From NCBI GenBank assembly GCA_963666425.2, contig OY762825.2:544001-608000 (forward strand): a stretch of DNA of 64,000 nucleotides, given 5' to 3'. Made by a program: the position numbers and the translations under genes. This stretch comes from Bacillota bacterium. GTDB taxonomy: Bacteria; Bacillota; JAAYKD01. The notes under the pieces were generated by a model. It saw only the letters and a program-made list of their open reading frames with translations. It ran no database searches and had not been told where the DNA came from. Shown here piece after piece: positions 1-64,000 of this stretch. Positions within the stretch are counted from its first letter, which is position 1. The number at the start of each line of letters is the position of its first letter.

Positions 1-1305
1 GAAGCCGTCGCCATCAAAATAGTGCGGTAAGATGGTGAAATAACCGGCATTTTCATATCTCTGTTTCGGTCCGCTGATGGTAAACGGAATCAACTCGGCG
101 GTTGGTTCCTCTGCTAAAAACCACTGGATGTTTTTCTCGTTCTCTTCTTGCTCCAAAGAACAGGTGCTGTAGATGAGGTGGCCGCCCGGTTTCAGACAAG
201 CGTAAGCGTTTTGCAGCAAAGCGCGCTGTAAGTCCACCAGCGAAGCCAACTGTTCGTAGGTTTTGCTCCAGCGGGCATCCACCTTGCGGCGCAGCACACC
301 GGTACCGGAGCAGGGGGCGTCCACCAGAATTTTATCAAAATAAGCTGCCTGCGCCAGAGGTTTGGTGCCGTCGTGAACCTTCGCCTCGATGATCGTAGCG
401 CCGGTACGCCTGGCAGTGGCTGCAATCAAACCAACCCGCTGCTCGTATAAATCGCAGGCGACGATTTCGCCCTGGTTTTGCATCAGCGCGGCCAGATGCG
501 TTGTTTTGCCGCCGGGAGCCGCGCAGTAATCCAATACCCGTTCGCCTGGTTTTGGCGCTAAGGTTTGGGCAATCAGCATGGCGCCGATGTCTTGAATCAC
601 CAGATGCCCGTTTTCTATTTCGCCCATCAGATCGCTGATAGGCGCGTTGATTTGGCAGGCTTGCGGTACCGTTTCGTTAAAAATCGCTTCGATGCCATGG
701 GCGGCAAACCATTGCTGCATGGCTTCCACTGAGCAGCCGAGGGTATTGACGCGGGCAAACAGGTTGGGTGTGAGGTTGTTGGAAGCCAGCAAGTTTTGCG
801 TTTCTTCTATGCCGAAGCGTTTCAGCCAGCGCTGTATCAGCCAGAGCGGATGAGAATAGGTAATGGCAAGAAAGCCGGCTTTACCTTTTTTGGATTTGAC
901 CGTCCAATCGGTTTGGGCTGCCGCTTTGTGCAGAATGGCATTGACCATCCCGGCGGCATAGGGGATTTCCTGCTTGACCAGCTCCACCGTTTGATCCACG
1001 GAAGCGTAGGCCGGGATGCGGTCCATATAATGAATTTGATATAAACCGAGCCGCAGGGAAACAAGAACAGAGAGATCCAATTGCGCTAACGGCCGTGTAC
1101 ACCATTTTAACAAAAAGAAATCCAGCCAGGCTTGCCGTTTCACACAGCCGTAAACCAGTTCGGTATAGAGTCCCCGGTCGGCCGGGATCAGCAGTCCGCT
1201 GTTCAAAACAGACGCTGTTTCCAGATTGACGTAGGACCCCTGTGCGATTTTTATGCAGGACTGCAGGGCAGCCTGTCTGGCGCTTAGGGTTTGAGTCGTT
1301 TGCAA
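1..1305 (-). CDS. rsmB: 16S rRNA m5C967 methyltransferase RsmB/Sun (3' end runs off the window)
   Basis: Not in the ORF track because its stop lies outside the window. Manual translation from TTG at 1305 (GAGG RBS) gives MQTTQTLSARQAALQ, then DYCAAPGGKT, DAPCSGTG, YSTCS, and ...ILPHYFDGDGF at the edge; follows fmt. Confidence 0.93.
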   Translation of the reverse strand, partial: MQTTQTLSARQAALQSCIKIAQGSYVNLETASVLNSGLLIPADRGLYTELVYGCVKRQAWLDFFLLKWCTRPLAQLDLSVLVSLRLGLYQIHYMDRIPAYASVDQTVELVKQEIPYAAGMVNAILHKAAAQTDWTVKSKKGKAGFLAITYSHPLWLIQRWLKRFGIEETQNLLASNNLTPNLFARVNTLGCSVEAMQQWFAAHGIEAIFNETVPQACQINAPISDLMGEIENGHLVIQDIGAMLIAQTLAPKPGERVLDYCAAPGGKTTHLAALMQNQGEIVACDLYEQRVGLIAATARRTGATIIEAKVHDGTKPLAQAAYFDKILVDAPCSGTGVLRRKVDARWSKTYEQLASLVDLQRALLQNAYACLKPGGHLIYSTCSLEQEENEKNIQWFLAEEPTAELIPFTISGPKQRYENAGYFTILPHYFDGDGF

Positions 1306-1365
1306 ATGTTTTCCTCTTTTCTAACCTGTGGAGCAGCGCAAATCCGCTCTCCGAACCTTCTTGCT

Positions 1366-2412
1366 TTAATGTAGTAATTCGCCTTGGATGACTTTATTCC
1401 CTCTGATAAAGGCAGCCGCTGCCATTTTGTTTTTTCCGGCCGGCTGGATTTCGGTCAAGCGCAGCCTGCCGCTGCCGCATTGCACCAGCAAACCATACTG
1501 ATCCGCCTGCAGAATTTCACCGGGCAGAGGCGAGCTGGGTTCGGCTGCGGCGGGTTGAGCTGCGGCGGGCTGAGGCGAACTGGATTCAGCTACGCTAGGT
1601 TGAGCTGAGCTGGATTCAGCTACGCTGGGCTGAGCTGAGCTGGGTTCAACTGTCAGTCTGCTCTGCCAGAGTTTCATGTTTTTACCGCGGAAAAGGCAGA
1701 AGGCTCCCGGTTCAGGATTTAAGCCGCGGATGCGGTTGAAAATTTGTTCCGCACTCTGCTGCCAATTGATTTTCTGGTCTGTCGCAGTGATGGCGGCGGC
1801 ATAGGTAACTTTGCTTTCATCCTGGGGATGCGCCGTGATAGTGTTATTTTCATAACGATCCAGGGTTTCCAGCAGTAGTTTGGCGCCAATTTGTGCCAAT
1901 TTCTCATAGAGGCTGCCCACGGTATCGCTCGCTTCAATGGCGCAGCTTTGCTGCAGCAGCACATCGCCGGCATCCATGGCATGCACCATCAGCATGGTAC
2001 TGACGCCGGTTACCTGATCGCCGTTGAGCATGGCGCGGTGAATCGGTGCGCTGCCCCGATAAGCCGGCAGCAGCGAGGCGTGCAGATTGATGGCGGCCAC
2101 CTTAGCGTGCTGCAGAATCCGATCCGGCAGCAGTTGGCCAAAGGCGGCGGTGATGATGTAATCGGCTTCGCAGGCCAGAATCGGCGCCTGGCTTTGAGCA
2201 GAACGCAATTTTTCCGGTTGGTAGATGGTTTCAATGCCCAGCTGCTGCGCCGCTTGCTTGGTGGCGGACAGACCAAGATGCATACCGCGGCCTTTGGGGC
2301 GGTCGGGTTGGGTGACGACCATCACCACCTGATAAGCGGATTGCACCAGTGCTTTCAATACGGTTGCCGAAAAATCCGGTGTACCCATAAAGATTACACG
2401 TTTTTTACTCAT
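1366..2412 (-). CDS. fmt: Methionyl-tRNA formyltransferase (with low-complexity insertion)
   Basis: IFMGTPDF, VVTQPDRPKGRG, NLHASLLPAYRGSAPI motifs; start moved to ATG 2412, overlapping the def stop. Confidence 0.96.
   Translation of the reverse strand: MSKKRVIFMGTPDFSATVLKALVQSAYQVVMVVTQPDRPKGRGMHLGLSATKQAAQQLGIETIYQPEKLRSAQSQAPILACEADYIITAAFGQLLPDRILQHAKVAAINLHASLLPAYRGSAPIHRAMLNGDQVTGVSTMLMVHAMDAGDVLLQQSCAIEASDTVGSLYEKLAQIGAKLLLETLDRYENNTITAHPQDESKVTYAAAITATDQKINWQQSAEQIFNRIRGLNPEPGAFCLFRGKNMKLWQSRLTVEPSSAQPSVAESSSAQPSVAESSSPQPAAAQPAAAEPSSPLPGEILQADQYGLLVQCGSGRLRLTEIQPAGKNKMAAAAFIRGNKVIQGELLH
1531..1650. repeat. In-frame 30-bp and 15-bp tandem repeats inside fmt
   Basis: TGGATTCAGCTACGCTrGGyTGAGCTGAGC x2 (1581-1640) and GCTGCGGCGGGyTGA x2 (1544-1573), encoding SSAQPSVAES and QPAAA repeats. 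Confidence 0.85.
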
Positions 2413-2935
2413 TTTGCGATTCCTTCGCGGTAAGCGGTGGGTCGGCTTGCGGTGCAGTCGCCGATTCGTCCGCAGCTTCGGCATGGGGATCGGTGAAACG
2501 AATCACTTTATCAACAAAAACCTCGCCGAGCAAATGATCCATCTCATGCTGCAGAATGACGGCCAGCCGTCCTTCACCTTCGATGGTGTATTCTTCTCCA
2601 GAGCGGTTTTGTGCTTTCACGGTAACCTTGGCAAAGCGTTTGACTTCGCCCCAGATGCCCGGGAAGCTCAGACAGCCTTCTTCGGTGATGATTTCGCCCT
2701 CGGCAGCAAGCAGGACGGGGTTAATCAGTTCATAGACTTTTTCTTCAAACTCGATGACGATCACCTGTTTGGAAATGCCGACCTGAGGCGCTGCTAAGCC
2801 AACGCCGAAATACTTATGCATCGTGTCCAGCATATCATCCAATAAGCGGATAGTACCGGCGGTGATTTCCTTGATCGGCAGAGCCGGTTTCCTTAAAATG
2901 CTGGCGTCACGGTATCTCATAAAACGAATTGCCAT
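2405..2935 (-). CDS. def: Peptide deformylase
   Basis: GVGLAAPQ, EGCLS, QHEMDHL motifs. Confidence 0.97.
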   Translation of the reverse strand: MAIRFMRYRDASILRKPALPIKEITAGTIRLLDDMLDTMHKYFGVGLAAPQVGISKQVIVIEFEEKVYELINPVLLAAEGEIITEEGCLSFPGIWGEVKRFAKVTVKAQNRSGEEYTIEGEGRLAVILQHEMDHLLGEVFVDKVIRFTDPHAEAADESATAPQADPPLTAKESQNE

Positions 2936-2979
2936 GGGGTATCTCTCCTTTATTTCTATAAAATAGTAAACTGGAATTG

Positions 2980-4350
2980 GTTACGCGGAACGGTCAAGAC
3001 CGTTCCCTACAATTTACACAATGTGATATCAGCAACACAAAATGATGATGTTACGTTGGGATGGGGTTAGGTTGGGACATCAATTGTTTTCAGCACCAAG
3101 CGATGGAATAATTATAGCACAGCGCAGTAGCAGGATAGCGCAAATGTAGGGAACGGTCTTGACCGTTCCGTACGGTTTAATTACCACCGCGAAATGATGA
3201 AGCCACGCATGGACATCAATTGTTTTCAGTACCAAGCGATGGAATAATTATAGCATATGCAATCGTAGGATAGCGCAAATGTAGGGAACGGTCTTGACCG
3301 TTCCGCACAGTTTAATTACCACCGCAAAATAGTGGAGCTACGTTGGGACATCAATTGTTTTCAGTACCAAGCGATGGAATAATTATAGCATATGCAATCA
3401 TAGGATAGCACAAATGTAGGGAACGGTCTTGACCGTTCCGCACAGTTTAATTACCACCGCAAAATGATTGAGCCACGCAGAGACGGAGTTACGCGGAACG
3501 GTCAAGACCGTTCCGCACAGTTTAATTACCACCGCAAAACGATGGAGCCACGCAGAGACGGAGTTACGCGGAACGGTCAAGACCGTTCCGCACAGTTTAA
3601 TTACCACCGCAAAATGATGAGGTTACGCATGGACATCAATTGTTTTCAGTACCAAGCGATGGAATAATTATAGCACAGCGCAATCGTAGGATGGCGCAAA
3701 TGTAGGGAACGGTCTTGACCGTTCCGCACAGTTTAATTACCACCGCAAAATGATGAAACCAAGCTGGGACGGAGTTACGTTGGGATGGAGTTACGCAGAG
3801 ACGAAGTACGCGGAACGGTCAAGACCGTTCCCTACAATTTACACAATGTTATATCAACACCGAAAAGCAATTGAGCTACGCATGGACATCAATTGTTTTC
3901 AGCACCAAGCGATGGAATAATTATAGCATAGTGCGAAAGCAGGATGGCGCAAATGTAGGGAACGGTCTTGACCGTTCCGCACAGTTTAATTACCACCGCA
4001 AAATAGTGGGGCCACGCTGGGACGGGGTTACGCGGAACGGTCAAGACCGTTCCCTACAATTTACACAATGTTATATCAACACCGGAAAGCAATGGAGTCA
4101 CGCTGGGACGGAGTTACGCGGAACGGTCAAGACCGTTCCCTACAATTTACACAATGTGATATCAGCTACACGAAATGATGATGTTACGTTGGGACGGGGT
4201 TACGCGGAACGGTCAAGACTGTTCCCTACTATTTACACAAAGTAAAATCAACACCGCAAAACGATGAGGTTACGCGGAGACGAAGTACGCAGAGACGGAG
4301 TCACGCGGAACGGTCAAGACCGTTCCCTACAATTTACACAATGTGATATC
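2980..4350. repeat. REP/BIME-like mosaic array 1 (about 13 GTAG-type palindromes in both orientations)
   Basis: Repeated GTAGGGAACGGTCTTGACCGTTCCG or its reverse complement near 2984, 3146, 3281, 3416, 3493, 3568, 3702, 3809, 3955, 4031, 4118, 4203 and 4303, separated by re-used linker modules. Confidence 0.85.
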
Positions 4351-4356
4351 AGCAAC

Positions 4357-4468
4357 ACACTTTCCCTACAGCCACATGGGGTCCAATGTTAAGCCAATTG
4401 CAACACCGCTTTGACACTTTCCCTACAGCCACATGGGATCCAATGTCAAGCTCAATTGCAGCGCCGCG
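4357..4468. repeat. Diverged 57-bp direct duplication of the priA 3' end
   Basis: ACACTTTCCCTACAGCCACATGGGrTCCAATGTyAAGC(T)CAATTGCArCrCCGC begins at 4357 and again at 4414. Confidence 0.85.
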
Positions 4469-6792
4469 GGCAGCGGATTTTTCTGCAGTACCATTTTGAC
4501 ACTTTCCACCAAAACCGGCCGGGTCGGCGCTTCCACTACAATCTGAAAGCGATAACGTTTCTGGATGCAAAACACTCTTGCCTTGGTCGGCCCCATCACT
4601 TCAATTGTGTGATCAAACTGGCTGGCCAAATTTTTCAGCCAGACCTCCGCTGCCGCACCGTCTTCACTGCTGACTAAAATCGTCGCCAAATGGCCGAAAG
4701 GTGGCAGATGATGTTTCTTGCGCTGCTCTATTTCATCCCGATAAAAGGATTTGTAATCGTGTTTACAGACAGCCTGGATGATGGGATGTTCCGGCGAATA
4801 GCTTTGTAAAAAAACCTCGCCCGGAAATTCACCGCGGCCGGCTCGACCGGACACCTGCAGCAGCAGCGAAAACGCATGTTCCCCAGCCAAACCGTCGCTA
4901 TTGCGGATCATGCTGTCGGCCGACAAGATGCCGACGCAGGTGACCAGCGGAAAGTCAAAGCCTTTGGCGACCATCTGCGTGCCAACCAGAATCGCCGCTT
5001 TGGCTTTTTCAAAGCTGCTGACAATGGCGGCGTGGCTGCCTCGCTTGCGGGTACTGTCTCGGTCCATGCGATAGATTGGTACCCCCGGGAATGTTTTTTC
5101 GCACTCCTCCACTACTTTTTCCGTGCCTAGACCAAAGAAACGGAAGTAGGCGGAACCGCAGCGCGGGCAGGTGGGCGGCATATTCTGTTCATAGCCGCAG
5201 AGATGACAGCGCAGTCGCTGCGTATCTCCTTCGTGATGCTGAATGAGAGGTACTTCGCAGTGCGGACATTCTAAAACATAGCCGCAGGAACGGCATAAAC
5301 TCATTCGGTGAAACCCGCGCCGATTGTGAAACAAGATGACCTGTTGATTTTGCGCCAGGGTTTCGCTGATCCGCTGCTTTAAGGCTTCGCTGAAGATGGA
5401 ACGGTTGCCGTTTTTCAGTTCCAACCGCATATCTACCGGAATAATCTGTGGCAGTTGAGCGTCACCGATTCGGTCCTGCATTTCCACCAAGTGGTATTGC
5501 TTCTTTTCCGCCAGATAGTAGCTGGTGACAGCCGGTGTGGCGGAACCGAAAACGACGGCCGCATGATGAAATCTGGCGCGCAGGATGGCTACTTCCCTGG
5601 CGTGATATTTGGGGTCTTCTTCCTGTTTATAGGTCTGCTCATGCTCTTCATCGAGAATGATCAGGCCGATCTTTTCTGCCGGAGCAAAGATCGCGGAGCG
5701 CGCGCCGAGGATAATGCATGTTTCCCCTTTGCGCAGGCGCTGCCAAATTTGCGCCCTTTCTCCCCCGCTTAAACTGCTGTGCCAGATCATCACCCGCTCG
5801 CCGAACCGTTCGCGAAAACGGCTGATCATCTGGGCAGTCAGGGAAATTTCTGGTACCAGCATGATGGCGCTCTTATCGTTCTGCAGCGTTTTGGCTATTG
5901 CCTGCAGGTAAACTTCCGTTTTGCCGCTGCTGGTGACGCCATGGATGAGAATCGGCAGCGGATTTTTCTGTTTCATGGCTTTCAGAACCAATTGCAGCGC
6001 TTGCTGCTGCTGCGCGGTCAGGGTCAGAGCGCTTTGCAGCGGCGTGTCTGCTGTGGGTTCCTGCCAGGTTAAAAACTGCAGTTGCAAGAGTTTTTTTAAG
6101 AAAAGACCGGAGTATTCCGGCCAAGTTTTTACTTCGCTAAAAGGAACCGGTTTTTGATTTTGCAAAAATCTCTGCCAAAGCAGCCTGATTTTACCTCTGC
6201 CCGGTTGATCTTCGCGTTGAATGGCCACCAGCTGACGATATTCCAAAGCGGAATTGAGTTTGATCTGATCGAGATCGGTTAGAAAACCGGCTTCGCGCAA
6301 TTGTTTGACTAATTTCTTGCCAAAGACAGCCGTTATTTTATCTTCCGCAATCGGCTGCTGTGCCTGATCGCACCAGACCAGCGCTTCCTGCATCGCTTCA
6401 CTAAAGGTTTCTTCCGGATCGTTTTCCGCGATCTCGGGATGAAAGTCGAACGAGCGGCTGACTTTGGCTTTGGCGATGGCCGGCAGCACGGCCTGAAAGG
6501 CTGCTGCCCAACTGCAAAGATAGCGGCTGGCCAGCCAATCGATCAGCTGCAGCTGTTCCGCATTCAGAGTCGGTCCGTTTTGGTCGAGCAGCTGACTGAC
6601 CGCGCGCATCTGCACATCCGGTAAGGCGCTGTCTTCTGCTACCACAATTCCCCGGCAGCGGCCGCCCTGCAGCGGGACTTCCACCAAGGAGCCGATGCAG
6701 AGTTTTTCGCTGAGTTCTGGCGGTACAGCATAAGTCAGGCCGCTCTCCAAAGCAGCCACAACCCGATCCAATTTAACACGCACATATTCCAT
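4423..6792 (-). CDS. priA: Primosomal protein N' (replication restart helicase)
   Basis: GVTSSGKTEVY Walker A, DEEH, zinc-binding CxxC clusters, GTQMVAKG; likely start ATG 6792. Confidence 0.96.
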   Translation of the reverse strand: MEYVRVKLDRVVAALESGLTYAVPPELSEKLCIGSLVEVPLQGGRCRGIVVAEDSALPDVQMRAVSQLLDQNGPTLNAEQLQLIDWLASRYLCSWAAAFQAVLPAIAKAKVSRSFDFHPEIAENDPEETFSEAMQEALVWCDQAQQPIAEDKITAVFGKKLVKQLREAGFLTDLDQIKLNSALEYRQLVAIQREDQPGRGKIRLLWQRFLQNQKPVPFSEVKTWPEYSGLFLKKLLQLQFLTWQEPTADTPLQSALTLTAQQQQALQLVLKAMKQKNPLPILIHGVTSSGKTEVYLQAIAKTLQNDKSAIMLVPEISLTAQMISRFRERFGERVMIWHSSLSGGERAQIWQRLRKGETCIILGARSAIFAPAEKIGLIILDEEHEQTYKQEEDPKYHAREVAILRARFHHAAVVFGSATPAVTSYYLAEKKQYHLVEMQDRIGDAQLPQIIPVDMRLELKNGNRSIFSEALKQRISETLAQNQQVILFHNRRGFHRMSLCRSCGYVLECPHCEVPLIQHHEGDTQRLRCHLCGYEQNMPPTCPRCGSAYFRFFGLGTEKVVEECEKTFPGVPIYRMDRDSTRKRGSHAAIVSSFEKAKAAILVGTQMVAKGFDFPLVTCVGILSADSMIRNSDGLAGEHAFSLLLQVSGRAGRGEFPGEVFLQSYSPEHPIIQAVCKHDYKSFYRDEIEQRKKHHLPPFGHLATILVSSEDGAAAEVWLKNLASQFDHTIEVMGPTKARVFCIQKRYRFQIVVEAPTRPVLVESVKMVLQKNPLPAALQLSLTLDPMWL

Positions 6793-6913
6793 CGATTCAA
6801 CTCCATCGTTTGAGAGAATACTCCTGAACCGTCTCATTTTACCTGCTTAAGCCCAAAAATCCTGAGCAAAACTGTCCTGATTGCTCTGATGAACGGATGA
6901 GTACAGCACACTA

Positions 6914-6942
6914 AATGTACTACGGATTCCCCGAATTGTCAA
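6914..6942 (-). promoter_or_regulatory. Putative sigma-A promoter for priA-def-fmt-rsmB
   Basis: Minus strand TTGACA-17 bp-TACATT. Confidence 0.55.
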
Positions 6943-6980
6943 TTCATTTCTAAAGAGCAGCGGCCAAACGCCTGAGACAG

Positions 6981-7016
6981 AAAAAACCGCAGGGGCTTTG
7001 ACGTCCCTGCGATTTT
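6981..7016 (-). terminator. Intrinsic terminator after the ATPase operon
   Basis: Minus strand CGCAGGG...CCCTGCG hairpin followed by a U-run, just after the subunit D stop. Confidence 0.75.
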
Positions 7017-7017
7017 C

Positions 7018-7635
7018 CTATTTGCGAATCAGGTCTTTGATTTTCATCAGGCGGGTGGTAGAAGCGCGTTCCTGTTCGGAAAGCTTCATGGAAATACTCT
7101 TGATGGCGGTTTCCAACTGCGGGATCAAGACATGTTCCAAGGCGTTGACGCGTCTTCTGGTCCGTTCGATCTCCTCGGCCAGCAATTCTACGGAACGTTC
7201 CATGCCGGCCAGTTTGACCATCAGGGAAAGCACTTCGGAGAAAATACCAAGGCTTGCGTCCAGCTCGCTGGAGGTATTGGCTAAGCCGTAAGCATAGACT
7301 TCGCCTTCCTGATGCAGTTCAAACACCGGAGCCGTCAGGTTGAGCATGCGTTTTTCACTCATGGTCAGGCTGACTTGCTGTTTGGGAAACATGATGGCTT
7401 CTTCCAGCATTTCCGGCGACATCACCGCTCTGGCTACCAGGAAGCTGCGGTAGGCTGTGGTCAGTTTGTCGTCCACTTCCCGACGCAGATCGCGCGCCTG
7501 GCGGGTGAGCGCCAGGAAGGTTTTCATCAGTTCATCGCGTTTGTCCTTCAGGAGCTTATGACCGCGCTTTGCGACGGCTGCTCGTTTTTTTAAGCGCAGC
7601 AGCTCCATGCGGGTGGGGTTAACACGAATTTCCAT
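7018..7635 (-). CDS. ntpD: A/V-type ATPase subunit D
   Basis: NPTRMEL, RGHKLLKDKRD, RRRVNALE motifs. Confidence 0.96.
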   Translation of the reverse strand: MEIRVNPTRMELLRLKKRAAVAKRGHKLLKDKRDELMKTFLALTRQARDLRREVDDKLTTAYRSFLVARAVMSPEMLEEAIMFPKQQVSLTMSEKRMLNLTAPVFELHQEGEVYAYGLANTSSELDASLGIFSEVLSLMVKLAGMERSVELLAEEIERTRRRVNALEHVLIPQLETAIKSISMKLSEQERASTTRLMKIKDLIRK

Positions 7636-7650
7636 CTTTATTCACCCCGC

Positions 7651-9033
7651 CTAAGCATCGGTGTCTTTGGGCATATACTTGGCAATATGCTCATCACTTA
7701 CTCTCTTCAGTTCTTCTACCGGCAGCAGCGCCAGCAGTTGCCAAGCCAAATCAAGTGTTTCGATGATGCTGCGGCTTTCATGGTCGCCCTGCCGGACAAA
7801 ACGGTTTTCGAATTCATCGGCGAAGCGATAGAAACTCTTATCTGCATCGGAAAGGGCGGCTTCACCCAGGATGACGGCCAGTTCTTTGGCATCTTTGCCG
7901 CGGCTGTAAGCTGCGAACAATTGGTTCAGGACGCCGCTGTGGTCTTCGCGGGTTTTGCCTTTACCGATACCTTTGTCTTTCAAACGGGAAAGAGACGGCA
8001 GCACGTCGATGGGCGGGTAAATGCCTTTGCGGTGCAGTTCGCGTCCTAAGATAATCTGACCTTCGGTAATATAACCGGTTAAGTCAGGGATCGGATGCGT
8101 TTTATCATCTTCCGGCATGGTCAGAATAGGAATCTGGGTTATGGAACCCGGTTTGCCCTGGATTCTGCCGGCGCGTTCGTAAATACTGGATAAGTCGGTG
8201 TAAAGGTAGCCGGGATAACCGCGGCGGCCGGGAACTTCTTTGCGGGCGGCGGAAATTTCACGCAGCGCTTCGGCATAGTTGGTCATATCGGTGAGGATAA
8301 CCAAAACATGCATGCCTTTTTCATAGGCGAGATATTCTGCGGCAGTCAGCGCCATACGCGGAGTAGCAATTCGCTCGATGGTGGGGTCATTGGCCAGGTT
8401 CATGAACAGAACCGCACGGTCGATGGCGCCGGTCTTGCGGAATTCGCTGATGAAGTAATCGGCTTCTTCAAAGGTAATACCCATGGCGGCAAAGACAACG
8501 GCGAAGCCTTCATTGGTGGAAAGCACCTTGGCCTGGCGGGCAATCTGCGCTGCCAGTTGAGCATGCGGTAAGCCGGAAGCCGAGAAAATCGGCAGCTTTT
8601 GGCCACGCACCAGGGTATTCATGCCATCAATGGTGGAAATGCCGGTCTCGATGAATTCGGAAGGATAAGCTCTGGCGTAGGGATTCATCGGGTTGCCGTT
8701 GATATCAACGCGCTTTTCCGGAATGATGTTGGGACCGTTATCAATGGGACGGCCGAAACCGTCAAAAACGCGGCCCAGCATATCCATAGATACGGGGAGC
8801 TCAATGGATTTACCCAGGAAGCGGACTTTGCTTTCACGGATGTTGATGCCGGAGGTGCCTTCAAAAATCTGCACCAGGGCTTTGCCTTCCATGGCTTCTA
8901 GGACTTTGCCGCGGCGAATCTCACCGTTTGGCAGTTCGATTTCCACCAGCTCTTCGTATTTGACTCCCTCTACTCTCTCCACTAACATTAGGGGGCCGGC
9001 TATTTCGGTTATGGTACGGTATTCTTTTTGCAT
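7651..9033 (-). CDS. ntpB: A/V-type ATPase subunit B
   Basis: [40 protein letters not shown]. Confidence 0.97.
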
Positions 9034-9047
9034 CGTTCTCCCTCCCC

Positions 9048-10799
9048 CTATTTTAGTTGCGCCTGGATATGGCTTTCGATGGCGTCAAAAGCCGGATCAA
9101 GGTCTTTTTCCGGAATGTATTTGGCTCGGGCAATTTCTACCCGCACCGGCAATTTGAGGATTTTTTCCAAGGCAAAGCCGCCGGCCATGGCCAGTTCCGA
9201 TTCCCGGTAGAAGAACAGGATCAGATGCAGCATGCGGAATTGCTTTTTCAGTGACGTGTAGGTATCGATTTCGTGGAAGGCGTTTTGATGTAAAAAGTCT
9301 TCCCGAATGGATTTGGCGGTTTCCAGGGTTAAGCGATCGGAGGGAGACAGTGCATCCAAACCAACCAAACGCACAATTTCATCCAATTCGGCTTCTCTTT
9401 GCAGCAGACGCATGGCATCGCGGCGGGAGTTGGCCCATTCCGCATTGACATGGCGGTCAAAGTAAGTATCCATGCGGTCGCTGTAGAGCGAATAGCTCTG
9501 CAGCCAGTCGATGGCGGGGAAATGGCGCGCTTCGGCGAGGCGGGCGGCCAGAGCCCAGAAAACTTTGACGATACGCAGAGTCGATTGCGCAACCGGTTCG
9601 GAAAGATCACCGCCGGGAGGTGAAACGGCGCCAATGGCGGATAGGGAGCCTTCGCTGCCGCCTAAGGTGACGACTTTACCGGCGCGTTCGTAGAATTCGG
9701 CCAGACGGGAACCCAGATAAGCCGGATAACCTTCTTCGCCGGGCATTTCTTCCAAACGGCCGGACATTTCACGCAGGGCTTCTGCCCAACGGGAAGTGGA
9801 GTCGGCCATTAAAGCGATGGAGTAACCCATATCGCGGTAGTATTCGGCAATGGTGATACCGGTATAGATGGAAGCCTCACGCGCTGCCACAGGCATGTTG
9901 GAGGTATTGGCAATTAAAACGGTACGTTCCATCAAGGGTTCGCCGGAGGTAGGATCTTTTAATTCGGGGAATTCCAGCAGAACATCGGTCATTTCGTTAC
10001 CGCGTTCACCGCAGCCAACATAGACGATGATCTGAGCTTCCGCCCATTTGGCCAGCTGATGCTGCACAACCGTCTTACCGGAGCCGAAAGGACCCGGAAC
10101 ACAGGCGGTGCCGCCTTTGGCGACCGGGAAAAACATATCAATAACACGCTGGCCGCTGGTCAGCGGTTCTGTGGGAGTAAGTTTTTGTTGATACGGCCGT
10201 GGACGGCGCACCGGCCAAAGCTGCAGCATGGCGATTTCTTTTTCGCCCTGTGCCGTTTGGATGCGGGCAATCGGTTCCACGACGGTGGCATCACCGGCAT
10301 GTAACCAGGTCAGGGTGCCGGAAACACCGGGCGGGACCATGATTTTATGCGATACCAAAACGGTTTCCTGCACGGTACCCAACGTCTGTCCGGCTTTTAC
10401 TTCGCTGCCAACAGTGGCAAGCGGTACAAACTGCCAGACTTTCTCGCGGTCGATGCTGTTCACCTGCACACCACGCGGAATGAAGTCGCCCGCAACAGCG
10501 CGGATCTTATCCAGCGGACGCTGAATCCCGTCATAAATGGAGCGCATCAGACCGGGAGCCAGTTCCACGGAAAGCGGTTCGCCGGTGGAAACCACAACTT
10601 CACCGGGGCCGAGGCCGGATGTCTCTTCGTAAACCTGAATGGAAGCCTGGTCGTTACGCATTTCAATGATTTCGCCGACCAGCTGTTGTTTGCCGACCTT
10701 GACCACGTCGTACATTTTGGCATCCTGCATGCCTTTGGCGACGACGAGAGGGCCGGATACTTTGATAATTGTTCCTTGCGACTGAGCAATATTTGCCAT
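9048..10799 (-). CDS. ntpA: A/V-type ATPase subunit A
   Basis: GPFGSGKT P-loop, [21 protein letters not shown]. Confidence 0.97.
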
Positions 10800-11126
10800 C
10801 TATTTTCCCTCTTCCTTGAACAGAATGTCCGCACCGACGGCCTTCTCTACCATGCTGCGCATTCTCTTCATCCCGAGACCCAGATTGCCGCGGTTATCGG
10901 GTATGATGTTGATAACGGGCAGACTTCTCTCGCGGAATTCGCGCAAAAGATCAGGAACCAGGGCGTAGGTTCTTTCGGTCATGAAAATCAGAGCATAGTC
11001 TTCTTTCATGACGCTCTGCAATGCTGCAGTGGTGTCTTCACGGGTGATGACTTCGTAGGTTTCAAGACCCAAAGCCCTGAATCCCATGATCGTATCCCGA
11101 TCACCGATTAAGCCGATTTTATACAT
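10800..11126 (-). CDS. A/V-type ATPase subunit F
   Basis: MYKIGLIGDRDTIMGFRALG...VEKAVGADI; start ATG 11126. Confidence 0.93.
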   Translation of the reverse strand: MYKIGLIGDRDTIMGFRALGLETYEVITREDTTAALQSVMKEDYALIFMTERTYALVPDLLREFRERSLPVINIIPDNRGNLGLGMKRMRSMVEKAVGADILFKEEGK

Positions 11127-12129
11127 AACTATCACGCAGCCTTTCGCGGATGACAGCGGTCGCGACATCATTGAGTTTCCCCACCATGATGATGCGGATG
11201 TTGCGGACTTCCGTCTCTTTCGCCATCAGGTAGCCGATGACCGGCTCCGGTCCGAGCGACAAGACTTTGGCCTGCTTGACCTGCTGCATGATTTTATCGT
11301 CGATCAGTTTTTCCAGCAGGGTCAGCTGACCCACGGCGAGAAAATCGACAATGCCTTCCTTGACCAAGGCGGCATGCGCCGTATTGGCAAAGCCTGTGAT
11401 GATCTGATCCCATTCCGCATCGACCAATTCCAGATACTTGGCCATGGGAATTGCACCGCCGGGCAAGAGCGATTCGTTGAGGTAATCTTTGTCTCTGCCC
11501 ATCCGTTTGGCGCGGATCATGCTGCGCAGGTTAGAAAGATCGATCTGATCGGTGATGATTTTAGCGTAGAAATCGTAGTGATTCTTTTTGGCTATGCTGG
11601 TTAAGGAACTATAGAGTTCCCGATCCAGGATCGTATCAATCACCTTGGGATCATTACTGGCAGCAAAGGCAAGACGTGCTTCGGCTGCCGCTTTGAGATA
11701 ACGCTCCGGCACCCCCGGGACTGTTTCGCCTTGGGCGACATATTTCATCAATTCAACCGGGACCAAACCAACGTCCATCAGAAGATGATCGAAGTTTTTT
11801 GCCTGATACGCGGCTTTTAATAAAACTTTGAGATTGTGAATGTCATATTTGACACAAAATAAATCGGTCAGCGGTTCATTGGGCAGCATTTTACGAATCA
11901 GTTCGTAAACTCTGCGAATTTCACCCGTGGTGACCAATTCAAACTGATGCGGATTCTTGGCCATCGCCACCAGGTCTGCGTATTCAGTTTCTGCCAAAAC
12001 ATGAAAGGCTTCTTCCGGGGTTTTGGCTTCCAGCATTCGCTGCATTTTGGCCTGATCCAGGAGCTTCATTTCCAGCACCCGGATTCGTCCAACAGCATAC
12101 GCAAACTTAGAGTCCTGTGACACAGCCAT
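11119..12129 (-). CDS. ntpC: A/V-type ATPase subunit C
   Basis: YAVGRIRVLE, KYDIHNLK, KETEVRNIRII...IRERLR; start ATG 12129. Confidence 0.92.
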   Translation of the reverse strand: MAVSQDSKFAYAVGRIRVLEMKLLDQAKMQRMLEAKTPEEAFHVLAETEYADLVAMAKNPHQFELVTTGEIRRVYELIRKMLPNEPLTDLFCVKYDIHNLKVLLKAAYQAKNFDHLLMDVGLVPVELMKYVAQGETVPGVPERYLKAAAEARLAFAASNDPKVIDTILDRELYSSLTSIAKKNHYDFYAKIITDQIDLSNLRSMIRAKRMGRDKDYLNESLLPGGAIPMAKYLELVDAEWDQIITGFANTAHAALVKEGIVDFLAVGQLTLLEKLIDDKIMQQVKQAKVLSLGPEPVIGYLMAKETEVRNIRIIMVGKLNDVATAVIRERLRDSYV

Positions 12130-12209
12130 GCCATCAACTCCTTCGTCAGCAGCCAAACCGCAATCGCAATCGCAATTGCAGCCGGTCTGATGACAGCATT
12201 TTCATTTCT

Positions 12210-12815
12210 TTATTCGTTTTGACCGAAGAGAATTTTGACCACTTGCGGTTCCAATTCGTCGCGGATCTCTTTGATCAAAGCCGGATAAGTGGCGTTGATT
12301 TCAATGTCTTCCGCTTTCAGGATAAAACCACCACCGGTACTGCCGGTTTGTTCCGACAGCTTTAAGCCAGCTTTACGGCCGCTCATCATCAGCGCCAGGT
12401 TCACCTTGGCTAAAAATGTCAGGTTATAGAGCTTACGATCCTGCTCTTCCACCACAATTTCTTCGTTACCGGTGACAGCCGCTTCCAATAAGAGTTGTTT
12501 CAGTAATTCCTGACTCTCCTCTTGAGGTAAGGCACGCAGTTCTACCAGTGCTCGGTCAAAGGACCCTTGAATTACTTCCTGCTGCGCTAAAAGCCTGCTT
12601 TTGCGGGCTTCCAATTTGGCGATGGAAAGAAGAGGCAGCTCGTATTCATCCGCCTCGAGATTTGCTTGCTGTAGGATTTGCTGACGACGGATTTCTGCTT
12701 CATCCTGTCCCTGCTGCCGGATTGCTGCTGCGCGCATCTGGGCTTCGGAAATCAGTCGGGAGCCTTCTGTCTGACCGTCGAGGATGATTTTGCTTAAAAT
12801 ACTTTCTAAGGACAT
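12210..12815 (-). CDS. ntpE: A/V-type ATPase subunit E
   Basis: Helical N-terminus, GGFIL motif, operon position. Confidence 0.9.
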   Translation of the reverse strand: MSLESILSKIILDGQTEGSRLISEAQMRAAAIRQQGQDEAEIRRQQILQQANLEADEYELPLLSIAKLEARKSRLLAQQEVIQGSFDRALVELRALPQEESQELLKQLLLEAAVTGNEEIVVEEQDRKLYNLTFLAKVNLALMMSGRKAGLKLSEQTGSTGGGFILKAEDIEINATYPALIKEIRDELEPQVVKILFGQNE

Positions 12816-12887
12816 CTGACCAACCCCTTCAGGTAAACCGTGCTGTCATTGCAGCAACGGATTTGCCCTTTACTTTATTTGATCCTG

Positions 12888-15442
<2,555 letters not shown>

Positions 15443-15456
<14 letters not shown>

Positions 15457-15766
15457 CGCGCTTCACCATCCTTTCCTTAATCAATGCAATTGCTTCGGGA
15501 ATATGCTGCTCCGCACCGGAGACGATCTGACGTCTTGTTTCCTGGTTTTCCAGACTGATCGACTGTAATTTCTCTTCTACGAGAGTCTTACGTTCAGATA
15601 ACAAATGCTCTGCTTCGCTGCGCGCTTGCTCAATGGTTTTTTCCAACTTGAGTGCTGATTCTGTTTTGGCGTGATAGATCAGTTCTTCAGCCTCTGTTTT
15701 GGCTTTTTCCACCGTGGTTGCTGCTTCCTGCTCGGCATTTTTCACCTGACGGAGTATTTCTTTCAT
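15443..15766 (-). CDS. A/V-type ATPase stator subunit G/H
   Basis: 107-aa charged coiled coil, first gene of the operon, GAGGT RBS. Confidence 0.82.
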
Positions 15767-15918
15767 AGATACCTCACCACCTTTCCTGCTCCATTTGAAG
15801 TATTAAAGAAAATGAAATTCAGGATCCTCCTCGAGGATCGGTTACACAAAAAATTCGACAAAGCCAGTCAGACTAATAAAAACGATACAATTATACCGAT
15901 AATTCGATATCGATTCAT

Positions 15919-15960
15919 AAAAAAAGATGGACTGAAGAAGCAGCACCCCTCCCGTCCATC
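15919..15960 (-). terminator. Intrinsic terminator in the ATPase leader region
   Basis: Minus strand GATGGAC-GGGAGG...CTTCTTC-A-GTCCATC followed by T7. Confidence 0.75.
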
Positions 15961-16064
15961 CTGAATTGGCTGAGTTGTTAGGATCGCTCCATGCACTCAA
16001 AAACTGACCGCCTTTGCTGTGAGAAAAAGAATTATGATGTCGTGATAAAAATAAGAGACAAGAT

Positions 16065-16094
16065 ATAATACCTTGACGCAAGAGACTTTGTCAA
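16065..16094 (-). promoter_or_regulatory. Putative promoter upstream of the ATPase leader
   Basis: Minus strand TTGACA-18 bp-TATTAT, overlapped by the inverted repeat CTTGAC-N12-GTCAAG. Confidence 0.55.
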
Positions 16095-16189
16095 GTTCTA
16101 TTATTTGATATTTTGAGTGTTCTACCCGAATTTGCAAGATTCTTTCAATTGCCGTTTTTGGGGCGCAGCAATGGGGCGGCGGAGTGGCG

Positions 16190-16958
16190 GAGACGGGGTA
16201 CGCGGAAGGGTTCTGTGGGATAGCAGTTGCATTTTCAGCACTAAGCGATGGAATAATGATTGCATAGCGCATAACGATGGAATGGCGCCAGAACATCCAT
16301 CACATTTTCAGCGCCATGCGATGGAATAATGATTGCATAACGCAAAACAATGAAGCTACACCAGGACGGGGCACGCGGAACGGTCAAGACCGTTCCCTAC
16401 CTTGCGAGTTGGTTGAAGTAACACCGCAATGTAATGAAGCTACGCCGGGAACGCAGGGACGCCGGGACGGGGCACGCGGAACGGTCAAGACCGTTCCCTA
16501 CCTTGCGAGTTGGTTGAAGTAACACCACAAAACAATGAAGCTACGCCAAAACGGGTTACGCGGAACGGTCAAGACCGTTCCCTACCTTGCGAGTTGGTTG
16601 AAGTAACATCGCAATGTTGCGTGTAGGTTGAAGTAACACCGCAATACAATGAAGCTACGCCGGGACGGGGCACGCGGAACGGTCAAGACCGTTCCCTACC
16701 TTGCGAGTTGGTTGAAGTAATACCGCAATGTAATGAAGCTACGCCGGGGCATCCACCACATTTTCAGCACCAAGCGATGGAATAATGATTGCATAACGCA
16801 ATTGCAGGTTGGAGCAATGGAATAATGATTGCATAGCACGAAATAGGTTGGAGCAAATGTAGGGAACGGTCTTGACCGTTCCGCACGGTTCAATTAACAC
16901 CGCAGAACGATAGAGTTACGCCAGGACGGGGCACGCGGAACGGTCAAGACCGTTCCCT
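16190..16958. repeat. REP/BIME-like array 2, left part (six REPs, the last one interrupted by IS110)
   Basis: GCGGAACGGTCAAGACCGTTCCCTAC-CTTGCGAGTTGGTTGAAGTAA units near 16374, 16475, 16559, 16674 and 16934, plus an inverted copy at 16859; linkers shared with array 1. Confidence 0.85.
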
Positions 16959-17059
16959 CGTATATACTAGTAGTGCCAAGGTAACTCATTTACAGGGTAC
17001 AGGAAGCGAGCCAAAGCCACTCTTTAAGTATCCAAGGGGTTTGCCCTTTGTGGTATAAT

Positions 17060-17205
17060 TTTGTCAGGCAGAGGTCAACGTACTGTTCCCTGGGAATCGT
17101 TCCTGTGATGTAGAGTGTTGCCTCTGATCTGACAGAAATCTGCGTATTGGCTGGATAGGGTAAAATCCTTGTATTTCACGCGAGGTTGCAGCTGTCAGCG
17201 TCAGA
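17060..17205 (+). ncRNA. Putative IS110 bridge RNA (target-binding and donor-binding loops); boundaries approximate
   Basis: Stems TGTCAG/CTGACA and CAGAGG(T)CAAC/GTTGCCTCTG enclose ACTGTTCCCT (17082-91), a GGGAA/TTCCT hairpin and ATGTAG (17108-13). A second loop has TGGCT (17148-52) and GCGAG (17180-84), matching the circle junction TGG-CT-CGT. Confidence 0.75.
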
Positions 17206-17248
17206 GAGATCATCCTTTGCCGCATTCCAGTTTGAGGAGTTGCTGTAA

Positions 17249-18421
17249 ATGATTACTTTTGGCGTAGACATCGGTAAATTCCGTCACCAGGCGATCGCGG
17301 TGGACGCCAGTGGTCAAGCGCTGGCTCCCTCGTTTGCATTTGAAAATTCCGAAGAGGGCTTTCAATTGTTTTTGCAGAAGGTCGCTTTTTACCAAAAGCA
17401 AGATGCAATTTGCGTCGGCATGGAAGCCACCGGTCATTACTGGCTGAATTTTTATTGTGTTTTACTCGATTTAGGAATTGAATTGCATGTGGTCAATCCC
17501 CTGCTCACCGACGCCATACGGCGCATGTCTGTCCGTAAAACCAAGACGGATACGGTGGATTGCGGTTATATCGCGGATGTGATCCGCATGGGACGTTATT
17601 CCGACGTAGCGGTACAAACGGAGGATGTCCAGAATTTACGCGAGTTATGCCGTTTCCGCTGTTCTCTGGTTGATGAGATTGCAAAGCACAAAAACCATGT
17701 AATTGGCGTGCTGGATCACCTTTTTCCGGAATATCACAAGCTGTTTTCAGATATTTTCGGTAAAACTTCGCTGGAGTTGCTCAGCAAGTATCCGTCACCG
17801 GATGCCATTCTGAAGCTCGGTACAAAGCGGTTGGCTGATTTTTTAGCGAAGCATTCCCGCGGCAGTTTCGGTGAGGAAAAAGCGCTCGAGATCCGCAGCG
17901 CCTGCAGACACACTGTTGGTGTGAATAGAGCGAACGCTGCTCTATGCTTTGAATTACACCAAACCGTGGATCTGATTCAATTCATTGAAGAACAGATTGA
18001 CGCAATTGAGAATAAGATTGAGCAGATCTATTCCCAATGTGAATGCTATCTGGATACCATTATTGGTGTTGGAGTCACCTCGGCTGCGGTGATCTACTCG
18101 GAAATCGGCAATATTGATAATTTCGAAAATCCAAAGAAATTGGCGGCATTTGCCGGTATTGACCCTTCGATTAAGCAATCCGGTAATTTCACTTCAACGC
18201 ACAACACGATGTCGAAGCGAGGCTCACCTTATCTGCGCAGAGCGCTCTGGAATGCCGCAACGGTTGCCGCGCAAAAAGATCCGGTCATGTCTGCTTTTTA
18301 CCAGAAGAAACGCGACGAAGGAAAAGATTATATGACGGCAATTGGAGCTGTTACACATAAATTATGCAACATTGTTTTCGCTGTTTTAAGGGATAAAAAG
18401 CCTTATGTTCCCAGAATATAA
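17249..18421 (+). CDS. IS110-family DEDD recombinase/transposase
   Basis: GVDIGK, MEATG, KTKTDTVD RuvC-like DEDD residues; C-terminal AFAGIDPSIKQSG and KRGSPYLRRAL. Confidence 0.96.
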   Translation: MITFGVDIGKFRHQAIAVDASGQALAPSFAFENSEEGFQLFLQKVAFYQKQDAICVGMEATGHYWLNFYCVLLDLGIELHVVNPLLTDAIRRMSVRKTKTDTVDCGYIADVIRMGRYSDVAVQTEDVQNLRELCRFRCSLVDEIAKHKNHVIGVLDHLFPEYHKLFSDIFGKTSLELLSKYPSPDAILKLGTKRLADFLAKHSRGSFGEEKALEIRSACRHTVGVNRANAALCFELHQTVDLIQFIEEQIDAIENKIEQIYSQCECYLDTIIGVGVTSAAVIYSEIGNIDNFENPKKLAAFAGIDPSIKQSGNFTSTHNTMSKRGSPYLRRALWNAATVAAQKDPVMSAFYQKKRDEGKDYMTAIGAVTHKLCNIVFAVLRDKKPYVPRI

Positions 18422-18456
18422 TTTTCGTTTTGCCACTTGACGTTTGATAGCTGGCT

Positions 18457-18535
18457 ACCTTGCGAGTTGGTTGAAGTAACACCGCAATATTGCGAGTTGG
18501 TTGAAGTAACGCCGTAAAACGATGAAGCTACGCCT
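18457..18535. repeat. Array 2, right remnant beyond the IS110
   Basis: TTGCGAGTTGGTTGAAGTAAC twice, then GATGAAGCTACGCC, the same linkers as 16400-16750. Confidence 0.8.
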
Positions 18536-18541
18536 TATCCC

Positions 18542-19921
18542 TTACGCGACGATACTTCTCACCCAGCTGTCGGTTCTCAGCATGATAAAACCGATGACCG
18601 ATTTGATACCGTCGGCCATGTTCACGATCAGGTAAACAGTCACAATCGGCAGTAAGGTATAGCGTGAAAGAAAAAAGGCCAAAGGGACGCTGACGATACA
18701 GGTGAAAACACTGTCAAAGAAAAAGGTGATGATCGTTTTGCCGCCGGAGCGCAGTGTAAAGTAAACACTGTGGTTAAAGGCGTGCAGCGGGAAGGCCATG
18801 GCCGACACAATCAGGAAGCTGGATGCCATTTGGCGAACCGCAGCTTCTGTATTATAAATCAGCGGAATATAGGAAGAAAACAGGGCTAATAGACAACCCA
18901 GCACCACGGAAGTGCCGACATTGAGGAAAATCAATTTATGATCGGTATCTTTGGCTTTAGCGAAATCACCAGCTCCCAACTGCTGCCCGACCAAAACGCC
19001 AACCGCATTGCCCATCGCCATAAAAAAGATGGCAAATAGTTGAGAAATCGTGGATGAAATATTCAGCGCGGCTACCACTGTGATACCGCGGAAGGCATAG
19101 TTGGCGGTGAGTGAGGCAGTCGCGATCGACCAGACAAATTCGTTGAGCAGTAAGGGAGAACCTTTGATGGCAATGCCTTTGAGGATTTTCGCCGGGATGT
19201 AGGCACTTTGGAAGGCTTTACGCACAAAGTAGAAATTGTCTCGCTGCAGCCAGGTTGCCCCAACAATGAAACCTGCTTCTACCAAACGGGATATTACGGT
19301 GGCTATGGCGGCTCCCTCTACGCCCAAACGCGGGAAACCGAAGCTGCCAAAAATGAGCAGGTAGTTGCCGACCAAGTTGGTCAAAACAGCCAGGATGCTG
19401 CCGGTCATGGCAATGACGGTGTTGCCGCTTTCACGTAAGGTGGAAGAAAAACATTGCGAAATCACAAATGGCACGATACCCCAAAGCATGATCTTGAGAT
19501 ATTGCCTGGCTAACGTCATGGTTAACGCCAGATCCGCCGCGTCCCCCGCTGTCTCATTCAGGAAGAGATGAATCAATTGCGTGTCCCAAATATTGAAGAC
19601 CAAAATCGCCGCAAAACAAATGGCAATACCAAAGAGAATTTTGTAGCGGAATGTGTGCATGACGCCTTCGTAATCCTTGCGGCCAAAGAATTGAGCCGAG
19701 AAAATAGAGGCGCCGGAAAGTCCACCGAAAATTGTAACATTTAAGACGAAGAAAAATTGACTGCAGATTGCCACGGCAGAAATCGCTTCTGTGCCGAGCC
19801 GACCCACCATGACATTATCCAGTAAATTGACAATACTGGTGATTCCTTGCTGAATGATCATGGGAACGACCAGCAGCAGGACCATCTTATAAAAGGCTTT
19901 ATTACCGATAAATTTTTTCAT
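18542..19921 (-). CDS. MATE family efflux transporter
   Basis: NLLDNVMVGRLG, PRLGVEGAAIATVISR; about 12 TM segments. Confidence 0.93.
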   Translation of the reverse strand: MKKFIGNKAFYKMVLLLVVPMIIQQGITSIVNLLDNVMVGRLGTEAISAVAICSQFFFVLNVTIFGGLSGASIFSAQFFGRKDYEGVMHTFRYKILFGIAICFAAILVFNIWDTQLIHLFLNETAGDAADLALTMTLARQYLKIMLWGIVPFVISQCFSSTLRESGNTVIAMTGSILAVLTNLVGNYLLIFGSFGFPRLGVEGAAIATVISRLVEAGFIVGATWLQRDNFYFVRKAFQSAYIPAKILKGIAIKGSPLLLNEFVWSIATASLTANYAFRGITVVAALNISSTISQLFAIFFMAMGNAVGVLVGQQLGAGDFAKAKDTDHKLIFLNVGTSVVLGCLLALFSSYIPLIYNTEAAVRQMASSFLIVSAMAFPLHAFNHSVYFTLRSGGKTIITFFFDSVFTCIVSVPLAFFLSRYTLLPIVTVYLIVNMADGIKSVIGFIMLRTDSWVRSIVA

Positions 19922-19927
19922 AACTAC

Positions 19928-21112
19928 CTACATTTCTATTTTTGCCAGTGCCTGATCTAAATCAGCAATTAAGCTGTCTACATCCTCCAGACCGACATGA
20001 ATGCGGACCAGATTCGCCGGGCAATCTACTTTGGCGGCTTGTTCTTCGCTCAAGCCAACCGTGTTGCCGTGAATCAAGCTTTCAAAGCCGCCCCAGCTGA
20101 CGCCATATTGGAACAGTTTGCAGGAATAGATGAATTCCTGAATCTGTTCGGTGCTGCCGTGGGGTACGATGCTGATCAAGCCGTTTGTGCCGCTGAGATA
20201 TTGATTAAATAAGTCTTGTTGTTCGTAACTGGCAGACCCTGGATAAAACACTTGTTTCACTTTGGGGTGTTGTTCCAGAAATTGTGCCACTTTCAAGCCA
20301 CTTTTGCCGTGCTGCGCCAAACGCACCGGCAGCGTCCGCAAACCGCGGATCAGGAGCCACGCCTGATGCGGATCCATGTTGGAGCCGTAGAGTTCGCGTT
20401 CGTTATGTTGAATGCTTTCAATGATTTCGGCATTGGCGGCCAGAGCGCCGGCGACAATATCACTGTGACCGCCCATATATTTGGAAGCGGTATGGCAGGA
20501 GATGTCGATGCCGTATTGCAAGGGGTGCTGATGCAGCGGCGTAGCGTAAGTATTGTCGATCACCGTTCCGATCTGATGCGCTTTGGCAATTTTGGCGACA
20601 GCAGCCAGATCCTGCATGCGGAAAACGCTGCTGGAGGGGCTTTCCAGGTAAATCAGGGCGGTGTTCGGCTGAATTGCCTGTTCAATGTCCTCCACGTCAC
20701 TGCCTCTGACTGCAGTGTAAGTCAGTCCGATGCGATTCGCCAAGTAACCGGTGATAAAGCTGCGGGTAGGACCGTAGCTGGAAGCGACATAGACGACATG
20801 GCTGTCTTTTCTGACAAAATGCATGATAGCAGATGAGATGGCCGCCATCCCGGAGCTGAAACAGAGCGCACCTTCCGCGCCTTCCAGAGCAGCGATTTTC
20901 TTTTCGGCAATCTCAATGGTGGGATTGCTGACCCGCGTATAAGCATAACCCGTATCCGGTACACCGTTATACGGAGTTGGTTTGACAAATAAGGAGTTCT
21001 GAAAGATCGGCGGTACAATGGAACCCAGATATTGTGCGTAGTCATCTCCCAGATGGGTGCAGATATCATCAACGGAATGAAAAGTACGGTCTTTTGCGCT
21101 CAAAATAGCCAA
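19928..21112 (-). CDS. Cys/Met metabolism PLP-dependent lyase (cystathionine gamma-synthase / methionine gamma-lyase family)
   Basis: YTRVSNPT, FSSGMAAI, DNTYATP, TASKYMGGHSD, SWGGFES. Confidence 0.9.
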   Translation of the reverse strand: MAILSAKDRTFHSVDDICTHLGDDYAQYLGSIVPPIFQNSLFVKPTPYNGVPDTGYAYTRVSNPTIEIAEKKIAALEGAEGALCFSSGMAAISSAIMHFVRKDSHVVYVASSYGPTRSFITGYLANRIGLTYTAVRGSDVEDIEQAIQPNTALIYLESPSSSVFRMQDLAAVAKIAKAHQIGTVIDNTYATPLHQHPLQYGIDISCHTASKYMGGHSDIVAGALAANAEIIESIQHNERELYGSNMDPHQAWLLIRGLRTLPVRLAQHGKSGLKVAQFLEQHPKVKQVFYPGSASYEQQDLFNQYLSGTNGLISIVPHGSTEQIQEFIYSCKLFQYGVSWGGFESLIHGNTVGLSEEQAAKVDCPANLVRIHVGLEDVDSLIADLDQALAKIEM

Positions 21113-21354
21113 AATAAAAAGCCTCCCCGCAATATGATCTTTTTCTCTCTGTCATCCTTGATTTTTCTCACTTTGTGAATCAAGTGATCCTTTTTCAATT
21201 CTGGATGAGAAGGAAATTTCCTCCCATCTGCCAGAAAAAAATTAAAATGTTTGCGAATTAAAGTTTCTTATTCGATGAAGCGGCAAAAAGGCCGGAACAG
21301 ATTTGTTCCGACCTTTCAGAGCTGATGACTGCGATTACCTCGGCAGCAAAACCA

Positions 21355-24300
21355 TTAATCCGGTTGCTTTGCCATCTTGCTGTGCATGGCAAAACGCTCG
21401 TTGGCTTCGGTTTCCGCCTTGGCAAAGAGGCGCTCCGCTTCCTGCGGGAATTGTTTCGCCAGGGCGGAATAACGGACTTCGCTCATCAAAAATGTCTTGA
21501 AATCGGCTTGCGCTGCCTGATAGTCGATTTGGAAGGGATTTTCGTCGGCTGCTGTCCGCTCCGGATTGTAACGGTAGAGCGGCCAATAACCAGCTAAGGT
21601 GGCTTTCTTGGCTTCCAACTGCGATTCGCTCATATTGATGCCATGATTGATGCAGGGAGAATAACAGATCAGCAGTGACGGACCGTTGTAACTTTCCGCT
21701 TCCGCCAGCGCCTTGACAAATTGACTTTGATTGGCACCCATATTGACGGACGCGACATAGACGTAGCCGTAGGACATCGCCATCATACCGAGATCTTTTT
21801 TCTTGTTTTTCTTGCCGGTGGCGGCAAATTTAGCCAAAGCACCGGTCGGCGTCGCTTTGGAGGCTTGACCATTGGTATTGGAATAGACTTCCGTATCGAG
21901 CACCAGCACATTGACATCAAGGTTCTGCGCCAGAACATGATCCAAGCCGCCATAGCCGATATCGTAAGCCCAGCCATCACCGCCAAAGATCCAAATGGAC
22001 GGTTTGACAAATAAATCGCTGCGCTCTAGAATTTCCGCAAAGGCCTTTTGCTCGGCCGCAGGGACTTTGACCATCGCTTCCGGCAGCAATGCTTTTAATT
22101 GCTCGCCGTAAGCCCTAGAGAGTTTGGCATCCATGCGATGCTGCAGCCAATTTTCCAAGGCTGTTTTTACTTCGCCAATGATCGGTGTCGTCAGCAGTTG
22201 GGTGACCAGTTCGGCCAATTGATCGCGGCGCTGGATATAGGCAACCGCCATGCCAAAGCCGTATTCCGCATTATCTTCAAAGAGGGAATTGCCCCAGGCC
22301 GGGCCCTGCCCTTTTTGGTTACTGCAGTAGGGATTGGACGGCGCGCTGCCGCCGTAAATGGAAGAACAGCCGGTGGCGTTGGCAATCACCATGCGGTCGC
22401 CGAATAATTGAGTCACTACTTTGATATAAGGCGTTTCGCCGCAGCCGGCACAGGCGCCGGAGAATTGGAAGAGCGGCAGATTGAACTGACTGCCTTTGAC
22501 GGTTGCCGCATTAAATTGATTCTCTGTTCTGGGCAGTTTTTCTACGAATTCGTACTTCGCAATTTCGGCTTCCTTCACGGTCTCCAGATTTTGCAGCAGC
22601 AGCGCTTTGTCTTTGGCGGGGCACACCTCTACGCAGTTGCCGCAGCCGGTGCAGTCCAGAGGCGACACTTGAATGATGAATTGTTTGCCGGCCGCTTCTT
22701 TGCCGATGGCCGCTTTGCTCATCAGGCCGGCAGGTTTTTGACTCAAATCAGCTGCATCTGCTAAATAGGGGCGGATGGCTGCATGTGGGCAGACAAAAGA
22801 GCATTGGTTGCATTGAATGCATTTCTCCATCTGCCAAACAGGGATATCCACCGCGATACCGCGCTTTTCATAAGCGGTTGTCCCTACCGGATAGCTGCCG
22901 TCCGCCGGGAAAATGCTGACCGGCAGCTGATCCCCTTGCAGAGCAGCCATCGGTTGAGCGATCTGGCTGATAAACAGAGGCAGATCCTCTTTGATTTTAG
23001 CTGGTTCCGGCAGATCGCGCCAGGCAGCCGGTACGGGAATTTCCTGCAATCCCGCAATGGAAAGGTCGATGGCGGCAAAGTTCATCGCCACCACTTTTTC
23101 ACCTTTTTTGCCGTAGGTCTTGACCACAGCCTGCTTGATGTAATCAATGGCTTGCACTGCCGGGATGACGTTCGCGATGTGGAAGAAGCAGGACTGCATC
23201 ACAACGTTGATGCGATTGCCCATACCAACTTCGCGGGCGACTTTTAAGGCGTCGACCGTATAGAAGCGGGCTTGCTTTTCAGCCAGTGCCCGTTTCAGGT
23301 GAGCGGGCAATTTCTCTGCCATTTCTGCGGCTGTCCAGGGCGAGTTGAGCAAAAAGATGCCGCCTGTTTTGAGATCGGCAGCCATATCATATTTATCCAC
23401 AAAGGAAGGGTTATGACAGGCAATCAGGTCGGCTGCTCCAATTAGATAGGGCGATTGGATCGGCGTCTTGCCAAAACGCAGATGAGAGACGGTAATGCCG
23501 CCCGATTTCTTGGAATCGTAAACAAAGTAACCTTGCGCATAGAGATCGGTATGATCGCCGATGATTTTGATGGAATTCTTGTTGGCTCCCACTGTGCCGT
23601 CGGAACCAAGCCCGTAAAACAGGCAGCTGTAGGCGCCGGCTGGAGCGGTGTCGATTTTCTCTGAGAGCGGGAGGCTGGTGTGGGTCAGATCATCCTGAAT
23701 CCCCACCGTAAAGCCGGTCTTTGGCTGTGCACGGTGCAGATTTTGATATACCGCATGTATCATGGTCGGCGTAAAATCTTTGGATCCCAAACCGTAACGC
23801 CCTCCGACGATCAGAGGATGCTCTGTGCGATTAGCAAAGACGGCGCAGACATCAAGATACAGCGGTTCTCCCAGCGAGCCGGGTTCTTTCGTGCGGTCCA
23901 GAACGGCTATTTTTTGTACGGTTTTTGGCAGCACGCGCAGGAAATCCTGGCTGGAGAAGGGGCGGTATAAGCGGACTTTGATCAAACCGATTTTCTGTCC
24001 CTGCGCAGTCAAATAGTTGACCGTTTCTTCAATGGCTTCGCAGGCAGACCCCATGGCGACGATGATTTCGCTGGCATCCGCAGCACCGACATAATCAAAA
24101 GGCTGATAATGCCGGCCGGTCAATTCGCCGACTTTCTGCATCATTTCCGTTACAATCGCCGGAACCGCCTGATAGTAGGAGTTTGCCGCTTCGCGGCCCT
24201 GGAAATAAATATCGGCATTTTGAGCGGTACCATGCTGCACCGGGTGTTCTGGGTTGAGCGCTCGGGCACGGAAAGCTTTGACTTCATCCCAATCAATCAG

Positions 24301-24882
24301 TTTAGCCATTTCCTGATAATCGATCAGTTCAATTTTTTGAATTTCATGCGAAGTGCGAAAACCGTCAAAGAAATGCAGGAAGGGCAGGTGAGCTTTTAAT
24401 GTGGCAAGGTGCGCCACCAAAGCCAGGTCCATCACTTCCTGCACGGAAGCGGAAGCCAACATGACAAAGCCGGTCTGACGGGTGGCCATCACATCCTGAT
24501 GATCACCAAAGATCGATAAGGCATGGGTAGCAATGGCGCGCGCCGAAACATGGAAGACCGTCGGCAGCAATTCACCGGCAATTTTATACATATTGGGGAT
24601 CATCAGGAGTAAGCCTTGCGAAGCGGTAAAAGTGGTAGTCAGAGCGCCGGCGCTCAAAGCACCGTGCACTGCTCCGGCAGCGCCGGCTTCCGATTGCATT
24701 TCGGTGATTTTCAGGGTTTGGCCGAATAAGTTCTTGCGGCCGGCAGCAGCCCACTCATCGCAGACTTCCCCCATAGTGGTGGAAGGGGTAATCGGATAGA
24801 GCGCCGCAACATCACTAAAGGCGTAAGCTACATGGGCAGCCGCTGTATTGCCATCGATGGTTTGTTTTGTGACCGGCATCAT
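21355..24882 (-). CDS. nifJ: Pyruvate:ferredoxin (flavodoxin) oxidoreductase, homodimeric
   Basis: YPITPS, EMQSEAGAAG, two CxxCxxCxxxCP ferredoxin motifs, GDGWAYDIG. Confidence 0.97.
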   Translation of the reverse strand: MMPVTKQTIDGNTAAAHVAYAFSDVAALYPITPSTTMGEVCDEWAAAGRKNLFGQTLKITEMQSEAGAAGAVHGALSAGALTTTFTASQGLLLMIPNMYKIAGELLPTVFHVSARAIATHALSIFGDHQDVMATRQTGFVMLASASVQEVMDLALVAHLATLKAHLPFLHFFDGFRTSHEIQKIELIDYQEMAKLIDWDEVKAFRARALNPEHPVQHGTAQNADIYFQGREAANSYYQAVPAIVTEMMQKVGELTGRHYQPFDYVGAADASEIIVAMGSACEAIEETVNYLTAQGQKIGLIKVRLYRPFSSQDFLRVLPKTVQKIAVLDRTKEPGSLGEPLYLDVCAVFANRTEHPLIVGGRYGLGSKDFTPTMIHAVYQNLHRAQPKTGFTVGIQDDLTHTSLPLSEKIDTAPAGAYSCLFYGLGSDGTVGANKNSIKIIGDHTDLYAQGYFVYDSKKSGGITVSHLRFGKTPIQSPYLIGAADLIACHNPSFVDKYDMAADLKTGGIFLLNSPWTAAEMAEKLPAHLKRALAEKQARFYTVDALKVAREVGMGNRINVVMQSCFFHIANVIPAVQAIDYIKQAVVKTYGKKGEKVVAMNFAAIDLSIAGLQEIPVPAAWRDLPEPAKIKEDLPLFISQIAQPMAALQGDQLPVSIFPADGSYPVGTTAYEKRGIAVDIPVWQMEKCIQCNQCSFVCPHAAIRPYLADAADLSQKPAGLMSKAAIGKEAAGKQFIIQVSPLDCTGCGNCVEVCPAKDKALLLQNLETVKEAEIAKYEFVEKLPRTENQFNAATVKGSQFNLPLFQFSGACAGCGETPYIKVVTQLFGDRMVIANATGCSSIYGGSAPSNPYCSNQKGQGPAWGNSLFEDNAEYGFGMAVAYIQRRDQLAELVTQLLTTPIIGEVKTALENWLQHRMDAKLSRAYGEQLKALLPEAMVKVPAAEQKAFAEILERSDLFVKPSIWIFGGDGWAYDIGYGGLDHVLAQNLDVNVLVLDTEVYSNTNGQASKATPTGALAKFAATGKKNKKKDLGMMAMSYGYVYVASVNMGANQSQFVKALAEAESYNGPSLLICYSPCINHGINMSESQLEAKKATLAGYWPLYRYNPERTAADENPFQIDYQAAQADFKTFLMSEVRYSALAKQFPQEAERLFAKAETEANERFAMHSKMAKQPD

Positions 24883-24982
24883 AATCTCTCCTTTTCCTGA
24901 TTGATTCGCATTTCTGTCATCTGCATCTGTGGAACTTTGAGTCGGACTTATGCAAGGTTATTCTTTTTTGGCTTCGATATAA

Positions 24983-25810
24983 TTACTGCTGCTTTTTCAT
25001 AAAATCAGCATTGGAAACAGCGTAGCTCACCAGGGTCGCCGCAGCGGAAACATTGAGTGATTCCACTTTTTCCGCCATGGGGATGGTGATAAATTGCTGA
25101 CAAATCTCTCGTACTTCCGGAGAAATACCGACGCTTTCGTTACCCAAGACAAAAATCGCTTTTTCGGCAAATTTCGTGCCAAAAAGGTTTTTGCCTTTGG
25201 CATCACCGGATAAACCGTAGATGGTAAAACCGGCTGTGACAGCCTGCTGCAGCGCTTCCAACAAGGTGGGGTGGCGGTAAATATTCGCCTGGAAAACGGT
25301 TGCAGCCGCTGCTTTGATTACGAAGGGCTGATTGATGCTGGGCATACCCGCTTCCGGAATCAGCAGGCCATCCAAACCGGAGGCCACCGCAGAACGGATG
25401 GTCATACCCAAATTCGCCGGGGTAGTGATGCCATCCAGGGCAATCAAACGGGCATTGGCAGGCGCTGTAGCCAGCCAGGCTGACCAATTGTTATCGATTT
25501 TGCCAATTACATCCGCAACAACACCCTGATCTTCATCTTTGTTTTTGGAAATCCGGGAAAGTTGCTCGCGGTCCATTTCTTTAACCGTGATTTTGCGTTG
25601 GTTTGCCAGCTGCACAATTTCACGAATCGCTTCGGAACGGCTGTCTTTAGCAACCAAAACCCGTTCCACTTTCACATCGGCATGGAATGCCAGCAGATCA
25701 TGCACTGTTTTTTTACCGTAGACGGTAATGAATTGTTTGAAATATTCTTTCTTGGCTAAGTATTCCGGAGAATCTACAAATTGCCGCTCCGTTGTTTTGT
25801 CTTTTGTCAT
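24983..25810 (-). CDS. SpoU/TrmH-family RNA methyltransferase (RlmB-like)
   Basis: PANLGMTIRS, VLGNESVG, IPMAEKVESLNVS; start ATG 25810. Confidence 0.88.
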   Translation of the reverse strand: MTKDKTTERQFVDSPEYLAKKEYFKQFITVYGKKTVHDLLAFHADVKVERVLVAKDSRSEAIREIVQLANQRKITVKEMDREQLSRISKNKDEDQGVVADVIGKIDNNWSAWLATAPANARLIALDGITTPANLGMTIRSAVASGLDGLLIPEAGMPSINQPFVIKAAAATVFQANIYRHPTLLEALQQAVTAGFTIYGLSGDAKGKNLFGTKFAEKAIFVLGNESVGISPEVREICQQFITIPMAEKVESLNVSAAATLVSYAVSNADFMKKQQ

Positions 25811-25854
25811 TTTTTCCTCCTCCTGATCGTTCCCTTTGGAAAACGATCTCACGT

Positions 25855-25886
25855 AAAAAGGCAGGGAGTAATTTCTCCTGCCTTTC
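25855..25886. terminator. Terminator-like hairpin
   Basis: AAAAAGGCAGGGAG-TAATTT-CTCCTGCCTTT. Confidence 0.65.
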
Positions 25887-25895
25887 TGTTACGCA

Positions 25896-27044
25896 TTATT
25901 TAACTTGAAACTCAAAACTCAATTGATAAACCGTTCCTGCCTGCAATGCTACACAGCGAGAACCGATCGGATAGACACTGACCTCGTTTTGGTCGGCGGT
26001 TTTCTCCGAATCTCCCGTTGGCTGTAAACTGAAGACAGGTAAAGAAACCGTAGAATCGGCAGGAATCACGATTCCTTGCAAGAGTTCGACGAGTTCCTCC
26101 CCGGTTCCTTCTATTTTTAATTCTGTCAGAGATCCTTCTGCGGTGGCCGCTATGAGTTCATAAGCTAAGGGACTGTGCTCCGCCGCCGTTAAAATTGCTT
26201 CCTGCAGCGTCTGATCCAGTTCAATTTGCACGCTGCGCGGCTCTGGCTGCACCAAAGCGGTTGGCGGTGCTGCCGCTAAACCATAGAGCGCAGTCGGTTC
26301 TGACAAGCCATCCGGGTCAGCCGTACTGTTTGGTGCCGCCGCACTGTCCGTGGCAGCAACGCTTGCTTCCGGCAGCAGTGTGTCGTTAGTCACAGTTGGA
26401 TCGGTGAGGTTTGCTTCGGGAGGTTTAGCCAACATTTTACTGCCGCCTGTCGCTTCCTTCACGGGTGCTGTCTCGCTGTCACTAGGCGGTTCACAGGCTG
26501 TTGGCACTCCCGGCAGAGACGGAATGGCTCTTTTCATGTCTGCACTATTCGCATCCTGCTCTGTTTTTGCTGTCTGCTCCGCGCTTTCGTTTGTATCCGC
26601 CGCCGCGTCATATTCTTTTGCTGTATCCGTGATGCCAACCTCAGCCGTCGTTTGCTCCGGCCGAACCAAAAGACCCGAAGTTTGGATCAGCATCGCAACC
26701 GCGGCGATTGCCGCGATCGCGGCGGTAGTCCAAAACCGCCAGTGCCGCTTCCAGCTTTTTGCCTGAAGCGCTTTCGTTTTGGCGCTGTCGCCTGTCTTGT
26801 TCGCTGCCGCAACAGCCGTCATTTTTTCGGCTGCGATAGCCGCCATAATACTGCTATGCAGATTTGGTGGAAGTTCCGTCGGATGATCCGCTCTGATTGC
26901 AGCTTGAACTTTCTGCAGCCAAAGAATTTCCTGACGGCAAGCGGCGCATTCCGCTAAATGCTGTCTGAGTTCTGGGGGCCATTGTTCTTCCGGCAGGGAT
27001 AAAACGGCAGATAATTCTGCTCTGCAATCCTGACAATTCATCAT
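25896..27044 (-). CDS. Zinc-binding (zf-HC2) membrane anti-sigma factor
   Basis: CQDC...HLAECAAC, one TM segment, acidic low-complexity extracellular part; overlaps the sigma stop. Confidence 0.82.
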   Translation of the reverse strand: MMNCQDCRAELSAVLSLPEEQWPPELRQHLAECAACRQEILWLQKVQAAIRADHPTELPPNLHSSIMAAIAAEKMTAVAAANKTGDSAKTKALQAKSWKRHWRFWTTAAIAAIAAVAMLIQTSGLLVRPEQTTAEVGITDTAKEYDAAADTNESAEQTAKTEQDANSADMKRAIPSLPGVPTACEPPSDSETAPVKEATGGSKMLAKPPEANLTDPTVTNDTLLPEASVAATDSAAAPNSTADPDGLSEPTALYGLAAAPPTALVQPEPRSVQIELDQTLQEAILTAAEHSPLAYELIAATAEGSLTELKIEGTGEELVELLQGIVIPADSTVSLPVFSLQPTGDSEKTADQNEVSVYPIGSRCVALQAGTVYQLSFEFQVK

Positions 27045-27673
27045 TCAGAACCTCCTTTCTGATCAGTATGACGCAAATACCCTTGAAAAAGTTCCGCCCG
27101 GCTGAGAACGATCTGCCGCAGCGCGCTGCGGGCACGGAAAATACGGGATTTGACCGTACCCAATTGACATTGCAGCAGCTCTGCAATTTCTTCGTAACTT
27201 CTGTTTTCGATATCGCAGAGGATCAAGATGATTTTTTGATCCGGGTTGAGCAACTTTAAGGCTTCCTGCACCAAAGACTGCAAATCGGAGCGTTCTAAAA
27301 GTTCCTGCGGCAGCGGGGAAGCATCGCTTGGCTCCGTCTCTTTTTCAAAAACATCTTTCTGATTTAAACTAAAGGCCACGACCTTCTCCACCCGCTGCCG
27401 TTTTCGCAAAAAATCGAGGCAGGCGTTGGTAGCCAGGCGGTAGAACCAGGTATTGAACGTGGATTCTCCTTTAAAACTGTCGAGGGAACGGTAGAGTTTC
27501 AGGAAAATCTCCTGCGTCATTTCCAAAGCATCATCCGGATTGGCCGCCATCCGATAAGCCAATTGATAGACTTTTTTTTCGTAGAGATGAACCAATTGCT
27601 CAAAGGCCGCTTCGTCTTTGCGCTGAGCCGCCAAGACCAGCTGAGCGAGTTCAGTCGCTTCGTCCTGTATCAT
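27041..27673 (-). CDS. ECF RNA polymerase sigma factor
   Basis: AFEQLV, QEIFLKLY, FNTWFYRLATN, SYEEIA...GTVKSRIFRAR; start ATG 27673. Confidence 0.93.
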   Translation of the reverse strand: MIQDEATELAQLVLAAQRKDEAAFEQLVHLYEKKVYQLAYRMAANPDDALEMTQEIFLKLYRSLDSFKGESTFNTWFYRLATNACLDFLRKRQRVEKVVAFSLNQKDVFEKETEPSDASPLPQELLERSDLQSLVQEALKLLNPDQKIILILCDIENRSYEEIAELLQCQLGTVKSRIFRARSALRQIVLSRAELFQGYLRHTDQKGGSE

Positions 27674-27762
27674 CGCGTTCCCTCCTTTCCCCCCTGCCTT
27701 GCGGCAATCGGACAATTTCTTCTGCCATCTTATCATGCGCTGATTTGCCGCGCAAGTAGCTT

Positions 27763-29235
27763 TTAGCGCTGCAGGGTGATGATCTGCGTTGCAATTCGCT
27801 GCACGAAAGCAGCGTCATGTTCCACGAAGACAATCGTAGGCGCATCCTGTAAAATAATCTCTTCAATCTGCATGCGCGACAGCAGATCAATATAATTCAG
27901 CGGTTCATCCCAGAGATAAAGGTGCGCTTTTTCACAGAGGCTGGCCGCGATCACCACTTTTTTCTTCTGTCCCATGCTATAGGTCTGCATCGGTTTTTCA
28001 AATTGCAGGCGGGAAAAATCCAGCTTGCGTAAGATCGTTTTGAACAAGCTTTCATCGATACCGTTTTGCTCGGCAAAAGCTTTTAAATCACCTTGCAAAA
28101 AAGACGTATCCTGCGGCACATAAGAGATTTTCAGCTGGCTGCCGCGGTAAATGACGCCTTGATATGGGATATCTTTATCCAAAATTAACTTGAGCAGGCT
28201 GGTTTTCCCGCAGCCGTTTTTACCCGTCAAAGCGATGCGGTCGCCGCGGTGCACTGCCAGGCGGATGTTCTGACAGACGATGCGCTGATCGTAGCTGACG
28301 CTGACATCCCGCAGTTCCAGCAAGGTATCTGCATGATAACGCAGGGGATGGATGGCAAGCTTTTCTGCCGTTTCCCGATTTTTCAGCAGCTTCGCTTTTT
28401 CTTCAATGCTGCGCTGCACGCGCTTTTCTGTGTTCTTGCTGCGCTTCATCATTTTTGCTGCCTGATGCCCGATGTAGCCGCGGTCGACCGGACCTTGCCC
28501 TATCTTTGTGTTCTCAATTTGCTGGGACCAGACGGCAGTTGCTTTGGCCAATTCCTGCAAACGCCCGATTTCCTTTTTCTGTTTCTCATTTTCGTCCCAT
28601 TCAAATTGATCCTGCCGGTTTTTATTCAGCCACCAGGAGGAGAAATTGCCGCGTTGGATTTCAATATTGGCTTGATTGATCGCCAGGATATGATCGACAC
28701 AATGGTCCAAAAAGCTGCGGTCATGCGAAACCAGAATAAAACCGGCTTTGCGCTGTAAATAATCGCTGACGATCTGCCGTGCTTTCAGATCGAGATGATT
28801 GGTCGGCTCATCAATCAATAAGAAGGAATCCTGCCGTAAAAAGAGTGCCGCCAGCAATATTTTTGTCTTTTCTCCTTCGCTTAAGGTGGAAAAAGGCCGC
28901 AGCAAAACGTCGTCTGTCAAATCCAAGAGGGAAATTTCCCGATTGATTTGCCAAACTTGCGCTTCCCCGCAGATCTCTGTCATGATTTGCTGCGTGTTTT
29001 TTTCCTGATCGGGAACCGCAAAGGGAAAATACTGAAAATCTACAGCGGCCGAAATTGTTCCCTGATAAGCATAATCGCCTAAAAGCAAGCGCAGAAAGGT
29101 CGTTTTCCCCCTGCCATTGCGGCCGACAAAGCCCAGTTTCCAATTGCTGTCCAATTGCAGATTGACCTGCTTAAAGATCGTATCATAGCTGCCTTCATAG
29201 GCAAAGGTTAAATTTTGTATGGCAATCAAGGACAT
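27763..29235 (-). CDS. Lsa-like ABC-F ribosomal protection protein
   Basis: Two ABC domains and no TM segments; N-terminus MSLIAIQNLTFAYEGSYD...WKLGFVGRNGRGKTT and linker DRGYIGHQAAKMMKRSK resemble the Lsa family; start ATG 29235. Confidence 0.85.
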   Translation of the reverse strand: MSLIAIQNLTFAYEGSYDTIFKQVNLQLDSNWKLGFVGRNGRGKTTFLRLLLGDYAYQGTISAAVDFQYFPFAVPDQEKNTQQIMTEICGEAQVWQINREISLLDLTDDVLLRPFSTLSEGEKTKILLAALFLRQDSFLLIDEPTNHLDLKARQIVSDYLQRKAGFILVSHDRSFLDHCVDHILAINQANIEIQRGNFSSWWLNKNRQDQFEWDENEKQKKEIGRLQELAKATAVWSQQIENTKIGQGPVDRGYIGHQAAKMMKRSKNTEKRVQRSIEEKAKLLKNRETAEKLAIHPLRYHADTLLELRDVSVSYDQRIVCQNIRLAVHRGDRIALTGKNGCGKTSLLKLILDKDIPYQGVIYRGSQLKISYVPQDTSFLQGDLKAFAEQNGIDESLFKTILRKLDFSRLQFEKPMQTYSMGQKKKVVIAASLCEKAHLYLWDEPLNYIDLLSRMQIEEIILQDAPTIVFVEHDAAFVQRIATQIITLQR

Positions 29236-29254
29236 TATTTTCACCTCATATCGT

Positions 29255-29504
29255 AAAAAGACTGCAAGAAAGCAGCTTCTTGCAGTCTGGTACAAGGTCA
29301 GGAAGCGGTGCCGAGCATTCTTTTTGCAAATTCGGCTTCCCTGCTGATGTAAGGCTGATTCTACTCTCTTGCTTTTGACACAAAGAATCAACGGCTCTGC
29401 TGCCGTTTTATTTCTTTGTCTGATTAGAGCAAGATTAGCTGCGCATCCTTACATCTCCTATCGTCAATTTATTCTATTTTATCATTGGCAGTCTCGACTG
29501 TCAA
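29255..29504 (-). promoter_or_regulatory. Promoter and ribosome-dependent attenuator leader of the ABC-F gene
   Basis: TTGACA-17-TAAAAT (29476-29504); AGGAG then uORF ATG CGC AGC TAA (29435-46); GATGTAAGG/CCTTACATC pairing; terminator AGACTGCAAGAA/TTCTTGCAGTCT plus T-run (29255-88). Confidence 0.75.
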
Positions 29505-30046
29505 GAATGCTTTGCCAGCCAATAAAGATAGGATGGATGCATCAAGCCGGTAGGCGCATAATATTCGTCTTTCAGGTAGCAAAAGCCCAACCCTTGCAGG
29601 ACTTTTTTGGAACCGCTGTTGTTGGGGTGGTGACCGGCAAAAAGCGCTTTGGCCTGCAGTACTTCTGCGGCATAAATCATGGCGCGCCGCGCCGCTTCGG
29701 TTGCCAAACCTTTTCCCCATTGCGCACGGACTAAATGCACCCCAATTTCCAGGATTCCCTGCTCCTGATCATAAGGGCGTAAGCCGCAGCAGCCTAAGAA
29801 TTCTCCCGTTGCCAAAAGAAAGATCGGCCAATACTGCATCTGATGATTTTGCTGATTTTCAATTTCTTTTGCCAGTCTGGCGCTGATCTCCGCTTCGCTG
29901 AAAAGGCCGCTGGCGCAAATCCAATGCGTCACAGCGGCGTCACCCCATAAGCTGCGCGCCAACGACAGATCTTCCCGGTGCCAGTATCGGAAGCCGATGC
30001 GTTCGCTTTGCATAAAATATTCTGTTGGCATTTCATTTCGCCTCAC
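29501..30046 (-). CDS. GNAT (RimJ/RimL-like) acetyltransferase
   Basis: GCCGLRP, EIGVHL, WGKGLATEAA, NNSGSKKVLQGLGF; exact start uncertain. Confidence 0.87.
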   Translation of the reverse strand: MRRNEMPTEYFMQSERIGFRYWHREDLSLARSLWGDAAVTHWICASGLFSEAEISARLAKEIENQQNHQMQYWPIFLLATGEFLGCCGLRPYDQEQGILEIGVHLVRAQWGKGLATEAARRAMIYAAEVLQAKALFAGHHPNNSGSKKVLQGLGFCYLKDEYYAPTGLMHPSYLYWLAKHS

Positions 30047-30101
30047 TCTGCTGCTATTCGACTCATTCTAACAAATTAATAGAATTTTGACAAGCTTTCT
30101 C

Positions 30102-30130
30102 TTGATTTTTTTTGCAATTTCCACTAGAAT
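30102..30130 (+). promoter_or_regulatory. Putative promoter of the GH2 gene
   Basis: TTGATT-17-TAGAAT followed by an AGGAGG RBS. Confidence 0.5.
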
Positions 30131-30160
30131 TAAAGAAATGCGTTTAGGAGGCTGACTCAA

Positions 30161-31858
30161 TTGAATAATCCTCGTCAGGAATACCCACGGCCGCAGCTGG
30201 TACGACCGATTTGGCAAAACCTTAATGGTACCTGGAACTTTGAAATGGATCCCGGGAAAAGCGGACGAGCGCGCGGATTACCCGAAGCAGAACATCTCCG
30301 GCAAGAAATTCTGGTCCCCTTTTGCCCGGAAAGCAAACTCTCCGGCATCGGCTGCACAGATTTTATGCCCTGCGTCTGGTATTTGCGCACGATCACAGTT
30401 GAGCAGGATTGGCTGCTCAATCACCGCCGCACACTGCTGCATTTTGGCGCCTGTGATTACCGCACGGAAGTTTGGCTCAACGGCCATGCGGTCGGTAGTC
30501 ACAGCGGCGGCTTCGTCTCTTTTTCTTTTGATCTGACTGACTGGCTGGTTCCGGGAGAAAACCGCATCATCGTCTGCGCCGAAGACGATTTACGCAGCCG
30601 GCAGCAGCCAAGTGGCAAGCAGAGCCGCAGTTATAATTCGTACGGTTGTTATTACACCAGAACCACTGGCATCTGGCAGACGGTTTGGTTGGAAAACCTG
30701 CCTGACGCTGCGATTGTTACCACCCGCTATACCCCGCTGCTTGCTGAACAGTCTCTGTTAATCGAAGCGGTTTGTGCCAACGCTCATGGTATGACCTGCA
30801 AAGCGGAAGCGTTTTTTGCCGGTAGAACCGTAGGCAGTGCCGAAGCAGTCGTTTCCGGCAAGAAAGCTGTGCTCTGTTTACGGCTGCATGAACTGCAGCT
30901 ATGGGCTCCCGGTCAGGCGAATTTATATGATCTGCGCCTGACACTCGGCGAGGACAGCGTAGAAAGCTACTTTGGCATGCGGGATATTGTTTATCAGCAA
31001 GGGAAACTGCTGCTAAACGGCCAAGTTTTATTCCAACGTCTGGTGCTGGACCAGGGTTTCTATCCCGATGGCATTTATACTGCCGCCGACGATGAAGAAT
31101 TGAAAAGGGATATCCTACTCTCGCAGGCGATGGGCTTTCAGGGCGCGCGTCTGCATCAGAAGGTTTTTGAGCCGCGCTTTCTGTATCATTGTGATCGTCT
31201 TGGTTATTTGGTTTGGGGAGAATACGGCGATTGGGGGCTCGATTTAGCTCAGGCCGAAGCCTGGCAGAGCTTTCTGCCGGAGTGGCTGCAAATTCTGGAA
31301 CGCGATTACAATCATCCGGCTCTGGTGGGATGGTGTCCCTGCAATGAAACGCAAGAAGATCAGAACCAAGCTTTAGTGCATATGGCGGTTGCTCTCACAC
31401 ACGCTTATGATCAAACCAGACCGGTGATTGATACTTCCGGTTGGACCCATGTCAGGGGGTTGAGTGATCTCGTCGATACCCATGATTATGAACAAAACCC
31501 CGCTGTTTTTCAAGCCCGCTATGATAAGCTGATGCTTGGCGAAACGGTAGCCATGGTCAACGGCGAACCGGATCGGCCCACTTTTATGAGTGAATATGGC
31601 GGCATCTGGTGGTGCCCTGCGGCAGCGGACGGCTGGGGTTACGGCGAGCGCCCGCGCAGCGAAGAGGAGTTTTTAGACCGTTTCAGCCGACTGACGCGTG
31701 CCATCCTGCAAAACCCGAATTTCTGCGCACTCTGTTATACGCAGCTGACCGACGTGGAGCAAGAAAAAAACGGACTCTATACCGATCGGCGGCATCCCAA
31801 ATTTGATCCGCAGCGGATTGCTGCCGTGCTGCAAGAAAAAGCTGCGATTGAATCTTAA
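30161..31858 (+). CDS. Glycoside hydrolase family 2 (beta-galactosidase/glucuronidase-like)
   Basis: EYPRPQ, LHFGA, TGIWQTVWLE, LDQGFYPDG, WCPCNE, SEYGG, YTQLTDVEQE. Confidence 0.92.
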   Translation: MNNPRQEYPRPQLVRPIWQNLNGTWNFEMDPGKSGRARGLPEAEHLRQEILVPFCPESKLSGIGCTDFMPCVWYLRTITVEQDWLLNHRRTLLHFGACDYRTEVWLNGHAVGSHSGGFVSFSFDLTDWLVPGENRIIVCAEDDLRSRQQPSGKQSRSYNSYGCYYTRTTGIWQTVWLENLPDAAIVTTRYTPLLAEQSLLIEAVCANAHGMTCKAEAFFAGRTVGSAEAVVSGKKAVLCLRLHELQLWAPGQANLYDLRLTLGEDSVESYFGMRDIVYQQGKLLLNGQVLFQRLVLDQGFYPDGIYTAADDEELKRDILLSQAMGFQGARLHQKVFEPRFLYHCDRLGYLVWGEYGDWGLDLAQAEAWQSFLPEWLQILERDYNHPALVGWCPCNETQEDQNQALVHMAVALTHAYDQTRPVIDTSGWTHVRGLSDLVDTHDYEQNPAVFQARYDKLMLGETVAMVNGEPDRPTFMSEYGGIWWCPAAADGWGYGERPRSEEEFLDRFSRLTRAILQNPNFCALCYTQLTDVEQEKNGLYTDRRHPKFDPQRIAAVLQEKAAIES

Positions 31859-31897
31859 AAAACAGACCTTCTCTTTTAGAGAGAAGGTCTGTTTTTT
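31857..31897. terminator. Bidirectional terminator
   Basis: A-run, CAGACCTTCTCT-TTTAG-AGAGAAGGTCTG, T-run, between convergent genes. Confidence 0.8.
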
Positions 31898-32291
31898 AAA
31901 TCTCTTTCGCAATGATCTGGGTCACCAATTGATGTTCTTTTTTAAAACGCTCATATTCCGCAAAGGAGCGGAAGGGTTGTTCACGGAAACTGTTTTTTCC
32001 TCCCGACTTGATGCCGGAGATGTCATAACCTAAATCCAGGACGGATTTTCGATCCTTGGAAAAATAGACACACAAATCCAGATCGAAAAAGCCTCCCTTC
32101 CACTCCACCAACTGCAAACCGCGGCTGCGATGAATGATGTATAAGGCGGTACCGCTATCCGGCAGAACCGCGCGTTTGGGGCGATTATGAAAGAGCAAAT
32201 TCTCCGCTGCTGGCTGATTTTGAGTGTGGCTGATGCGGTAAACCACCAAAGCAGCACAAAGCAGACTGAGAATTATTTTTACGATGATCAT
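31896..32291 (-). CDS. Hypothetical protein with N-terminal signal/TM segment
   Basis: 131-aa ORF overlapping the upstream stop (ATGA); hydrophobic N-terminus. Confidence 0.55.
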   Translation of the reverse strand: MIIVKIILSLLCAALVVYRISHTQNQPAAENLLFHNRPKRAVLPDSGTALYIIHRSRGLQLVEWKGGFFDLDLCVYFSKDRKSVLDLGYDISGIKSGGKNSFREQPFRSFAEYERFKKEHQLVTQIIAKEI

Positions 32292-32947
32292 GCTCTCACT
32301 CCGTCATTCAGTTTCTCCGCCAGCTCCGCCACCGCTTGCAGCGCTTTTTCATCCTGAGCCGCTACGAGGTGATCTGTATCGAGAGAAACTGCTTCGCCGA
32401 CCAATTTGGCATTCATTTCGTGCAGAAGAATCCTGGCAGTATCGCGCGCTGTGTCGGCCTTGCCGTCGCCGCCACCGCACAGGATGATGCCGCCGCGTTT
32501 CGGTTTGATCTGCGGTTTGATCTTGCGGATTCTCCGGTTGGCATAATAGGTCTGTAAACGGGAGGTGAGTGCCAGCAAAGCCCCGGATAATTCAGAAAAC
32601 TGGATGGCAGAGGCGATTATCACATTGTCGCAGCTTTCAATTTCCCGATAAATTTCCTGCATCTCATCCTGGATGGAACAGCCTGTATGACTCCAGCAAT
32701 AGCGGCAGTCGATGCAGGGACTGATCTTGCTGCCATAGGCGTTGACAACATGCACCTCACCATTCAATTGTTCTTTCAGTTTTTCAATTAAGTAGACTGT
32801 GTTGCCATTTTTGCGGGGAGAACCGTTGAAGATCAGCGTGCGCGGACAGGGCGCCGTTTGGTTCGACAAGAGCGGCTGCGGCTGCAAGCTATCCCGCTGT
32901 AGCCCGGGCTGTTCCGAGGTGAGTTTGATTTCTTCCGGCATTTTCAT
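32288..32947 (-). CDS. Iron-sulfur flavoprotein / flavodoxin-family (FMN reductase fold)
   Basis: NGSPRKNGNT and CIDCRYC-x5-C...DEMQEI. Confidence 0.87.
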   Translation of the reverse strand: MKMPEEIKLTSEQPGLQRDSLQPQPLLSNQTAPCPRTLIFNGSPRKNGNTVYLIEKLKEQLNGEVHVVNAYGSKISPCIDCRYCWSHTGCSIQDEMQEIYREIESCDNVIIASAIQFSELSGALLALTSRLQTYYANRRIRKIKPQIKPKRGGIILCGGGDGKADTARDTARILLHEMNAKLVGEAVSLDTDHLVAAQDEKALQAVAELAEKLNDGVRA

Positions 32948-33136
32948 ACACCCTTTCTCTATTAAGAATTTCGATATGAGTAGGAATTTGTTTTCTTTAT
33001 GCTAAGATGTTAGCATGGCTTTTCAGAAAAAGCAATGGCCAGAATATTTTACCTTAAGCAGTTGCCGCTTTGGCGGCAGGAAATTACCGGAGAAAATGGA
33101 ATAGGATAACAAACAAGGTTGAAATGAGGGAAAGCG

Positions 33137-33979
33137 ATGTATGATTTTTCAATTGGCGTGATGCTGGATTCTTTTCGCACCGGCATTGCCGAAGCACTGG
33201 ATCAGGCGGTCGCTGTTGGCGCGGAGGGGATCCAAGTCTACACAACCACCGGCGAGCTGTCGGCAGCTCATTTAACTCCCACGAAACGCAGAGAATTTTT
33301 ACGGCAGGTGCAGGGACACGGTTTGAGCATCGCTGCTCTTTGCGGTGATTTGGGTCAGGGATTTGGTGATGCGCAAAAAAATCCTCAGCTGATCGAAGAT
33401 TCCAAACGGATTCTCGATCTGGCGAAGGACCTGGAAACCGATATTGTCACCACACACATCGGTGTTGTGCCAAACAATCCGCAGCACGCCCGATATCAAA
33501 TCATGCAGGAAGCTTGTTTTCAGCTCAGCCGCTATGCGGACAACCTACAGGCTCATTTCGCGATCGAAACTGGTCCGGAACCTGCTGCAGTCTTAAAAGA
33601 ATTCCTGGACAGTCTCAACTCCACCGGCGTGGCGGTCAATTTGGATCCCGCTAATTTTGTCATGGTGACCGGTGACGATCCGGTTGCCGCCGTTTATACC
33701 CTGCAGAAGTATATTGTGCATACGCACGCCAAAGACGGACGGCGTTTGAGAATCAAAGACCCCGAAAAAATCTATGGGATCCTGGCGGACAGCGATACCG
33801 CCGAACCGGATTTTATCGAACTGCCTCTGGGTGAAGGGGACGTTGATTTTGCCAATTACCTAAAAGCACTGCATGAAATTGGCTACCATGGTTTTTTGAC
33901 CGTGGAAAGAGAAGCCGGTGCCCATCCCGCCGAGGATATCGCCAAGGCGGTGGCATTTTTGCGGCGATGGCGGCGATAA
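33137..33979 (+). CDS. Sugar phosphate isomerase/epimerase (xylose-isomerase-like TIM barrel)
   Basis: AIETGPE, NLDPAN, HTHAKD, LGEGDVDF, TVERE. Confidence 0.9.
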   Translation: MYDFSIGVMLDSFRTGIAEALDQAVAVGAEGIQVYTTTGELSAAHLTPTKRREFLRQVQGHGLSIAALCGDLGQGFGDAQKNPQLIEDSKRILDLAKDLETDIVTTHIGVVPNNPQHARYQIMQEACFQLSRYADNLQAHFAIETGPEPAAVLKEFLDSLNSTGVAVNLDPANFVMVTGDDPVAAVYTLQKYIVHTHAKDGRRLRIKDPEKIYGILADSDTAEPDFIELPLGEGDVDFANYLKALHEIGYHGFLTVEREAGAHPAEDIAKAVAFLRRWRR

Positions 33980-33989
33980 CGAGCAATTG

Positions 33990-34031
33990 AAAAAAGGGCT
34001 GTAGCGAAACGAAAATCGCTACAGCCCTTTT
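33990..34031. terminator. Bidirectional terminator hairpin
   Basis: AAAAAGGGCTGTAGCGA...TCGCTACAGCCCTTTT. Confidence 0.75.
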
Positions 34032-34107
34032 CTTCAATTAGTATAACTTCCGCCGGAAGACGCATCAGTACTTTCGCGTTCGATACTGAGTAACATTGTA
34101 TTAAGTA

Positions 34108-35936
34108 CTTTTCGGAACAGTCAAGACTGTTCCCTACATTTAGGCAATGTATATTACTGTTTTGTTAGGGTATTATTGCGCATTTATATACCATTGCAAT
34201 GCGATTATAATCATTCTGCAAGGTAGGGAATGGTCTTGACCATTCCGCGTAACCGAGCGATGTGAGATTGTTATGCATAGAAATTTGTTTATTTTTCGGA
34301 ACAGTCAAGACTGTTCCCTACATTTAGGCAATGCTTATTACTGTTTTGTTAGGGTATTATTGCGCATTTATATACTATTGCAATGCGATTATAATCATTT
34401 TGCAAGGTAGGGAATGGTCTTGACCATTCCGCGTAACCGAGCGATGTGAGATTGTTATGCATAGAAATTTGTTTACTTTTCGGAACAGTCAAGACTGTTC
34501 CCTACATTTAGGCAATACTTATTACTGTTTTGTTAGGGTATTATTGCACATTTATATACCATTGCAATGCGATTATAATCATTTTGCAAGGTAGGGAATG
34601 GTCTTGACCATTCCGCGTAACCGAGCGATGTGAGATTGTTATGCATAGAAATTTGTTTACTTTTCGGAACAGTCAAGACTGTTCCCTACATTTAGGCAAT
34701 GCTTATTACTGTTTTGTTAGGGTATTATTGCGCATTTATATACCATTGCAATGCGATTATAATCATTTTGCAAGGTAGAGAATGGTCTTGACCATTCCGC
34801 GTAACCGAGCGATGTGAGATTGTTATGCATAGAAATTTGTTTACTTTTCGGAACAGTCAAGACTGTTCCCTACATTTAGGCAATGTATATTACTGTTTTG
34901 TTAGGGTATTATTGCGCATTTATATACCATTGCAATGCGATTATAATCCTTCTGCAAGGTAGGGAATGGTCTTGACCATTCCGCGTAACCGAGCGATGTG
35001 AGATTGTTATGCATAGAAATTTGTTTACTTTTCGGAACAGTCAAGACTGTTCCCTACATTTAGGCAATGCTTATTACTGTTTTGTTAGGGTATTATTGCA
35101 CATTTATATACCATTGCAATGTATATTACTGTTTTGTTAGGATATTATTGCGCATTTATATACCATTGCAATGCGATTATAATCATTTTGCAAGGTAGGG
35201 AATGGTCTTGACCATTCCGCGTAACCGAGCGATGTGAGATTGTTATGCATAGAAATTTGTTTGCTTTTCGGAACAGTCAAGACTGTTCCCTACATTTAGG
35301 CAATGTATATTACTGTTTTGTTAGGGTATTATTGCGCATTTATATACCATTGCAATGTATATTACTGTTTTGTTAGGGTATTATTGCGCATTTATATACC
35401 ATTGCAATGCGATTATAATCATTTTGCAAGGTAGGGAATGGTCTTGACCATTCCGCGTAACCGAGCGATGTGAGATTGTTATGCATAGAAATTTGTTTAC
35501 TTTTCGGAACAGTCAAGACTGTTCCCTACATTTAGGCAATGTATATTACTGTTTTGTTAGGGTATTACTGCGCATTTATATACCATTGCAATGCGATTAT
35601 AATCATTTTGCATGGTAGGGAATGGTCTTGACCATTCCGCGTAACCGAGCGATGTGAGATTGTTATGCATAGAAATTTGTTTACTTTTCGGAACAGTCAA
35701 GACTGTTCCCTACATTTAGGCAATGCTTATTACTGTTTTGTTAGGGTATTATTGCGCATTTATATACTATTGCAATGCGATTATAATCCTTCTGCAAGGT
35801 AGAGAATGGTCTTGACCATTCCGCGTAACCGAGCGATGTGAGATTGTTATACATAGAAATTTGTTTACTTTTCGGAACAGTCAAGACTGTTCCCTACATT
35901 TAGGCAATGTATATTACTTTTTTGTTAGGGTATTAT
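34108..35936. repeat. Array 3: near-perfect tandem repeat (7 x 184 bp, 2 x 236 bp and a partial unit), two inverted REPs per unit
   Basis: CGGAACAGTCAAGACTGTTCCCTAC starts at 34113, 34297, 34481, 34665, 34849, 35033, 35269, 35505, 35689 and 35873; each full unit also has GTAGrGAATGGTCTTGACCATTCCG. Confidence 0.95.
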
Positions 35937-36019
35937 GGTTTTTGTACATCTAGTGCTGTTAATTTTGCGCGGCGCTTTTTAAACTGTTTTGCGAGAGCCG
36001 CTTTTTCATTTTACTGTAT

Positions 36020-37117
36020 TTACTTCTTCTGCAGGAAAGGCGGCACAGAAAAATCAGCGCCGGACTTGGCCTGATTCTGTTTCATCGCCATGGAAATGGT
36101 CCGCTCATCCCGCATCTCTGGTTTCTTGTTCGGATCAAAATAGGGAGACCGCTGTTTCTGGTCGAAACCGGTTGCTACCACGGCCAGACGCACTTGGTCT
36201 TTTAATTTTTCATCAATCGAAGTACCCCAGATGATCTGGGCATCCGGATCGACCGCCTGGGTAATGATATCGGCCGCTTCTGTCGTTTCATATAAGGTTA
36301 AATCCGGTCCGCCGGCAATGTTCAATAAAACACCGCGGGCTCCTTCGATCGATGTTTCCAGCAAAGGACTGGAAATCGCCATTTTGGCAGCCTGTACCGC
36401 TCTGCCTTCACCCTGACCGTAGCCAATACCCATGATGGCAGTCCCGGAATCACGCATAATCGATTTGACATCGGCAAAGTCCAAATTGACAATACCGGGA
36501 ACCACAATTAAGTCGGAGATGCCCTGCACACCCTGACGCAGGATTTCATCCACCATTTTAAAGGCATCCAGTAAGGTCGTCTTTTTATCAATCACTTGCA
36601 TCAGGCGATCATTGGGTATGGTGATCAGAGCATCCACTTTTTCCCGCAGTCTGCTGATACCAAGATCAGCCTGCGCCGCACGGCGGCGACCCTCAAAAGC
36701 GAAGGGTTTGGTGACGACGGAAATGGTCAGCGCACCCATTTCTTTGGCAACTTCTGCTACAACGGCTGCCGCGCCTGTGCCGGTGCCGCCGCCCATGCCG
36801 GCCGTGACAAAGACCATATCAGCGCCTTTCAGGACGCGAGCCAGTTCATCCCGGCTCTCCTCGGCAGCTTTCAAACCAATGTCCGGATTGCCGCCCGCTC
36901 CCTGACCGCGGGTTAATTTCATGCCAATCTGCAGCTTTTGATCTGCCAAAGAATGCTCTAAAACAACACCGTCTGTATTGACAGCGATGAATTCTACCCC
37001 TTTTAAGCCGGCTGCGATCATGCGGTCTACCGCATTACTACCGCCGCCGCCGACGCCAATGACTTTAATTTTTGTGATTTCCTGCATATCAGATTGAACT
37101 TCCAACACGAGCTTCAC
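36020..37117 (-). CDS. ftsZ: Cell division protein FtsZ
   Basis: [26 protein letters not shown]-terminal VPPFL. Confidence 0.98.
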
Positions 37118-37352
37118 TCCTCTTCTTAATTCTTACTGCCGATGACATGACATTTTTATCGCTTGAATGACCTGATTTTCTCTGTTCGTATTGAAAACCG
37201 GCTTACGGAAAGCCTTTGCCTAAAATTTCGTCCTGCCAATAAGGGATTCCTCCCTGCTCTCTGAAAGAATATCCTGTAGAAACAGCAGCCGTTTTTTGAC
37301 AGCAAGCTTTCCAGCGTTCAGATGCTTGTTTTCCAACCTGCTTTGGCAGTGG

Positions 37353-38075
37353 TCAATCCGGGATAAAGACTGGTTTTCCTTCCTGCAGGATGATCGTGCC
37401 TTTCTGGTTTTTCTCACGCATCAGGAGAATAATGGTGCGCATACTGTTCAGTTGTTCGGTACTGACTTCGCTGCCTTGCACCTGTATGCGATAATTATCC
37501 ACCGAAACAATGGTAAGATAGCGGGCATCGGTCAGCTTGATTTCCGCTACCAAATTTTTAAACGTATCACTCATTTGCTCGATCAGCAGTTTAACCCGGT
37601 TGATATCCGTATCAGCCGGAATGCGGTCACCTACACCGAGGAAAGGCAGTTCGATGCCGGTCAGCAGAATCACCTGTTCGTTCGCCGGTAATTGCGTTGC
37701 AATCTCTAAGGCAATCCCTTCATCTGAAATTGCCAGGTAATTGCCATGATAGGGAATATAGGCCATAATTTGACGTTCTGTCAGCGTGATCTCCATTTTA
37801 TTGGGCAATAGATAGCGAATCTGCGCTTCGGCAATCCAAGGTGTCTTGGTCAGTTTCGCTTCCAACGGCTGTAAACGTAAGAAAATCAAAGGCTTGCCAA
37901 TCGGTTCGTCCAACACATAGTAAATCTGATTGACGTCTGCTTTGACGTTGCCGACAATCGTCAATTCACTCAAACGAAAGATCGGCAGCAGCCAAAGAGA
38001 AAGCAGGAACAGCAAAGGCAGCAGCAAAAGGAATCGGATTTTCCAACTAATCTTCAGCGATTTGAGCCGTTTCAA
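37353..38075 (-). CDS. ftsQ: Cell division protein FtsQ/DivIB
   Basis: One TM segment plus POTRA-like region (PWIAEAQIRYLLPNKMEI); TTG start after AAGGAGG. Confidence 0.82.
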   Translation of the reverse strand: MKRLKSLKISWKIRFLLLLPLLFLLSLWLLPIFRLSELTIVGNVKADVNQIYYVLDEPIGKPLIFLRLQPLEAKLTKTPWIAEAQIRYLLPNKMEITLTERQIMAYIPYHGNYLAISDEGIALEIATQLPANEQVILLTGIELPFLGVGDRIPADTDINRVKLLIEQMSDTFKNLVAEIKLTDARYLTIVSVDNYRIQVQGSEVSTEQLNSMRTIILLMREKNQKGTIILQEGKPVFIPD

Positions 38076-38115
38076 TTCGTTGCCTCCTTTCCTTGCCTGC
38101 AACGACCTGACGATC

Positions 38116-39042
38116 TTACGCTTCCAAAGCCAACTGAATCAATTTCTCCACCAAATCCGCATAGGAATAGCCAATTGCTTTGGCTGCATCCGGCACCAGA
38201 CTGGTACCCGTCATACCGGGCAGTGTATTCACTTCCAGCAGCCAGCAGCGGCCTTCCTTATCTGCAAAGAAATCCGACCGGGAAATACCGCGGCAGCCCA
38301 AGGCACGGTGCGCTTTCACCGCCATCGCTTTGGCTTCCGCTTCCACTGCCGGCGCGATGCGGGCGGGTATTAAATGCTTGCTCATATTGACCGCGTACTT
38401 CGCTTCATAATCATAAAATTCATTGGAAGAAACAATTTCAATACAGGGTAGAACGGTCAGTTCGTGATTTCCCCAGATGGCCACGGTCAGCTCCGTACCG
38501 CTGATCGCTTCTTCAATTAAGACTTCGGTATCATACTGTAAAGCCAGGCGCAGAGCCGGCAGTAAGTCTTGCCGCTCTTTCACCAAGGTCAGACCAATGG
38601 AGGAGCCTTGGGAAGCCGGTTTCACGATCAAATGATCTACGCCGGCAAAGACAGTCTCTACTTGTTCATGAATGCGATCCAAATCTGTATATTGATCAAC
38701 AGGCAGCCATTTTGGCGTTCTGATCTGTTCAAATTCAAAGACTTTCTTCGACATGATTTTATTCATCGCCAAAGCGCTGGCTAAAACACCGGAACCAACA
38801 TAAGGAATTCCCATGATTTCCAATAAACCTTGCACAGTACCGTCTTCTCCGAATTTTCCGTGCGAAGCAATAAATGCCACGTCGACCGGCATGGCCTGCA
38901 GTGCGCCGGGCAACTGCGCGTCAATTTCCATTTGATAAGCGCGATACCCTCGCGACTGCAGCGCTGCGATGATCCCCGCAGCTGTTTTTAAGGAGATTTC
39001 TCTTTCCGATGATCTGCCCACTAAGACTGCAACATTTTTCAT
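38116..39042 (-). CDS. ddl: D-alanine--D-alanine ligase
   Basis: HGKFGEDG, KPASQGSSIG, YDYEAKY, LEVNTLPGMT. Confidence 0.96.
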   Translation of the reverse strand: MKNVAVLVGRSSEREISLKTAAGIIAALQSRGYRAYQMEIDAQLPGALQAMPVDVAFIASHGKFGEDGTVQGLLEIMGIPYVGSGVLASALAMNKIMSKKVFEFEQIRTPKWLPVDQYTDLDRIHEQVETVFAGVDHLIVKPASQGSSIGLTLVKERQDLLPALRLALQYDTEVLIEEAISGTELTVAIWGNHELTVLPCIEIVSSNEFYDYEAKYAVNMSKHLIPARIAPAVEAEAKAMAVKAHRALGCRGISRSDFFADKEGRCWLLEVNTLPGMTGTSLVPDAAKAIGYSYADLVEKLIQLALEA

Positions 39043-40466
39043 AATTTGATTTCCCCTTCTTCATTTTCTCCGCCGGCAGGAAGTAGATTTTGCAATTCCT
39101 GCAATAAGGGAATGCCAAATTGATTGACATCGCCGGCTCCCATTAAAATCACCATATCGCCAGGCCGTAAGAGCGGCGCCAACTGCTGCGGTAATTGCGT
39201 TTTATCCGCGATATAAATGACTTGTCTTTGCGGATCCCATTCATGCACTGCATTGACCAACATTTCACCATTAACGCCAGGTTCCGGTCTTTTTTCCCTG
39301 GAAGCAAAAATATCGGTCAGAATGACCAGATCGGCGTCAAAAAAAGCTTTGCCGAAATCATTTCTGAGATTTCTGGTGCGCGAGTAAAGATGCGGCTGAA
39401 AAACAACCAGCAATCGCTTGGGCTGAAAGGTTCTGGCCGCCGCCAGGGCTGCTTTGATTTCCGTAGGGTGATGGGAATAGTCTTCGATGACGGTGATCTC
39501 CCCTACACTGCCAATCTTTTCAAAACGCCGTTTGGAACCGCCGAAAGCAGCCAAACCCTGCTGAATCTCGGCCATGGTCAGACCCAAGTGCAAGCAAATA
39601 CCCACGACAGCCAAAGCATTTTCTACATTGTGCCTGCCGGGCACCTGCAGCTCGATCTCACCCAAAACAGCATGATCCAGCACGACCTGAAATTGACAGT
39701 GCCCATTCTGCAAAACGACCTTGGCTGCCTGCAGACGCGCATCGGCGGCAAAGCCAAAGCTCAGATAGGAACAAGTCAGCTGCGGTATGATTTTGCGTAC
39801 GCTGTCGGAATCGATGCCCAGCATGGCAAAACCATCTGCCGGCAATTGATTCAAATAGGTCACGAAAGCCTGTTCAATATGGTAGAGCGATTTATAATAG
39901 TCCAGATGATCGGCTTCAATGTTGGTGATCACAGCATATTTGTAGCTCAGGTTGAGAAAACTGCCATCGCTTTCATCTACTTCGGCGACCAGATAGCGTC
40001 CTTCTCCCCAGCAGGCATTGCCGCCGATCTGCGCCAACTCGCCGCCCAGGATCGCGGCAGGCTCTTTGCCGGCACTGAGCAGGACCGTTGTCAGCATGGA
40101 GCTGGTGGTTGTTTTGCCATGCGCACCAGCAACGGTGATGCTTTCTTTTTCCGCCATCAGCACATTCAGCATTTTGGAACGATGCCAAATTGGGATTCTC
40201 CGTCTCTCGGCTTCTTCCACTTCCGCATTTTCATATTTTATGGCTGATGAAACCACGACCAACTCCGCATCACCCAATTGTTCTGCTTTATGACCGCAGT
40301 AAACCTTGGCACCCAAGCGGCGTAAATCTTCTGTGATATGAGATTCATTTTCATCCGAACCGGAGACTGTCATGCCGCGTCCCAATAAAATACGCGCCAG
40401 GGCACTCATCCCGATCCCACCGATGGCGATAAAATGGACTTTTTTATATTGGCCCAAATTTTCCAT
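39039..40466 (-). CDS. murC: UDP-N-acetylmuramate--L-alanine ligase
   Basis: IGGIGMS, GAHGKTTT, EVDESDGSF, HHPTEI, FQPHLYSRT; start ATG 40466. Confidence 0.96.
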   Translation of the reverse strand: MENLGQYKKVHFIAIGGIGMSALARILLGRGMTVSGSDENESHITEDLRRLGAKVYCGHKAEQLGDAELVVVSSAIKYENAEVEEAERRRIPIWHRSKMLNVLMAEKESITVAGAHGKTTTSSMLTTVLLSAGKEPAAILGGELAQIGGNACWGEGRYLVAEVDESDGSFLNLSYKYAVITNIEADHLDYYKSLYHIEQAFVTYLNQLPADGFAMLGIDSDSVRKIIPQLTCSYLSFGFAADARLQAAKVVLQNGHCQFQVVLDHAVLGEIELQVPGRHNVENALAVVGICLHLGLTMAEIQQGLAAFGGSKRRFEKIGSVGEITVIEDYSHHPTEIKAALAAARTFQPKRLLVVFQPHLYSRTRNLRNDFGKAFFDADLVILTDIFASREKRPEPGVNGEMLVNAVHEWDPQRQVIYIADKTQLPQQLAPLLRPGDMVILMGAGDVNQFGIPLLQELQNLLPAGGENEEGEIKL

Positions 40467-40575
40467 ATAAAACACCTTTCCCTCACAGCGCAGGCTGTTT
40501 TCTGTCAATCCGATCGATCGCCGGCTTCCCACTTGCCGGGATAGCGGCGTGCTTGCTTGCTGCGGTCGGTTTTCT

Positions 40576-41685
40576 TTATTTCTGTTTTATCGCGATTTGA
40601 CAGGCTAAGTCGGCAAATTGCCTGGTCGCATTCGGTTTTGCCATGGCTAAGGCAGCCTGATGCATCCGCTGCGATTTTTCATCGTCGAACAAAATCTGGT
40701 TGATTGTCTGCAGCAACAGCGTTGGGGTTAAATCCTTTTCCCGAATCATCATGCCGGCGCCTTCATTTTCAATCGCCTTGGCATTGTATTCCTGGTGATT
40801 ATCCGCTACATGGGGTGAGGGGATATAAATAGCGGGAATACCGACCAGATTGATTTCTGCAATCATACCGCCGGAACGGGAGATGATCAGATCGGCCGCC
40901 TTCAGACCGGCTGCCATATCGAACAAATAAGGCAGCAAATGCAGGTTTTTATGCTGCAAGTAACCGAGCGCGTTTAGTTTCGCTGAAATCTCGGCAAAAT
41001 GCGCTTTGCCCGTGGCAAAAATAATCTGCTGACCGCTCTGGGATAAGAAATCGGGCAGCACCGCCAAAACGGCTTCATTGATTGGCTCCGCTCCGCGGCT
41101 GCCGCCGACCACCAGCAAAGTTTTCAGTTTTGGATTTAGCTGCAGACGCCGGATTGCCTCTTCTCTGCCGGTTGCCATGATTTCCGGTCTGACCGGATTA
41201 CCGATCACGTATTGCGGCTTATTGCCGGGAAAATAACGGCTTGATTCAGGGTATGAGAGTGCGATGGCCGTCACAAATCGGGCTAACAGACGGTTGGTCA
41301 TACTGGGCAGCGCATTCTGCTCATGGATTAAGGTCGGGATTCTCATCAGGGCGGCCTGCAGAACCACAGGCCCGGCAACATAGCCGCCGGTACCAACCAC
41401 CACATCCGGTCGGAATTCCTTCAGGTAAGCATGCGCTTGAAAGAAACCGCTGGCTGCTGTGACAATTGTTTTTAAGGTATCCAAAGAAATCTTACGCTGA
41501 AAACCGCGGGAAGAAATCACAGAAAATGGGATCCCTTCTTGGGGAACCAGTTCTGATTCCATTCCTCTTTGCGTACCAAGATATAAAACCTGAAGAGGTT
41601 CTGGCCTCGCTTGTAATTCCTTGATTAAAGCAATGGCCGGATTGATATGTCCGCCCGTCCCACCGCCGGTCACAACCAGTCGCAT
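40576..41685 (-). CDS. murG: Lipid II GlcNAc transferase
   Basis: GGGTGGHI, HEQN, GNPVR, GGSRGA, HQEYNA. Confidence 0.97.
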   Translation of the reverse strand: MRLVVTGGGTGGHINPAIALIKELQARPEPLQVLYLGTQRGMESELVPQEGIPFSVISSRGFQRKISLDTLKTIVTAASGFFQAHAYLKEFRPDVVVGTGGYVAGPVVLQAALMRIPTLIHEQNALPSMTNRLLARFVTAIALSYPESSRYFPGNKPQYVIGNPVRPEIMATGREEAIRRLQLNPKLKTLLVVGGSRGAEPINEAVLAVLPDFLSQSGQQIIFATGKAHFAEISAKLNALGYLQHKNLHLLPYLFDMAAGLKAADLIISRSGGMIAEINLVGIPAIYIPSPHVADNHQEYNAKAIENEGAGMMIREKDLTPTLLLQTINQILFDDEKSQRMHQAALAMAKPNATRQFADLACQIAIKQK

Positions 41686-41706
41686 GACAACACATCCTTT
41701 CCGACA

Positions 41707-42813
41707 CTAAGATGCACTTGGTTTGGCGCGGGAGGCATTCAGCATCATCCCCACGGCAATCAGTGACATGACCAAAGAAGATCCACCCGCACTGATAAAC
41801 GGCAGCGTGATCCCTGTTGCAGGAATGGAGGAGGTAACCACCGCCATATTGACAATTGCCTGCAGACAAATCATGGAAGTAAAGCCGATCGCTAAAAAAG
41901 CGGCAAATAGATCGTCTGTTTTGCGGGAAATGCGATAACCGCGCCAAAGAAAGGCAACGAAGAGCATAATCAGGATGCTAGCGCCGAGCAAGCCCATTTC
42001 TTCCGCGACAATGGCAAAAATAAAATCGCTCATGGCTTCCGGCAGATAACCGTACTTCTGCCGGCTTTGGCCATAACCCAAGCCGACCAGCTTGCCGGAA
42101 GCGATGGCGTATAACGACTGAATCACTTGCCAGCCATGTCCGGATGGATCTTTCCAGGGATCGAGAAACGTCTTGATTCGGTCCAGACGGTATTCTTCAC
42201 CAACCGCCAGATAAACCAAGCCTGCTCCGCCGCTCAGACCGGCTAAAATCGTATAAATCCAAGGCAAGCCCGCGATGAACATCATGATTGCTGCCGTACC
42301 GATCACAATCAGCATGGTACTGTAATCCGGTTGCTTCAGAATAAAAACACATGGGATCAAAATCAATACGGCGCAGTAAGCCACGTCTTTCAATTTGCGC
42401 AAATTACCTTGTATCTCACTGAATTTTTTAGCCAGCAGGATGACAATCGCCATTTTTGCTGCTTCGGACGGCATAAACGTAGTAAAACCGAGGTTTAGCC
42501 AACGGGTTGCTCCGTTGCGGTTAATGGCCAGAGCGGGAATATACAACGCAGCCAGGAGCAGCAAACCAAAAATGTAGAAAGGCATTGCCCCTTTTTTAAA
42601 CCAATCCAAAGGAAGCAAAGCAGTAACGAACATGACAGCAAATCCCATGATGGCCCATTTGACCTGATTCAGCGCGAAATAACTGCTGTCTACACCCAAC
42701 TGCGGTGCTGTCACTGAGCTAGAGGAGTAAACCATGATCAAGCCAAAACCCACCAACATCGAAACGGTCAGAAACAACCAGATATCCGGTAAACGCCTTT
42801 TATATCCAGCCAC
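41707..42813 (-). CDS. ftsW: SEDS peptidoglycan polymerase FtsW/SpoVE
   Basis: NGATRW, PSEAAK, DFIFAIVAEEMG, TGITLPFISAGGSS. Confidence 0.93.
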   Translation of the reverse strand: MAGYKRRLPDIWLFLTVSMLVGFGLIMVYSSSSVTAPQLGVDSSYFALNQVKWAIMGFAVMFVTALLPLDWFKKGAMPFYIFGLLLLAALYIPALAINRNGATRWLNLGFTTFMPSEAAKMAIVILLAKKFSEIQGNLRKLKDVAYCAVLILIPCVFILKQPDYSTMLIVIGTAAIMMFIAGLPWIYTILAGLSGGAGLVYLAVGEEYRLDRIKTFLDPWKDPSGHGWQVIQSLYAIASGKLVGLGYGQSRQKYGYLPEAMSDFIFAIVAEEMGLLGASILIMLFVAFLWRGYRISRKTDDLFAAFLAIGFTSMICLQAIVNMAVVTSSIPATGITLPFISAGGSSLVMSLIAVGMMLNASRAKPSAS

Positions 42814-42822
42814 TGTTCGACC

Positions 42823-44178
42823 TCATTTCCTGGTGACAGCATCCATAAACGATTGACCTCTGACCTCAAAGCTGGGATACATATCCCAACTGGCGCAGGC
42901 CGGCGACAATAAGACACAATCGCCTGTCTCGCTTAATTTGCGGGACTGTTCCACCGCTTCTTCCATATCATTGACCATCGTTATGCTGTGAAAATCCACT
43001 GCTGACAGGGCCTGCCGGATCCGCTCTTTGGTTTGGCCCAACAGAATCACTGCCTTGCAGTGCTGTTTAATACTTTGGGCAAATTCCGTAAAATCCTGTC
43101 CTCTGTCCAAACCGCCGGCAATCAGAATAATCGGCTCGCTGGGTAAACTCAAAGCTACCAAGGCAGCCTGTGAATTGGTCGCTTTGGAATCGTTGATATA
43201 GAGGACTCCGTTCAGCCGCGCTACAATTTGGAAACGATGCGCTACGCCTTGAAAACTGCGTAAACCTTTACGGATAGCATCGTACGATGCTCCTGCTGCA
43301 TAAGCAGTCAGAGCAGCAGCCATGGCATTCTGATAATTATGCGCATAGCCGATCCCCAATTCTTTTAAAGGTAAAATTGCTTCGGTAACCCCTTTGATGC
43401 GGAACATCAGCAGATCATTTTCCAGCCAGGCTCCTTCTTCCTGCGGCTGCAGATGGCTGAAAGTTAGCTGATGCGCCTTGATTTTGGGTGACAGCGACAT
43501 GACTTCCGCATTTTCCGCATTGAGAACCGCCCAATCTTCCGCAGTCTGATTGAGAAAAAGATGTGATTTTGCTTCCAGATAATTCTCGGCCGTATGGTGC
43601 CAGTCGCGATGCGTATTGAAGATGTTGAGCAGGGTGGCGACTTTGGGACGAAAATCCAGCACATCATTCAGCTGAAAACTGGAGAGTTCCACCACCACAA
43701 TATGACTTTCATCCAGACCATCCACCTCTTCGCTGAGCGGAACGCCAATATTGCCTGCGACATGCACCTTGGCTCTGTCCTGGCGCAGAATTTCACCGAC
43801 CCAGGCGGTCGTGGTTGTTTTGCCGTTGGAACCCGTAATACAAACCAGCGGCGCTTTGGTAACCTGCCAAGCCAGCTCTACCTCACTGACCACCGGAATC
43901 CCTTTGGCTCTGGCAGCTTGTAAAAACGGAATATCATAAGGGATCCCCGGATTTTTGACGATCAAATCGAGTCCCTGATCGAGCAGTTCCATCGGATGCT
44001 GCTCCAAAATAATCTCTACCGGCAACCCGGCCAATGCTTCCACGTCTTTTTCCACCTTGCTCAGCTTGGCAGAATCGTTGGCGATCACTACGGCACCATG
44101 CTTGAGCAAAACATGGATGGAAGCCACCCCGCTGCGGGCCAGCCCCAAAACAAGTACCTTTTTCCCTTGTAATTCCAT
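42823..44178 (-). CDS. murD: UDP-MurNAc-L-Ala--D-glutamate ligase
   Basis: GLARSG, TGSNGKTTT, ELSSFQL, NDSKATN, LSPACASWD. Confidence 0.97.
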   Translation of the reverse strand: MELQGKKVLVLGLARSGVASIHVLLKHGAVVIANDSAKLSKVEKDVEALAGLPVEIILEQHPMELLDQGLDLIVKNPGIPYDIPFLQAARAKGIPVVSEVELAWQVTKAPLVCITGSNGKTTTTAWVGEILRQDRAKVHVAGNIGVPLSEEVDGLDESHIVVVELSSFQLNDVLDFRPKVATLLNIFNTHRDWHHTAENYLEAKSHLFLNQTAEDWAVLNAENAEVMSLSPKIKAHQLTFSHLQPQEEGAWLENDLLMFRIKGVTEAILPLKELGIGYAHNYQNAMAAALTAYAAGASYDAIRKGLRSFQGVAHRFQIVARLNGVLYINDSKATNSQAALVALSLPSEPIILIAGGLDRGQDFTEFAQSIKQHCKAVILLGQTKERIRQALSAVDFHSITMVNDMEEAVEQSRKLSETGDCVLLSPACASWDMYPSFEVRGQSFMDAVTRK

Positions 44179-44190
44179 ATGAATTCCCCC

Positions 44191-45159
44191 CTATGCGATG
44201 AATAACCAAGCGCCTGTCAAGGCAAAAAACAAGCCGAAAGCCCAGAAAACAAAAACGATTTTCCACTCACTCCAACCGCACAATTCAAAATGATGATGAA
44301 TCGGACTCATTTTAAACAAACGTTTGCCTTTGGTTGCTTTAAAATAAAGCACCTGGATGATGGTAGAAAAAATATCGACAATAAACACCATACCGACCCA
44401 AAGCATCAAAGTTTCTATTTTCAGCAGCAGCGCCATGGCTGCCAGCGCCGCGCCTAAGCCCAGCGAGCCGGTGTCGCCCATAAAAATCCGCGCCGGGTGC
44501 AGGTTAAACAATAAGAAACCGGCTAAAGCGCCAATCAGAGCTGCGCAAAAAGCAGCCAGATCGGTTTGCTGCTGCAGCAGCGCAACAAAAAAACAAAACA
44601 GGGTGGCGATCATGGTCTGACCGCTGCATAATCCGTCCACACCATCGATGATGTTGACGGCATTGCTGAAAAACACCAAATAGAGCAGCGCCAGCAGCCA
44701 ATAGAAAGCGCCCAGCGGCAGCTGCCAATGCAGGATGGGAAGCGCAAGTTCTGTCGTTAATCCCTTACCGGCCAGCAGCCAACAGAAAAGCGCTGCCAGA
44801 CTGAATTGACCAATCAATTTCGCCCTGGCCGATAATCCCTCCGGATTTTTCAAAGCGGACTTAATATAATCATCCGCAAAACCTAAGATACCATGGCCAA
44901 ACACAAGAAGCAGCAAGACACCAATGGCTCTGGTCCATTGACCGGCATACAGCAGACCGGCCATCAGGCCAAGATAAATAATGAATCCGCCCATCGTGGG
45001 AGTACCGGTTTTTATATAGTGACTCTGCAGCCCTTCCTGACGGATACTCTGACCGAATTTTAAACGATGCAGCAAGGGTATCAGCAGAGGGCCGGTAACA
45101 GCCGCTGCTGCTAAGGCAATCAGCATCACGACCAGATAACGGTTAACCATTGACTTCAC
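44191..45159 (-). CDS. mraY: Phospho-MurNAc-pentapeptide transferase
   Basis: KTGTPTMGG, NAVNIIDGVDG, FMGDTGS, PIHHHFE. Confidence 0.97.
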   Translation of the reverse strand: MKSMVNRYLVVMLIALAAAAVTGPLLIPLLHRLKFGQSIRQEGLQSHYIKTGTPTMGGFIIYLGLMAGLLYAGQWTRAIGVLLLLVFGHGILGFADDYIKSALKNPEGLSARAKLIGQFSLAALFCWLLAGKGLTTELALPILHWQLPLGAFYWLLALLYLVFFSNAVNIIDGVDGLCSGQTMIATLFCFFVALLQQQTDLAAFCAALIGALAGFLLFNLHPARIFMGDTGSLGLGAALAAMALLLKIETLMLWVGMVFIVDIFSTIIQVLYFKATKGKRLFKMSPIHHHFELCGWSEWKIVFVFWAFGLFFALTGAWLFIA

Positions 45160-46552
45160 CCCAGTTTTGCAGCATTTGCTCTGCCACTTCTTCCAAAGCC
45201 AGACTGCGCGAACCTTTGATCAAAAGAATTGCGTGCTGCGGCACCTGCTGCAGCACAGCGGCTGCCATGGCTTGATTATCGGCGCAGAAAATGACGCGTT
45301 CCTGCGGCATGCCCTCTGCCAGAGCGGCTTCAGCCAAAGCCGTTGCCAGGCTGCCCCGGACAAATAGGTAATCGTAATGCTCTGCAGCCAAACGTCGGCC
45401 GATGATTTGATGTTCCTCTACTTCCTGTTCACCCAATTCCCGCATATCTGCCAGCACAGCCACCGTGGAGCGATCGGCTCGTACTTCTGCCATCAAATCC
45501 AGCGAGACCTGCATGGATTTCGGGCTGGCGTTATAGGAATCATTGATCAGCAGCCGGTCGCCGCCCAAATGCCGGATACTGCCGCGCTGATCAGCAGGTT
45601 GGACGTGGCTGAGCCCCAAAGCAATTTCTGCCGGAGTCAGCCCGTTGAGATAACCGATGGCTGCGGCAAGGCCGGCGTTTTCCACCATATGACGCCCCGG
45701 CAAAGGAATGGTTGCTGTCACTTTTTGCTGATTGGGAAAACGCAGCGTAAATTTAGAGCCGTATAAGCCAAGACTGATCACTTCTGAAACCGCCAGATCG
45801 GCTTCTTCGGAAAAACCATAGGTATAGCATTTTCCGCTCAGCTTTTCCAATAAGAATTCTTTCCAAGGTTCGTCCCAGCGCAGCAAAGCAATGCCGCTGC
45901 CGGTCTTCAATCCATCAAAAATTTCTCGTTTGGCAGTTGCAATGGCTTGCAGGCTCCCCAGCCGTTCCAGATGAACGCCCAAAACATTGGTAATGGCGGC
46001 AAAATCCGGCGGAGCAATGGCAGTCAGATGGGCAATTTCGCCCAACCCCTGCATGCCCATTTCCAGAACCGCGATCTGATGCTGCGCGTTCAGCTGATAA
46101 AGCGTGATCGGCAGGCCTGTTTCGGTATTCAGGTTGCCTTGGGTTTTTAAAACGACATATTTTTCCGCCAAAACGGCAGCGATCATATCCTTACTGCTGG
46201 TCTTGCCAACACTGCCGGTAATGGCTACTACCTTGACGGGATGCTGCTCCAGACAATATCTACCCAGGCGAGCCATGGCTTCGATGCAGTCGTCTACGAT
46301 AATGGCCGATACATCATCCGGTAATTCCGTTTCCTCTGTCAGGGCGGCAGCGGCTCCGGCCGCCAAGGCCTGTGCGATGTAGCAGTTGCCGTCTACCCTT
46401 TCTCCTCGCAGAGCAATAAACAAAGCGCCGTCTTCTGACCGACGGCTGTCGGTTATAATTGAAGTGACGATTTTATCTTGATGCATTCCCCGGATCGTTC
46501 CCTGAACGACTTGAGCAATTTCACCTACTGTCATCCCAGGCATTGCTTCCAC
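45143..46552 (-). CDS. murF: UDP-MurNAc-tripeptide--D-Ala-D-Ala ligase
   Basis: TDSR, TGSVGKTS, LEMGM, NDSYNASP, DMRELG, KGSR. Confidence 0.95.
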   Translation of the reverse strand: MEAMPGMTVGEIAQVVQGTIRGMHQDKIVTSIITDSRRSEDGALFIALRGERVDGNCYIAQALAAGAAAALTEETELPDDVSAIIVDDCIEAMARLGRYCLEQHPVKVVAITGSVGKTSSKDMIAAVLAEKYVVLKTQGNLNTETGLPITLYQLNAQHQIAVLEMGMQGLGEIAHLTAIAPPDFAAITNVLGVHLERLGSLQAIATAKREIFDGLKTGSGIALLRWDEPWKEFLLEKLSGKCYTYGFSEEADLAVSEVISLGLYGSKFTLRFPNQQKVTATIPLPGRHMVENAGLAAAIGYLNGLTPAEIALGLSHVQPADQRGSIRHLGGDRLLINDSYNASPKSMQVSLDLMAEVRADRSTVAVLADMRELGEQEVEEHQIIGRRLAAEHYDYLFVRGSLATALAEAALAEGMPQERVIFCADNQAMAAAVLQQVPQHAILLIKGSRSLALEEVAEQMLQNWGEVNG

Positions 46553-46893
46553 TCCTTCTGCAACAGATTTGAATTGCGTATCAAGATAGATTCGTTCTTT
46601 TGTGACAAATTCCTTTTAGCAAGATGTATCCTCCGCAAAAGCGGTCGCTCAAGACATAATCCCGTCAATGTTGACAGGCCTCTGCAAGAACCGCTGCCTT
46701 TTTTGCTGTAATGGCTTGCTTTCTGAACGCAGACAATCAGTTGTTCGTTTGCAGTAATTCGAAAGAACGGCCGAGCGCTATGATAGTTGCCGTAGGATGG
46801 CATTTTCTCCTGAGACTGCAAAACCGCCACTCGAATATCGAGGGCGGTATGATCCTGCTTTCTTAGTACACAGACCTGTCCGGTTTGGTTTGA

Positions 46894-47316
46894 TCAGTCC
46901 GACAAATTAACTGACAGGCTTGGCAGCTTAAGATACTGATCCATACTGGGTTTGTGAAACCCCAGCCCGATTGCTCTTTGTTCGATATTTTCCAAAGAGG
47001 AAGCCTGGTAAATTTTGATGCGCAGCATCTCGTTATTATTCCGCAGCGTGGTGATTTCGCTCTGTTCTGCTTCGATTGCCTGTGAAACACTGTATAAATA
47101 AGCCGACCGTGTGGAGGAGATGAAGCCTGCCAGCACAAAAGCACAAATAAACAAGATAATCGATTTGGCTAAAGGCAGATTGACCGTTTCCTGCAGCGGT
47201 TTGGGCTTTTGCTGGGGAAAAGCAATTACATTTTCTTTTCTAAACGGTTGCTGATCAATCAGTTCTTCCTGCTGAATCTCCGGTATTTCGATGATGGCCC
47301 TTTTTGCTGATGCCAT
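46894..47316 (-). CDS. ftsL: FtsL-like cell division protein
   Basis: One TM segment, coiled coil, SLENIEQRAIGLG; directly after rsmH. Confidence 0.75.
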   Translation of the reverse strand: MASAKRAIIEIPEIQQEELIDQQPFRKENVIAFPQQKPKPLQETVNLPLAKSIILFICAFVLAGFISSTRSAYLYSVSQAIEAEQSEITTLRNNNEMLRIKIYQASSLENIEQRAIGLGFHKPSMDQYLKLPSLSVNLSD

Positions 47317-47317
47317 T

Positions 47318-48295
47318 TTATCTTTCCTCCTTGCAATCAATAATGGGTGTCGCTAATCTTCTGGCGAGGCGCAGCTTGGCGCTGTGCGATCTTGGGTTCT
47401 CCTGCAGCTCTTCTGCCTTAGGTAAAATCGGCTTGTTGTTGACCAATTCCAACATCGGTTTGCGTCCGCAGACACAGACCGGCAGTTTGGCTGGGCAGAT
47501 ACAGGGATTGACCAATTCCCGAAATAAATCTTTGACAATTCTGTCTTCCAGAGAGTGAAACGTAATCACTGCGATCACACCCTGCGGCTGCAGCGCGTCG
47601 ATCGCTTTTTTCAAACCGATTTTCAGTGCATTCAATTCATCATTAACGGCAATGCGTAAAGCCTGGAAGATTCTGCGCGTCTCGTTACCATCCTCGCGGC
47701 GGACCGCTGACGGTACCGCTGCTTTGATGATCTCCACCAATTGGTCCGAGCTTTCGATCGGCGTTTTTTGCCGTTCCTCTACGATGAATTGCGCAATTCT
47801 GGCACTCCAGCGTTCTTCGCCATAATCGTAAAAGATTTTTCTCAATTCCGCTTCTGAAGTATTCGCCAACAGCATAGCTGCCGTGAGGCTAGAGGATGGG
47901 TCCATGCGCATATCGAGCGGCGCATTTTCCCGAAAAGTAAAACCACGTTCTTTGACATCGAGCTGCGGTGAAGAAACGCCTAAATCGAATAAAACACCAT
48001 CCAGCAAAGTAATTTGATTCTCCTGCAAAACACGGTCCAGGTTCTTAAAGTTGGCTTGCAGCGGGCGAAACAGGTTGCCATATTGCCGCAAACGTTCTCC
48101 TGCGGCTTCCAGTGCGGTAGGGTCCTGATCCAAACCAATGACGAGACCGTTTCCCTGCAGCTGCTCTAATATGGCTTCGCTGTGACCGCCGCCACCCAAG
48201 GTGCAATCGAGATAAATTCCACCGGGATGGGGCGATAATCCTGACAATACTTCCTGAAGTAAAACACTGTTGTGCCGGAATTGCTGCAAAATCAT
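47318..48295 (-). CDS. rsmH: 16S rRNA m4C1402 methyltransferase
   Basis: DCTLGGGGHS, DLGVSSPQLD, PLDMRMD, FQALRIAVN, FHSLEDR. Confidence 0.98.
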   Translation of the reverse strand: MILQQFRHNSVLLQEVLSGLSPHPGGIYLDCTLGGGGHSEAILEQLQGNGLVIGLDQDPTALEAAGERLRQYGNLFRPLQANFKNLDRVLQENQITLLDGVLFDLGVSSPQLDVKERGFTFRENAPLDMRMDPSSSLTAAMLLANTSEAELRKIFYDYGEERWSARIAQFIVEERQKTPIESSDQLVEIIKAAVPSAVRREDGNETRRIFQALRIAVNDELNALKIGLKKAIDALQPQGVIAVITFHSLEDRIVKDLFRELVNPCICPAKLPVCVCGRKPMLELVNNKPILPKAEELQENPRSHSAKLRLARRLATPIIDCKEER

Positions 48296-48314
48296 CTCTC
48301 CTCCCTGTTGTTGA

Positions 48315-48749
48315 TTAGATCGAAATCAGTCTCTCCAAATGTTCTGCGGTTTGTTCGTAAACCGAAACCGCCTGACTTTGGTAATGCTCCCACTCCGGCA
48401 GACTCCAAATCTCCACGCGGGATGAGACACCCAAAAGAACGGCTTCTTTTTCTAAATTTGCATGTTTTTTTAAGGTGGGCGGCAAGAGAATTCTGCCTTG
48501 TCGATCCGGTTCGCATTCAACGGCGCCGGAAAAGAAAACACGGCTGAAGGCGCGCGCATCCGAACTTGTTATCGGCAAGCTGCGCAGTTTATCCTCGATT
48601 TTTACCCATTCCGCCATCGGATAGAGGAAAATCGCTTTGTCCAGTCCTAAGGTGGCGATGAAATGATTGCCCAATCCCTCGCGGAAGCGGGAGGGTATAA
48701 TCAGGCGCGATTTCTCATCCAATGCATGCTGATAGGTCCCTAAAAACAC
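48315..48749 (-). CDS. mraZ: dcw transcriptional regulator MraZ
   Basis: MFLGTYQHALDEKSRLIIP...DRQGRILLP...VEIWS. Confidence 0.97.
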   Translation of the reverse strand: MFLGTYQHALDEKSRLIIPSRFREGLGNHFIATLGLDKAIFLYPMAEWVKIEDKLRSLPITSSDARAFSRVFFSGAVECEPDRQGRILLPPTLKKHANLEKEAVLLGVSSRVEIWSLPEWEHYQSQAVSVYEQTAEHLERLISI

Positions 48750-48766
48750 AGCGCCGCCTCCTTATT

Positions 48767-48803
48767 CCACACATTTCCCCACTTTGCCCCACTCTTACCC
48801 CTA
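48767..48803 (-). promoter_or_regulatory. MraZ-binding direct repeats
   Basis: Minus strand GTGGGG-caaa-GTGGGG-aaat-GTGTGG at 10-bp period immediately upstream of mraZ. Confidence 0.8.
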
Positions 48804-48933
48804 TATTCCATAACGAATCAAAAATCCCTTCATCATGAAAAAAATATTTATAAAAAAACAGCTCCGCAGTAGGTATACTAACCTGCCACGGAACTGTTTT
48901 TTCGTTATTTTCTCTTTTATTGAACAAGGATCG

Positions 48934-49941
48934 TCAATTTATGCAGCTTTTGCCCAGAAATGCCAAAGCCCGCCATAATTCGTCTCCCTCCGGAGGCGCC
49001 ACGATCGTACTACCCTCCGCTTGGATCAGGATTTTTTCCGGTTCGGCCGTAAATTTGCCGATCACAGCGGCAGAAATTCCCGCAGCCACCAGCTGTTCCA
49101 CCAACGCCGCTCCCCGCTCTGTCGCGATCAGCATGCTGCCGCTGGCGATCAAACGCAAGGGATCCAATTGCAGCTGCCGGCAGAACTGTAAGGTCGCCGG
49201 ATGCAGCGGCACTGCTTTTTCTTGCAGCCAAAAGCCTTTGCCGGCGCCTGACGCCATTTCATAAACAGCGCCTAGCAAACCACCTTCGGTGATGTCGTGC
49301 ATGGCATGCACACCAAAAGCGGCGGCGACACGCCCTTCGGGAACCACACTGATCTGCTTGCCCAGTTGGGCAGCGGTTTCAAGCAAATCGGCCGGAAACC
49401 ATTGCAGCAGAACAGACGCTGCGTCTTTGGCTAAAATAGAGGTTCCCTCTAGGCCGATGGTTTTTGTTACCACAATATCATCGCCGGCCAAAGCGCCACC
49501 GGTTCTGATGATTCGGCTGCGCTCGACCTTGCCGACCACGGTCGAAGAAAGCACCATTTGGTTAACCGCCGCCGTCAATTCGGTGTGTCCACCGCTAATT
49601 TCAATTTTGAGTTCCTCTGCCGCCCGAGCGGCATCCTGCATCACCCGATCGATTTCTGCCATCGCACAATCGGCAGGCGCCAGAATCGTTAATAAACAGC
49701 AAACCGGTTCTGCGCCGTTCGAGGCAACATCATTGGCGGAAATATGTACCGCTAACCAACCCGCATCCTCCACCGCTCCGGTGATCGGATCGGTGGACAT
49801 CACACAGACCTGTCCGCCAAAATCAAAAATTGTGGAATCCTCTCCCAGACCGGAGCGCAAAGACACCTCCGCACGCCGTTCGGTTAAATGGCGAAACACG
49901 TTCTGTTCCAATTCCGCTGGTGTTAATTTGCCTACACGCAT
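48934..49941 (-). CDS. AIR synthase / HypE-like family protein
   Basis: GEDS, STDPITG, NDVASNGAEP, GGHTE, MHDITEGG. Confidence 0.88.
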   Translation of the reverse strand: MRVGKLTPAELEQNVFRHLTERRAEVSLRSGLGEDSTIFDFGGQVCVMSTDPITGAVEDAGWLAVHISANDVASNGAEPVCCLLTILAPADCAMAEIDRVMQDAARAAEELKIEISGGHTELTAAVNQMVLSSTVVGKVERSRIIRTGGALAGDDIVVTKTIGLEGTSILAKDAASVLLQWFPADLLETAAQLGKQISVVPEGRVAAAFGVHAMHDITEGGLLGAVYEMASGAGKGFWLQEKAVPLHPATLQFCRQLQLDPLRLIASGSMLIATERGAALVEQLVAAGISAAVIGKFTAEPEKILIQAEGSTIVAPPEGDELWRALAFLGKSCIN

Positions 49942-50048
49942 GACCGTTCCCCCTCATCCGCCGGCAGTCTCTCCTGCCGGTCTGACCGAATTTTCTCTTC
50001 TGTCAGTTTCTTTAACCCGACAGAACTAAAAGCTGACATGCGCAGTTG

Positions 50049-51233
50049 CTAGAGTGCTGCAACAAAGGCGCGCGCCCACTCTTTCAGTTTGCTTTCATCT
50101 TCCTCTGTGGGTGTAAAATTCACTTTATAGGGTGCCAGCGGTAATTTATAGCGCAGCCCTTTCAGGCGCTCCGTCAGTTGCCCGCAGGCTTCCCCACTCC
50201 AGCCATAGGAGCCAAAGCAGGCGGCAGCTATTTTGCCGCGGTTGGCCAGCAGCGGTGTTGCGCTGATCACATTCCAGATCGGCGCCAAAGCGTCGCCATT
50301 GATGGTGGGAGAACCAAAGAGGATGCCCTGTACCGTTTCCAGTTCCGCCTGACATTGCAGCGGGTCCAGCGCGGTTGCCAGCAGCAGTTTACATTTTACA
50401 CCCATTTCCGAGATGGCAGCGGCAGCAATTTCCGCCATTTTCTTGGTGTTGCCATACGCAGAAACGTAGATCACGGCCACCGTTTTCTCTTGGGGCAGCG
50501 CTGCGTGGCTCCAGTCTTCGTAGGCTTGAATATAGCGTCCGAGATCTTTTGTCAGTATGGGTCCGTGGCTGGGGCAGATCATCTTCAATTCCAATTGACG
50601 TACTTTTTCACAGCCTGTGATGATTTTATCGGCGAATGGACGCATGATGTGCGTATAATAGCTGACAAAATCCGGCCAGAAATCACCGCTGCGCTCGTCG
50701 GTCATGGTTTCTTCCGCATAATGGCAGCCGAAACCGTCACAAGAAAAGAGCAGCTGTTCTTCTTCCAGATAGGTAAACAGAGTATCCGGCCAATGCCAAA
50801 ACGGGCTGAGGATAAAGCGCAGCGTCCGATCCCCCAGGGACAGCGTTTCTCCGTCTGCCGCGATATGCAGCGGAAGTTCCTGATTCAATTGCGCTTTCAG
50901 AAAGAGTCCGGCCGATCGGGTGGCAATGATTTGGATTTGCGGCGCCGCTGCCAACAGCTTTTGAATAGATCCGGCATGGTCCGGTTCGGCATGTTGGACA
51001 ATCAGATAATCGATCTTGGTCAGATCGACGACACTCTGGATCTTTTCCAGCTGAATCTCGCTGAAATCCTGATGTACTCCATCGATCAGGGCGATTTTTT
51101 CACTGCCCTGGATTAAAAAACTATTGTAGCTGGTGCCGTTGACAGCCGGCACAAAAACATCAAAAACGCGTAGGGTGGGATGCAAGACTCCCACTGAGGC
51201 GACGCGGGGTGTAATCTGCAATGCATTCATCAT
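50049..51233 (-). CDS. fprA: FprA-type flavodiiron protein (O2/NO reductase)
   Basis: GTSYNS, HAEPDH, HWPD, PSHGP, flavodoxin domain SAYGNT and FGSYGWSGE. Confidence 0.93.
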   Translation of the reverse strand: MMNALQITPRVASVGVLHPTLRVFDVFVPAVNGTSYNSFLIQGSEKIALIDGVHQDFSEIQLEKIQSVVDLTKIDYLIVQHAEPDHAGSIQKLLAAAPQIQIIATRSAGLFLKAQLNQELPLHIAADGETLSLGDRTLRFILSPFWHWPDTLFTYLEEEQLLFSCDGFGCHYAEETMTDERSGDFWPDFVSYYTHIMRPFADKIITGCEKVRQLELKMICPSHGPILTKDLGRYIQAYEDWSHAALPQEKTVAVIYVSAYGNTKKMAEIAAAAISEMGVKCKLLLATALDPLQCQAELETVQGILFGSPTINGDALAPIWNVISATPLLANRGKIAAACFGSYGWSGEACGQLTERLKGLRYKLPLAPYKVNFTPTEEDESKLKEWARAFVAAL

Positions 51234-51378
51234 TAAGTCCCCTTTCTTTCTTTCACGATTCAGAAAGCCAGCCGCGAAATATCAGCTGATCTCTCCTGCA
51301 GCATTCTTACTTGAGCTAAGAGTAAATTTTCTCTTTTTCTGCGCGCGATTCCTTCCCTTCGGTTGAAAAAGCAAAAAA

Positions 51379-53184
51379 TCAGCAAGTGGTCTTTGGTTTC
51401 TCATCCGGCAATTCCCACCAGAGCCTTTTTTGTCCGCCGCGCAGCAAAGGCTGCCAGGCAAACAGCAAAATCACCGGCTGATTTGAGACTGCCGTCACAG
51501 CTTGCGCCTGCAGCAGCTGCGCTATGGCGTGGGTAAAAACCTCCACCCGGATTTTTTTCCTGATTTCTTTTGCCGATAACCCCACAAATTCCGGCATCTG
51601 TGTGCTCCAATCAGAGGCTGCCAGATAACCATACACACGCTCTCGTTCTGCGTCCGTCAGGCTTTGCTTCATGGTCGGAAAGGGAAAATCATCGTCTTTA
51701 TAAGCCAAACAAAAATCGAATTTCAGTAAAGCGAATAAATCTGCTTTTTCCGTCTCCTGCTGCAGCGTAAAGCAAATGAATTGCCATAAACGCTGCCAAT
51801 AAACAGCTTCCCGGACCGGGCGGCCAAACCAATTTTGCTGCCGCCAAAACTCTTCCATGGCTGCGTAACAAGTAAATGGCGATCTGAATTGCTGCAAAAA
51901 GCGGTGCAGCGTCTGCTGATAACGCCCAGAATTGCCATAGCGCTGCAGTAACTCTTCCATGCGGTGCAGACGCAGCAATTCGTCGCAGCCGAGCCAGTTG
52001 GTACTGAGCACTTCATATGGCGCTTCGCTGTCAGAGACGATGCCATATTGGGCAGCATCCCGCTGTAAGCCGGTGCCTGGCAGCAGTTTTAAGAAACCCA
52101 ACTGCAGATACTCCGCACCCAGGGCATAAACATCATCGAAAGACTGCGCAAAGCTCTGCCAGTCTTCTCCCGGCAGTCCGGCGATTAAATCCAAATGGAG
52201 GTGAATCGTGCCAAGTTGCCGCATGGCTCGCACAAAATCGCTGATTTGTGCAAAATCCATCGGACGCTGCACATAACTCAGTGTATGGCGGTTGGTGCTC
52301 TGAATGCCGATTTCAAATTGAAACAGACCCGGTGGCGCCTGCCGCAGGAGTTCAACATCCGCTTCGCCCAAGAGATCGGCTGCCAGCTCGAAATGAAAAT
52401 TGATTGGCAAGCTGCCGGCTTCATCAATTAAGAACTGCCAAATCTGACGCGCTCTGACCCGATTGGCATTAAAAGTGCGGTCAACAAATTTCACCTGATG
52501 TACGCCGGCACTGATAAATGCGCGTAAATCGGCAAAGACGCGCGGCAGCGGCAGCGTCCTGACGCCTTTTTCTACCGAAGAAAGGCAATATTGGCAGGCA
52601 TAAGGACAGCCACGGCTGGATTCATAGTAAAAGATCCGTTCTTTTTGACCGGATAATTCTGCTTGGGTATAGGGAAACGGCATTTGCTGCAGATCGTTCA
52701 GCTGCGGGATCAAAATCGAGGCAGCGTGGCTGTTGCTGCGCGTCACGAAACCCGGCAGATCTGTGGTCGCTGCTCCCTCTGCCAGCCGCTGCAGCAGTAA
52801 CGGCAGCGTCTCCTCCGCTTCTCCTGCCAAGACTCCATCCAGCCAGGCATAGCTGCAGACGAGTTCTTCCGCGCGATAAGTCGCTTCCGGCCCTCCGAAT
52901 AGAATGATACAGCGCGGATTAAATTGCTTCAAGCGTCTCGCAATGGGAATTGTTTCTTTGATGTTCCAAATATAACAGGAAAAGCCAACCAGATCCGGGT
53001 GCGTTTCCTGGATCTCAGCGGCAATTTGTGGCCAATGATCGTTGATGGTGAATTCCGCACAAGAGATTTCCCAAGTCCCAAACGCCGGTTGTCGCCTTAA
53101 GGCTTCCCGTAAATAGCGAATGCCCAGCGCCGTATGAACAAACTGGCTGTTCAGCGCAGTCAAGAGTACACGCATGCTCCTCAC
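51379..53184 (-). CDS. B12-binding radical SAM protein (DUF4080-type C-terminus)
   Basis: GFSCYIWN, GGPE, SRGCPYACQYC, DRTFN, EIGIQS, DLIAGLP. Confidence 0.9.
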   Translation of the reverse strand: MRSMRVLLTALNSQFVHTALGIRYLREALRRQPAFGTWEISCAEFTINDHWPQIAAEIQETHPDLVGFSCYIWNIKETIPIARRLKQFNPRCIILFGGPEATYRAEELVCSYAWLDGVLAGEAEETLPLLLQRLAEGAATTDLPGFVTRSNSHAASILIPQLNDLQQMPFPYTQAELSGQKERIFYYESSRGCPYACQYCLSSVEKGVRTLPLPRVFADLRAFISAGVHQVKFVDRTFNANRVRARQIWQFLIDEAGSLPINFHFELAADLLGEADVELLRQAPPGLFQFEIGIQSTNRHTLSYVQRPMDFAQISDFVRAMRQLGTIHLHLDLIAGLPGEDWQSFAQSFDDVYALGAEYLQLGFLKLLPGTGLQRDAAQYGIVSDSEAPYEVLSTNWLGCDELLRLHRMEELLQRYGNSGRYQQTLHRFLQQFRSPFTCYAAMEEFWRQQNWFGRPVREAVYWQRLWQFICFTLQQETEKADLFALLKFDFCLAYKDDDFPFPTMKQSLTDAERERVYGYLAASDWSTQMPEFVGLSAKEIRKKIRVEVFTHAIAQLLQAQAVTAVSNQPVILLFAWQPLLRGGQKRLWWELPDEKPKTTC

Positions 53185-53367
53185 CCTTTCTTCAGGACCA
53201 TTATGACGTACCCTGACGAAATTGTCCAGAATGTTTTAATAATTGCTCGGGAATCCTTGCCGCTCGGGAAGGATAATCCTGTGAAAAAGGAGAAAAGTAT
53301 AGTTTGTAAGATTAGGTGATAGGGAACCGATTTTCGGGTTTCCTGAATTTATGGAGGAGGCATTTTC

Positions 53368-54546
53368 ATGAAAGAGAATCAAAGGTATCTGTTGGAGAGA
53401 ACGGAAGCGTTAAAAGAATCCGGTCTGTATAACAATATCAAGACGATCGAATCTGCACAAGGCGCTTGGATTCAAATCAATGGCAAACGCGTTCTGAATA
53501 TGTGCGCCAACAACTACTTGGGTTTAGCCAACAATCCGCGTATGGATCAGGCTGCCAAAGACGCGATCGACAAATTCGGCGTAGGTCCCGGCGCCGTCCG
53601 TTCCATTGCCGGCACGCAAGCGATTCACATTCAGCTGGATCAGGAAGTAGCGAAATTCAAACATGTTGAAGCTGCGCTGACCTTGCAAGGCGGTTTTGTG
53701 GCGAACCAGGCTGTCATTGCTCCTCTCGTCGGCAAAGGTGATACAATTCTTTCCGATGAATTAAATCATGCTTCCATTATTGACGGTGCCCGGCTTTCCG
53801 GTGCTAAAATTAAAGTATTCAAACATTGCGATATGGAGTCATTAGAAGAATTGCTCAAGGGCGAAAATGATGGTCGCGTCTTGGTTATCACCGATGGCGT
53901 TTTCTCCATGGACGGTGATGTAGCCGATCTGCCAAAAATCGTGGAATTATGTGAAAAATACGGTGCCATGTCTATGGTGGATGATGCCCATGGCGAAGGT
54001 GTTCTGGGTGAAGGCGGCCGCGGTATTGTTGACCACTTCAAACTGCATGGCCGCTGCGATGTTGAAATTGGCACTTTCTCCAAGGCGCTCGGCACAGTCG
54101 GCGGTTTTATTGCCGGTTCCACTGTTCTGATTGATTATCTGAAGCAGAAAGCCCGTCCGTTCCTCTTCTCTTCCGCTTTACCTGCTGCCGACGTAGCTGC
54201 TACATTGGAAGCTATCCACATTTTAAGCGAAAATACCGATTTAGTTGATAAATTATGGGACAACGGCCGTTTCTTTAAAGCTGAAATGCAAAAATTAGGC
54301 TTTGATACCGGTCATTCCGCAACACCCATCACTCCGGTTATGCTGGGTGAGGCCAGTATCGCGCACGAATTCAGCAAAAGATTACTTGCCGAAGATGTTT
54401 TCGCCAGCGCGATTGGCTTCCCAACCGTACCGCAGGGCAAAGCCCGTATCCGCGTGATGATCTCCGCCGCGCATGAAAAAGCCGATCTGGAATATGCTTT
54501 GGAGAAATTCGCCAAAGTCGGCCGCGAAATGGGAATCATTAAATAA
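53368..54546 (+). CDS. kbl: Glycine C-acetyltransferase (alpha-oxoamine synthase family)
   Basis: [51 protein letters not shown]. Confidence 0.85.
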
Positions 54547-54567
54547 GACAATTGTTCAATCATTAAG

Positions 54568-54607
54568 AAGGAGCTGCAGCAAAATTTAGATTTTGCTGCA
54601 GCTCCTG
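54568..54607. terminator. Terminator-like hairpin
   Basis: AGGAGCTGCAGCAAAAT-TTAG-ATTTTGCTGCAGCTCCT. Confidence 0.7.
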
Positions 54608-54763
54608 CTTATACTATAGCGACACAGACCGGAATAAGAAGCTACCCGGTTCAGAAAAGGCGGTTATCATTAGTTTTTGCTCTGCGATCTATCGAAAAAT
54701 CCGACTGAACCATTCCCAGGCTGCCGAACTCATCTCGCTATTCCTGCTGGTGTAGCGACTGCT

Positions 54764-54964
54764 CTATTTTTTCAAGAAGCCGGCAATCAGAGAAGCAATA
54801 TAGAGGCCACAAAAAACTACGATCGTTGGGAGCATTACAGCAGTAGATGTTATTTTCAGAAACACATTCATAATAAAGATGATAGGTGCAAGAATCACGA
54901 CAGCTCCAGTCAGCTTTTCTTGCAGCGGCGGGAAGCGGTAGGGATGTCTGGGTTGTTCTTCCAT
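54764..54964 (-). CDS. Small two-TM membrane protein, copy 2
   Basis: AGGAGGTG RBS; 66 aa; paralog of 59831-60028. Confidence 0.8.
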   Translation of the reverse strand: MEEQPRHPYRFPPLQEKLTGAVVILAPIIFIMNVFLKITSTAVMLPTIVVFCGLYIASLIAGFLKK

Positions 54965-55802
54965 TTCTTTCACCTCCTAATCTTGATTATACTCTCTCAA
55001 TTACGGTATGTTATACTGAGTCGGTTCTCAGATTTTCAATTGCTTAGCTTCAGGATTCAGGATTTGATATATTTTTCTCTTTGGTAACAGATATCAACAT
55101 ATCATTAATAATTCCAGCATTATCTATATTTCTCCTTTAAATACTCCCTAATTAAAATATACATCATCCTAATATGTTAACTAAACAATTTGCTATTTAT
55201 AATGTTTTCCGACATTACAATTTTTAATGATTAAGTAGAATGTATATTTATTTAATTTTTCGTATTATTTTCGATTTATTATACAAGACGCGCTAAGAAA
55301 ACCTTTATTTCAAACTCTTTTATTCTATTCTCACATTTATATTAACATGATGAAAGCATTTTAAATAATTTCAACAGACCAACAAATCACTACATAATTT
55401 CATCCGACTGCCGTGTTTTATTTTCTATGTGCATCTCACCCTCAGTAAAATGTGTGACAGTCAGCGTGACGCCAGTCTTCTTGTTTACAGATATCAATCG
55501 GTGTTGTTGTTATTTCCCAATACAGCACCAAGAATTTTAACAAAACAACCACGTTCAGGGGTTGTAGCAAAACGAAAAATTGCTTCAGTCCCTTTATGCT
55601 TTTGATGAGACACCCCTTGGGCTCTTGTGCTAGTTACACATTGAGCTCCTTGTTGAGGGGTGTCTTTTCCTTTCTCTTTTTGGCCATCATACCAAACAAC
55701 TCTCGGTCAGGCAAACTTAGCATTTTGCGGCCTGTTTGACTTGGCTATAACATTTTACAATATTGATACGTTTTCACACAGTCTGCCGTCCCCTTGGTGC
55801 AA

Positions 55803-56888
55803 TCATTCTACCGCGATAGCTGATTTAATTTTTGCTATCAACTGCTCAGATTTTTCAGTGCTATCTCCTAAATTACCCAAACATTGCCAGCGTTCCATGA
55901 TGACACCGTTTGCATTAAGCAATACAACGAGAGGCGTCTCACCTAAAAAGCCCTGTAATTGAAGATCGACATCAATATAGTAGGGATAGTTATCGAAAGG
56001 GCTCAGTAATTCAGGCCAAGTTTGCATCCATTCCAAGTTTCGTTTCTTCAAATTTGAATATTGCGCTGTATATTCTGCGTTAAGTAAATCAGGATATTGT
56101 TCAGAAATTTCATTTTTCTTCATCATCTGCTCCGTGTTACGAGTGAAAATCGGCACGATATCTACTTTTTGGAATAACTCTTTCGCCATATTAAGCCATT
56201 CAATAAAAAGCTGGAGTTCGCTCTCCAGAGAGATAATAACTAGCATGGTTGGTTTATTAACAATTAAATTGCTCTCAACATCCTTCCTAAGCAGTGTAAT
56301 TTGAGGAAGTATCTCTCCAACTCTCAGTAGATATCTGCTGTCACGTTCATCAGTCAACCATTCTTTAACATGATTAACACTTAATACCGAATAGCGGTTA
56401 AATACTTTTTTGACTACACCATTTTCCAACCAGAGTAAGAAAATATTACCATTCACTGTTTTCAGTTTTAAAGCAGATCTATCTTCCACACTAATTTGGA
56501 GAACCCGGTTTAATTCTCGATATGGCTCATCATACCTGATGGCATTTTTCAATCCTCAGGTACCTGAATCCGCAACCGGTACATAGAGAAGATATTTTTC
56601 TACTTCTATTTCAAGAAGACTATATAACTCCAAATAATCTTTTGTACCATTACTAATAATAACCAAGCCGTTCTGAATACCTAACTGCGTAAGTGGAAAC
56701 ACATCACCCGGCCTTAATCCCATTTCCTCTTCAGATAAATAACTAGTTGCTTCAGGGAATGGATTCTCAATTAGATAATTTGATTTATGAATCATTGGTA
56801 CTTCCCCATCTGGAGCTACGGCTAGATTACATCCCGCTATAAAGATAAGCAAAAGAATCATGATTAAGAACTGGAATGGTGTTTTCAT
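55803..56888 (-). pseudogene. Lipoprotein interrupted by one in-frame TGA (56556-58); paralog of 60851-62017
   Basis: The 110-aa and 249-aa ORFs are in the same frame (…DSGT*GLKNA…); lipobox IAGC; shared PF-x(2-4)-EEE, GD-x-FP and GV-x3-W-x-C blocks with the intact paralog. Confidence 0.75.
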
Positions 56889-56910
56889 ACTTCGCTCCTT
56901 TCTTATTTTA

Positions 56911-59511
56911 CTATAACCACTCGGCTGGTGTTCTTTTACTAAATCTTCTTGCTGGCAACCAGAAAGCCAATATCACAATGATCATTTCAAGAAGATTGAT
57001 TAAAATGACCGGAAACTGATTCAGTTGTGAAAATTGCGCTATACCACTTTTTCTAATGAAGAACAGATACCCGAACAATGCTCCAAATAATCCAACCGGT
57101 ATAAAGGGTAATCCGGTCTGCAGAAGCAAAGTCAACTCAGCAATACCGGCTCTTGCACCTAAAACCCTGAGTATCGCTATGGTTCGTGATAATTCTCTGC
57201 TTTTGACTAAGGAAAAGGCGAATAACCCTATTGCGGTAATCACTATGGCAAGAAATATTAGACTGTAACTGCTAAATAAGAAAGATTTTTCCACACGATA
57301 TACATATTGCATGTCATCAAACGGTTGTCTAGCGACTAAAGGAATCACTTGTTTTGGCAGCCAGTCTTGCACCAAGGTGCGAGCGATCATCAATTCAGCG
57401 TGATTCTGATTTCTTATAATTACCTGCGGTTGATAAAACTCTCCAAAACCAGCAATATCATGCTCTTCAGCTGTACTCCCCTTGATAATGAGTGCAGTAT
57501 CCAATGAGAATTGTTGGCTTGTCTCCTTTTCCTGGATAATTCCCACTATTTGCAGTGGAATTTCATGACTACCTTTTCCCACATAGAGTATTTTGCCAAT
57601 CGAATCCCCTTTTGGAAATAGTTTTTGTGCTAAATCATATCCAATTACAAGATCGTTTGAATCCTCCAGCCACTGACCTTCTATTAGCAATAGGTTAGCG
57701 TTTTTTAAAAAATCCCCCTCTACAAAAGCAATGGGACTTACATTTTGATAAATCATGTAGGAAAAATCGATGTTTTTCCACGCTGTTTGCCATGATATTG
57801 AGCCATAATTGGCAACATCCTGATTTGCTAATTCTTTCAAATAAGTGCTGGAGAAATCTTCTGTGTTCAATTTAAACTCACTCTCAATGATAAGTAGATC
57901 TTTCCCTGCTGAACTTAGTGTTGCTTCTATGGAGTGTAGTTGTTGCACTCCATAGAGTGAGGCAAAGGTGAGCGCGGTCGATATTACTAGAAACGCCATT
58001 AACATGAAATCTCTACGGAGGTCAATCACTTTTCGTTTTCTTTTATAAGGGTTGTTCATTATGTTCAATGGTGGTATTTTTACGATAAAATAGATGGGTA
58101 TCAAACAACACAAAGGTCCGATCATCAGCGTAAGTACCATACCCAGTAAAGTTTTCCACCATTCTATTTGTAATGGTATATTGAGAATACTGGATAAAAA
58201 CGGTAGTATTAATCTCGATATAGGAAATGTCAATAATGCCGCTAAAGCAGAAAGACTCAAATAGCGTTTTACATACTCGCGCTCTATTTCTTCTTCAGAA
58301 GCGCCTAAGGCTCGGCAGATACCAATGGGTTTCAATTCTTGCTGAATATGTATCATGATTAAACTAATAATGATGAGCAGCGAGATCGATACTGTTAGGT
58401 AACACAAGGTAGCAATCGGTACTGTTGATTCGACGATAAACTGATAGCTTTCGCCACCAAGATTTGATACCTTTTCAACAGTTACACGCATTCCGTATTT
58501 TGCTTGCATTTCATTTTCGGCTAACTGCAAGGTCTGATCTTGTTTAGCAGCATCAGTTATGGTGAAATAAATATAACGATAAGGGACCGGTTGTATCAAT
58601 GTGCTTTGGAGAATTCGACCATCTTCGTCGCGTAATTTGAAGAAATCAACTTCGTTTCCTAACTCTGTCTGGTCTTCTGATTCTGGACCAAACGTCGTAT
58701 AAAAATCACTGGTATGAATTTCCTGACTAAACACCTCATCGGAAGGTAATGGTAAGTAGATACTCACGTTGTATCGATTGTATATGCCAATGCCGTATCT
58801 TCGATAATTTTCTTCTTCTTGTTCTCGCCAAGATAAAACACCGATAACGCTACCACGAAAGCGATTTTCGGAGTTCAAAATGACTTCATCGTAATATTCT
58901 TGAACGGCAAGGTTGTTTTCTTTATAATAGGCTTTTTTGTATTGAAAACCAATCTCACTAATGCTGCTGCCGAGCTGAAGCTGTTCCCAATTTTGAACAT
59001 CGCTGCCGATCACTACCCAATCTTTATCGGTAGCACTAGGAAATGTACCTTCTTGCAGCGTCAAGCCTAGTGTATCAAAATAGGAAGGTTCTACATATTG
59101 TACATGATAAGGAAATACGCTCATCCAAACTTCTTCATATGGACCATATACGGAACCTTTCGGTACATTAAAATTCTCAGAATAGCGTTTTTTAAAAAAT
59201 TCAATTGTTTGATCAGTATCAAATCTACCTACAAGACTGCCTAAAGAGGCACTGGCGATGTTTTCAATATTCTCTATCTTCTCTCGATCTTCCCGACTAA
59301 AAAAAGTCCCCTCTTCTGCTTCGGAGGGTAGACGCAATGAATATACCTCTGAAAGATTTCTGTTAATTTCTTCAAAGACTTTTTCTTTATATCCTTGCCC
59401 AATACCCAATGCAATTTGAATGGATACCCCAGCAAGGGTAATTGTAAGAATAATCGTCCAAACCGTGATTCGCGATATCTTATTATGCGGGAATAGTATT
59501 TTCATATTCAC
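56911..59511 (-). CDS. MacB/FtsX-type ABC permease (double-length)
   Basis: Two periplasmic-core plus FtsX halves (GICRALGAS, AILRVLGA). Confidence 0.87.
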   Translation of the reverse strand: MNMKILFPHNKISRITVWTIILTITLAGVSIQIALGIGQGYKEKVFEEINRNLSEVYSLRLPSEAEEGTFFSREDREKIENIENIASASLGSLVGRFDTDQTIEFFKKRYSENFNVPKGSVYGPYEEVWMSVFPYHVQYVEPSYFDTLGLTLQEGTFPSATDKDWVVIGSDVQNWEQLQLGSSISEIGFQYKKAYYKENNLAVQEYYDEVILNSENRFRGSVIGVLSWREQEEENYRRYGIGIYNRYNVSIYLPLPSDEVFSQEIHTSDFYTTFGPESEDQTELGNEVDFFKLRDEDGRILQSTLIQPVPYRYIYFTITDAAKQDQTLQLAENEMQAKYGMRVTVEKVSNLGGESYQFIVESTVPIATLCYLTVSISLLIIISLIMIHIQQELKPIGICRALGASEEEIEREYVKRYLSLSALAALLTFPISRLILPFLSSILNIPLQIEWWKTLLGMVLTLMIGPLCCLIPIYFIVKIPPLNIMNNPYKRKRKVIDLRRDFMLMAFLVISTALTFASLYGVQQLHSIEATLSSAGKDLLIIESEFKLNTEDFSSTYLKELANQDVANYGSISWQTAWKNIDFSYMIYQNVSPIAFVEGDFLKNANLLLIEGQWLEDSNDLVIGYDLAQKLFPKGDSIGKILYVGKGSHEIPLQIVGIIQEKETSQQFSLDTALIIKGSTAEEHDIAGFGEFYQPQVIIRNQNHAELMIARTLVQDWLPKQVIPLVARQPFDDMQYVYRVEKSFLFSSYSLIFLAIVITAIGLFAFSLVKSRELSRTIAILRVLGARAGIAELTLLLQTGLPFIPVGLFGALFGYLFFIRKSGIAQFSQLNQFPVILINLLEMIIVILAFWLPARRFSKRTPAEWL

Positions 59512-59531
59512 TCCTCTTTATATTGGAGTTT

Positions 59532-59563
59532 CGTAAGGGTAATTCCCTTACAATTACCCTTAC
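59532..59563. other. Perfect 12-bp hairpin upstream of the permease
   Basis: GTAAGGGTAATT-CCCTTAC-AATTACCCTTAC. Confidence 0.6.
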
Positions 59564-59738
59564 ATCACTTTCTATCTAGGCAGTTGTATTGCAAGATTCC
59601 AATCGCGATCACAGGTCACATCCCAAGTGCAATATGCATAATCATATTTATTACAAAACTACGAAAATAGTATTTAAATAGTAAATTTAACATCAATTTG
59701 AATCTTTTAGAATCCTGCTTTATTCTTAAAGAACAAAG

Positions 59739-59764
59739 AGGGGCTGAAGCAAAACAGCCCCTTT
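59739..59764 (-). terminator. Terminator-like hairpin after small protein copy 1
   Basis: AGGGGCTG-AAGCAAAA-CAGCCCCT. Confidence 0.55.
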
Positions 59765-59830
59765 GTAGCTTAACGACAGGCTAAAATATAACTCAATTTA
59801 GATAATTGCTGTCCATAAAGGACAACTACC

Positions 59831-60028
59831 TTACTTTTTCATTTTTCCCGCAATCAGGGAGGCAACGTAAACGAGGCCCATCAGTACAATCAGGGGAATC
59901 ATCACAGCGGAAGAGGTTACTTTCATAAACACGTTCAAAACAAAAATAACACCGGCTAAAATCACAACAGCACCGGTCAATTTTTCCTGCAGCGGCGGGA
60001 AACGGTAGGGATGTCTGGGTTCTTCCAT
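59831..60028 (-). CDS. Small two-TM membrane protein, copy 1
   Basis: AGGAGGTG RBS; 65 aa; PRHPYRFPPLQEKLTGAVVILA identical in both copies. Confidence 0.8.
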   Translation of the reverse strand: MEEPRHPYRFPPLQEKLTGAVVILAGVIFVLNVFMKVTSSAVMIPLIVLMGLVYVASLIAGKMKK

Positions 60029-60099
60029 TTTTCTCACCTCCTAATCTTGCTTATAACTTTTCAATGATGAAATACGATACTTATTCGATTGGCAGATTT

Positions 60100-60831
60100 T
60101 CAATTGCTTTGGTCAATGATCTCTTCAATCCTGCCATCCTTCAGTTTGACAATGCGATCTGCGATTTGCGCCAGCTCCGGGTTATGTGACGCCACGATCA
60201 CGGTCATTCCCTCGTTATTTAATTTCTGTAGTAATTCTAAGATCATTTGATGATTGATACTATCCAGATTGCCTGTTGGTTCATCAGCTAACAGTAAGGA
60301 TGGTTGGTTCATCATCGCTCTGGCAATGGCTACGCGCTGTTCTTGACCACCGGATAATTCGTTGGGATAATGATCCATCCGGTCTTTCAGGCCAACTTGC
60401 TGAAGTAAATCGATTGCTCTCTCACGATTCTCTTTCTCCGGTTTCAGGGATGTCACATATTTTGCCGGCTGCATTACATTTTCTAAAGCAGTTTTATCTT
60501 CCAGTAAATTATAATCCTGAAAAACAAAGCCAATACGTTCTGCCCGAAAGGCGGAGAGCTTTTTATCATCGATGTAAGAGATAGAGCCCAAGCTGCCATC
60601 ACCAGCTAAAACTTGGTCTTCAAAAAGGTAATTACCCTCTTCCGGTTGCAGCAAAGTACCTAATAAATAAAGAAAGGTTGACTTACCGCTGCCCGAAGGA
60701 CCCCATAAGGTGATCCATTCGCCAGGATAAACTTCCAAGCTCGCCCGATCCAACGCTCTTATTTCCACATCACGTTTTTGGTATATTTTGCTGATATCTT
60801 TCACCAGCAATAACGGTTTGCTGCTCTCCAT
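60100..60831 (-). CDS. ABC transporter ATP-binding protein (LolD/MacB type)
   Basis: GPSGSGKST, GFVFQ, LSGGQEQRVAIARA, ADEPTGNLD. Confidence 0.95.
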   Translation of the reverse strand: MESSKPLLLVKDISKIYQKRDVEIRALDRASLEVYPGEWITLWGPSGSGKSTFLYLLGTLLQPEEGNYLFEDQVLAGDGSLGSISYIDDKKLSAFRAERIGFVFQDYNLLEDKTALENVMQPAKYVTSLKPEKENRERAIDLLQQVGLKDRMDHYPNELSGGQEQRVAIARAMMNQPSLLLADEPTGNLDSINHQMILELLQKLNNEGMTVIVASHNPELAQIADRIVKLKDGRIEEIIDQSN

Positions 60832-60850
60832 CCTTCATGCTCCTTTCTGC

Positions 60851-62017
60851 CTAATGTGTTAACTCGGTTATCGCTTTTTCTAACATGCTTTGCATCAGCA
60901 TGCTTTCTTCTTTATTTCCTAAGGTCATGCGGCAGAGCCATTCGTTGATCAGGACTCCCTGTTCATCAAACAAGAAAAAATTATTCAATTCCGCATCACG
61001 ATCATCTGTTTCTTTCAACGTGGGGTGAACAGTATGAATCAGATTGAATCTGCGCACCATTTCGTAAGATTGATCTTCGTAAATCAATAAATCCGGATAC
61101 TTTTGCTGTAATTTCTCTGTTTCTTTCAGGAAAGCTTCCATCTGGTTTATATAACTATCACGGTAATACCACTCGGTTTTTGTGTTCGCATTCTCTCGCA
61201 GCGCCAGCTCTTGCAGTATGATTGGATATCTTGTACGCACTTCGGTGCTTTGTAAAACCACCGCCACTCGTATCTGATCTTTCAGAGCGTCGAGCAACGC
61301 GTTTAATTGCGAAGTATTTCCTTCAAATGTCCAATGAATCAGCAAGGTAGGTTCGGTTATTTCCAGTTTTTCTTTTGTTTGTGTTTGTGACCGAACCAAT
61401 GTGAGGTTCTGTAAAGATTTGCCGATTTGCACCAGTGTCGTAATTTCTTCTTCCGTAACAAAATAGGAGTAAACATCTTCAAAATGGTTCACCGCATAAT
61501 AGAAATACTGCCTTTGTATTATCCCGTCTGCCAACAGCCAAACCGCAGGTTGAAAGTATTTCACCAAACTCAGATAATCCTGCTGAAATCCTAATTTCAT
61601 GAAGTCACTCTGCTGCATTTTGATCAGTTCGGTATTCGCAGGCAGATCCAGCACCTCATAAAAAGGTAAGCTGCGCAGCGGCGCTAATCCGCCAATCAGG
61701 AGCGTGACAGGAGCAAGCTTGGCAAGCTGCAATAAGTCTTGCATGACCAATTCTTCGTATAATGAATCGCTTCCCGTGGTCAGGATGACAAAGCCGTCCT
61801 GAATACCTGAGATCGGAAACGCGTCACCCGTTTGCGTCTGTATGTACTCCCGTTGTTTTGAAACCTCTTCTTCTGAAAAAGGTTTCAAAACGCTCCATAA
61901 TTTGGGAGCGTCCCGGGAATTAACAGGTTCTTCTTTCTGCGGTTGACATCCGCTGAGCAGAATGATAAGCAGCAGCAAAAGTATGCCGCTCTTTTTTACT
62001 TTAAACGAACGCTGCAT
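60851..62017 (-). CDS. Lipoprotein of unknown function (possibly two degenerate thioredoxin-like domains)
   Basis: Lipobox LSGC; start ATG 62017; IGKSLQNLTL and FFLFDEQGVL resemble AhpC/TSA-fold edges but there is no CxxC. Confidence 0.75.
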   Translation of the reverse strand: MQRSFKVKKSGILLLLLIILLSGCQPQKEEPVNSRDAPKLWSVLKPFSEEEVSKQREYIQTQTGDAFPISGIQDGFVILTTGSDSLYEELVMQDLLQLAKLAPVTLLIGGLAPLRSLPFYEVLDLPANTELIKMQQSDFMKLGFQQDYLSLVKYFQPAVWLLADGIIQRQYFYYAVNHFEDVYSYFVTEEEITTLVQIGKSLQNLTLVRSQTQTKEKLEITEPTLLIHWTFEGNTSQLNALLDALKDQIRVAVVLQSTEVRTRYPIILQELALRENANTKTEWYYRDSYINQMEAFLKETEKLQQKYPDLLIYEDQSYEMVRRFNLIHTVHPTLKETDDRDAELNNFFLFDEQGVLINEWLCRMTLGNKEESMLMQSMLEKAITELTH

Positions 62018-62034
62018 CAGTTCCACCCCCTTCT

Positions 62035-64000
62035 CTACAGCAAGTCCCCGGGTTCTTTGCGAGAAAACACAACTGCCGGCGCCCAAGCTGCCAAGACCGC
62101 ACTCAATAAACACATCATGAGCGGAGCAAATATCAGAAGTGCGGCATCCGGCGTAAACCTAATACTTTGACCCGATGTATATTGCTGTAACAGCGATATC
62201 CCTGTAGCCAAAAGCCCAGCCACAACAAAGGGATAACCGGTTTTTTTCATTAGCAAAATGATGGTTTGCCGCGCGGTAGCGCCGATGGTTCGTTGTATAC
62301 CTGTATATTTCGAAATCTCCCGTGTTTTAACAATGGTAAATGCAAACAAACCAAAACAAGTTTGCAGAATCAGCATAGCAATCAGAAACCACAAGGTATA
62401 CGTGTAGCTGCGCTGCATTTCAAGAGTCCGTTGCAAATCATAAGATGGTTCTGTCACTTTAATATCCGCTGTTTCCCGCAGTTGCTCGCTGAGCTGTGGA
62501 TACAATTCTTGGATTCTTGTATAGTCGCTGTTTCTGATGAGGATTTGCGGTTCAACCTTGTTCTGCCAAAAAGTATCTTTATTTTTCTCGTCGGTTGCAT
62601 AAATGCTGAGCAAAGGGTAAGTTAATCCCGGTCGCTCCATATACTCACCCAGATCGACGATCCCGACGATTTTTTTAATTTCCTTCGGACCGTAACTGTA
62701 AAATTCCGCCTCTTTTCCTAAAGCGTTTTCGGCTGAATCAAATAGAGCGGCTGCCAACTCTTTACCTACCGCTATTTCTTCGTATTGTTGCGGCCAGCTG
62801 CCTTGACTGACTGTTAACCCCTGGACTTTGGCGTACTGACCGGCGGTCACGATAAGGTCGGTCGTATACTGTACGCCATTCGCTTTAAAGGTGTATCTTG
62901 AATAAGCGCCTTGCCAGGCAATACTTTCTTCTTCTACTCCCAGATCAACCAGTTTGCCGATATAATCACTCGGTAAGTGGATTTCGTTTACTTGATGAAT
63001 GCTTTGAATCTGTATGAGATCAAATTGTGAGGTTTTCAGTTTTTCCTCCAGACGGCTTGTTTCCATGATGGTTGACCAGGTGCTTTGCTGGATGACAAGA
63101 ATGAGCAGGAAAAAGGTCAGTAAGCTGAGTTCACGCCGAAAATCAATTTTCCCCCATTGGAATTTTGATTTTCCCTTTAGGGCATCGATGGGACTCTGGC
63201 CCAAAACAAAGTAAGTACAGATCGTACTGCTGATGGAAGCAAAGAACAATGTGATAATTAAAAACGGGATAAGCGCGCTGATTTGAAACACATAGCGGAT
63301 ACCCAATAAGTAATAACAGACATTTAAGACCAACCATACACCCGGAATTGCGAAAACCGAAGCGGCAGATGAGAGCTTCAGATAATTCGTAGCGTATTCC
63401 AGTTCGATCTGCTCAGTACTGGAGCCCATCGCTCTGCGGATTGCAATGGCTTTTCGTTCCTGATATAAATGCAGCATGAGCAATGATGTGATCAGGAGCA
63501 TAGAAATAACTACCATTTTTATAAACAGATCGGTGAGAGGAGCCAATTCTTCATTTTCCATGCCAACCTTAAGCGGCGGAGTCAGATCGATCGGGATAGA
63601 ATAAACCTCCGTTTGAAAGCGTCCTTCGAAAGTGTCTAGCACTTTGCGCAAGGTTAAAGGGATATTCTCTTTTTGATCGATTTTGATCAAAAGATAGTTA
63701 GAAGGTTCCGGATTAAAAATAGCTTTGGCTGATTCTTCGTATTCGCTGCCTTCCAGGTATAAACCGGAGTCACTGGGTGATTTCCAAGCAGAATGTAATT
63801 CTTCGTTAGTTGCCGATTTTCTCTCAAGGGGATAATGCAGCTTTGCCATCAAGCGGCTCAAAAAAGCCGCGTCATCACCATAATCAAGGTAGATCATACT
63901 GTCGACTTCATCTGGATAAACCTGAGAGCCCGTCCATTGTAAGGAAGTCAGGATTTTCTGCGGGTAAAGATGCTCCAGTGAGGTCATAAAGCTAGGTTTC
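62035..64000 (-). CDS. MacB/FtsX-type ABC permease (5' end outside the window)
   Basis: IAIRRAMGSS and GIQRTIGAT FtsX motifs; the frame stays open to the window edge; paralog of 56911-59511. Confidence 0.87.
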   Translation of the reverse strand, partial: KPSFMTSLEHLYPQKILTSLQWTGSQVYPDEVDSMIYLDYGDDAAFLSRLMAKLHYPLERKSATNEELHSAWKSPSDSGLYLEGSEYEESAKAIFNPEPSNYLLIKIDQKENIPLTLRKVLDTFEGRFQTEVYSIPIDLTPPLKVGMENEELAPLTDLFIKMVVISMLLITSLLMLHLYQERKAIAIRRAMGSSTEQIELEYATNYLKLSSAASVFAIPGVWLVLNVCYYLLGIRYVFQISALIPFLIITLFFASISSTICTYFVLGQSPIDALKGKSKFQWGKIDFRRELSLLTFFLLILVIQQSTWSTIMETSRLEEKLKTSQFDLIQIQSIHQVNEIHLPSDYIGKLVDLGVEEESIAWQGAYSRYTFKANGVQYTTDLIVTAGQYAKVQGLTVSQGSWPQQYEEIAVGKELAAALFDSAENALGKEAEFYSYGPKEIKKIVGIVDLGEYMERPGLTYPLLSIYATDEKNKDTFWQNKVEPQILIRNSDYTRIQELYPQLSEQLRETADIKVTEPSYDLQRTLEMQRSYTYTLWFLIAMLILQTCFGLFAFTIVKTREISKYTGIQRTIGATARQTIILLMKKTGYPFVVAGLLATGISLLQQYTSGQSIRFTPDAALLIFAPLMMCLLSAVLAAWAPAVVFSRKEPGDLL

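Follow-up and report, generated by a model that had tools for sequence, protein, structure and literature searches.

IS621 of E. coli is the founding bridge-recombinase element, and its wild-type target is given as ATCAGGCCTAC (PMC11208160, PMC11208158). Published accounts already cover REP targeting, CT cores and bridge RNAs with two loops (PMC11208160; 10.64898/2026.03.19.712850). One of these concerns ISPpu10 of Pseudomonas putida, an IS110 element for which all insertions are reported in one REP family; a stem-loop encoded by the target provides the left target with one of its arms, and clustered REPs are hit (10.64898/2026.03.19.712850). CazIS110-1 of Caloranaerobacter azorensis, an anaerobic Gram-positive host, is described as an IS110 element that is present 10 times in the genome and has a two-loop bridge RNA of ∼170 nt. 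It is active both in vivo and in vitro, and in small-RNA sequencing the dominant RNA holds the target loop only (10.1101/2025.10.25.684509).

We analysed a stretch of 64,000 nucleotides (the window), which carries an element comparable to these systems. With IS621, as the latter is described, it shares a recombinase with a DEDD RuvC-like and a Tnp domain, a left-end RNA (predicted here) with target and donor loops, an LTG of 9 nt that reads in the sense of the left target and core, an RTG of 4 nt that is complementary to the core and two further bases, a CT core, the target form N7-CT-AC, insertion in a REP and a promoter (a candidate here) split over the joined ends. A G stands 5' of the RDG core, opposite T12, in both elements, and guide and DNA may form a pair that is not Watson-Crick: IS621 tolerates rG:dT and, as we infer, the window element rU:dG. 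The window element differs from IS621 in its distant protein (similarity of ∼1e-20 over two stretches; 390 aa versus a 328-aa chain), in its left end of 290 bp, where the leader is ∼100 nt long and an internal extended −10 box is conserved, in a donor loop that lies within an extra outer helix (helix 3), in an LDG A opposite the core C, in a target-loop handshake base that mismatches donor position 7, and in its REP family. Like ISPpu10 it is an IS110 element confined to one REP family and found in clustered REPs, with its left target in one arm of a stem-loop, while the host group, the REP sequence and the guides differ, and a structural 'second match' has been tested for ISPpu10. The number of copies and the two-loop RNA recall CazIS110-1, to which the element is likened by description. 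Members of the IS1111 subgroup (seekRNA elements) belong to this recombinase family too and are likewise guided by RNA, but their guide RNA is found in the right end, downstream of the gene. In contrast, the predicted guide RNA of the window element lies upstream of the gene, as in the IS110 subgroup.

The insertion sequence and its REP targets

We conclude that the segment 16959-18456 (Table 1) is very probably a recently active insertion sequence of the IS110 family that chooses its target by bridge RNA. At the left junction the sequence runs ...GACCGTTCC-CT (16957-16958) and then CGTATATAC from 16959; at the right junction it runs ...TAGCTGG-CT (18455-18456) and then ACCTTGCGAG from 18457. 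The bounds 16957-18454 are equivalent. The two ends (CGTATATAC... and ...TAGCTGG) bear no relation to each other, and terminal inverted repeats are absent. In-silico deletion of 16959-18456 leaves the 21-mer GACCGTTCCCTACCTTGCGAG as the empty site, of which four intact instances lie in the same array upstream of the element (16388, 16489, 16573 and 16687), compared to none in 100 shuffles.

Table 1. Positions of the insertion sequence, its predicted guide RNA parts, candidate promoters and target in the window
Feature	Position	Strand	Remark
REP palindrome GGAACGGTC-AA-GACCGTTCC	16937-16956	+	3' arm is the source of the left target
Left target and core CCGTTCC-CT	16950-16958	+	left flank C(C/T)GTTCC-CT in 10/10 copies
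Insertion sequence	16959-18456	+	1498 bp; CT 18455-18456 counted with the element
Candidate junction promoter, −10 half (TATATA or TATACT)	16961-16968	+	whole only once right end joins left end
Candidate internal extended −10 box TGGTATAAT	17051-17059	+	just 5' of the RNA stem
Predicted target-binding loop arm	17063-17133	+	stem strands 17063-17079/17117-17133, hairpin 17093-17103; MFE fold and helices 1, 2
Predicted LTG CUGUUCCCU	17083-17091	+	same sense as left target and core
Predicted RTG	17108-17115	+	AU extension 17108-17109; GUAG 17110-17113; AG handshake position 17114-17115
Predicted donor-binding loop arm	17140-17191	+	stem CUGC 17140-17143 pairs with GCAG 17188-17191; helices 3-5
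Predicted LDG UGGCUGG	17148-17154	+	then AU; pairs with element right end
Predicted RDG G-CGAG	17180-17184	+	then GU; CGAG versus CTCG
Putative ribosome-binding site GAGGAG	17234-17239	+	9 nt 5' of ATG; read from sequence
Recombinase gene	17249-18421	+	390 aa
Candidate junction promoter, −35 half TTGACG	18437-18442	+	in the right end
Left donor TAGCTGG and core CT	18448-18456	+	right end of element
Right target ACCT	18457-18460	+	RTG pairs with first two bases

From its domains the encoded protein is predicted to be a DEDD plus Transposase_20 recombinase of the IS110 family, similar to IS621 and ISCro4. The DEDD RuvC-like domain (PF01548) was found at 2.5e-40 in residues 5-160 over the whole profile length, and Transposase_20 (PF02371) at 8.2e-26 in residues 268-352. 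The protein also scored 262.1 bits with the NCBIfam model NF033542 'IS110 family RNA-guided transposase', for which the cut-off is 140; NCBI already labels such proteins RNA-guided transposases. Its solved relatives are ISCro4 (5e-21) and IS621 (1e-20). The catalytic motifs line up at D7, E59, D101, D104 and S311 (residue list as given in PMC11208158): D7 lies in GVDIG (GIDVS in ISCro4), E59 in MEATG (IEATG), and D101 and D104 in KTDTVD, which is identical in IS621. The serine motif KQSGN stands opposite YESGS of IS621, with S311 opposite the serine counted as S241, a count that assumes two extra N-terminal residues on the chain.

The host genome carries 10 full-length copies of the element, each exactly 1498 bp long, at 99-100% identity and with 27 variable columns in their alignment; the recombinase ORF is unbroken in all ten, with 0-4 amino-acid differences. 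Every copy is inserted at GAC(C/T)GTTCC-CT|AC, within the 3' arm of the REP palindrome, with base-exact junctions and the 2-bp core CT on either side. The right flank is CT-AC in all copies and CT-ACAT in seven of them. The palindrome pattern is self-complementary, and its 260 two-strand matches in the genome are read as ∼130 sites. Unoccupied instances of the 11-bp site C[CT]GTTCCCTAC number 121 in the genome, where ∼3 are expected, and 118 of these empty sites sit in the palindrome, preceded by the arm; the match lies well above chance. The initial annotation had held that excision of the element restores the neighbouring repeat with CT at each junction, that the element is intact and that it targets REPs at the CT|AC position with a CT core, as IS621 does. 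All of this is borne out by the four nearby 21-mers, the ten unbroken ORFs and the mapping of the copies, which placed 10 of 10 at the REP site and none at non-REP sites.

A sister genome of the same genus has one copy (97% identity) at the same type of site, together with 53 REP targets. At the orthologous locus of the sister species, beside a MATE gene, the REP array is present and the element is absent; the copy of the sister species occupies a different locus from that of the window copy. One contig (X6) runs from 16958 into ACCTTGC..., and represents a REP unit that is free of the element and need not be the one at the locus of the window copy. In an Rfam 15 search of 15500-19500 with E up to 1, no bridge-RNA family was found, and the only matches were two sub-threshold ones to miRNA models, both on the REP palindrome. 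The element had no match in a plasmid collection searched with blastn in distant mode.

The predicted bridge RNA and its guides

The left end is predicted to encode a two-loop bridge RNA with the guides LTG, RTG, LDG and RDG. The target loop holds two guide strings, ACTGTTCCCT at 17082-17091 and ATGTAG at 17108-17113, which are parted by the hairpin GGAA-UCG-UUCC. Its enclosing stem is seen in the MFE fold (z = −2.64 for 17060-17200). Taken as a whole, the left end has only a slight folding advantage over shuffled sequences (z = −1.77), and the single-sequence MFE fold gives the target loop and not the donor loop that homology supports. Across 74 orthologues we observed covariation in five helices: 94.7% of the cells of 28 pairs were paired, compared to 78.1% after shuffling (0/500 shuffles reach the observed value) and to only 35-50% in a partner-sliding control, and 23 of the 28 pairs showed compensatory changes. 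For helices 1 and 2, which form the target loop, 94-98% of cells were paired and 11 of 13 pairs had compensatory changes. Loop sequences vary, and the stems are kept.

The layout of RTG and handshake follows that described in PMC11208158, and GUAG is the reverse complement of CT-AC. In the donor loop, LDG UGGCUGG matches TAGCTGG with one G:T wobble, and an A of the LDG faces the core C. The distal RDG (GUAUUUCAC) pairs only ambiguously with the left end, and a search for contiguous pairing between the two in the window element gave no convincing match. The donor-loop handshake base G17185 can pair with the target C at position 7. A corresponding match was sought for the target loop and is not convincing: A17114 is unable to pair with G18454 at donor position 7, where 30 of 32 orthologues carry T.

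At the window copy, a U of the LTG stands against a C of the target; this is an rU:dG wobble because LTG pairs with the bottom strand. The right flank here is CT-ACCT, so that only GUAG of AUGUAG is complementary and the AU extension mismatches; the full AUGUAG fits the seven copies with CT-ACAT. LTG base 17084 is U in nine copies and C in one. The copy with C, at LTG position 2, is C1:706185, and it fits its own C-type target, the commoner REP variant. Within one genome, the LTG polymorphism (U/C) falls exactly where the REP varies (T/C).

We also observed that the guides follow the flanks among orthologues. Scoring the better of two registers, with controls treated alike, we found that LTG matched its own left flank at a mean of 7.41 of 9 positions in 44 loci (30 of the 74 were left out, as the end motif was missing or the flank too short), compared to 5.84 for 1844 cross pairs. 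A match of at least 8 was reached in 23/44 loci versus 7.9% of cross pairs, and none of 5000 permutations reached the observed mean. Under the same rules, which left out 42 of the 74 loci for RTG, the first two right-target bases matched in 24 of 32 loci versus 14.5% of 984 cross pairs (0/5000 permutations). Guide-end covariation was also seen in the donor loop, where the variable base of LDG equals the right-end base in 31/32 loci, including all seven with C. The guides diverge among orthologues, and this natural variation suggests that they may be reprogrammable. The initial annotation had described a stem-enclosed loop with both guide strings and a hairpin between them, in the LTG/RTG layout of IS110 bridge RNAs; the MFE fold agrees with the former, and the covariation of the fold and of guides with flanks supports the latter. 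Of the guide matches proposed there, those of LTG and GUAG hold, except that LTG has U against the target C and that AUGUAG does not match as a whole at the window copy. The donor-binding loop at 17140-17191 is an addition to that annotation.

Alternative explanations, promoters and mechanism

Could the ten copies instead stem from a fossil, an immobile IS110 relative spread by duplication or recombination among REP arrays and not by RNA-guided insertion? In its favour, eight of the ten copies form four same-orientation pairs, 200-773 bp apart, and C1:1537838 and C1:1540109 agree in each of the 27 variable columns, with near-identical immediate flanks. Furthermore, the joint of 18456 to 16959 expected of a circle was not seen in four of the 24 listed runs, all of them assembled contigs, although such contigs cannot settle the point. 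However, the paired neighbours 706185/707993 and 92799/94819 fall in different sequence subgroups and are therefore separate insertions, and even for 1537838/1540109 the flank-plus-gap identity is only 74% (ungapped comparison). As the ORFs are also intact, the junctions base-precise in all ten copies and the sister-species copy at a different locus, we consider a fossil origin very unlikely.

The other alternative is that the protein or the REP hairpin alone picks the target and that the complementarity between loop and flank is incidental. The left target is indeed the 3' arm of a palindrome, and for ISPpu10 the target stem-loop is reported as an extra specificity determinant (10.64898/2026.03.19.712850). 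A hairpin effect of this kind would supplement RNA guidance and not substitute for it, and the guides covary with the flanks among orthologues whose targets are quite different and mostly non-palindromic, while the loops vary on stems preserved through compensatory change. We regard targeting by the protein or hairpin alone as highly improbable, even more so than a fossil origin, and retain a recently active, RNA-guided element as the preferred reading.

Two promoter candidates were found. The right-end TTGAC/TTAAC box is present in all 34 loci with the right-end motif. Its spacing to the left-end TATA box would be 17 nt for 32 loci and 16 nt for the other two; these two, the window element and L012, both have the shorter TAGCTGGCT end. 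A −10-like hexamer occurs at the place of the internal box in 64 of 73 orthologues, 59 of which also have TG two bases upstream. A generic promoter scan called neither candidate, the internal one because no −35 matches and the junction promoter because it is split across the element ends. RNA-library contigs (X9) cover 16935-17145 and 17177-17443 only, and this coverage is not proof of transcription. A 1600-nt contig (X6) leading from 18459 back to 16934, with 44 other letters between, was considered as a circle junction and rejected as a path through neighbouring REP units.

By analogy with the biochemistry of IS621 and CazIS110-1, from which we infer transcription, RNA binding, catalysis and a circular intermediate, the left end would give rise to a two-loop RNA of about 140-190 nt, started either at the conserved internal extended −10 promoter or, after excision, at the promoter of the joined ends (TTGACG plus TATATA). 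The 390-aa DEDD and Ser recombinase would bind this RNA. Its donor-binding loop would pair with the joined ends (LDG UGGCUGG with TAGCTGG, RDG G-CGAG with CT-CG-T) and its target-binding loop with a REP unit. Strands would then be cut and exchanged at the CT core, so that the element is inserted in one orientation with CT left on either side.

Sister elements and meaning for the family

Relatives of the element come mostly from Bacillota-labelled genomes, and the nearest Atlas cluster to a PLP enzyme of the host is commonest in Bacillota, a weak hint at the phylum. A profile search of the host genome (98.5% complete) found neither Spo0A_C nor LpxC. Most sister elements insert beside Shine-Dalgarno sequences. 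In their flanks the opposite strand is AGGAGG-like in 28 of 39 cases, and a start codon with an open frame follows in 22 of 39; from these flanks, sister elements appear to insert directly upstream of host ribosome-binding sites. The usual LTG of the clade, with CCUCCU at its end, is similar to the anti-Shine-Dalgarno sequence. We tentatively raise the possibility, which we hold at less than even, that guides were reprogrammed naturally when this lineage switched from a CCUCCU-type LTG to a REP hairpin, and that resident copies may supply the RNA constitutively from the conserved internal promoter and not solely from that of the circle junction. We found nothing on point in the literature on IS110 insertion at Shine-Dalgarno or ribosome-binding sites; supplementary target catalogues could cover the topic.

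The element is a clean example of the mechanism published in 2024 and not a new one, and it leaves the known mechanism unchanged. Its practical value is that of an annotated natural bridge-recombinase system, distant from IS621, for which ends and core, the four guides, candidate promoters and ∼130 natural target sites are all mapped, which makes it a candidate orthologue for programmable recombination. The insertion of sister elements next to Shine-Dalgarno sequences suggests that the whole clade is aimed at gene starts, and could interest specialists. With the window element, REP targeting via the 3' arm of a palindrome now extends past enterobacteria and pseudomonads, and a guide SNP within one genome, together with a wobble pair, covers both variants of a repeat.

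Insertion site and genomic copies

The element boundaries were read from the sequence. The left junction is ...GGAACGGTCAAGACCGTTCC-CT|CGTATATACTAG... with 16959 as the first element base, and the right junction is ...TTGATAGCTGG-CT|ACCTTGCGAG... with 18456 as the last. Excising 16959-18456 in silico produced the 21-mer GACCGTTCCCTACCTTGCGAG, of which the surrounding repeat array contains four intact occurrences (16388, 16489, 16573 and 16687) and 100 shuffles none, confirming the initial annotation's claim that removal of the element restores a repeat unit. The composite-repeat array (16100-18540) is long and spans the gap between a V-ATPase-like small ORF and a MATE-transporter gene; its unit consists of the REP palindrome plus ACCTTGCGAGTTGGTTGAAGTAACACCGCAA... 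and AATGAAGCTACGCC....

We mapped further copies, as had been proposed, in the whole 3.2-Mb assembly (18 contigs). Ten full-length copies are present, 99-100% identical, along with an 81-bp left-end remnant. Every copy is exactly 1498 bp long, with 27 columns variable among them, and the ORF is intact in all ten (0-4 amino-acid differences). All ten occupy an identical REP site, GGAAC(G/A)GTCAAGAC(C/T)GTTCC-CT|AC, where the left flank is GACCGTTCCCT in eight copies and GACTGTTCCCT in two, and the right flank starts with ACAT in seven and ACCT in three. The unoccupied 11-bp site C[CT]GTTCCCTAC is found 121 times in the genome (110 with C, 11 with T) versus ∼3 expected by chance, and the palindrome arm precedes 118 of these. 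A search with the REP palindrome pattern returned 260 hits over both strands, which we read as ∼130 REP units given that the pattern is its own complement.

Eight of the copies lie in four same-orientation pairs on contig C1 (706185-709490, 92799-96316, 1590169-1593364 and 1537838-1541606), spaced 200-773 bp apart with 1-5 REP palindromes in between. The members of one pair are identical at all variable columns, while two pairs mix different sequence subgroups, indicating independent hits in adjacent REP units. The remnant (C1:1593457-1593539 of the host genome, outside the window) is 86% identical to element positions 5-85; it sits after a variant REP (GGAATGGTCAAGACCATTCC), is oriented head-to-head to a full copy and has the appearance of an insertion that is old and truncated.

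A search of 30 relatives found a high-identity element only in the same-genus sister genome G001; the sole other match (G028) consists of three 29-39 bp fragments with 87-93% identity. The G001 copy is 97% identical, has an identical target loop and is located at ...GACCGTTCCCT|...|ACATTT. G001 has 53 REP-plus-target sites, and none were found in two genomes of another genus of the same family. The MATE-transporter gene next to the window copy has an orthologous locus in G001 (89% identical), which holds a REP array with eight unoccupied targets and lacks the element; this provides comparative support for insertion. The assignment of the host to Bacillota is tentative: neither Spo0A_C nor LpxC is present in the host genome (98.5% complete), and the supporting hints are weak.

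Fold and guides of the predicted bridge RNA

For the RNA we collected 80 related loci, mostly from Bacillota-labelled genomes and MAGs, whose encoded proteins are 40-64% identical. The alignment was built from the 180 nt preceding the gene, taken from the window and from 73 loci that were not identical. The two guide strings claimed to lie in a stem-enclosed internal loop, ACTGTTCCCT (17082-17091) and ATGTAG (17108-17113), are both there, on opposite sides of one loop, with the hairpin between them and the closing stem around them (see table). RNAalifold recovered this stem and hairpin together with the outer stem, inner stem and hairpin of the donor loop, with compensatory changes in 20 of its 23 pairs. 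With an AGAGG/CCUCU helix added, 28 pairs were scored: 94.7% of cells were paired compared to 78.1% in shuffles (0/500 reached the observed value), sliding the partners by 1-3 columns reduced this to 35-50%, and 23 pairs had changes on both sides. The proposed check of the fold by covariation across orthologues thus came out positive. The donor-loop fold was not reproduced by single-sequence MFE. The target-arm loops are variable and the donor-arm loops conserved, the pattern expected if the elements differ in their targets but share their ends.

Features of the element (window coordinates)
Feature	Position	Sequence or partner	Remark
Candidate internal -10	17051-17059	TGGTATAAT	sequence-level
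Target-loop closing stem	17063-17079	paired with 17117-17133	z = -2.64 for 17060-17200
LTG	17083-17091	CUGUUCCCU	
Hairpin between guide strings	17093-17103		short
RTG	17110-17113	GUAG	preceded by AU
LDG	17148-17154	UGGCUGG	versus TAGCTGG at 18448-18454
RDG	17181-17184	CGAG	versus CT-CG
Recombinase ORF	17249-18421		390 aa

CUGAC(AG) at 17129-17135 can pair either with GUCAG (17063-17067), closing the target arm, or with CUGUCAG (17192-17198), closing the donor arm; the latter is the covariation-supported helix 3 of the 28-pair model. The two folds exclude each other and so compete; they may be tied to separate target-loop-only and full-length RNAs. In addition, the 5' strand GGCAGAGG (17070-17077) is complementary to CCUUUGCC (17213-17220), ∼30 nt before the start codon. 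Orthologues in the upstream-region alignment have GCGGATAG or ACAGATA in place of GGCAGAGG, and, with the alignment read by eye, the two stretches appear to change in step; this complementarity may form a closing helix or connect the RNA to translation.

In the layout described in PMC11208160 and PMC11208158, the LTG (9 nt) reads in the same sense as the left target and core, the RTG (4 nt, extendable) is the complement of the core and right target, and the LDG and RDG have equivalent roles for the joined element ends. We compared the LTG with the nine bases preceding the element in the 44 of 74 loci with a recognisable left-end start (CGTAT...), taking the better of two registers, also in the controls. 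The mean match was 7.41 of 9, compared to 5.84 in 1844 cross pairs (0/5000 permutations reached the observed mean); it was at least 8 in 23/44 loci versus 7.9% of cross pairs, and perfect in eight. In the 32 of 74 loci that had a right-end motif and whose flank was 5 nt or longer, the two post-core bases matched the RTG in 24, versus 14.5% of 984 cross pairs (0/5000 permutations). The variable base of the LDG equals that of the right end in 31/32 loci (T/T 24, C/C 7, A/T 1).

Position 17084 is U in nine copies, a base that pairs in Watson-Crick fashion with T-variant REPs and as an rU:dG wobble with C-variant ones, the commoner kind; the copy at C1:706185 has C there and occupies a C-type site. 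The RTG is followed by AG at the two-base handshake position, and this A is unable to pair with donor position 7 (G18454). The right end is TAGCNGG-T-CT in 30 of 32 orthologues and TAGCTGG-CT only in the window and in L012, the locus most closely related to it; the T they lost is the base with which the handshake A would pair. AU follows the LDG, placing A opposite the core C, and the base before the RDG is G, opposite T, as in IS621. Pairing of the distal RDG is ambiguous.

Promoter candidates

In 64/73 orthologues the target-loop stem is closely preceded by a -10-like hexamer, and 59 of these also have an upstream TG. The right end contains TTGAC or TTAAC in all 34 loci with a right-end motif, and in joined ends its distance to the left-end TATA box is 17 nt in 32 loci and 16 nt in two, the window and L012, which have the shorter TAGCTGGCT end. 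We regard the internal -10 and the junction-spanning promoter as candidates; the arrangement of the boxes across the junction resembles the IS621 split promoter described in PMC11208160.

Relation to known systems and sister elements

The protein matches PF01548 (DEDD_Tnp_IS110, 2.5e-40), PF02371 (Transposase_20, 8.2e-26) and NCBIfam NF033542, 'IS110 family RNA-guided transposase' (262 bits versus a cut-off of 140); matches among solved structures include ISCro4 (9t56, 5e-21) and IS621 (8wt6, 1e-20). D7, E59, D101, D104 and S311 fall in motifs aligned with the IS621 catalytic residues D11, E60, D102, D105 and S241 (PMC11208158), where the S311-S241 correspondence presumes two extra N-terminal residues in the deposited IS621 chain.

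Sister elements (L013-L083) usually have an LTG ending in CCUCCU. Of the 39 loci whose left flank extends to 200 nt or more, 28 have an AGGAGG-like start on the opposite strand of that flank, and in 22 a frame of 60 codons or longer begins at a start codon lying 8-19 nt away, placing these elements immediately upstream of host Shine-Dalgarno sequences. This clade seems to be directed at gene starts; a literature search on IS110 insertion beside such sites, covering main-text passages, returned nothing on point. Two further lineages, L065 and L073 (MAGs labelled Pelotomaculum and Syntrophomonadaceae), have an LTG CGUUCCCCU and RTG GUAG similar to those of the window and a hairpin-like target GGGAACGT...ACGTTTCCCT; their elements are positioned after the hairpin-like GGGAACGTAATACGTTTCCCT, a second REP-like target in the clade.

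By its proposed mechanism and by almost every membership feature testable at the sequence level, the element is an IS110-subgroup bridge-recombinase element. The family-model match, the covariation of the two-loop fold and of guides with flanks, and the ten copies at one site all support the initial annotation in this respect. IS621 has the CT core and even the right target half, CT-AC, in common with it (wild-type target ATCAGGCCTAC; PMC11208160), ISPpu10 likewise takes one palindrome arm of a REP as its left target (10.64898/2026.03.19.712850), and activity has already been demonstrated for CazIS110-1, an IS110 element of an anaerobic Gram-positive host (10.1101/2025.10.25.684509). The differences from known systems are matters of degree: the protein is distant in sequence, the left end is longer and has an internal promoter candidate, an additional helix surrounds the donor loop, the left donor is one base shorter, and the REP family is new and confined to one genus among the genomes searched. 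The element is a bridge-RNA insertion sequence that is ordinary in kind and very readable in its anatomy.

What the first reader, a model, noticed from the sequence alone, without database searches (positions are those of the whole stretch)
17082..17113. Target guide matches the distant 184-bp array exactly and could wobble-read all three REP variants
Seen: the guides together spell ACTGTTCC-CT-ACAT, identical to all ten REP-A copies at 34113-35899 (GACTGTTCCCTACAT), while the occupied site is ACCGTTCC-CT-ACCT. The REP variants differ at just two left-target positions (TG, CG, CA), where the guide has UG. Inference: pairing with the bottom strand gives U-A/G-C, U.G/G-C or U.G/G.T, so one guide could address the whole family. 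The tandem array is then a set of ten empty perfect landing sites, acting as a safe harbour or a decoy.
Basis: partly seen in the sequence, partly recalled or inferred. Interest (0 to 1): 0.8.

Follow-up and report, generated by a model that had tools for sequence, protein, structure and literature searches.

The report
IS110 bridge-RNA guide reading REP variants
The flagged 32 bases are the target-reading loop of the guide RNA of a ten-copy IS110-type jumping gene that lands in the host's short palindromic repeats, tolerating a U-G wobble as already described for two related elements, so it is a neat but ordinary example.

Summary
Window 17082-17113 runs from the left target guide (ACUGUUCC+CU) to the right target guide (AUGU+AG) in the target-binding loop of a bridge RNA. 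The RNA lies 5' of an IS110-family transposase, in an element at 16959-18454 (1,496 bp).

- **Perfect sites:** the guide-coded 14-mer occurs 10 times in the genome as an empty site, all in the 34.1-35.9 kb tandem array.
- **Copies:** the genome holds 10 intact copies. Two sit in perfect TG-type REP sites, eight in CG-type sites (rU:dG wobble) and none in 40 CA-type sites. Three of the ten also carry a U:C mismatch at the third right-target base.
- **Sister species:** it has the same guide in a CG site.
- **Guide identity:** 19 relatives share the loop architecture, with compensatory stem changes and guides that co-vary with their flanks.
- **Precedent:** wobble reading of REP targets is in print for IS621 (rG:dT) and ISPpu10 (U.G).
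- **Decoy or safe-harbour idea:** no support found. A contig from a close strain crosses the locus with one repeat unit, and the sister species lacks the array there.

Verdict: a new member of a known kind.

The parts
16937..16956 (+). CG-type REP hairpin GGAACGGTCAAGACCGTTCC. Its 3' arm (16949-16956, ACCGTTCC) is the left target half of the occupied site.
   Evidence: Sequence; junction alignment of 10 copies.
16957..16958 (+). Left copy of the CT core dinucleotide.
   Evidence: CT flanks both ends of all 10 of 10 copies.
16959..18454 (+). IS110-family insertion sequence, 1,496 bp, with no terminal inverted repeats. One of 10 full-length copies in the genome.
   Evidence: blastn against the genome. 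All ten copies are 1,496 bp and differ pairwise at 0-16 positions.
16961..16966 (+). TATATA in the left end. Inferred -10 half of a promoter formed only at the circle junction.
   Evidence: Read from the sequence. Relatives have CGTATAAT at this place. Function is inferred by analogy to IS621 and ISPpu10.
17051..17059 (+). TGGTATAAT, an extended -10-like element just upstream of the bridge RNA stem.
   Evidence: Read from the sequence. Not tested.
17060..17137 (+). Target-binding stem-loop of the bridge RNA. It has two stacked stems (17070-17074/17121-17125 and 17076-17080/17116-17120), an internal loop and an apical hairpin.
   Evidence: Single-sequence fold. Consensus fold of 20 homologous loops, with compensatory changes in 12 of 14 pairs.
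17082..17091 (+). Left target guide ACUGUUCC plus core CU. Base 17084 (U) is the wobble position.
   Evidence: It co-varies with the left flank in relatives. It is unpaired in the consensus structure.
17092..17104 (+). Apical hairpin of the target-binding loop (GGGA/UCCU).
   Evidence: All 4 pairs are kept, 3 of them with both-sided changes.
17108..17113 (+). Right target guide AUGU plus AG (complement of the core). The upstream bases 17105-17107 (GUG) could extend it.
   Evidence: The guide at this position matches the right flank in L016, L051, L053 and L030.
17140..17191 (+). Donor-binding loop. Stem CUGC/GCAG; left donor guide GGCUGG(AU) at 17149-17156; right donor guide CGCGAG at 17179-17184.
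   Evidence: Comparison with relatives. AGCUGG versus AGCCGG in the loop tracks AGCTGG versus AGCCGG at the right end. Assignment is by analogy and partial covariation.
17249..18421 (+). Transposase/recombinase, 390 aa.
   Evidence: Pfam DEDD_Tnp_IS110 at 2.5e-40 and Transposase_20 at 8.2e-26. PDB sequence hits to ISCro4 (5.4e-21) and IS621 (1.1e-20) transposases.
18437..18442 (+). TTGACG in the right end. Inferred -35 half of the circle-junction promoter, 16 nt from TATATA once the ends are joined.
   Evidence: Sequence. TTGAC(A/T) sits at the same place in relatives' right ends. Function is inferred.
18455..18460 (+). Right copy of the CT core plus the right target half ACCT.
34106..35936 (+). 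Tandem array with a 184-bp unit; two units are 236 bp through an internal 52-bp duplication. Each unit has a TG-type REP (+). 8 of the 9 intervals between successive TG-type REPs also hold a CA-type REP (-) that matches the target pattern. The ten TG units carry the ten perfect empty target sites. The array lies between convergent genes (TIM-barrel gene 33137-33979 on +, ftsZ-like gene 36020-37117 on -).
   Evidence: Tandem Repeats Finder; exact matches; map; Pfam of the neighbouring genes.

Best explanation
Window 17082-17113 is the business end of a bridge RNA: the internal loop, with its apical hairpin, of the target-binding stem-loop. It is encoded in the left end of an active IS110-family insertion sequence (16959-18454).

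[quoted passage not shown] Recombination takes place at the CT core.

The target is the host's REP family. The left target half is the 3' arm of the REP hairpin. The guide is a Watson-Crick match to the rare TG variant. The U at 17084 can also pair with the bottom-strand G of the common CG variant as an rU:dG wobble. The third right-target base lies in the weakly read outer part of the right guide. One RNA therefore serves both TG and CG sites, with either ACAT or ACCT on the right.

The 34-36 kb array is an ordinary REP-doublet tandem array, like a BIME (a cluster of REP repeats). It is variable between strains and built from the TG-type unit, which is why it holds all of the genome's unoccupied perfect sites. 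Its emptiness is best explained by youth or rapid unit turnover, not by a dedicated role.

Shown here: the anatomy, guide-target covariation and the natural insertion record. Inferred: the pairing chemistry and the reason the array is empty.
For: **Family**
- Pfam DEDD_Tnp_IS110 plus Transposase_20.
- Sequence hits to the solved IS621 and ISCro4 recombinases.
- D7, E59, D101, D104 and S311 are invariant in 16 homologues.

**RNA**
- In 20 homologous loops, 12 of 14 stem pairs show compensatory changes, and 11 nt on each side of the loop stay unpaired.

**Guides**
- I scanned 63 relatives' loci and hand-picked 24 that showed a candidate pair. In these, the 10-mer at the equivalent loop position matches the left flank ending in CT with 0-1 mismatch in 18. 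One of those, L036, is a spurious pair, though one search found its true guide-flank pair with 0 mismatches.
- The right guide matches the right flank in L016, L051, L053 and L030.

**Activity**
- All 10 copies have open 390-aa frames.
- cp0 = cp1 and cp6 = cp7 = cp9 are identical over 1,496 bp yet sit at different loci.
- Flanks differ at all ten copies, so these are ten separate insertions.

**Site use**
- TG-ACAT 2, CG-ACAT 5, CG-ACCT 3, CA 0.
- The same guide sits in a CG-ACAT site in the sister species G001.
- CG is the commonest variant and TG the rarest in both genomes: here 97 versus 12 sites, in G001 52 versus 1.

**Precedent**
- IS621's commonest natural target differs from its guide by an rG:dT pair (PMC11208160 passages).
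- ISPpu10's left guide has a natural U.G wobble, and its left target half is one arm of a REP stem-loop (preprint 10.64898/2026.03.19.712850, section 8 and passages).

**Array youth**
- A 13.9-kb contig of run X23 aligns to 24345-34159 and then continues at 35920. That is one unit instead of ten (table 8, record 23).
- In G001 the ftsZ-like gene abuts the FMN-reductase gene, with no REP and no array between them.
Against: - No experiment here shows that the U guide, rather than another RNA, directed the CG insertions. One copy (cp3) carries C at 17084, and bridge RNAs can act in trans.
- The single-sequence minimum-energy fold pairs a few guide bases with each other. Only the comparative structure leaves them open.
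- The X23 bridging contig comes from a short-read assembly, which could have collapsed a tandem repeat.
- Two of two perfect sites outside the array are occupied, yet zero of ten inside it are. That is an odd contrast, and 'youth' explains it only by inference.
- No circle-junction joint appeared among the listed rows, but contigs cannot show one and 46 joint rows were not displayed.
Confidence: 0.85

Rival explanations
1. The CG-site insertions were not read by wobble. They were directed in trans by a variant bridge RNA with C at the wobble position, like the one copy cp3 encodes. The U guide would then serve only TG sites.
For: - cp3 (C1:706144) has ACCGTTCC in its guide and sits in a CG site.
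- Bridge RNAs supplied in trans work for IS621, and ISPpu10 is described as trans-acting (section heading).
- All copies share identical ends, so any copy could be moved by any RNA.
Against: - C is private to one diverged copy that differs from the others at 9-15 positions.
- T is ancestral, since the 97%-identical copy in the sister species has T and also sits in a CG site.
- CG sites were hit by at least three distinct sequence lineages of the element.
- A trans C guide would still not explain the ACCT right halves.
- U.G and G.T wobbles at this interface are documented elsewhere.
Confidence: 0.1
2. All insertions went into perfect TG-ACAT sites. The flanking REPs were later converted to the CG or ACCT forms by REP homogenisation.
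For: - REP variants differ by paired, compensating changes in both hairpin arms, which suggests concerted evolution.
- At a similar repeat unit, G001 has a CG REP where this genome has a TG REP.
Against: - Copies with 0 differences over 1,496 bp (cp0 = cp1; cp6 = cp7 = cp9) sit in CG sites. That leaves no time for two or three coordinated flank changes at each of them.
- Outside the array, TG sites are very rare in both genomes.
Confidence: 0.03
3. The ten-unit array is a selected feature. It would be a safe harbour that gives the element harmless landing sites, or a host decoy that soaks up insertions.
For: - It holds all ten empty perfect-match sites of the genome.
- It lies between convergent gene ends, where insertions should be harmless.
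- In two other REP arrays, two copies that differ at 14-15 positions sit in the same array. REP arrays are therefore repeatedly hit.
Against: - 0 of 10 sites are occupied.
- One unit only in a close strain's contig, and no array at this locus in the sister species.
- Other REP arrays without perfect sites are equally common in the window.
- Nothing distinguishes this array from ordinary REP-doublet arrays.
Confidence: 0.07

Closest known systems
IS621 of Escherichia coli (IS110 family; bridge RNA, Durrant et al. 2024, PMC11208160; structures 8wt6 etc.)
   Same: - DEDD plus Tnp-domain recombinase, and a 5' non-coding RNA with target- and donor-binding internal loops.
- CT core, with the left guide pairing to the bottom strand and the right guide to the top strand.
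- It targets REP elements.
- Its commonest natural target differs from the guide-coded one by a wobble (rG:dT at target position 4). Perfect sites are the rare ones: 2 versus 129 in their assay.
   Different: - Only distant in protein sequence (phmmer E 1e-20, and only the C-terminal ~145 residues align in one stretch). This protein is 390 aa against 328 residues for the solved IS621 chain.
- The wobble here is rU:dG, 6 nt from the core, in an 8-nt left guide.
- The host REP family is different.
- Nothing has been tested experimentally for this element.
ISPpu10 of Pseudomonas putida (preprint 10.64898/2026.03.19.712850)
   Same: - It inserts in REP sites where the left target half is the 3' arm of a stem-loop.
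- It has a natural U.G wobble at the left guide-target interface.
- Distal left-guide positions tolerate mismatches, and one right-guide position is flexible.
- It has a junction promoter with the -35 from the right end and the -10 from the left end.
   Different: - ISPpu10's insertions mapped to identical copies of one sequence. Here the same guide is found in two left variants and two right variants.
- The role of the stem-loop was not tested here.
BIME-2-type REP tandem arrays of enterobacteria
   Same: Alternating, oppositely oriented REP variants with fixed spacers. They are repeated head to tail in variable number between convergent genes.
   Different: - A different REP sequence family and host.
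- Here the unit is 184 bp, and one of its two REPs is the perfect target of a resident IS110 element.

Membership tests
IS110 family (bridge-RNA type, RNA encoded 5' of the recombinase) | N-terminal DEDD RuvC-like domain | tested here: met
   PF01548 at 2.5e-40 over residues 5-160. D7, E59, D101 and D104 are invariant in 16 homologues.
IS110 family (bridge-RNA type, RNA encoded 5' of the recombinase) | C-terminal Tnp domain with the catalytic serine | tested here: inconclusive
   PF02371 at 8.2e-26. S311 in a Q-S-G motif is invariant and aligns with the E-S-G serine of ISCro4. I did not confirm that this is the residue equivalent to IS621 S241.
IS110 family (bridge-RNA type, RNA encoded 5' of the recombinase) | No terminal inverted repeats; the element is flanked by a 2-nt core (CT) on both sides | tested here: met
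   The ends CGTATATAC... and ...GATAGCTGG are unrelated. CT is present at both junctions in 10 of 10 copies.
IS110 family (bridge-RNA type, RNA encoded 5' of the recombinase) | Structured non-coding RNA with a target-binding internal loop whose two sides match the two halves of the insertion site on opposite strands | tested here: met
   Consensus structure with compensatory changes in 12 of 14 pairs. The guide matches its sites with 14 of 14 (TG), 13 of 14 or 12 of 14 bases.
IS110 family (bridge-RNA type, RNA encoded 5' of the recombinase) | Guide-target covariation across relatives | tested here: met
   Left guide versus left flank in 18 of 24 selected loci with 0-1 mismatch. Those 24 were chosen from 63 scanned loci because they showed a candidate pair, and one of the 18 (L036) is a spurious pair, with the true pair found. 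Right guide versus right flank in 4 loci.
IS110 family (bridge-RNA type, RNA encoded 5' of the recombinase) | Donor-binding loop matching the element's own joined ends | tested here: inconclusive
   GGCUGG versus left donor AGCTGG, and CGCGAG versus CT-CGT, each with one G:T position. AGCUGG/AGCCGG tracks the right end in relatives. No structural alignment of this loop was made.
IS110 family (bridge-RNA type, RNA encoded 5' of the recombinase) | Circular intermediate with a junction promoter | not testable with these tools
   TTGACG, 16 nt and TATATA would be formed on joining the ends. The runs laid were assembled contigs, which cannot show circles.
REP / BIME repeats | Short palindromic units in many copies, clustered in arrays outside genes | tested here: met
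   364 strand hits, about 182 hairpins, to a strict 20-nt palindrome pattern. Arrays in the window at 3.0-4.5, 16.3-16.9 and 34.1-35.9 kb. Only the two loci studied were checked for being intergenic.
REP / BIME repeats | Association with a RAYT (Y1 transposase) | tested here: inconclusive
   Three PF01797 matches in the genome. One, at C1:533030-533401, lies among REP-like matches at C1:526-537 kb. Flanking REP pairs were not examined.

The most novel reading that the evidence does not exclude
The U at guide position 17084 may be kept by selection as a deliberately degenerate base. A guide written for the rarest REP variant could then also read the commonest one. IS621 does this with G, and the single C-guide copy here would be a specialist offshoot.

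Perfect-match tandem arrays such as 34.1-35.9 kb may also be shaped by the element itself. RNA-guided recombination between two target sites in neighbouring units would expand or contract the array and could erase insertions. That would explain ten perfect sites that are all empty.
Probability: 0.1. Interest if true: 0.55.

Novelty: new member of a known kind. Interest (0 to 1): 0.3.

Why it matters
It adds a third natural case, after IS621 and ISPpu10, of a bridge RNA whose guide is one wobble away from the REP variant it mostly uses. Unlike those, it comes with a built-in natural record: ten independent insertions, three site classes and one guide variant. That record could help set mismatch rules for bridge recombinases. 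It changes no concept. The element and its REP family are confined to one genus among the six genomes of this family that were searched.

Tried and rejected
- **Rfam:** a scan of 16800-18600 at E up to 1 gave only three sub-threshold microRNA-family matches lying on the REP hairpins and no bridge-RNA family.
- **CA versus CG occupancy:** Fisher's test gives P = 0.10 and the hypergeometric test P = 0.039.
- **TG enrichment:** P = 0.19 with all 12 TG sites counted, and 0.013 only if the array is counted as one unit. The second figure depends on an assumption, so I do not rely on it.
- **Laid contigs:**
  - I looked for joints between the array's TG REPs and the element's left end at 16959 and saw none in the listed rows. 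46 joint rows and 519 loose-end rows were not shown, and contigs show presence only, so this is no evidence of absence.
  - The two listed joints into 16935 (from 34250 in X21 and 35642 in X24) carry the left flank of copy cp4. They come from that locus and not from the array.
  - Depth over the array could not be used as a copy number.
- **Other IS110 elements:** I searched the genome for one that might use CA sites. Only the ten copies were found.
- **Nearest relatives:** L009 and L010 (75% and 64% protein identity) gave no usable left junction.
- **Organism name:** I did not try to name the organism.
- **Paper supplements:** they were closed. Position-by-position mismatch tables of the IS621 and ISPpu10 screens may bear on how well U:G is tolerated 6 nt from the core.

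Full report
**What is at the coordinates**

Window 16959-18454 is a 1,496-bp insertion sequence. It encodes a 390-aa protein at 17249-18421 with the two Pfam domains of IS110-family recombinases: DEDD_Tnp_IS110 at 2.5e-40 and Transposase_20 at 8.2e-26. The protein also gives sequence hits to the solved ISCro4 and IS621 recombinases, at E 5e-21 and 1e-20. The element has no terminal inverted repeats and is bracketed by CT on both sides.

The 290 nt between the left end and the start codon fold into two stem-loops. The flagged 17082-17113 runs from the first base of ACTGTTCC-CT to the last base of ATGT-AG. In between lies a small hairpin, GGGAATCGTTCC, followed by a 4-nt spacer (TGTG).

**Are these really guides?**

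I collected 80 loci encoding relatives at 39-75% protein identity. In 63 of them with enough upstream sequence, I searched for 10-mers in the 5' leader that recur further upstream.

Many show such a pair 147-184 nt before the start codon. It ends in CT and is followed in the flank by a conserved element end (CGTATAAT-like). I picked 24 loci because they showed a candidate, so this is a selected subset. In 18 of them the loop 10-mer and the flank 10-mer differ at 0-1 positions, while the sequences themselves differ widely: TCACCTCC, AATCCTCC, TATCCCTC, TTCGCTCC, ACGCAAGC and others. One of the 18, L036, is a spurious pair, although one search had found its true guide-flank pair with no mismatch.

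The 3' side of the loop is complementary to the right flank after a conserved right end (ATAGC[TC]GG(T)-CT) in L016, L051, L053 (7 nt) and L030.

An alignment of the window's loop with 19 relatives gives a consensus of two stacked stems, an internal loop with 11 unpaired nt on each side, and an apical hairpin. 12 of its 14 pairs show compensatory changes.

This is the architecture described for IS621. The single-sequence fold does pair a few of them.

A second loop at 17140-17191 looks like the donor-binding loop. Its GGCUGG and CGCGAG resemble the element's own right end (AGCTGG) and core plus left end (CT-CGT), each with one G:T position. In relatives, AGCUGG versus AGCCGG in the loop tracks the right end.

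Joining the ends would create TTGACG, 16 nt and TATATA. This would be a junction promoter like those reported for IS621 and ISPpu10. That function is inferred.

**The match to the array**

The guide-coded target ACTGTTCC-CT-ACAT occurs exactly ten times in the window, once per unit of the 184-bp tandem array at 34106-35936. It occurs nowhere else in the 3.2-Mb assembly as an empty site. Chance does not explain this: shuffles expect 0.32 matches at up to 2 mismatches, against 26 found. The ten sites are copies of one unit, however, so they represent one event.

The array lies between the 3' ends of a TIM-barrel (AP_endonuc_2) gene and an ftsZ-like gene. Each unit carries a TG-type REP on the + strand, and 8 of the 9 intervals between successive TG-type REPs also hold a matching CA-type REP on the - strand.

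**The natural insertion record**

The genome holds ten full-length copies, all 1,496 bp with open 390-aa frames, and no other IS110-family gene. Their sites are listed below.

| Site class (left variant, right half) | Occupied | Empty |
|---|---|---|
| TG-ACAT (perfect match) | 2 | 10 |
| CG-ACAT | 5 | 54 |
| CG-ACCT (includes the window's copy) | 3 | 35 |
| CA-ACAT | 0 | 16 |
| CA-ACCT | 0 | 24 |
| CG-ACAA | 0 | 13 |

All ten copies have different flanks. This holds even for copies that are neighbours in the same REP array.

- Neighbours cp1/cp3 differ at 15 positions and cp2/cp8 at 14.
- cp0 = cp1 and cp6 = cp7 = cp9 are identical but sit at different loci.

The element has therefore moved recently, and repeatedly into REP arrays.

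Nine of ten copies carry U at 17084. One copy, cp3, carries C, which matches its own CG site.

The sister species G001 has one assembled copy at 97% identity, with the same U guide, in a CG-ACAT site. Its REP counts are TG 1, CG 52 and CA 11. Four genomes of other genera in the family have neither the REPs nor the element among those searched.

**Reading the record**

- **CG sites.** Insertion into CG sites under a U guide is what an rU:dG wobble predicts. It has direct precedent in two elements:
  - IS621's guide codes ATCGGGC-CT, but 129 of the 173 insertion sites mapped in the assay are ATCAGGC-CT, explained by an rG:dT pair.
  - ISPpu10's left guide has a natural U.G wobble 'mirroring' IS621. 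A C-to-U guide change that creates a G.U wobble keeps activity, and its left target half is one arm of a REP stem-loop, as here.
- **ACCT right halves.** These place C opposite U, a real mismatch. It lies in the outer part of the right guide, which in IS621 is optional: a 4-nt native guide versus a 7-nt extended one.
- **CA sites.** These would need a second wobble 5 nt from the core, and none is occupied. P = 0.039 by a hypergeometric draw of ten from 149 sites, and P = 0.10 by Fisher's test. That is suggestive, not decisive.
- **A related relic.** A decayed 85%-identical relic of a left end lies next to a CA-type REP at C1:1593425-1593538. Its guide region is gone, so it says nothing about the present guide.

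**The array as harbour or decoy**

Nothing supports a special role.

- None of the ten sites is occupied.
- Elsewhere, at C1:1590167-1593388, a two-unit stretch built from the same REP pair has both TG sites occupied and the CA site between them empty. TG units are therefore genuine landing sites.
- In a close strain (run X23, which holds 0.64 of the sampled words), a 13.9-kb contig aligns up to 34159 and resumes at 35920. That is exactly one unit (table 8). The caveat is that a short-read assembly might collapse a tandem repeat.
- In the sister species, the ftsZ-like gene adjoins the FMN-reductase gene, with no REP, array or TIM-barrel gene between them.

The array therefore looks like a young, strain-specific expansion, or a rapidly turning-over one. 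That is the simplest reason it is empty.

**Rivals**

- Trans action of a cp3-like C guide cannot be excluded. C is private to one diverged copy, though, and T is ancestral by the G001 outgroup.
- Post-insertion conversion of REPs is contradicted by identical copies sitting in CG sites.

**Comparison and verdict**

Every family feature that I could test is met, except those needing experiments (circle formation, the catalytic serine). The wobble-tolerant reading of REP variants, the hairpin-arm target and the junction promoter are all in print for IS621 and ISPpu10. This is a new member of a known kind. It carries a tidy natural insertion record, and its interest is modest.

Noticed in passing
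Loci L011, L012, L014, L016, L017, L046, L053, L063, L076 and others (relatives of the element): Many relatives carry guides for (T)CACCTCC-CT-like targets. Read away from the element, the left flank starts with AGGAGG. In 9 of 13 loci checked, a start codon follows within a few bases (7-15 nt from the junction) and opens a long frame. This clade seems to insert at the 5' edge of Shine-Dalgarno sites, and the window's element has been retargeted to a REP.
   Followed up: partly
G000 C1:706144-707684 (copy cp3, outside the window): This is the only copy with C instead of T at the wobble position of the left guide (equivalent to window 17084), which makes it a perfect match to its own CG-type site. 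There are 27 variable positions among the 1,496. The chance that one falls on this base is about 0.018.
   Followed up: partly
G000 C1:1593425-1593538 (outside the window): A decayed relic, 85% identical, of a REP plus the first ~84 nt of the element's left end. It abuts a CA-type REP in target orientation, with a degenerate junction.
   Followed up: partly
G000 C1: 92794-96338, 706144-709507, 1537815-1541611, 1590167-1593388: Eight of the ten copies occur as same-orientation pairs, 170-750 bp apart, inside REP arrays. The flanks differ within each pair, and two of the pairs differ at 14-15 positions within the element. These are repeated independent hits, not duplications.
   Followed up: partly
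window 17149-17154 and 17179-17184: The presumed donor guides each differ from the element's own ends at one position, in a way that gives an rG:dT pair: GGCUGG versus AGCTGG, and CGCGAG versus CT-CGT. Relatives have the Watson-Crick versions.
   Followed up: no
G000 C1:533030-533401, C1:435734-436066, C8:4493-4825: Three Y1_Tnp (PF01797) matches. The first lies among REP-like repeats about 11 kb upstream of the window, so it is a candidate REP-associated transposase.
   Followed up: no
window 33046-36018 versus G001 C28 (L002): The TIM-barrel gene and the array together are missing at this locus in the sister species. There the two flanking genes lie about 140 bp apart.
   Followed up: partly
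G000 contigs C3, C5, C7, C10, C15 and others: The small contigs range from 22% to 63% G+C, against 47% for the main contig, and contamination is given as 6.85%. Some small contigs may be foreign. C17 carries a copy of the element and REPs, so it belongs to the organism.
   Followed up: no
window 34880-35593: Two array units are 236 bp instead of 184 bp, through a 52-bp internal duplication of the AT-rich spacer.
   Followed up: no
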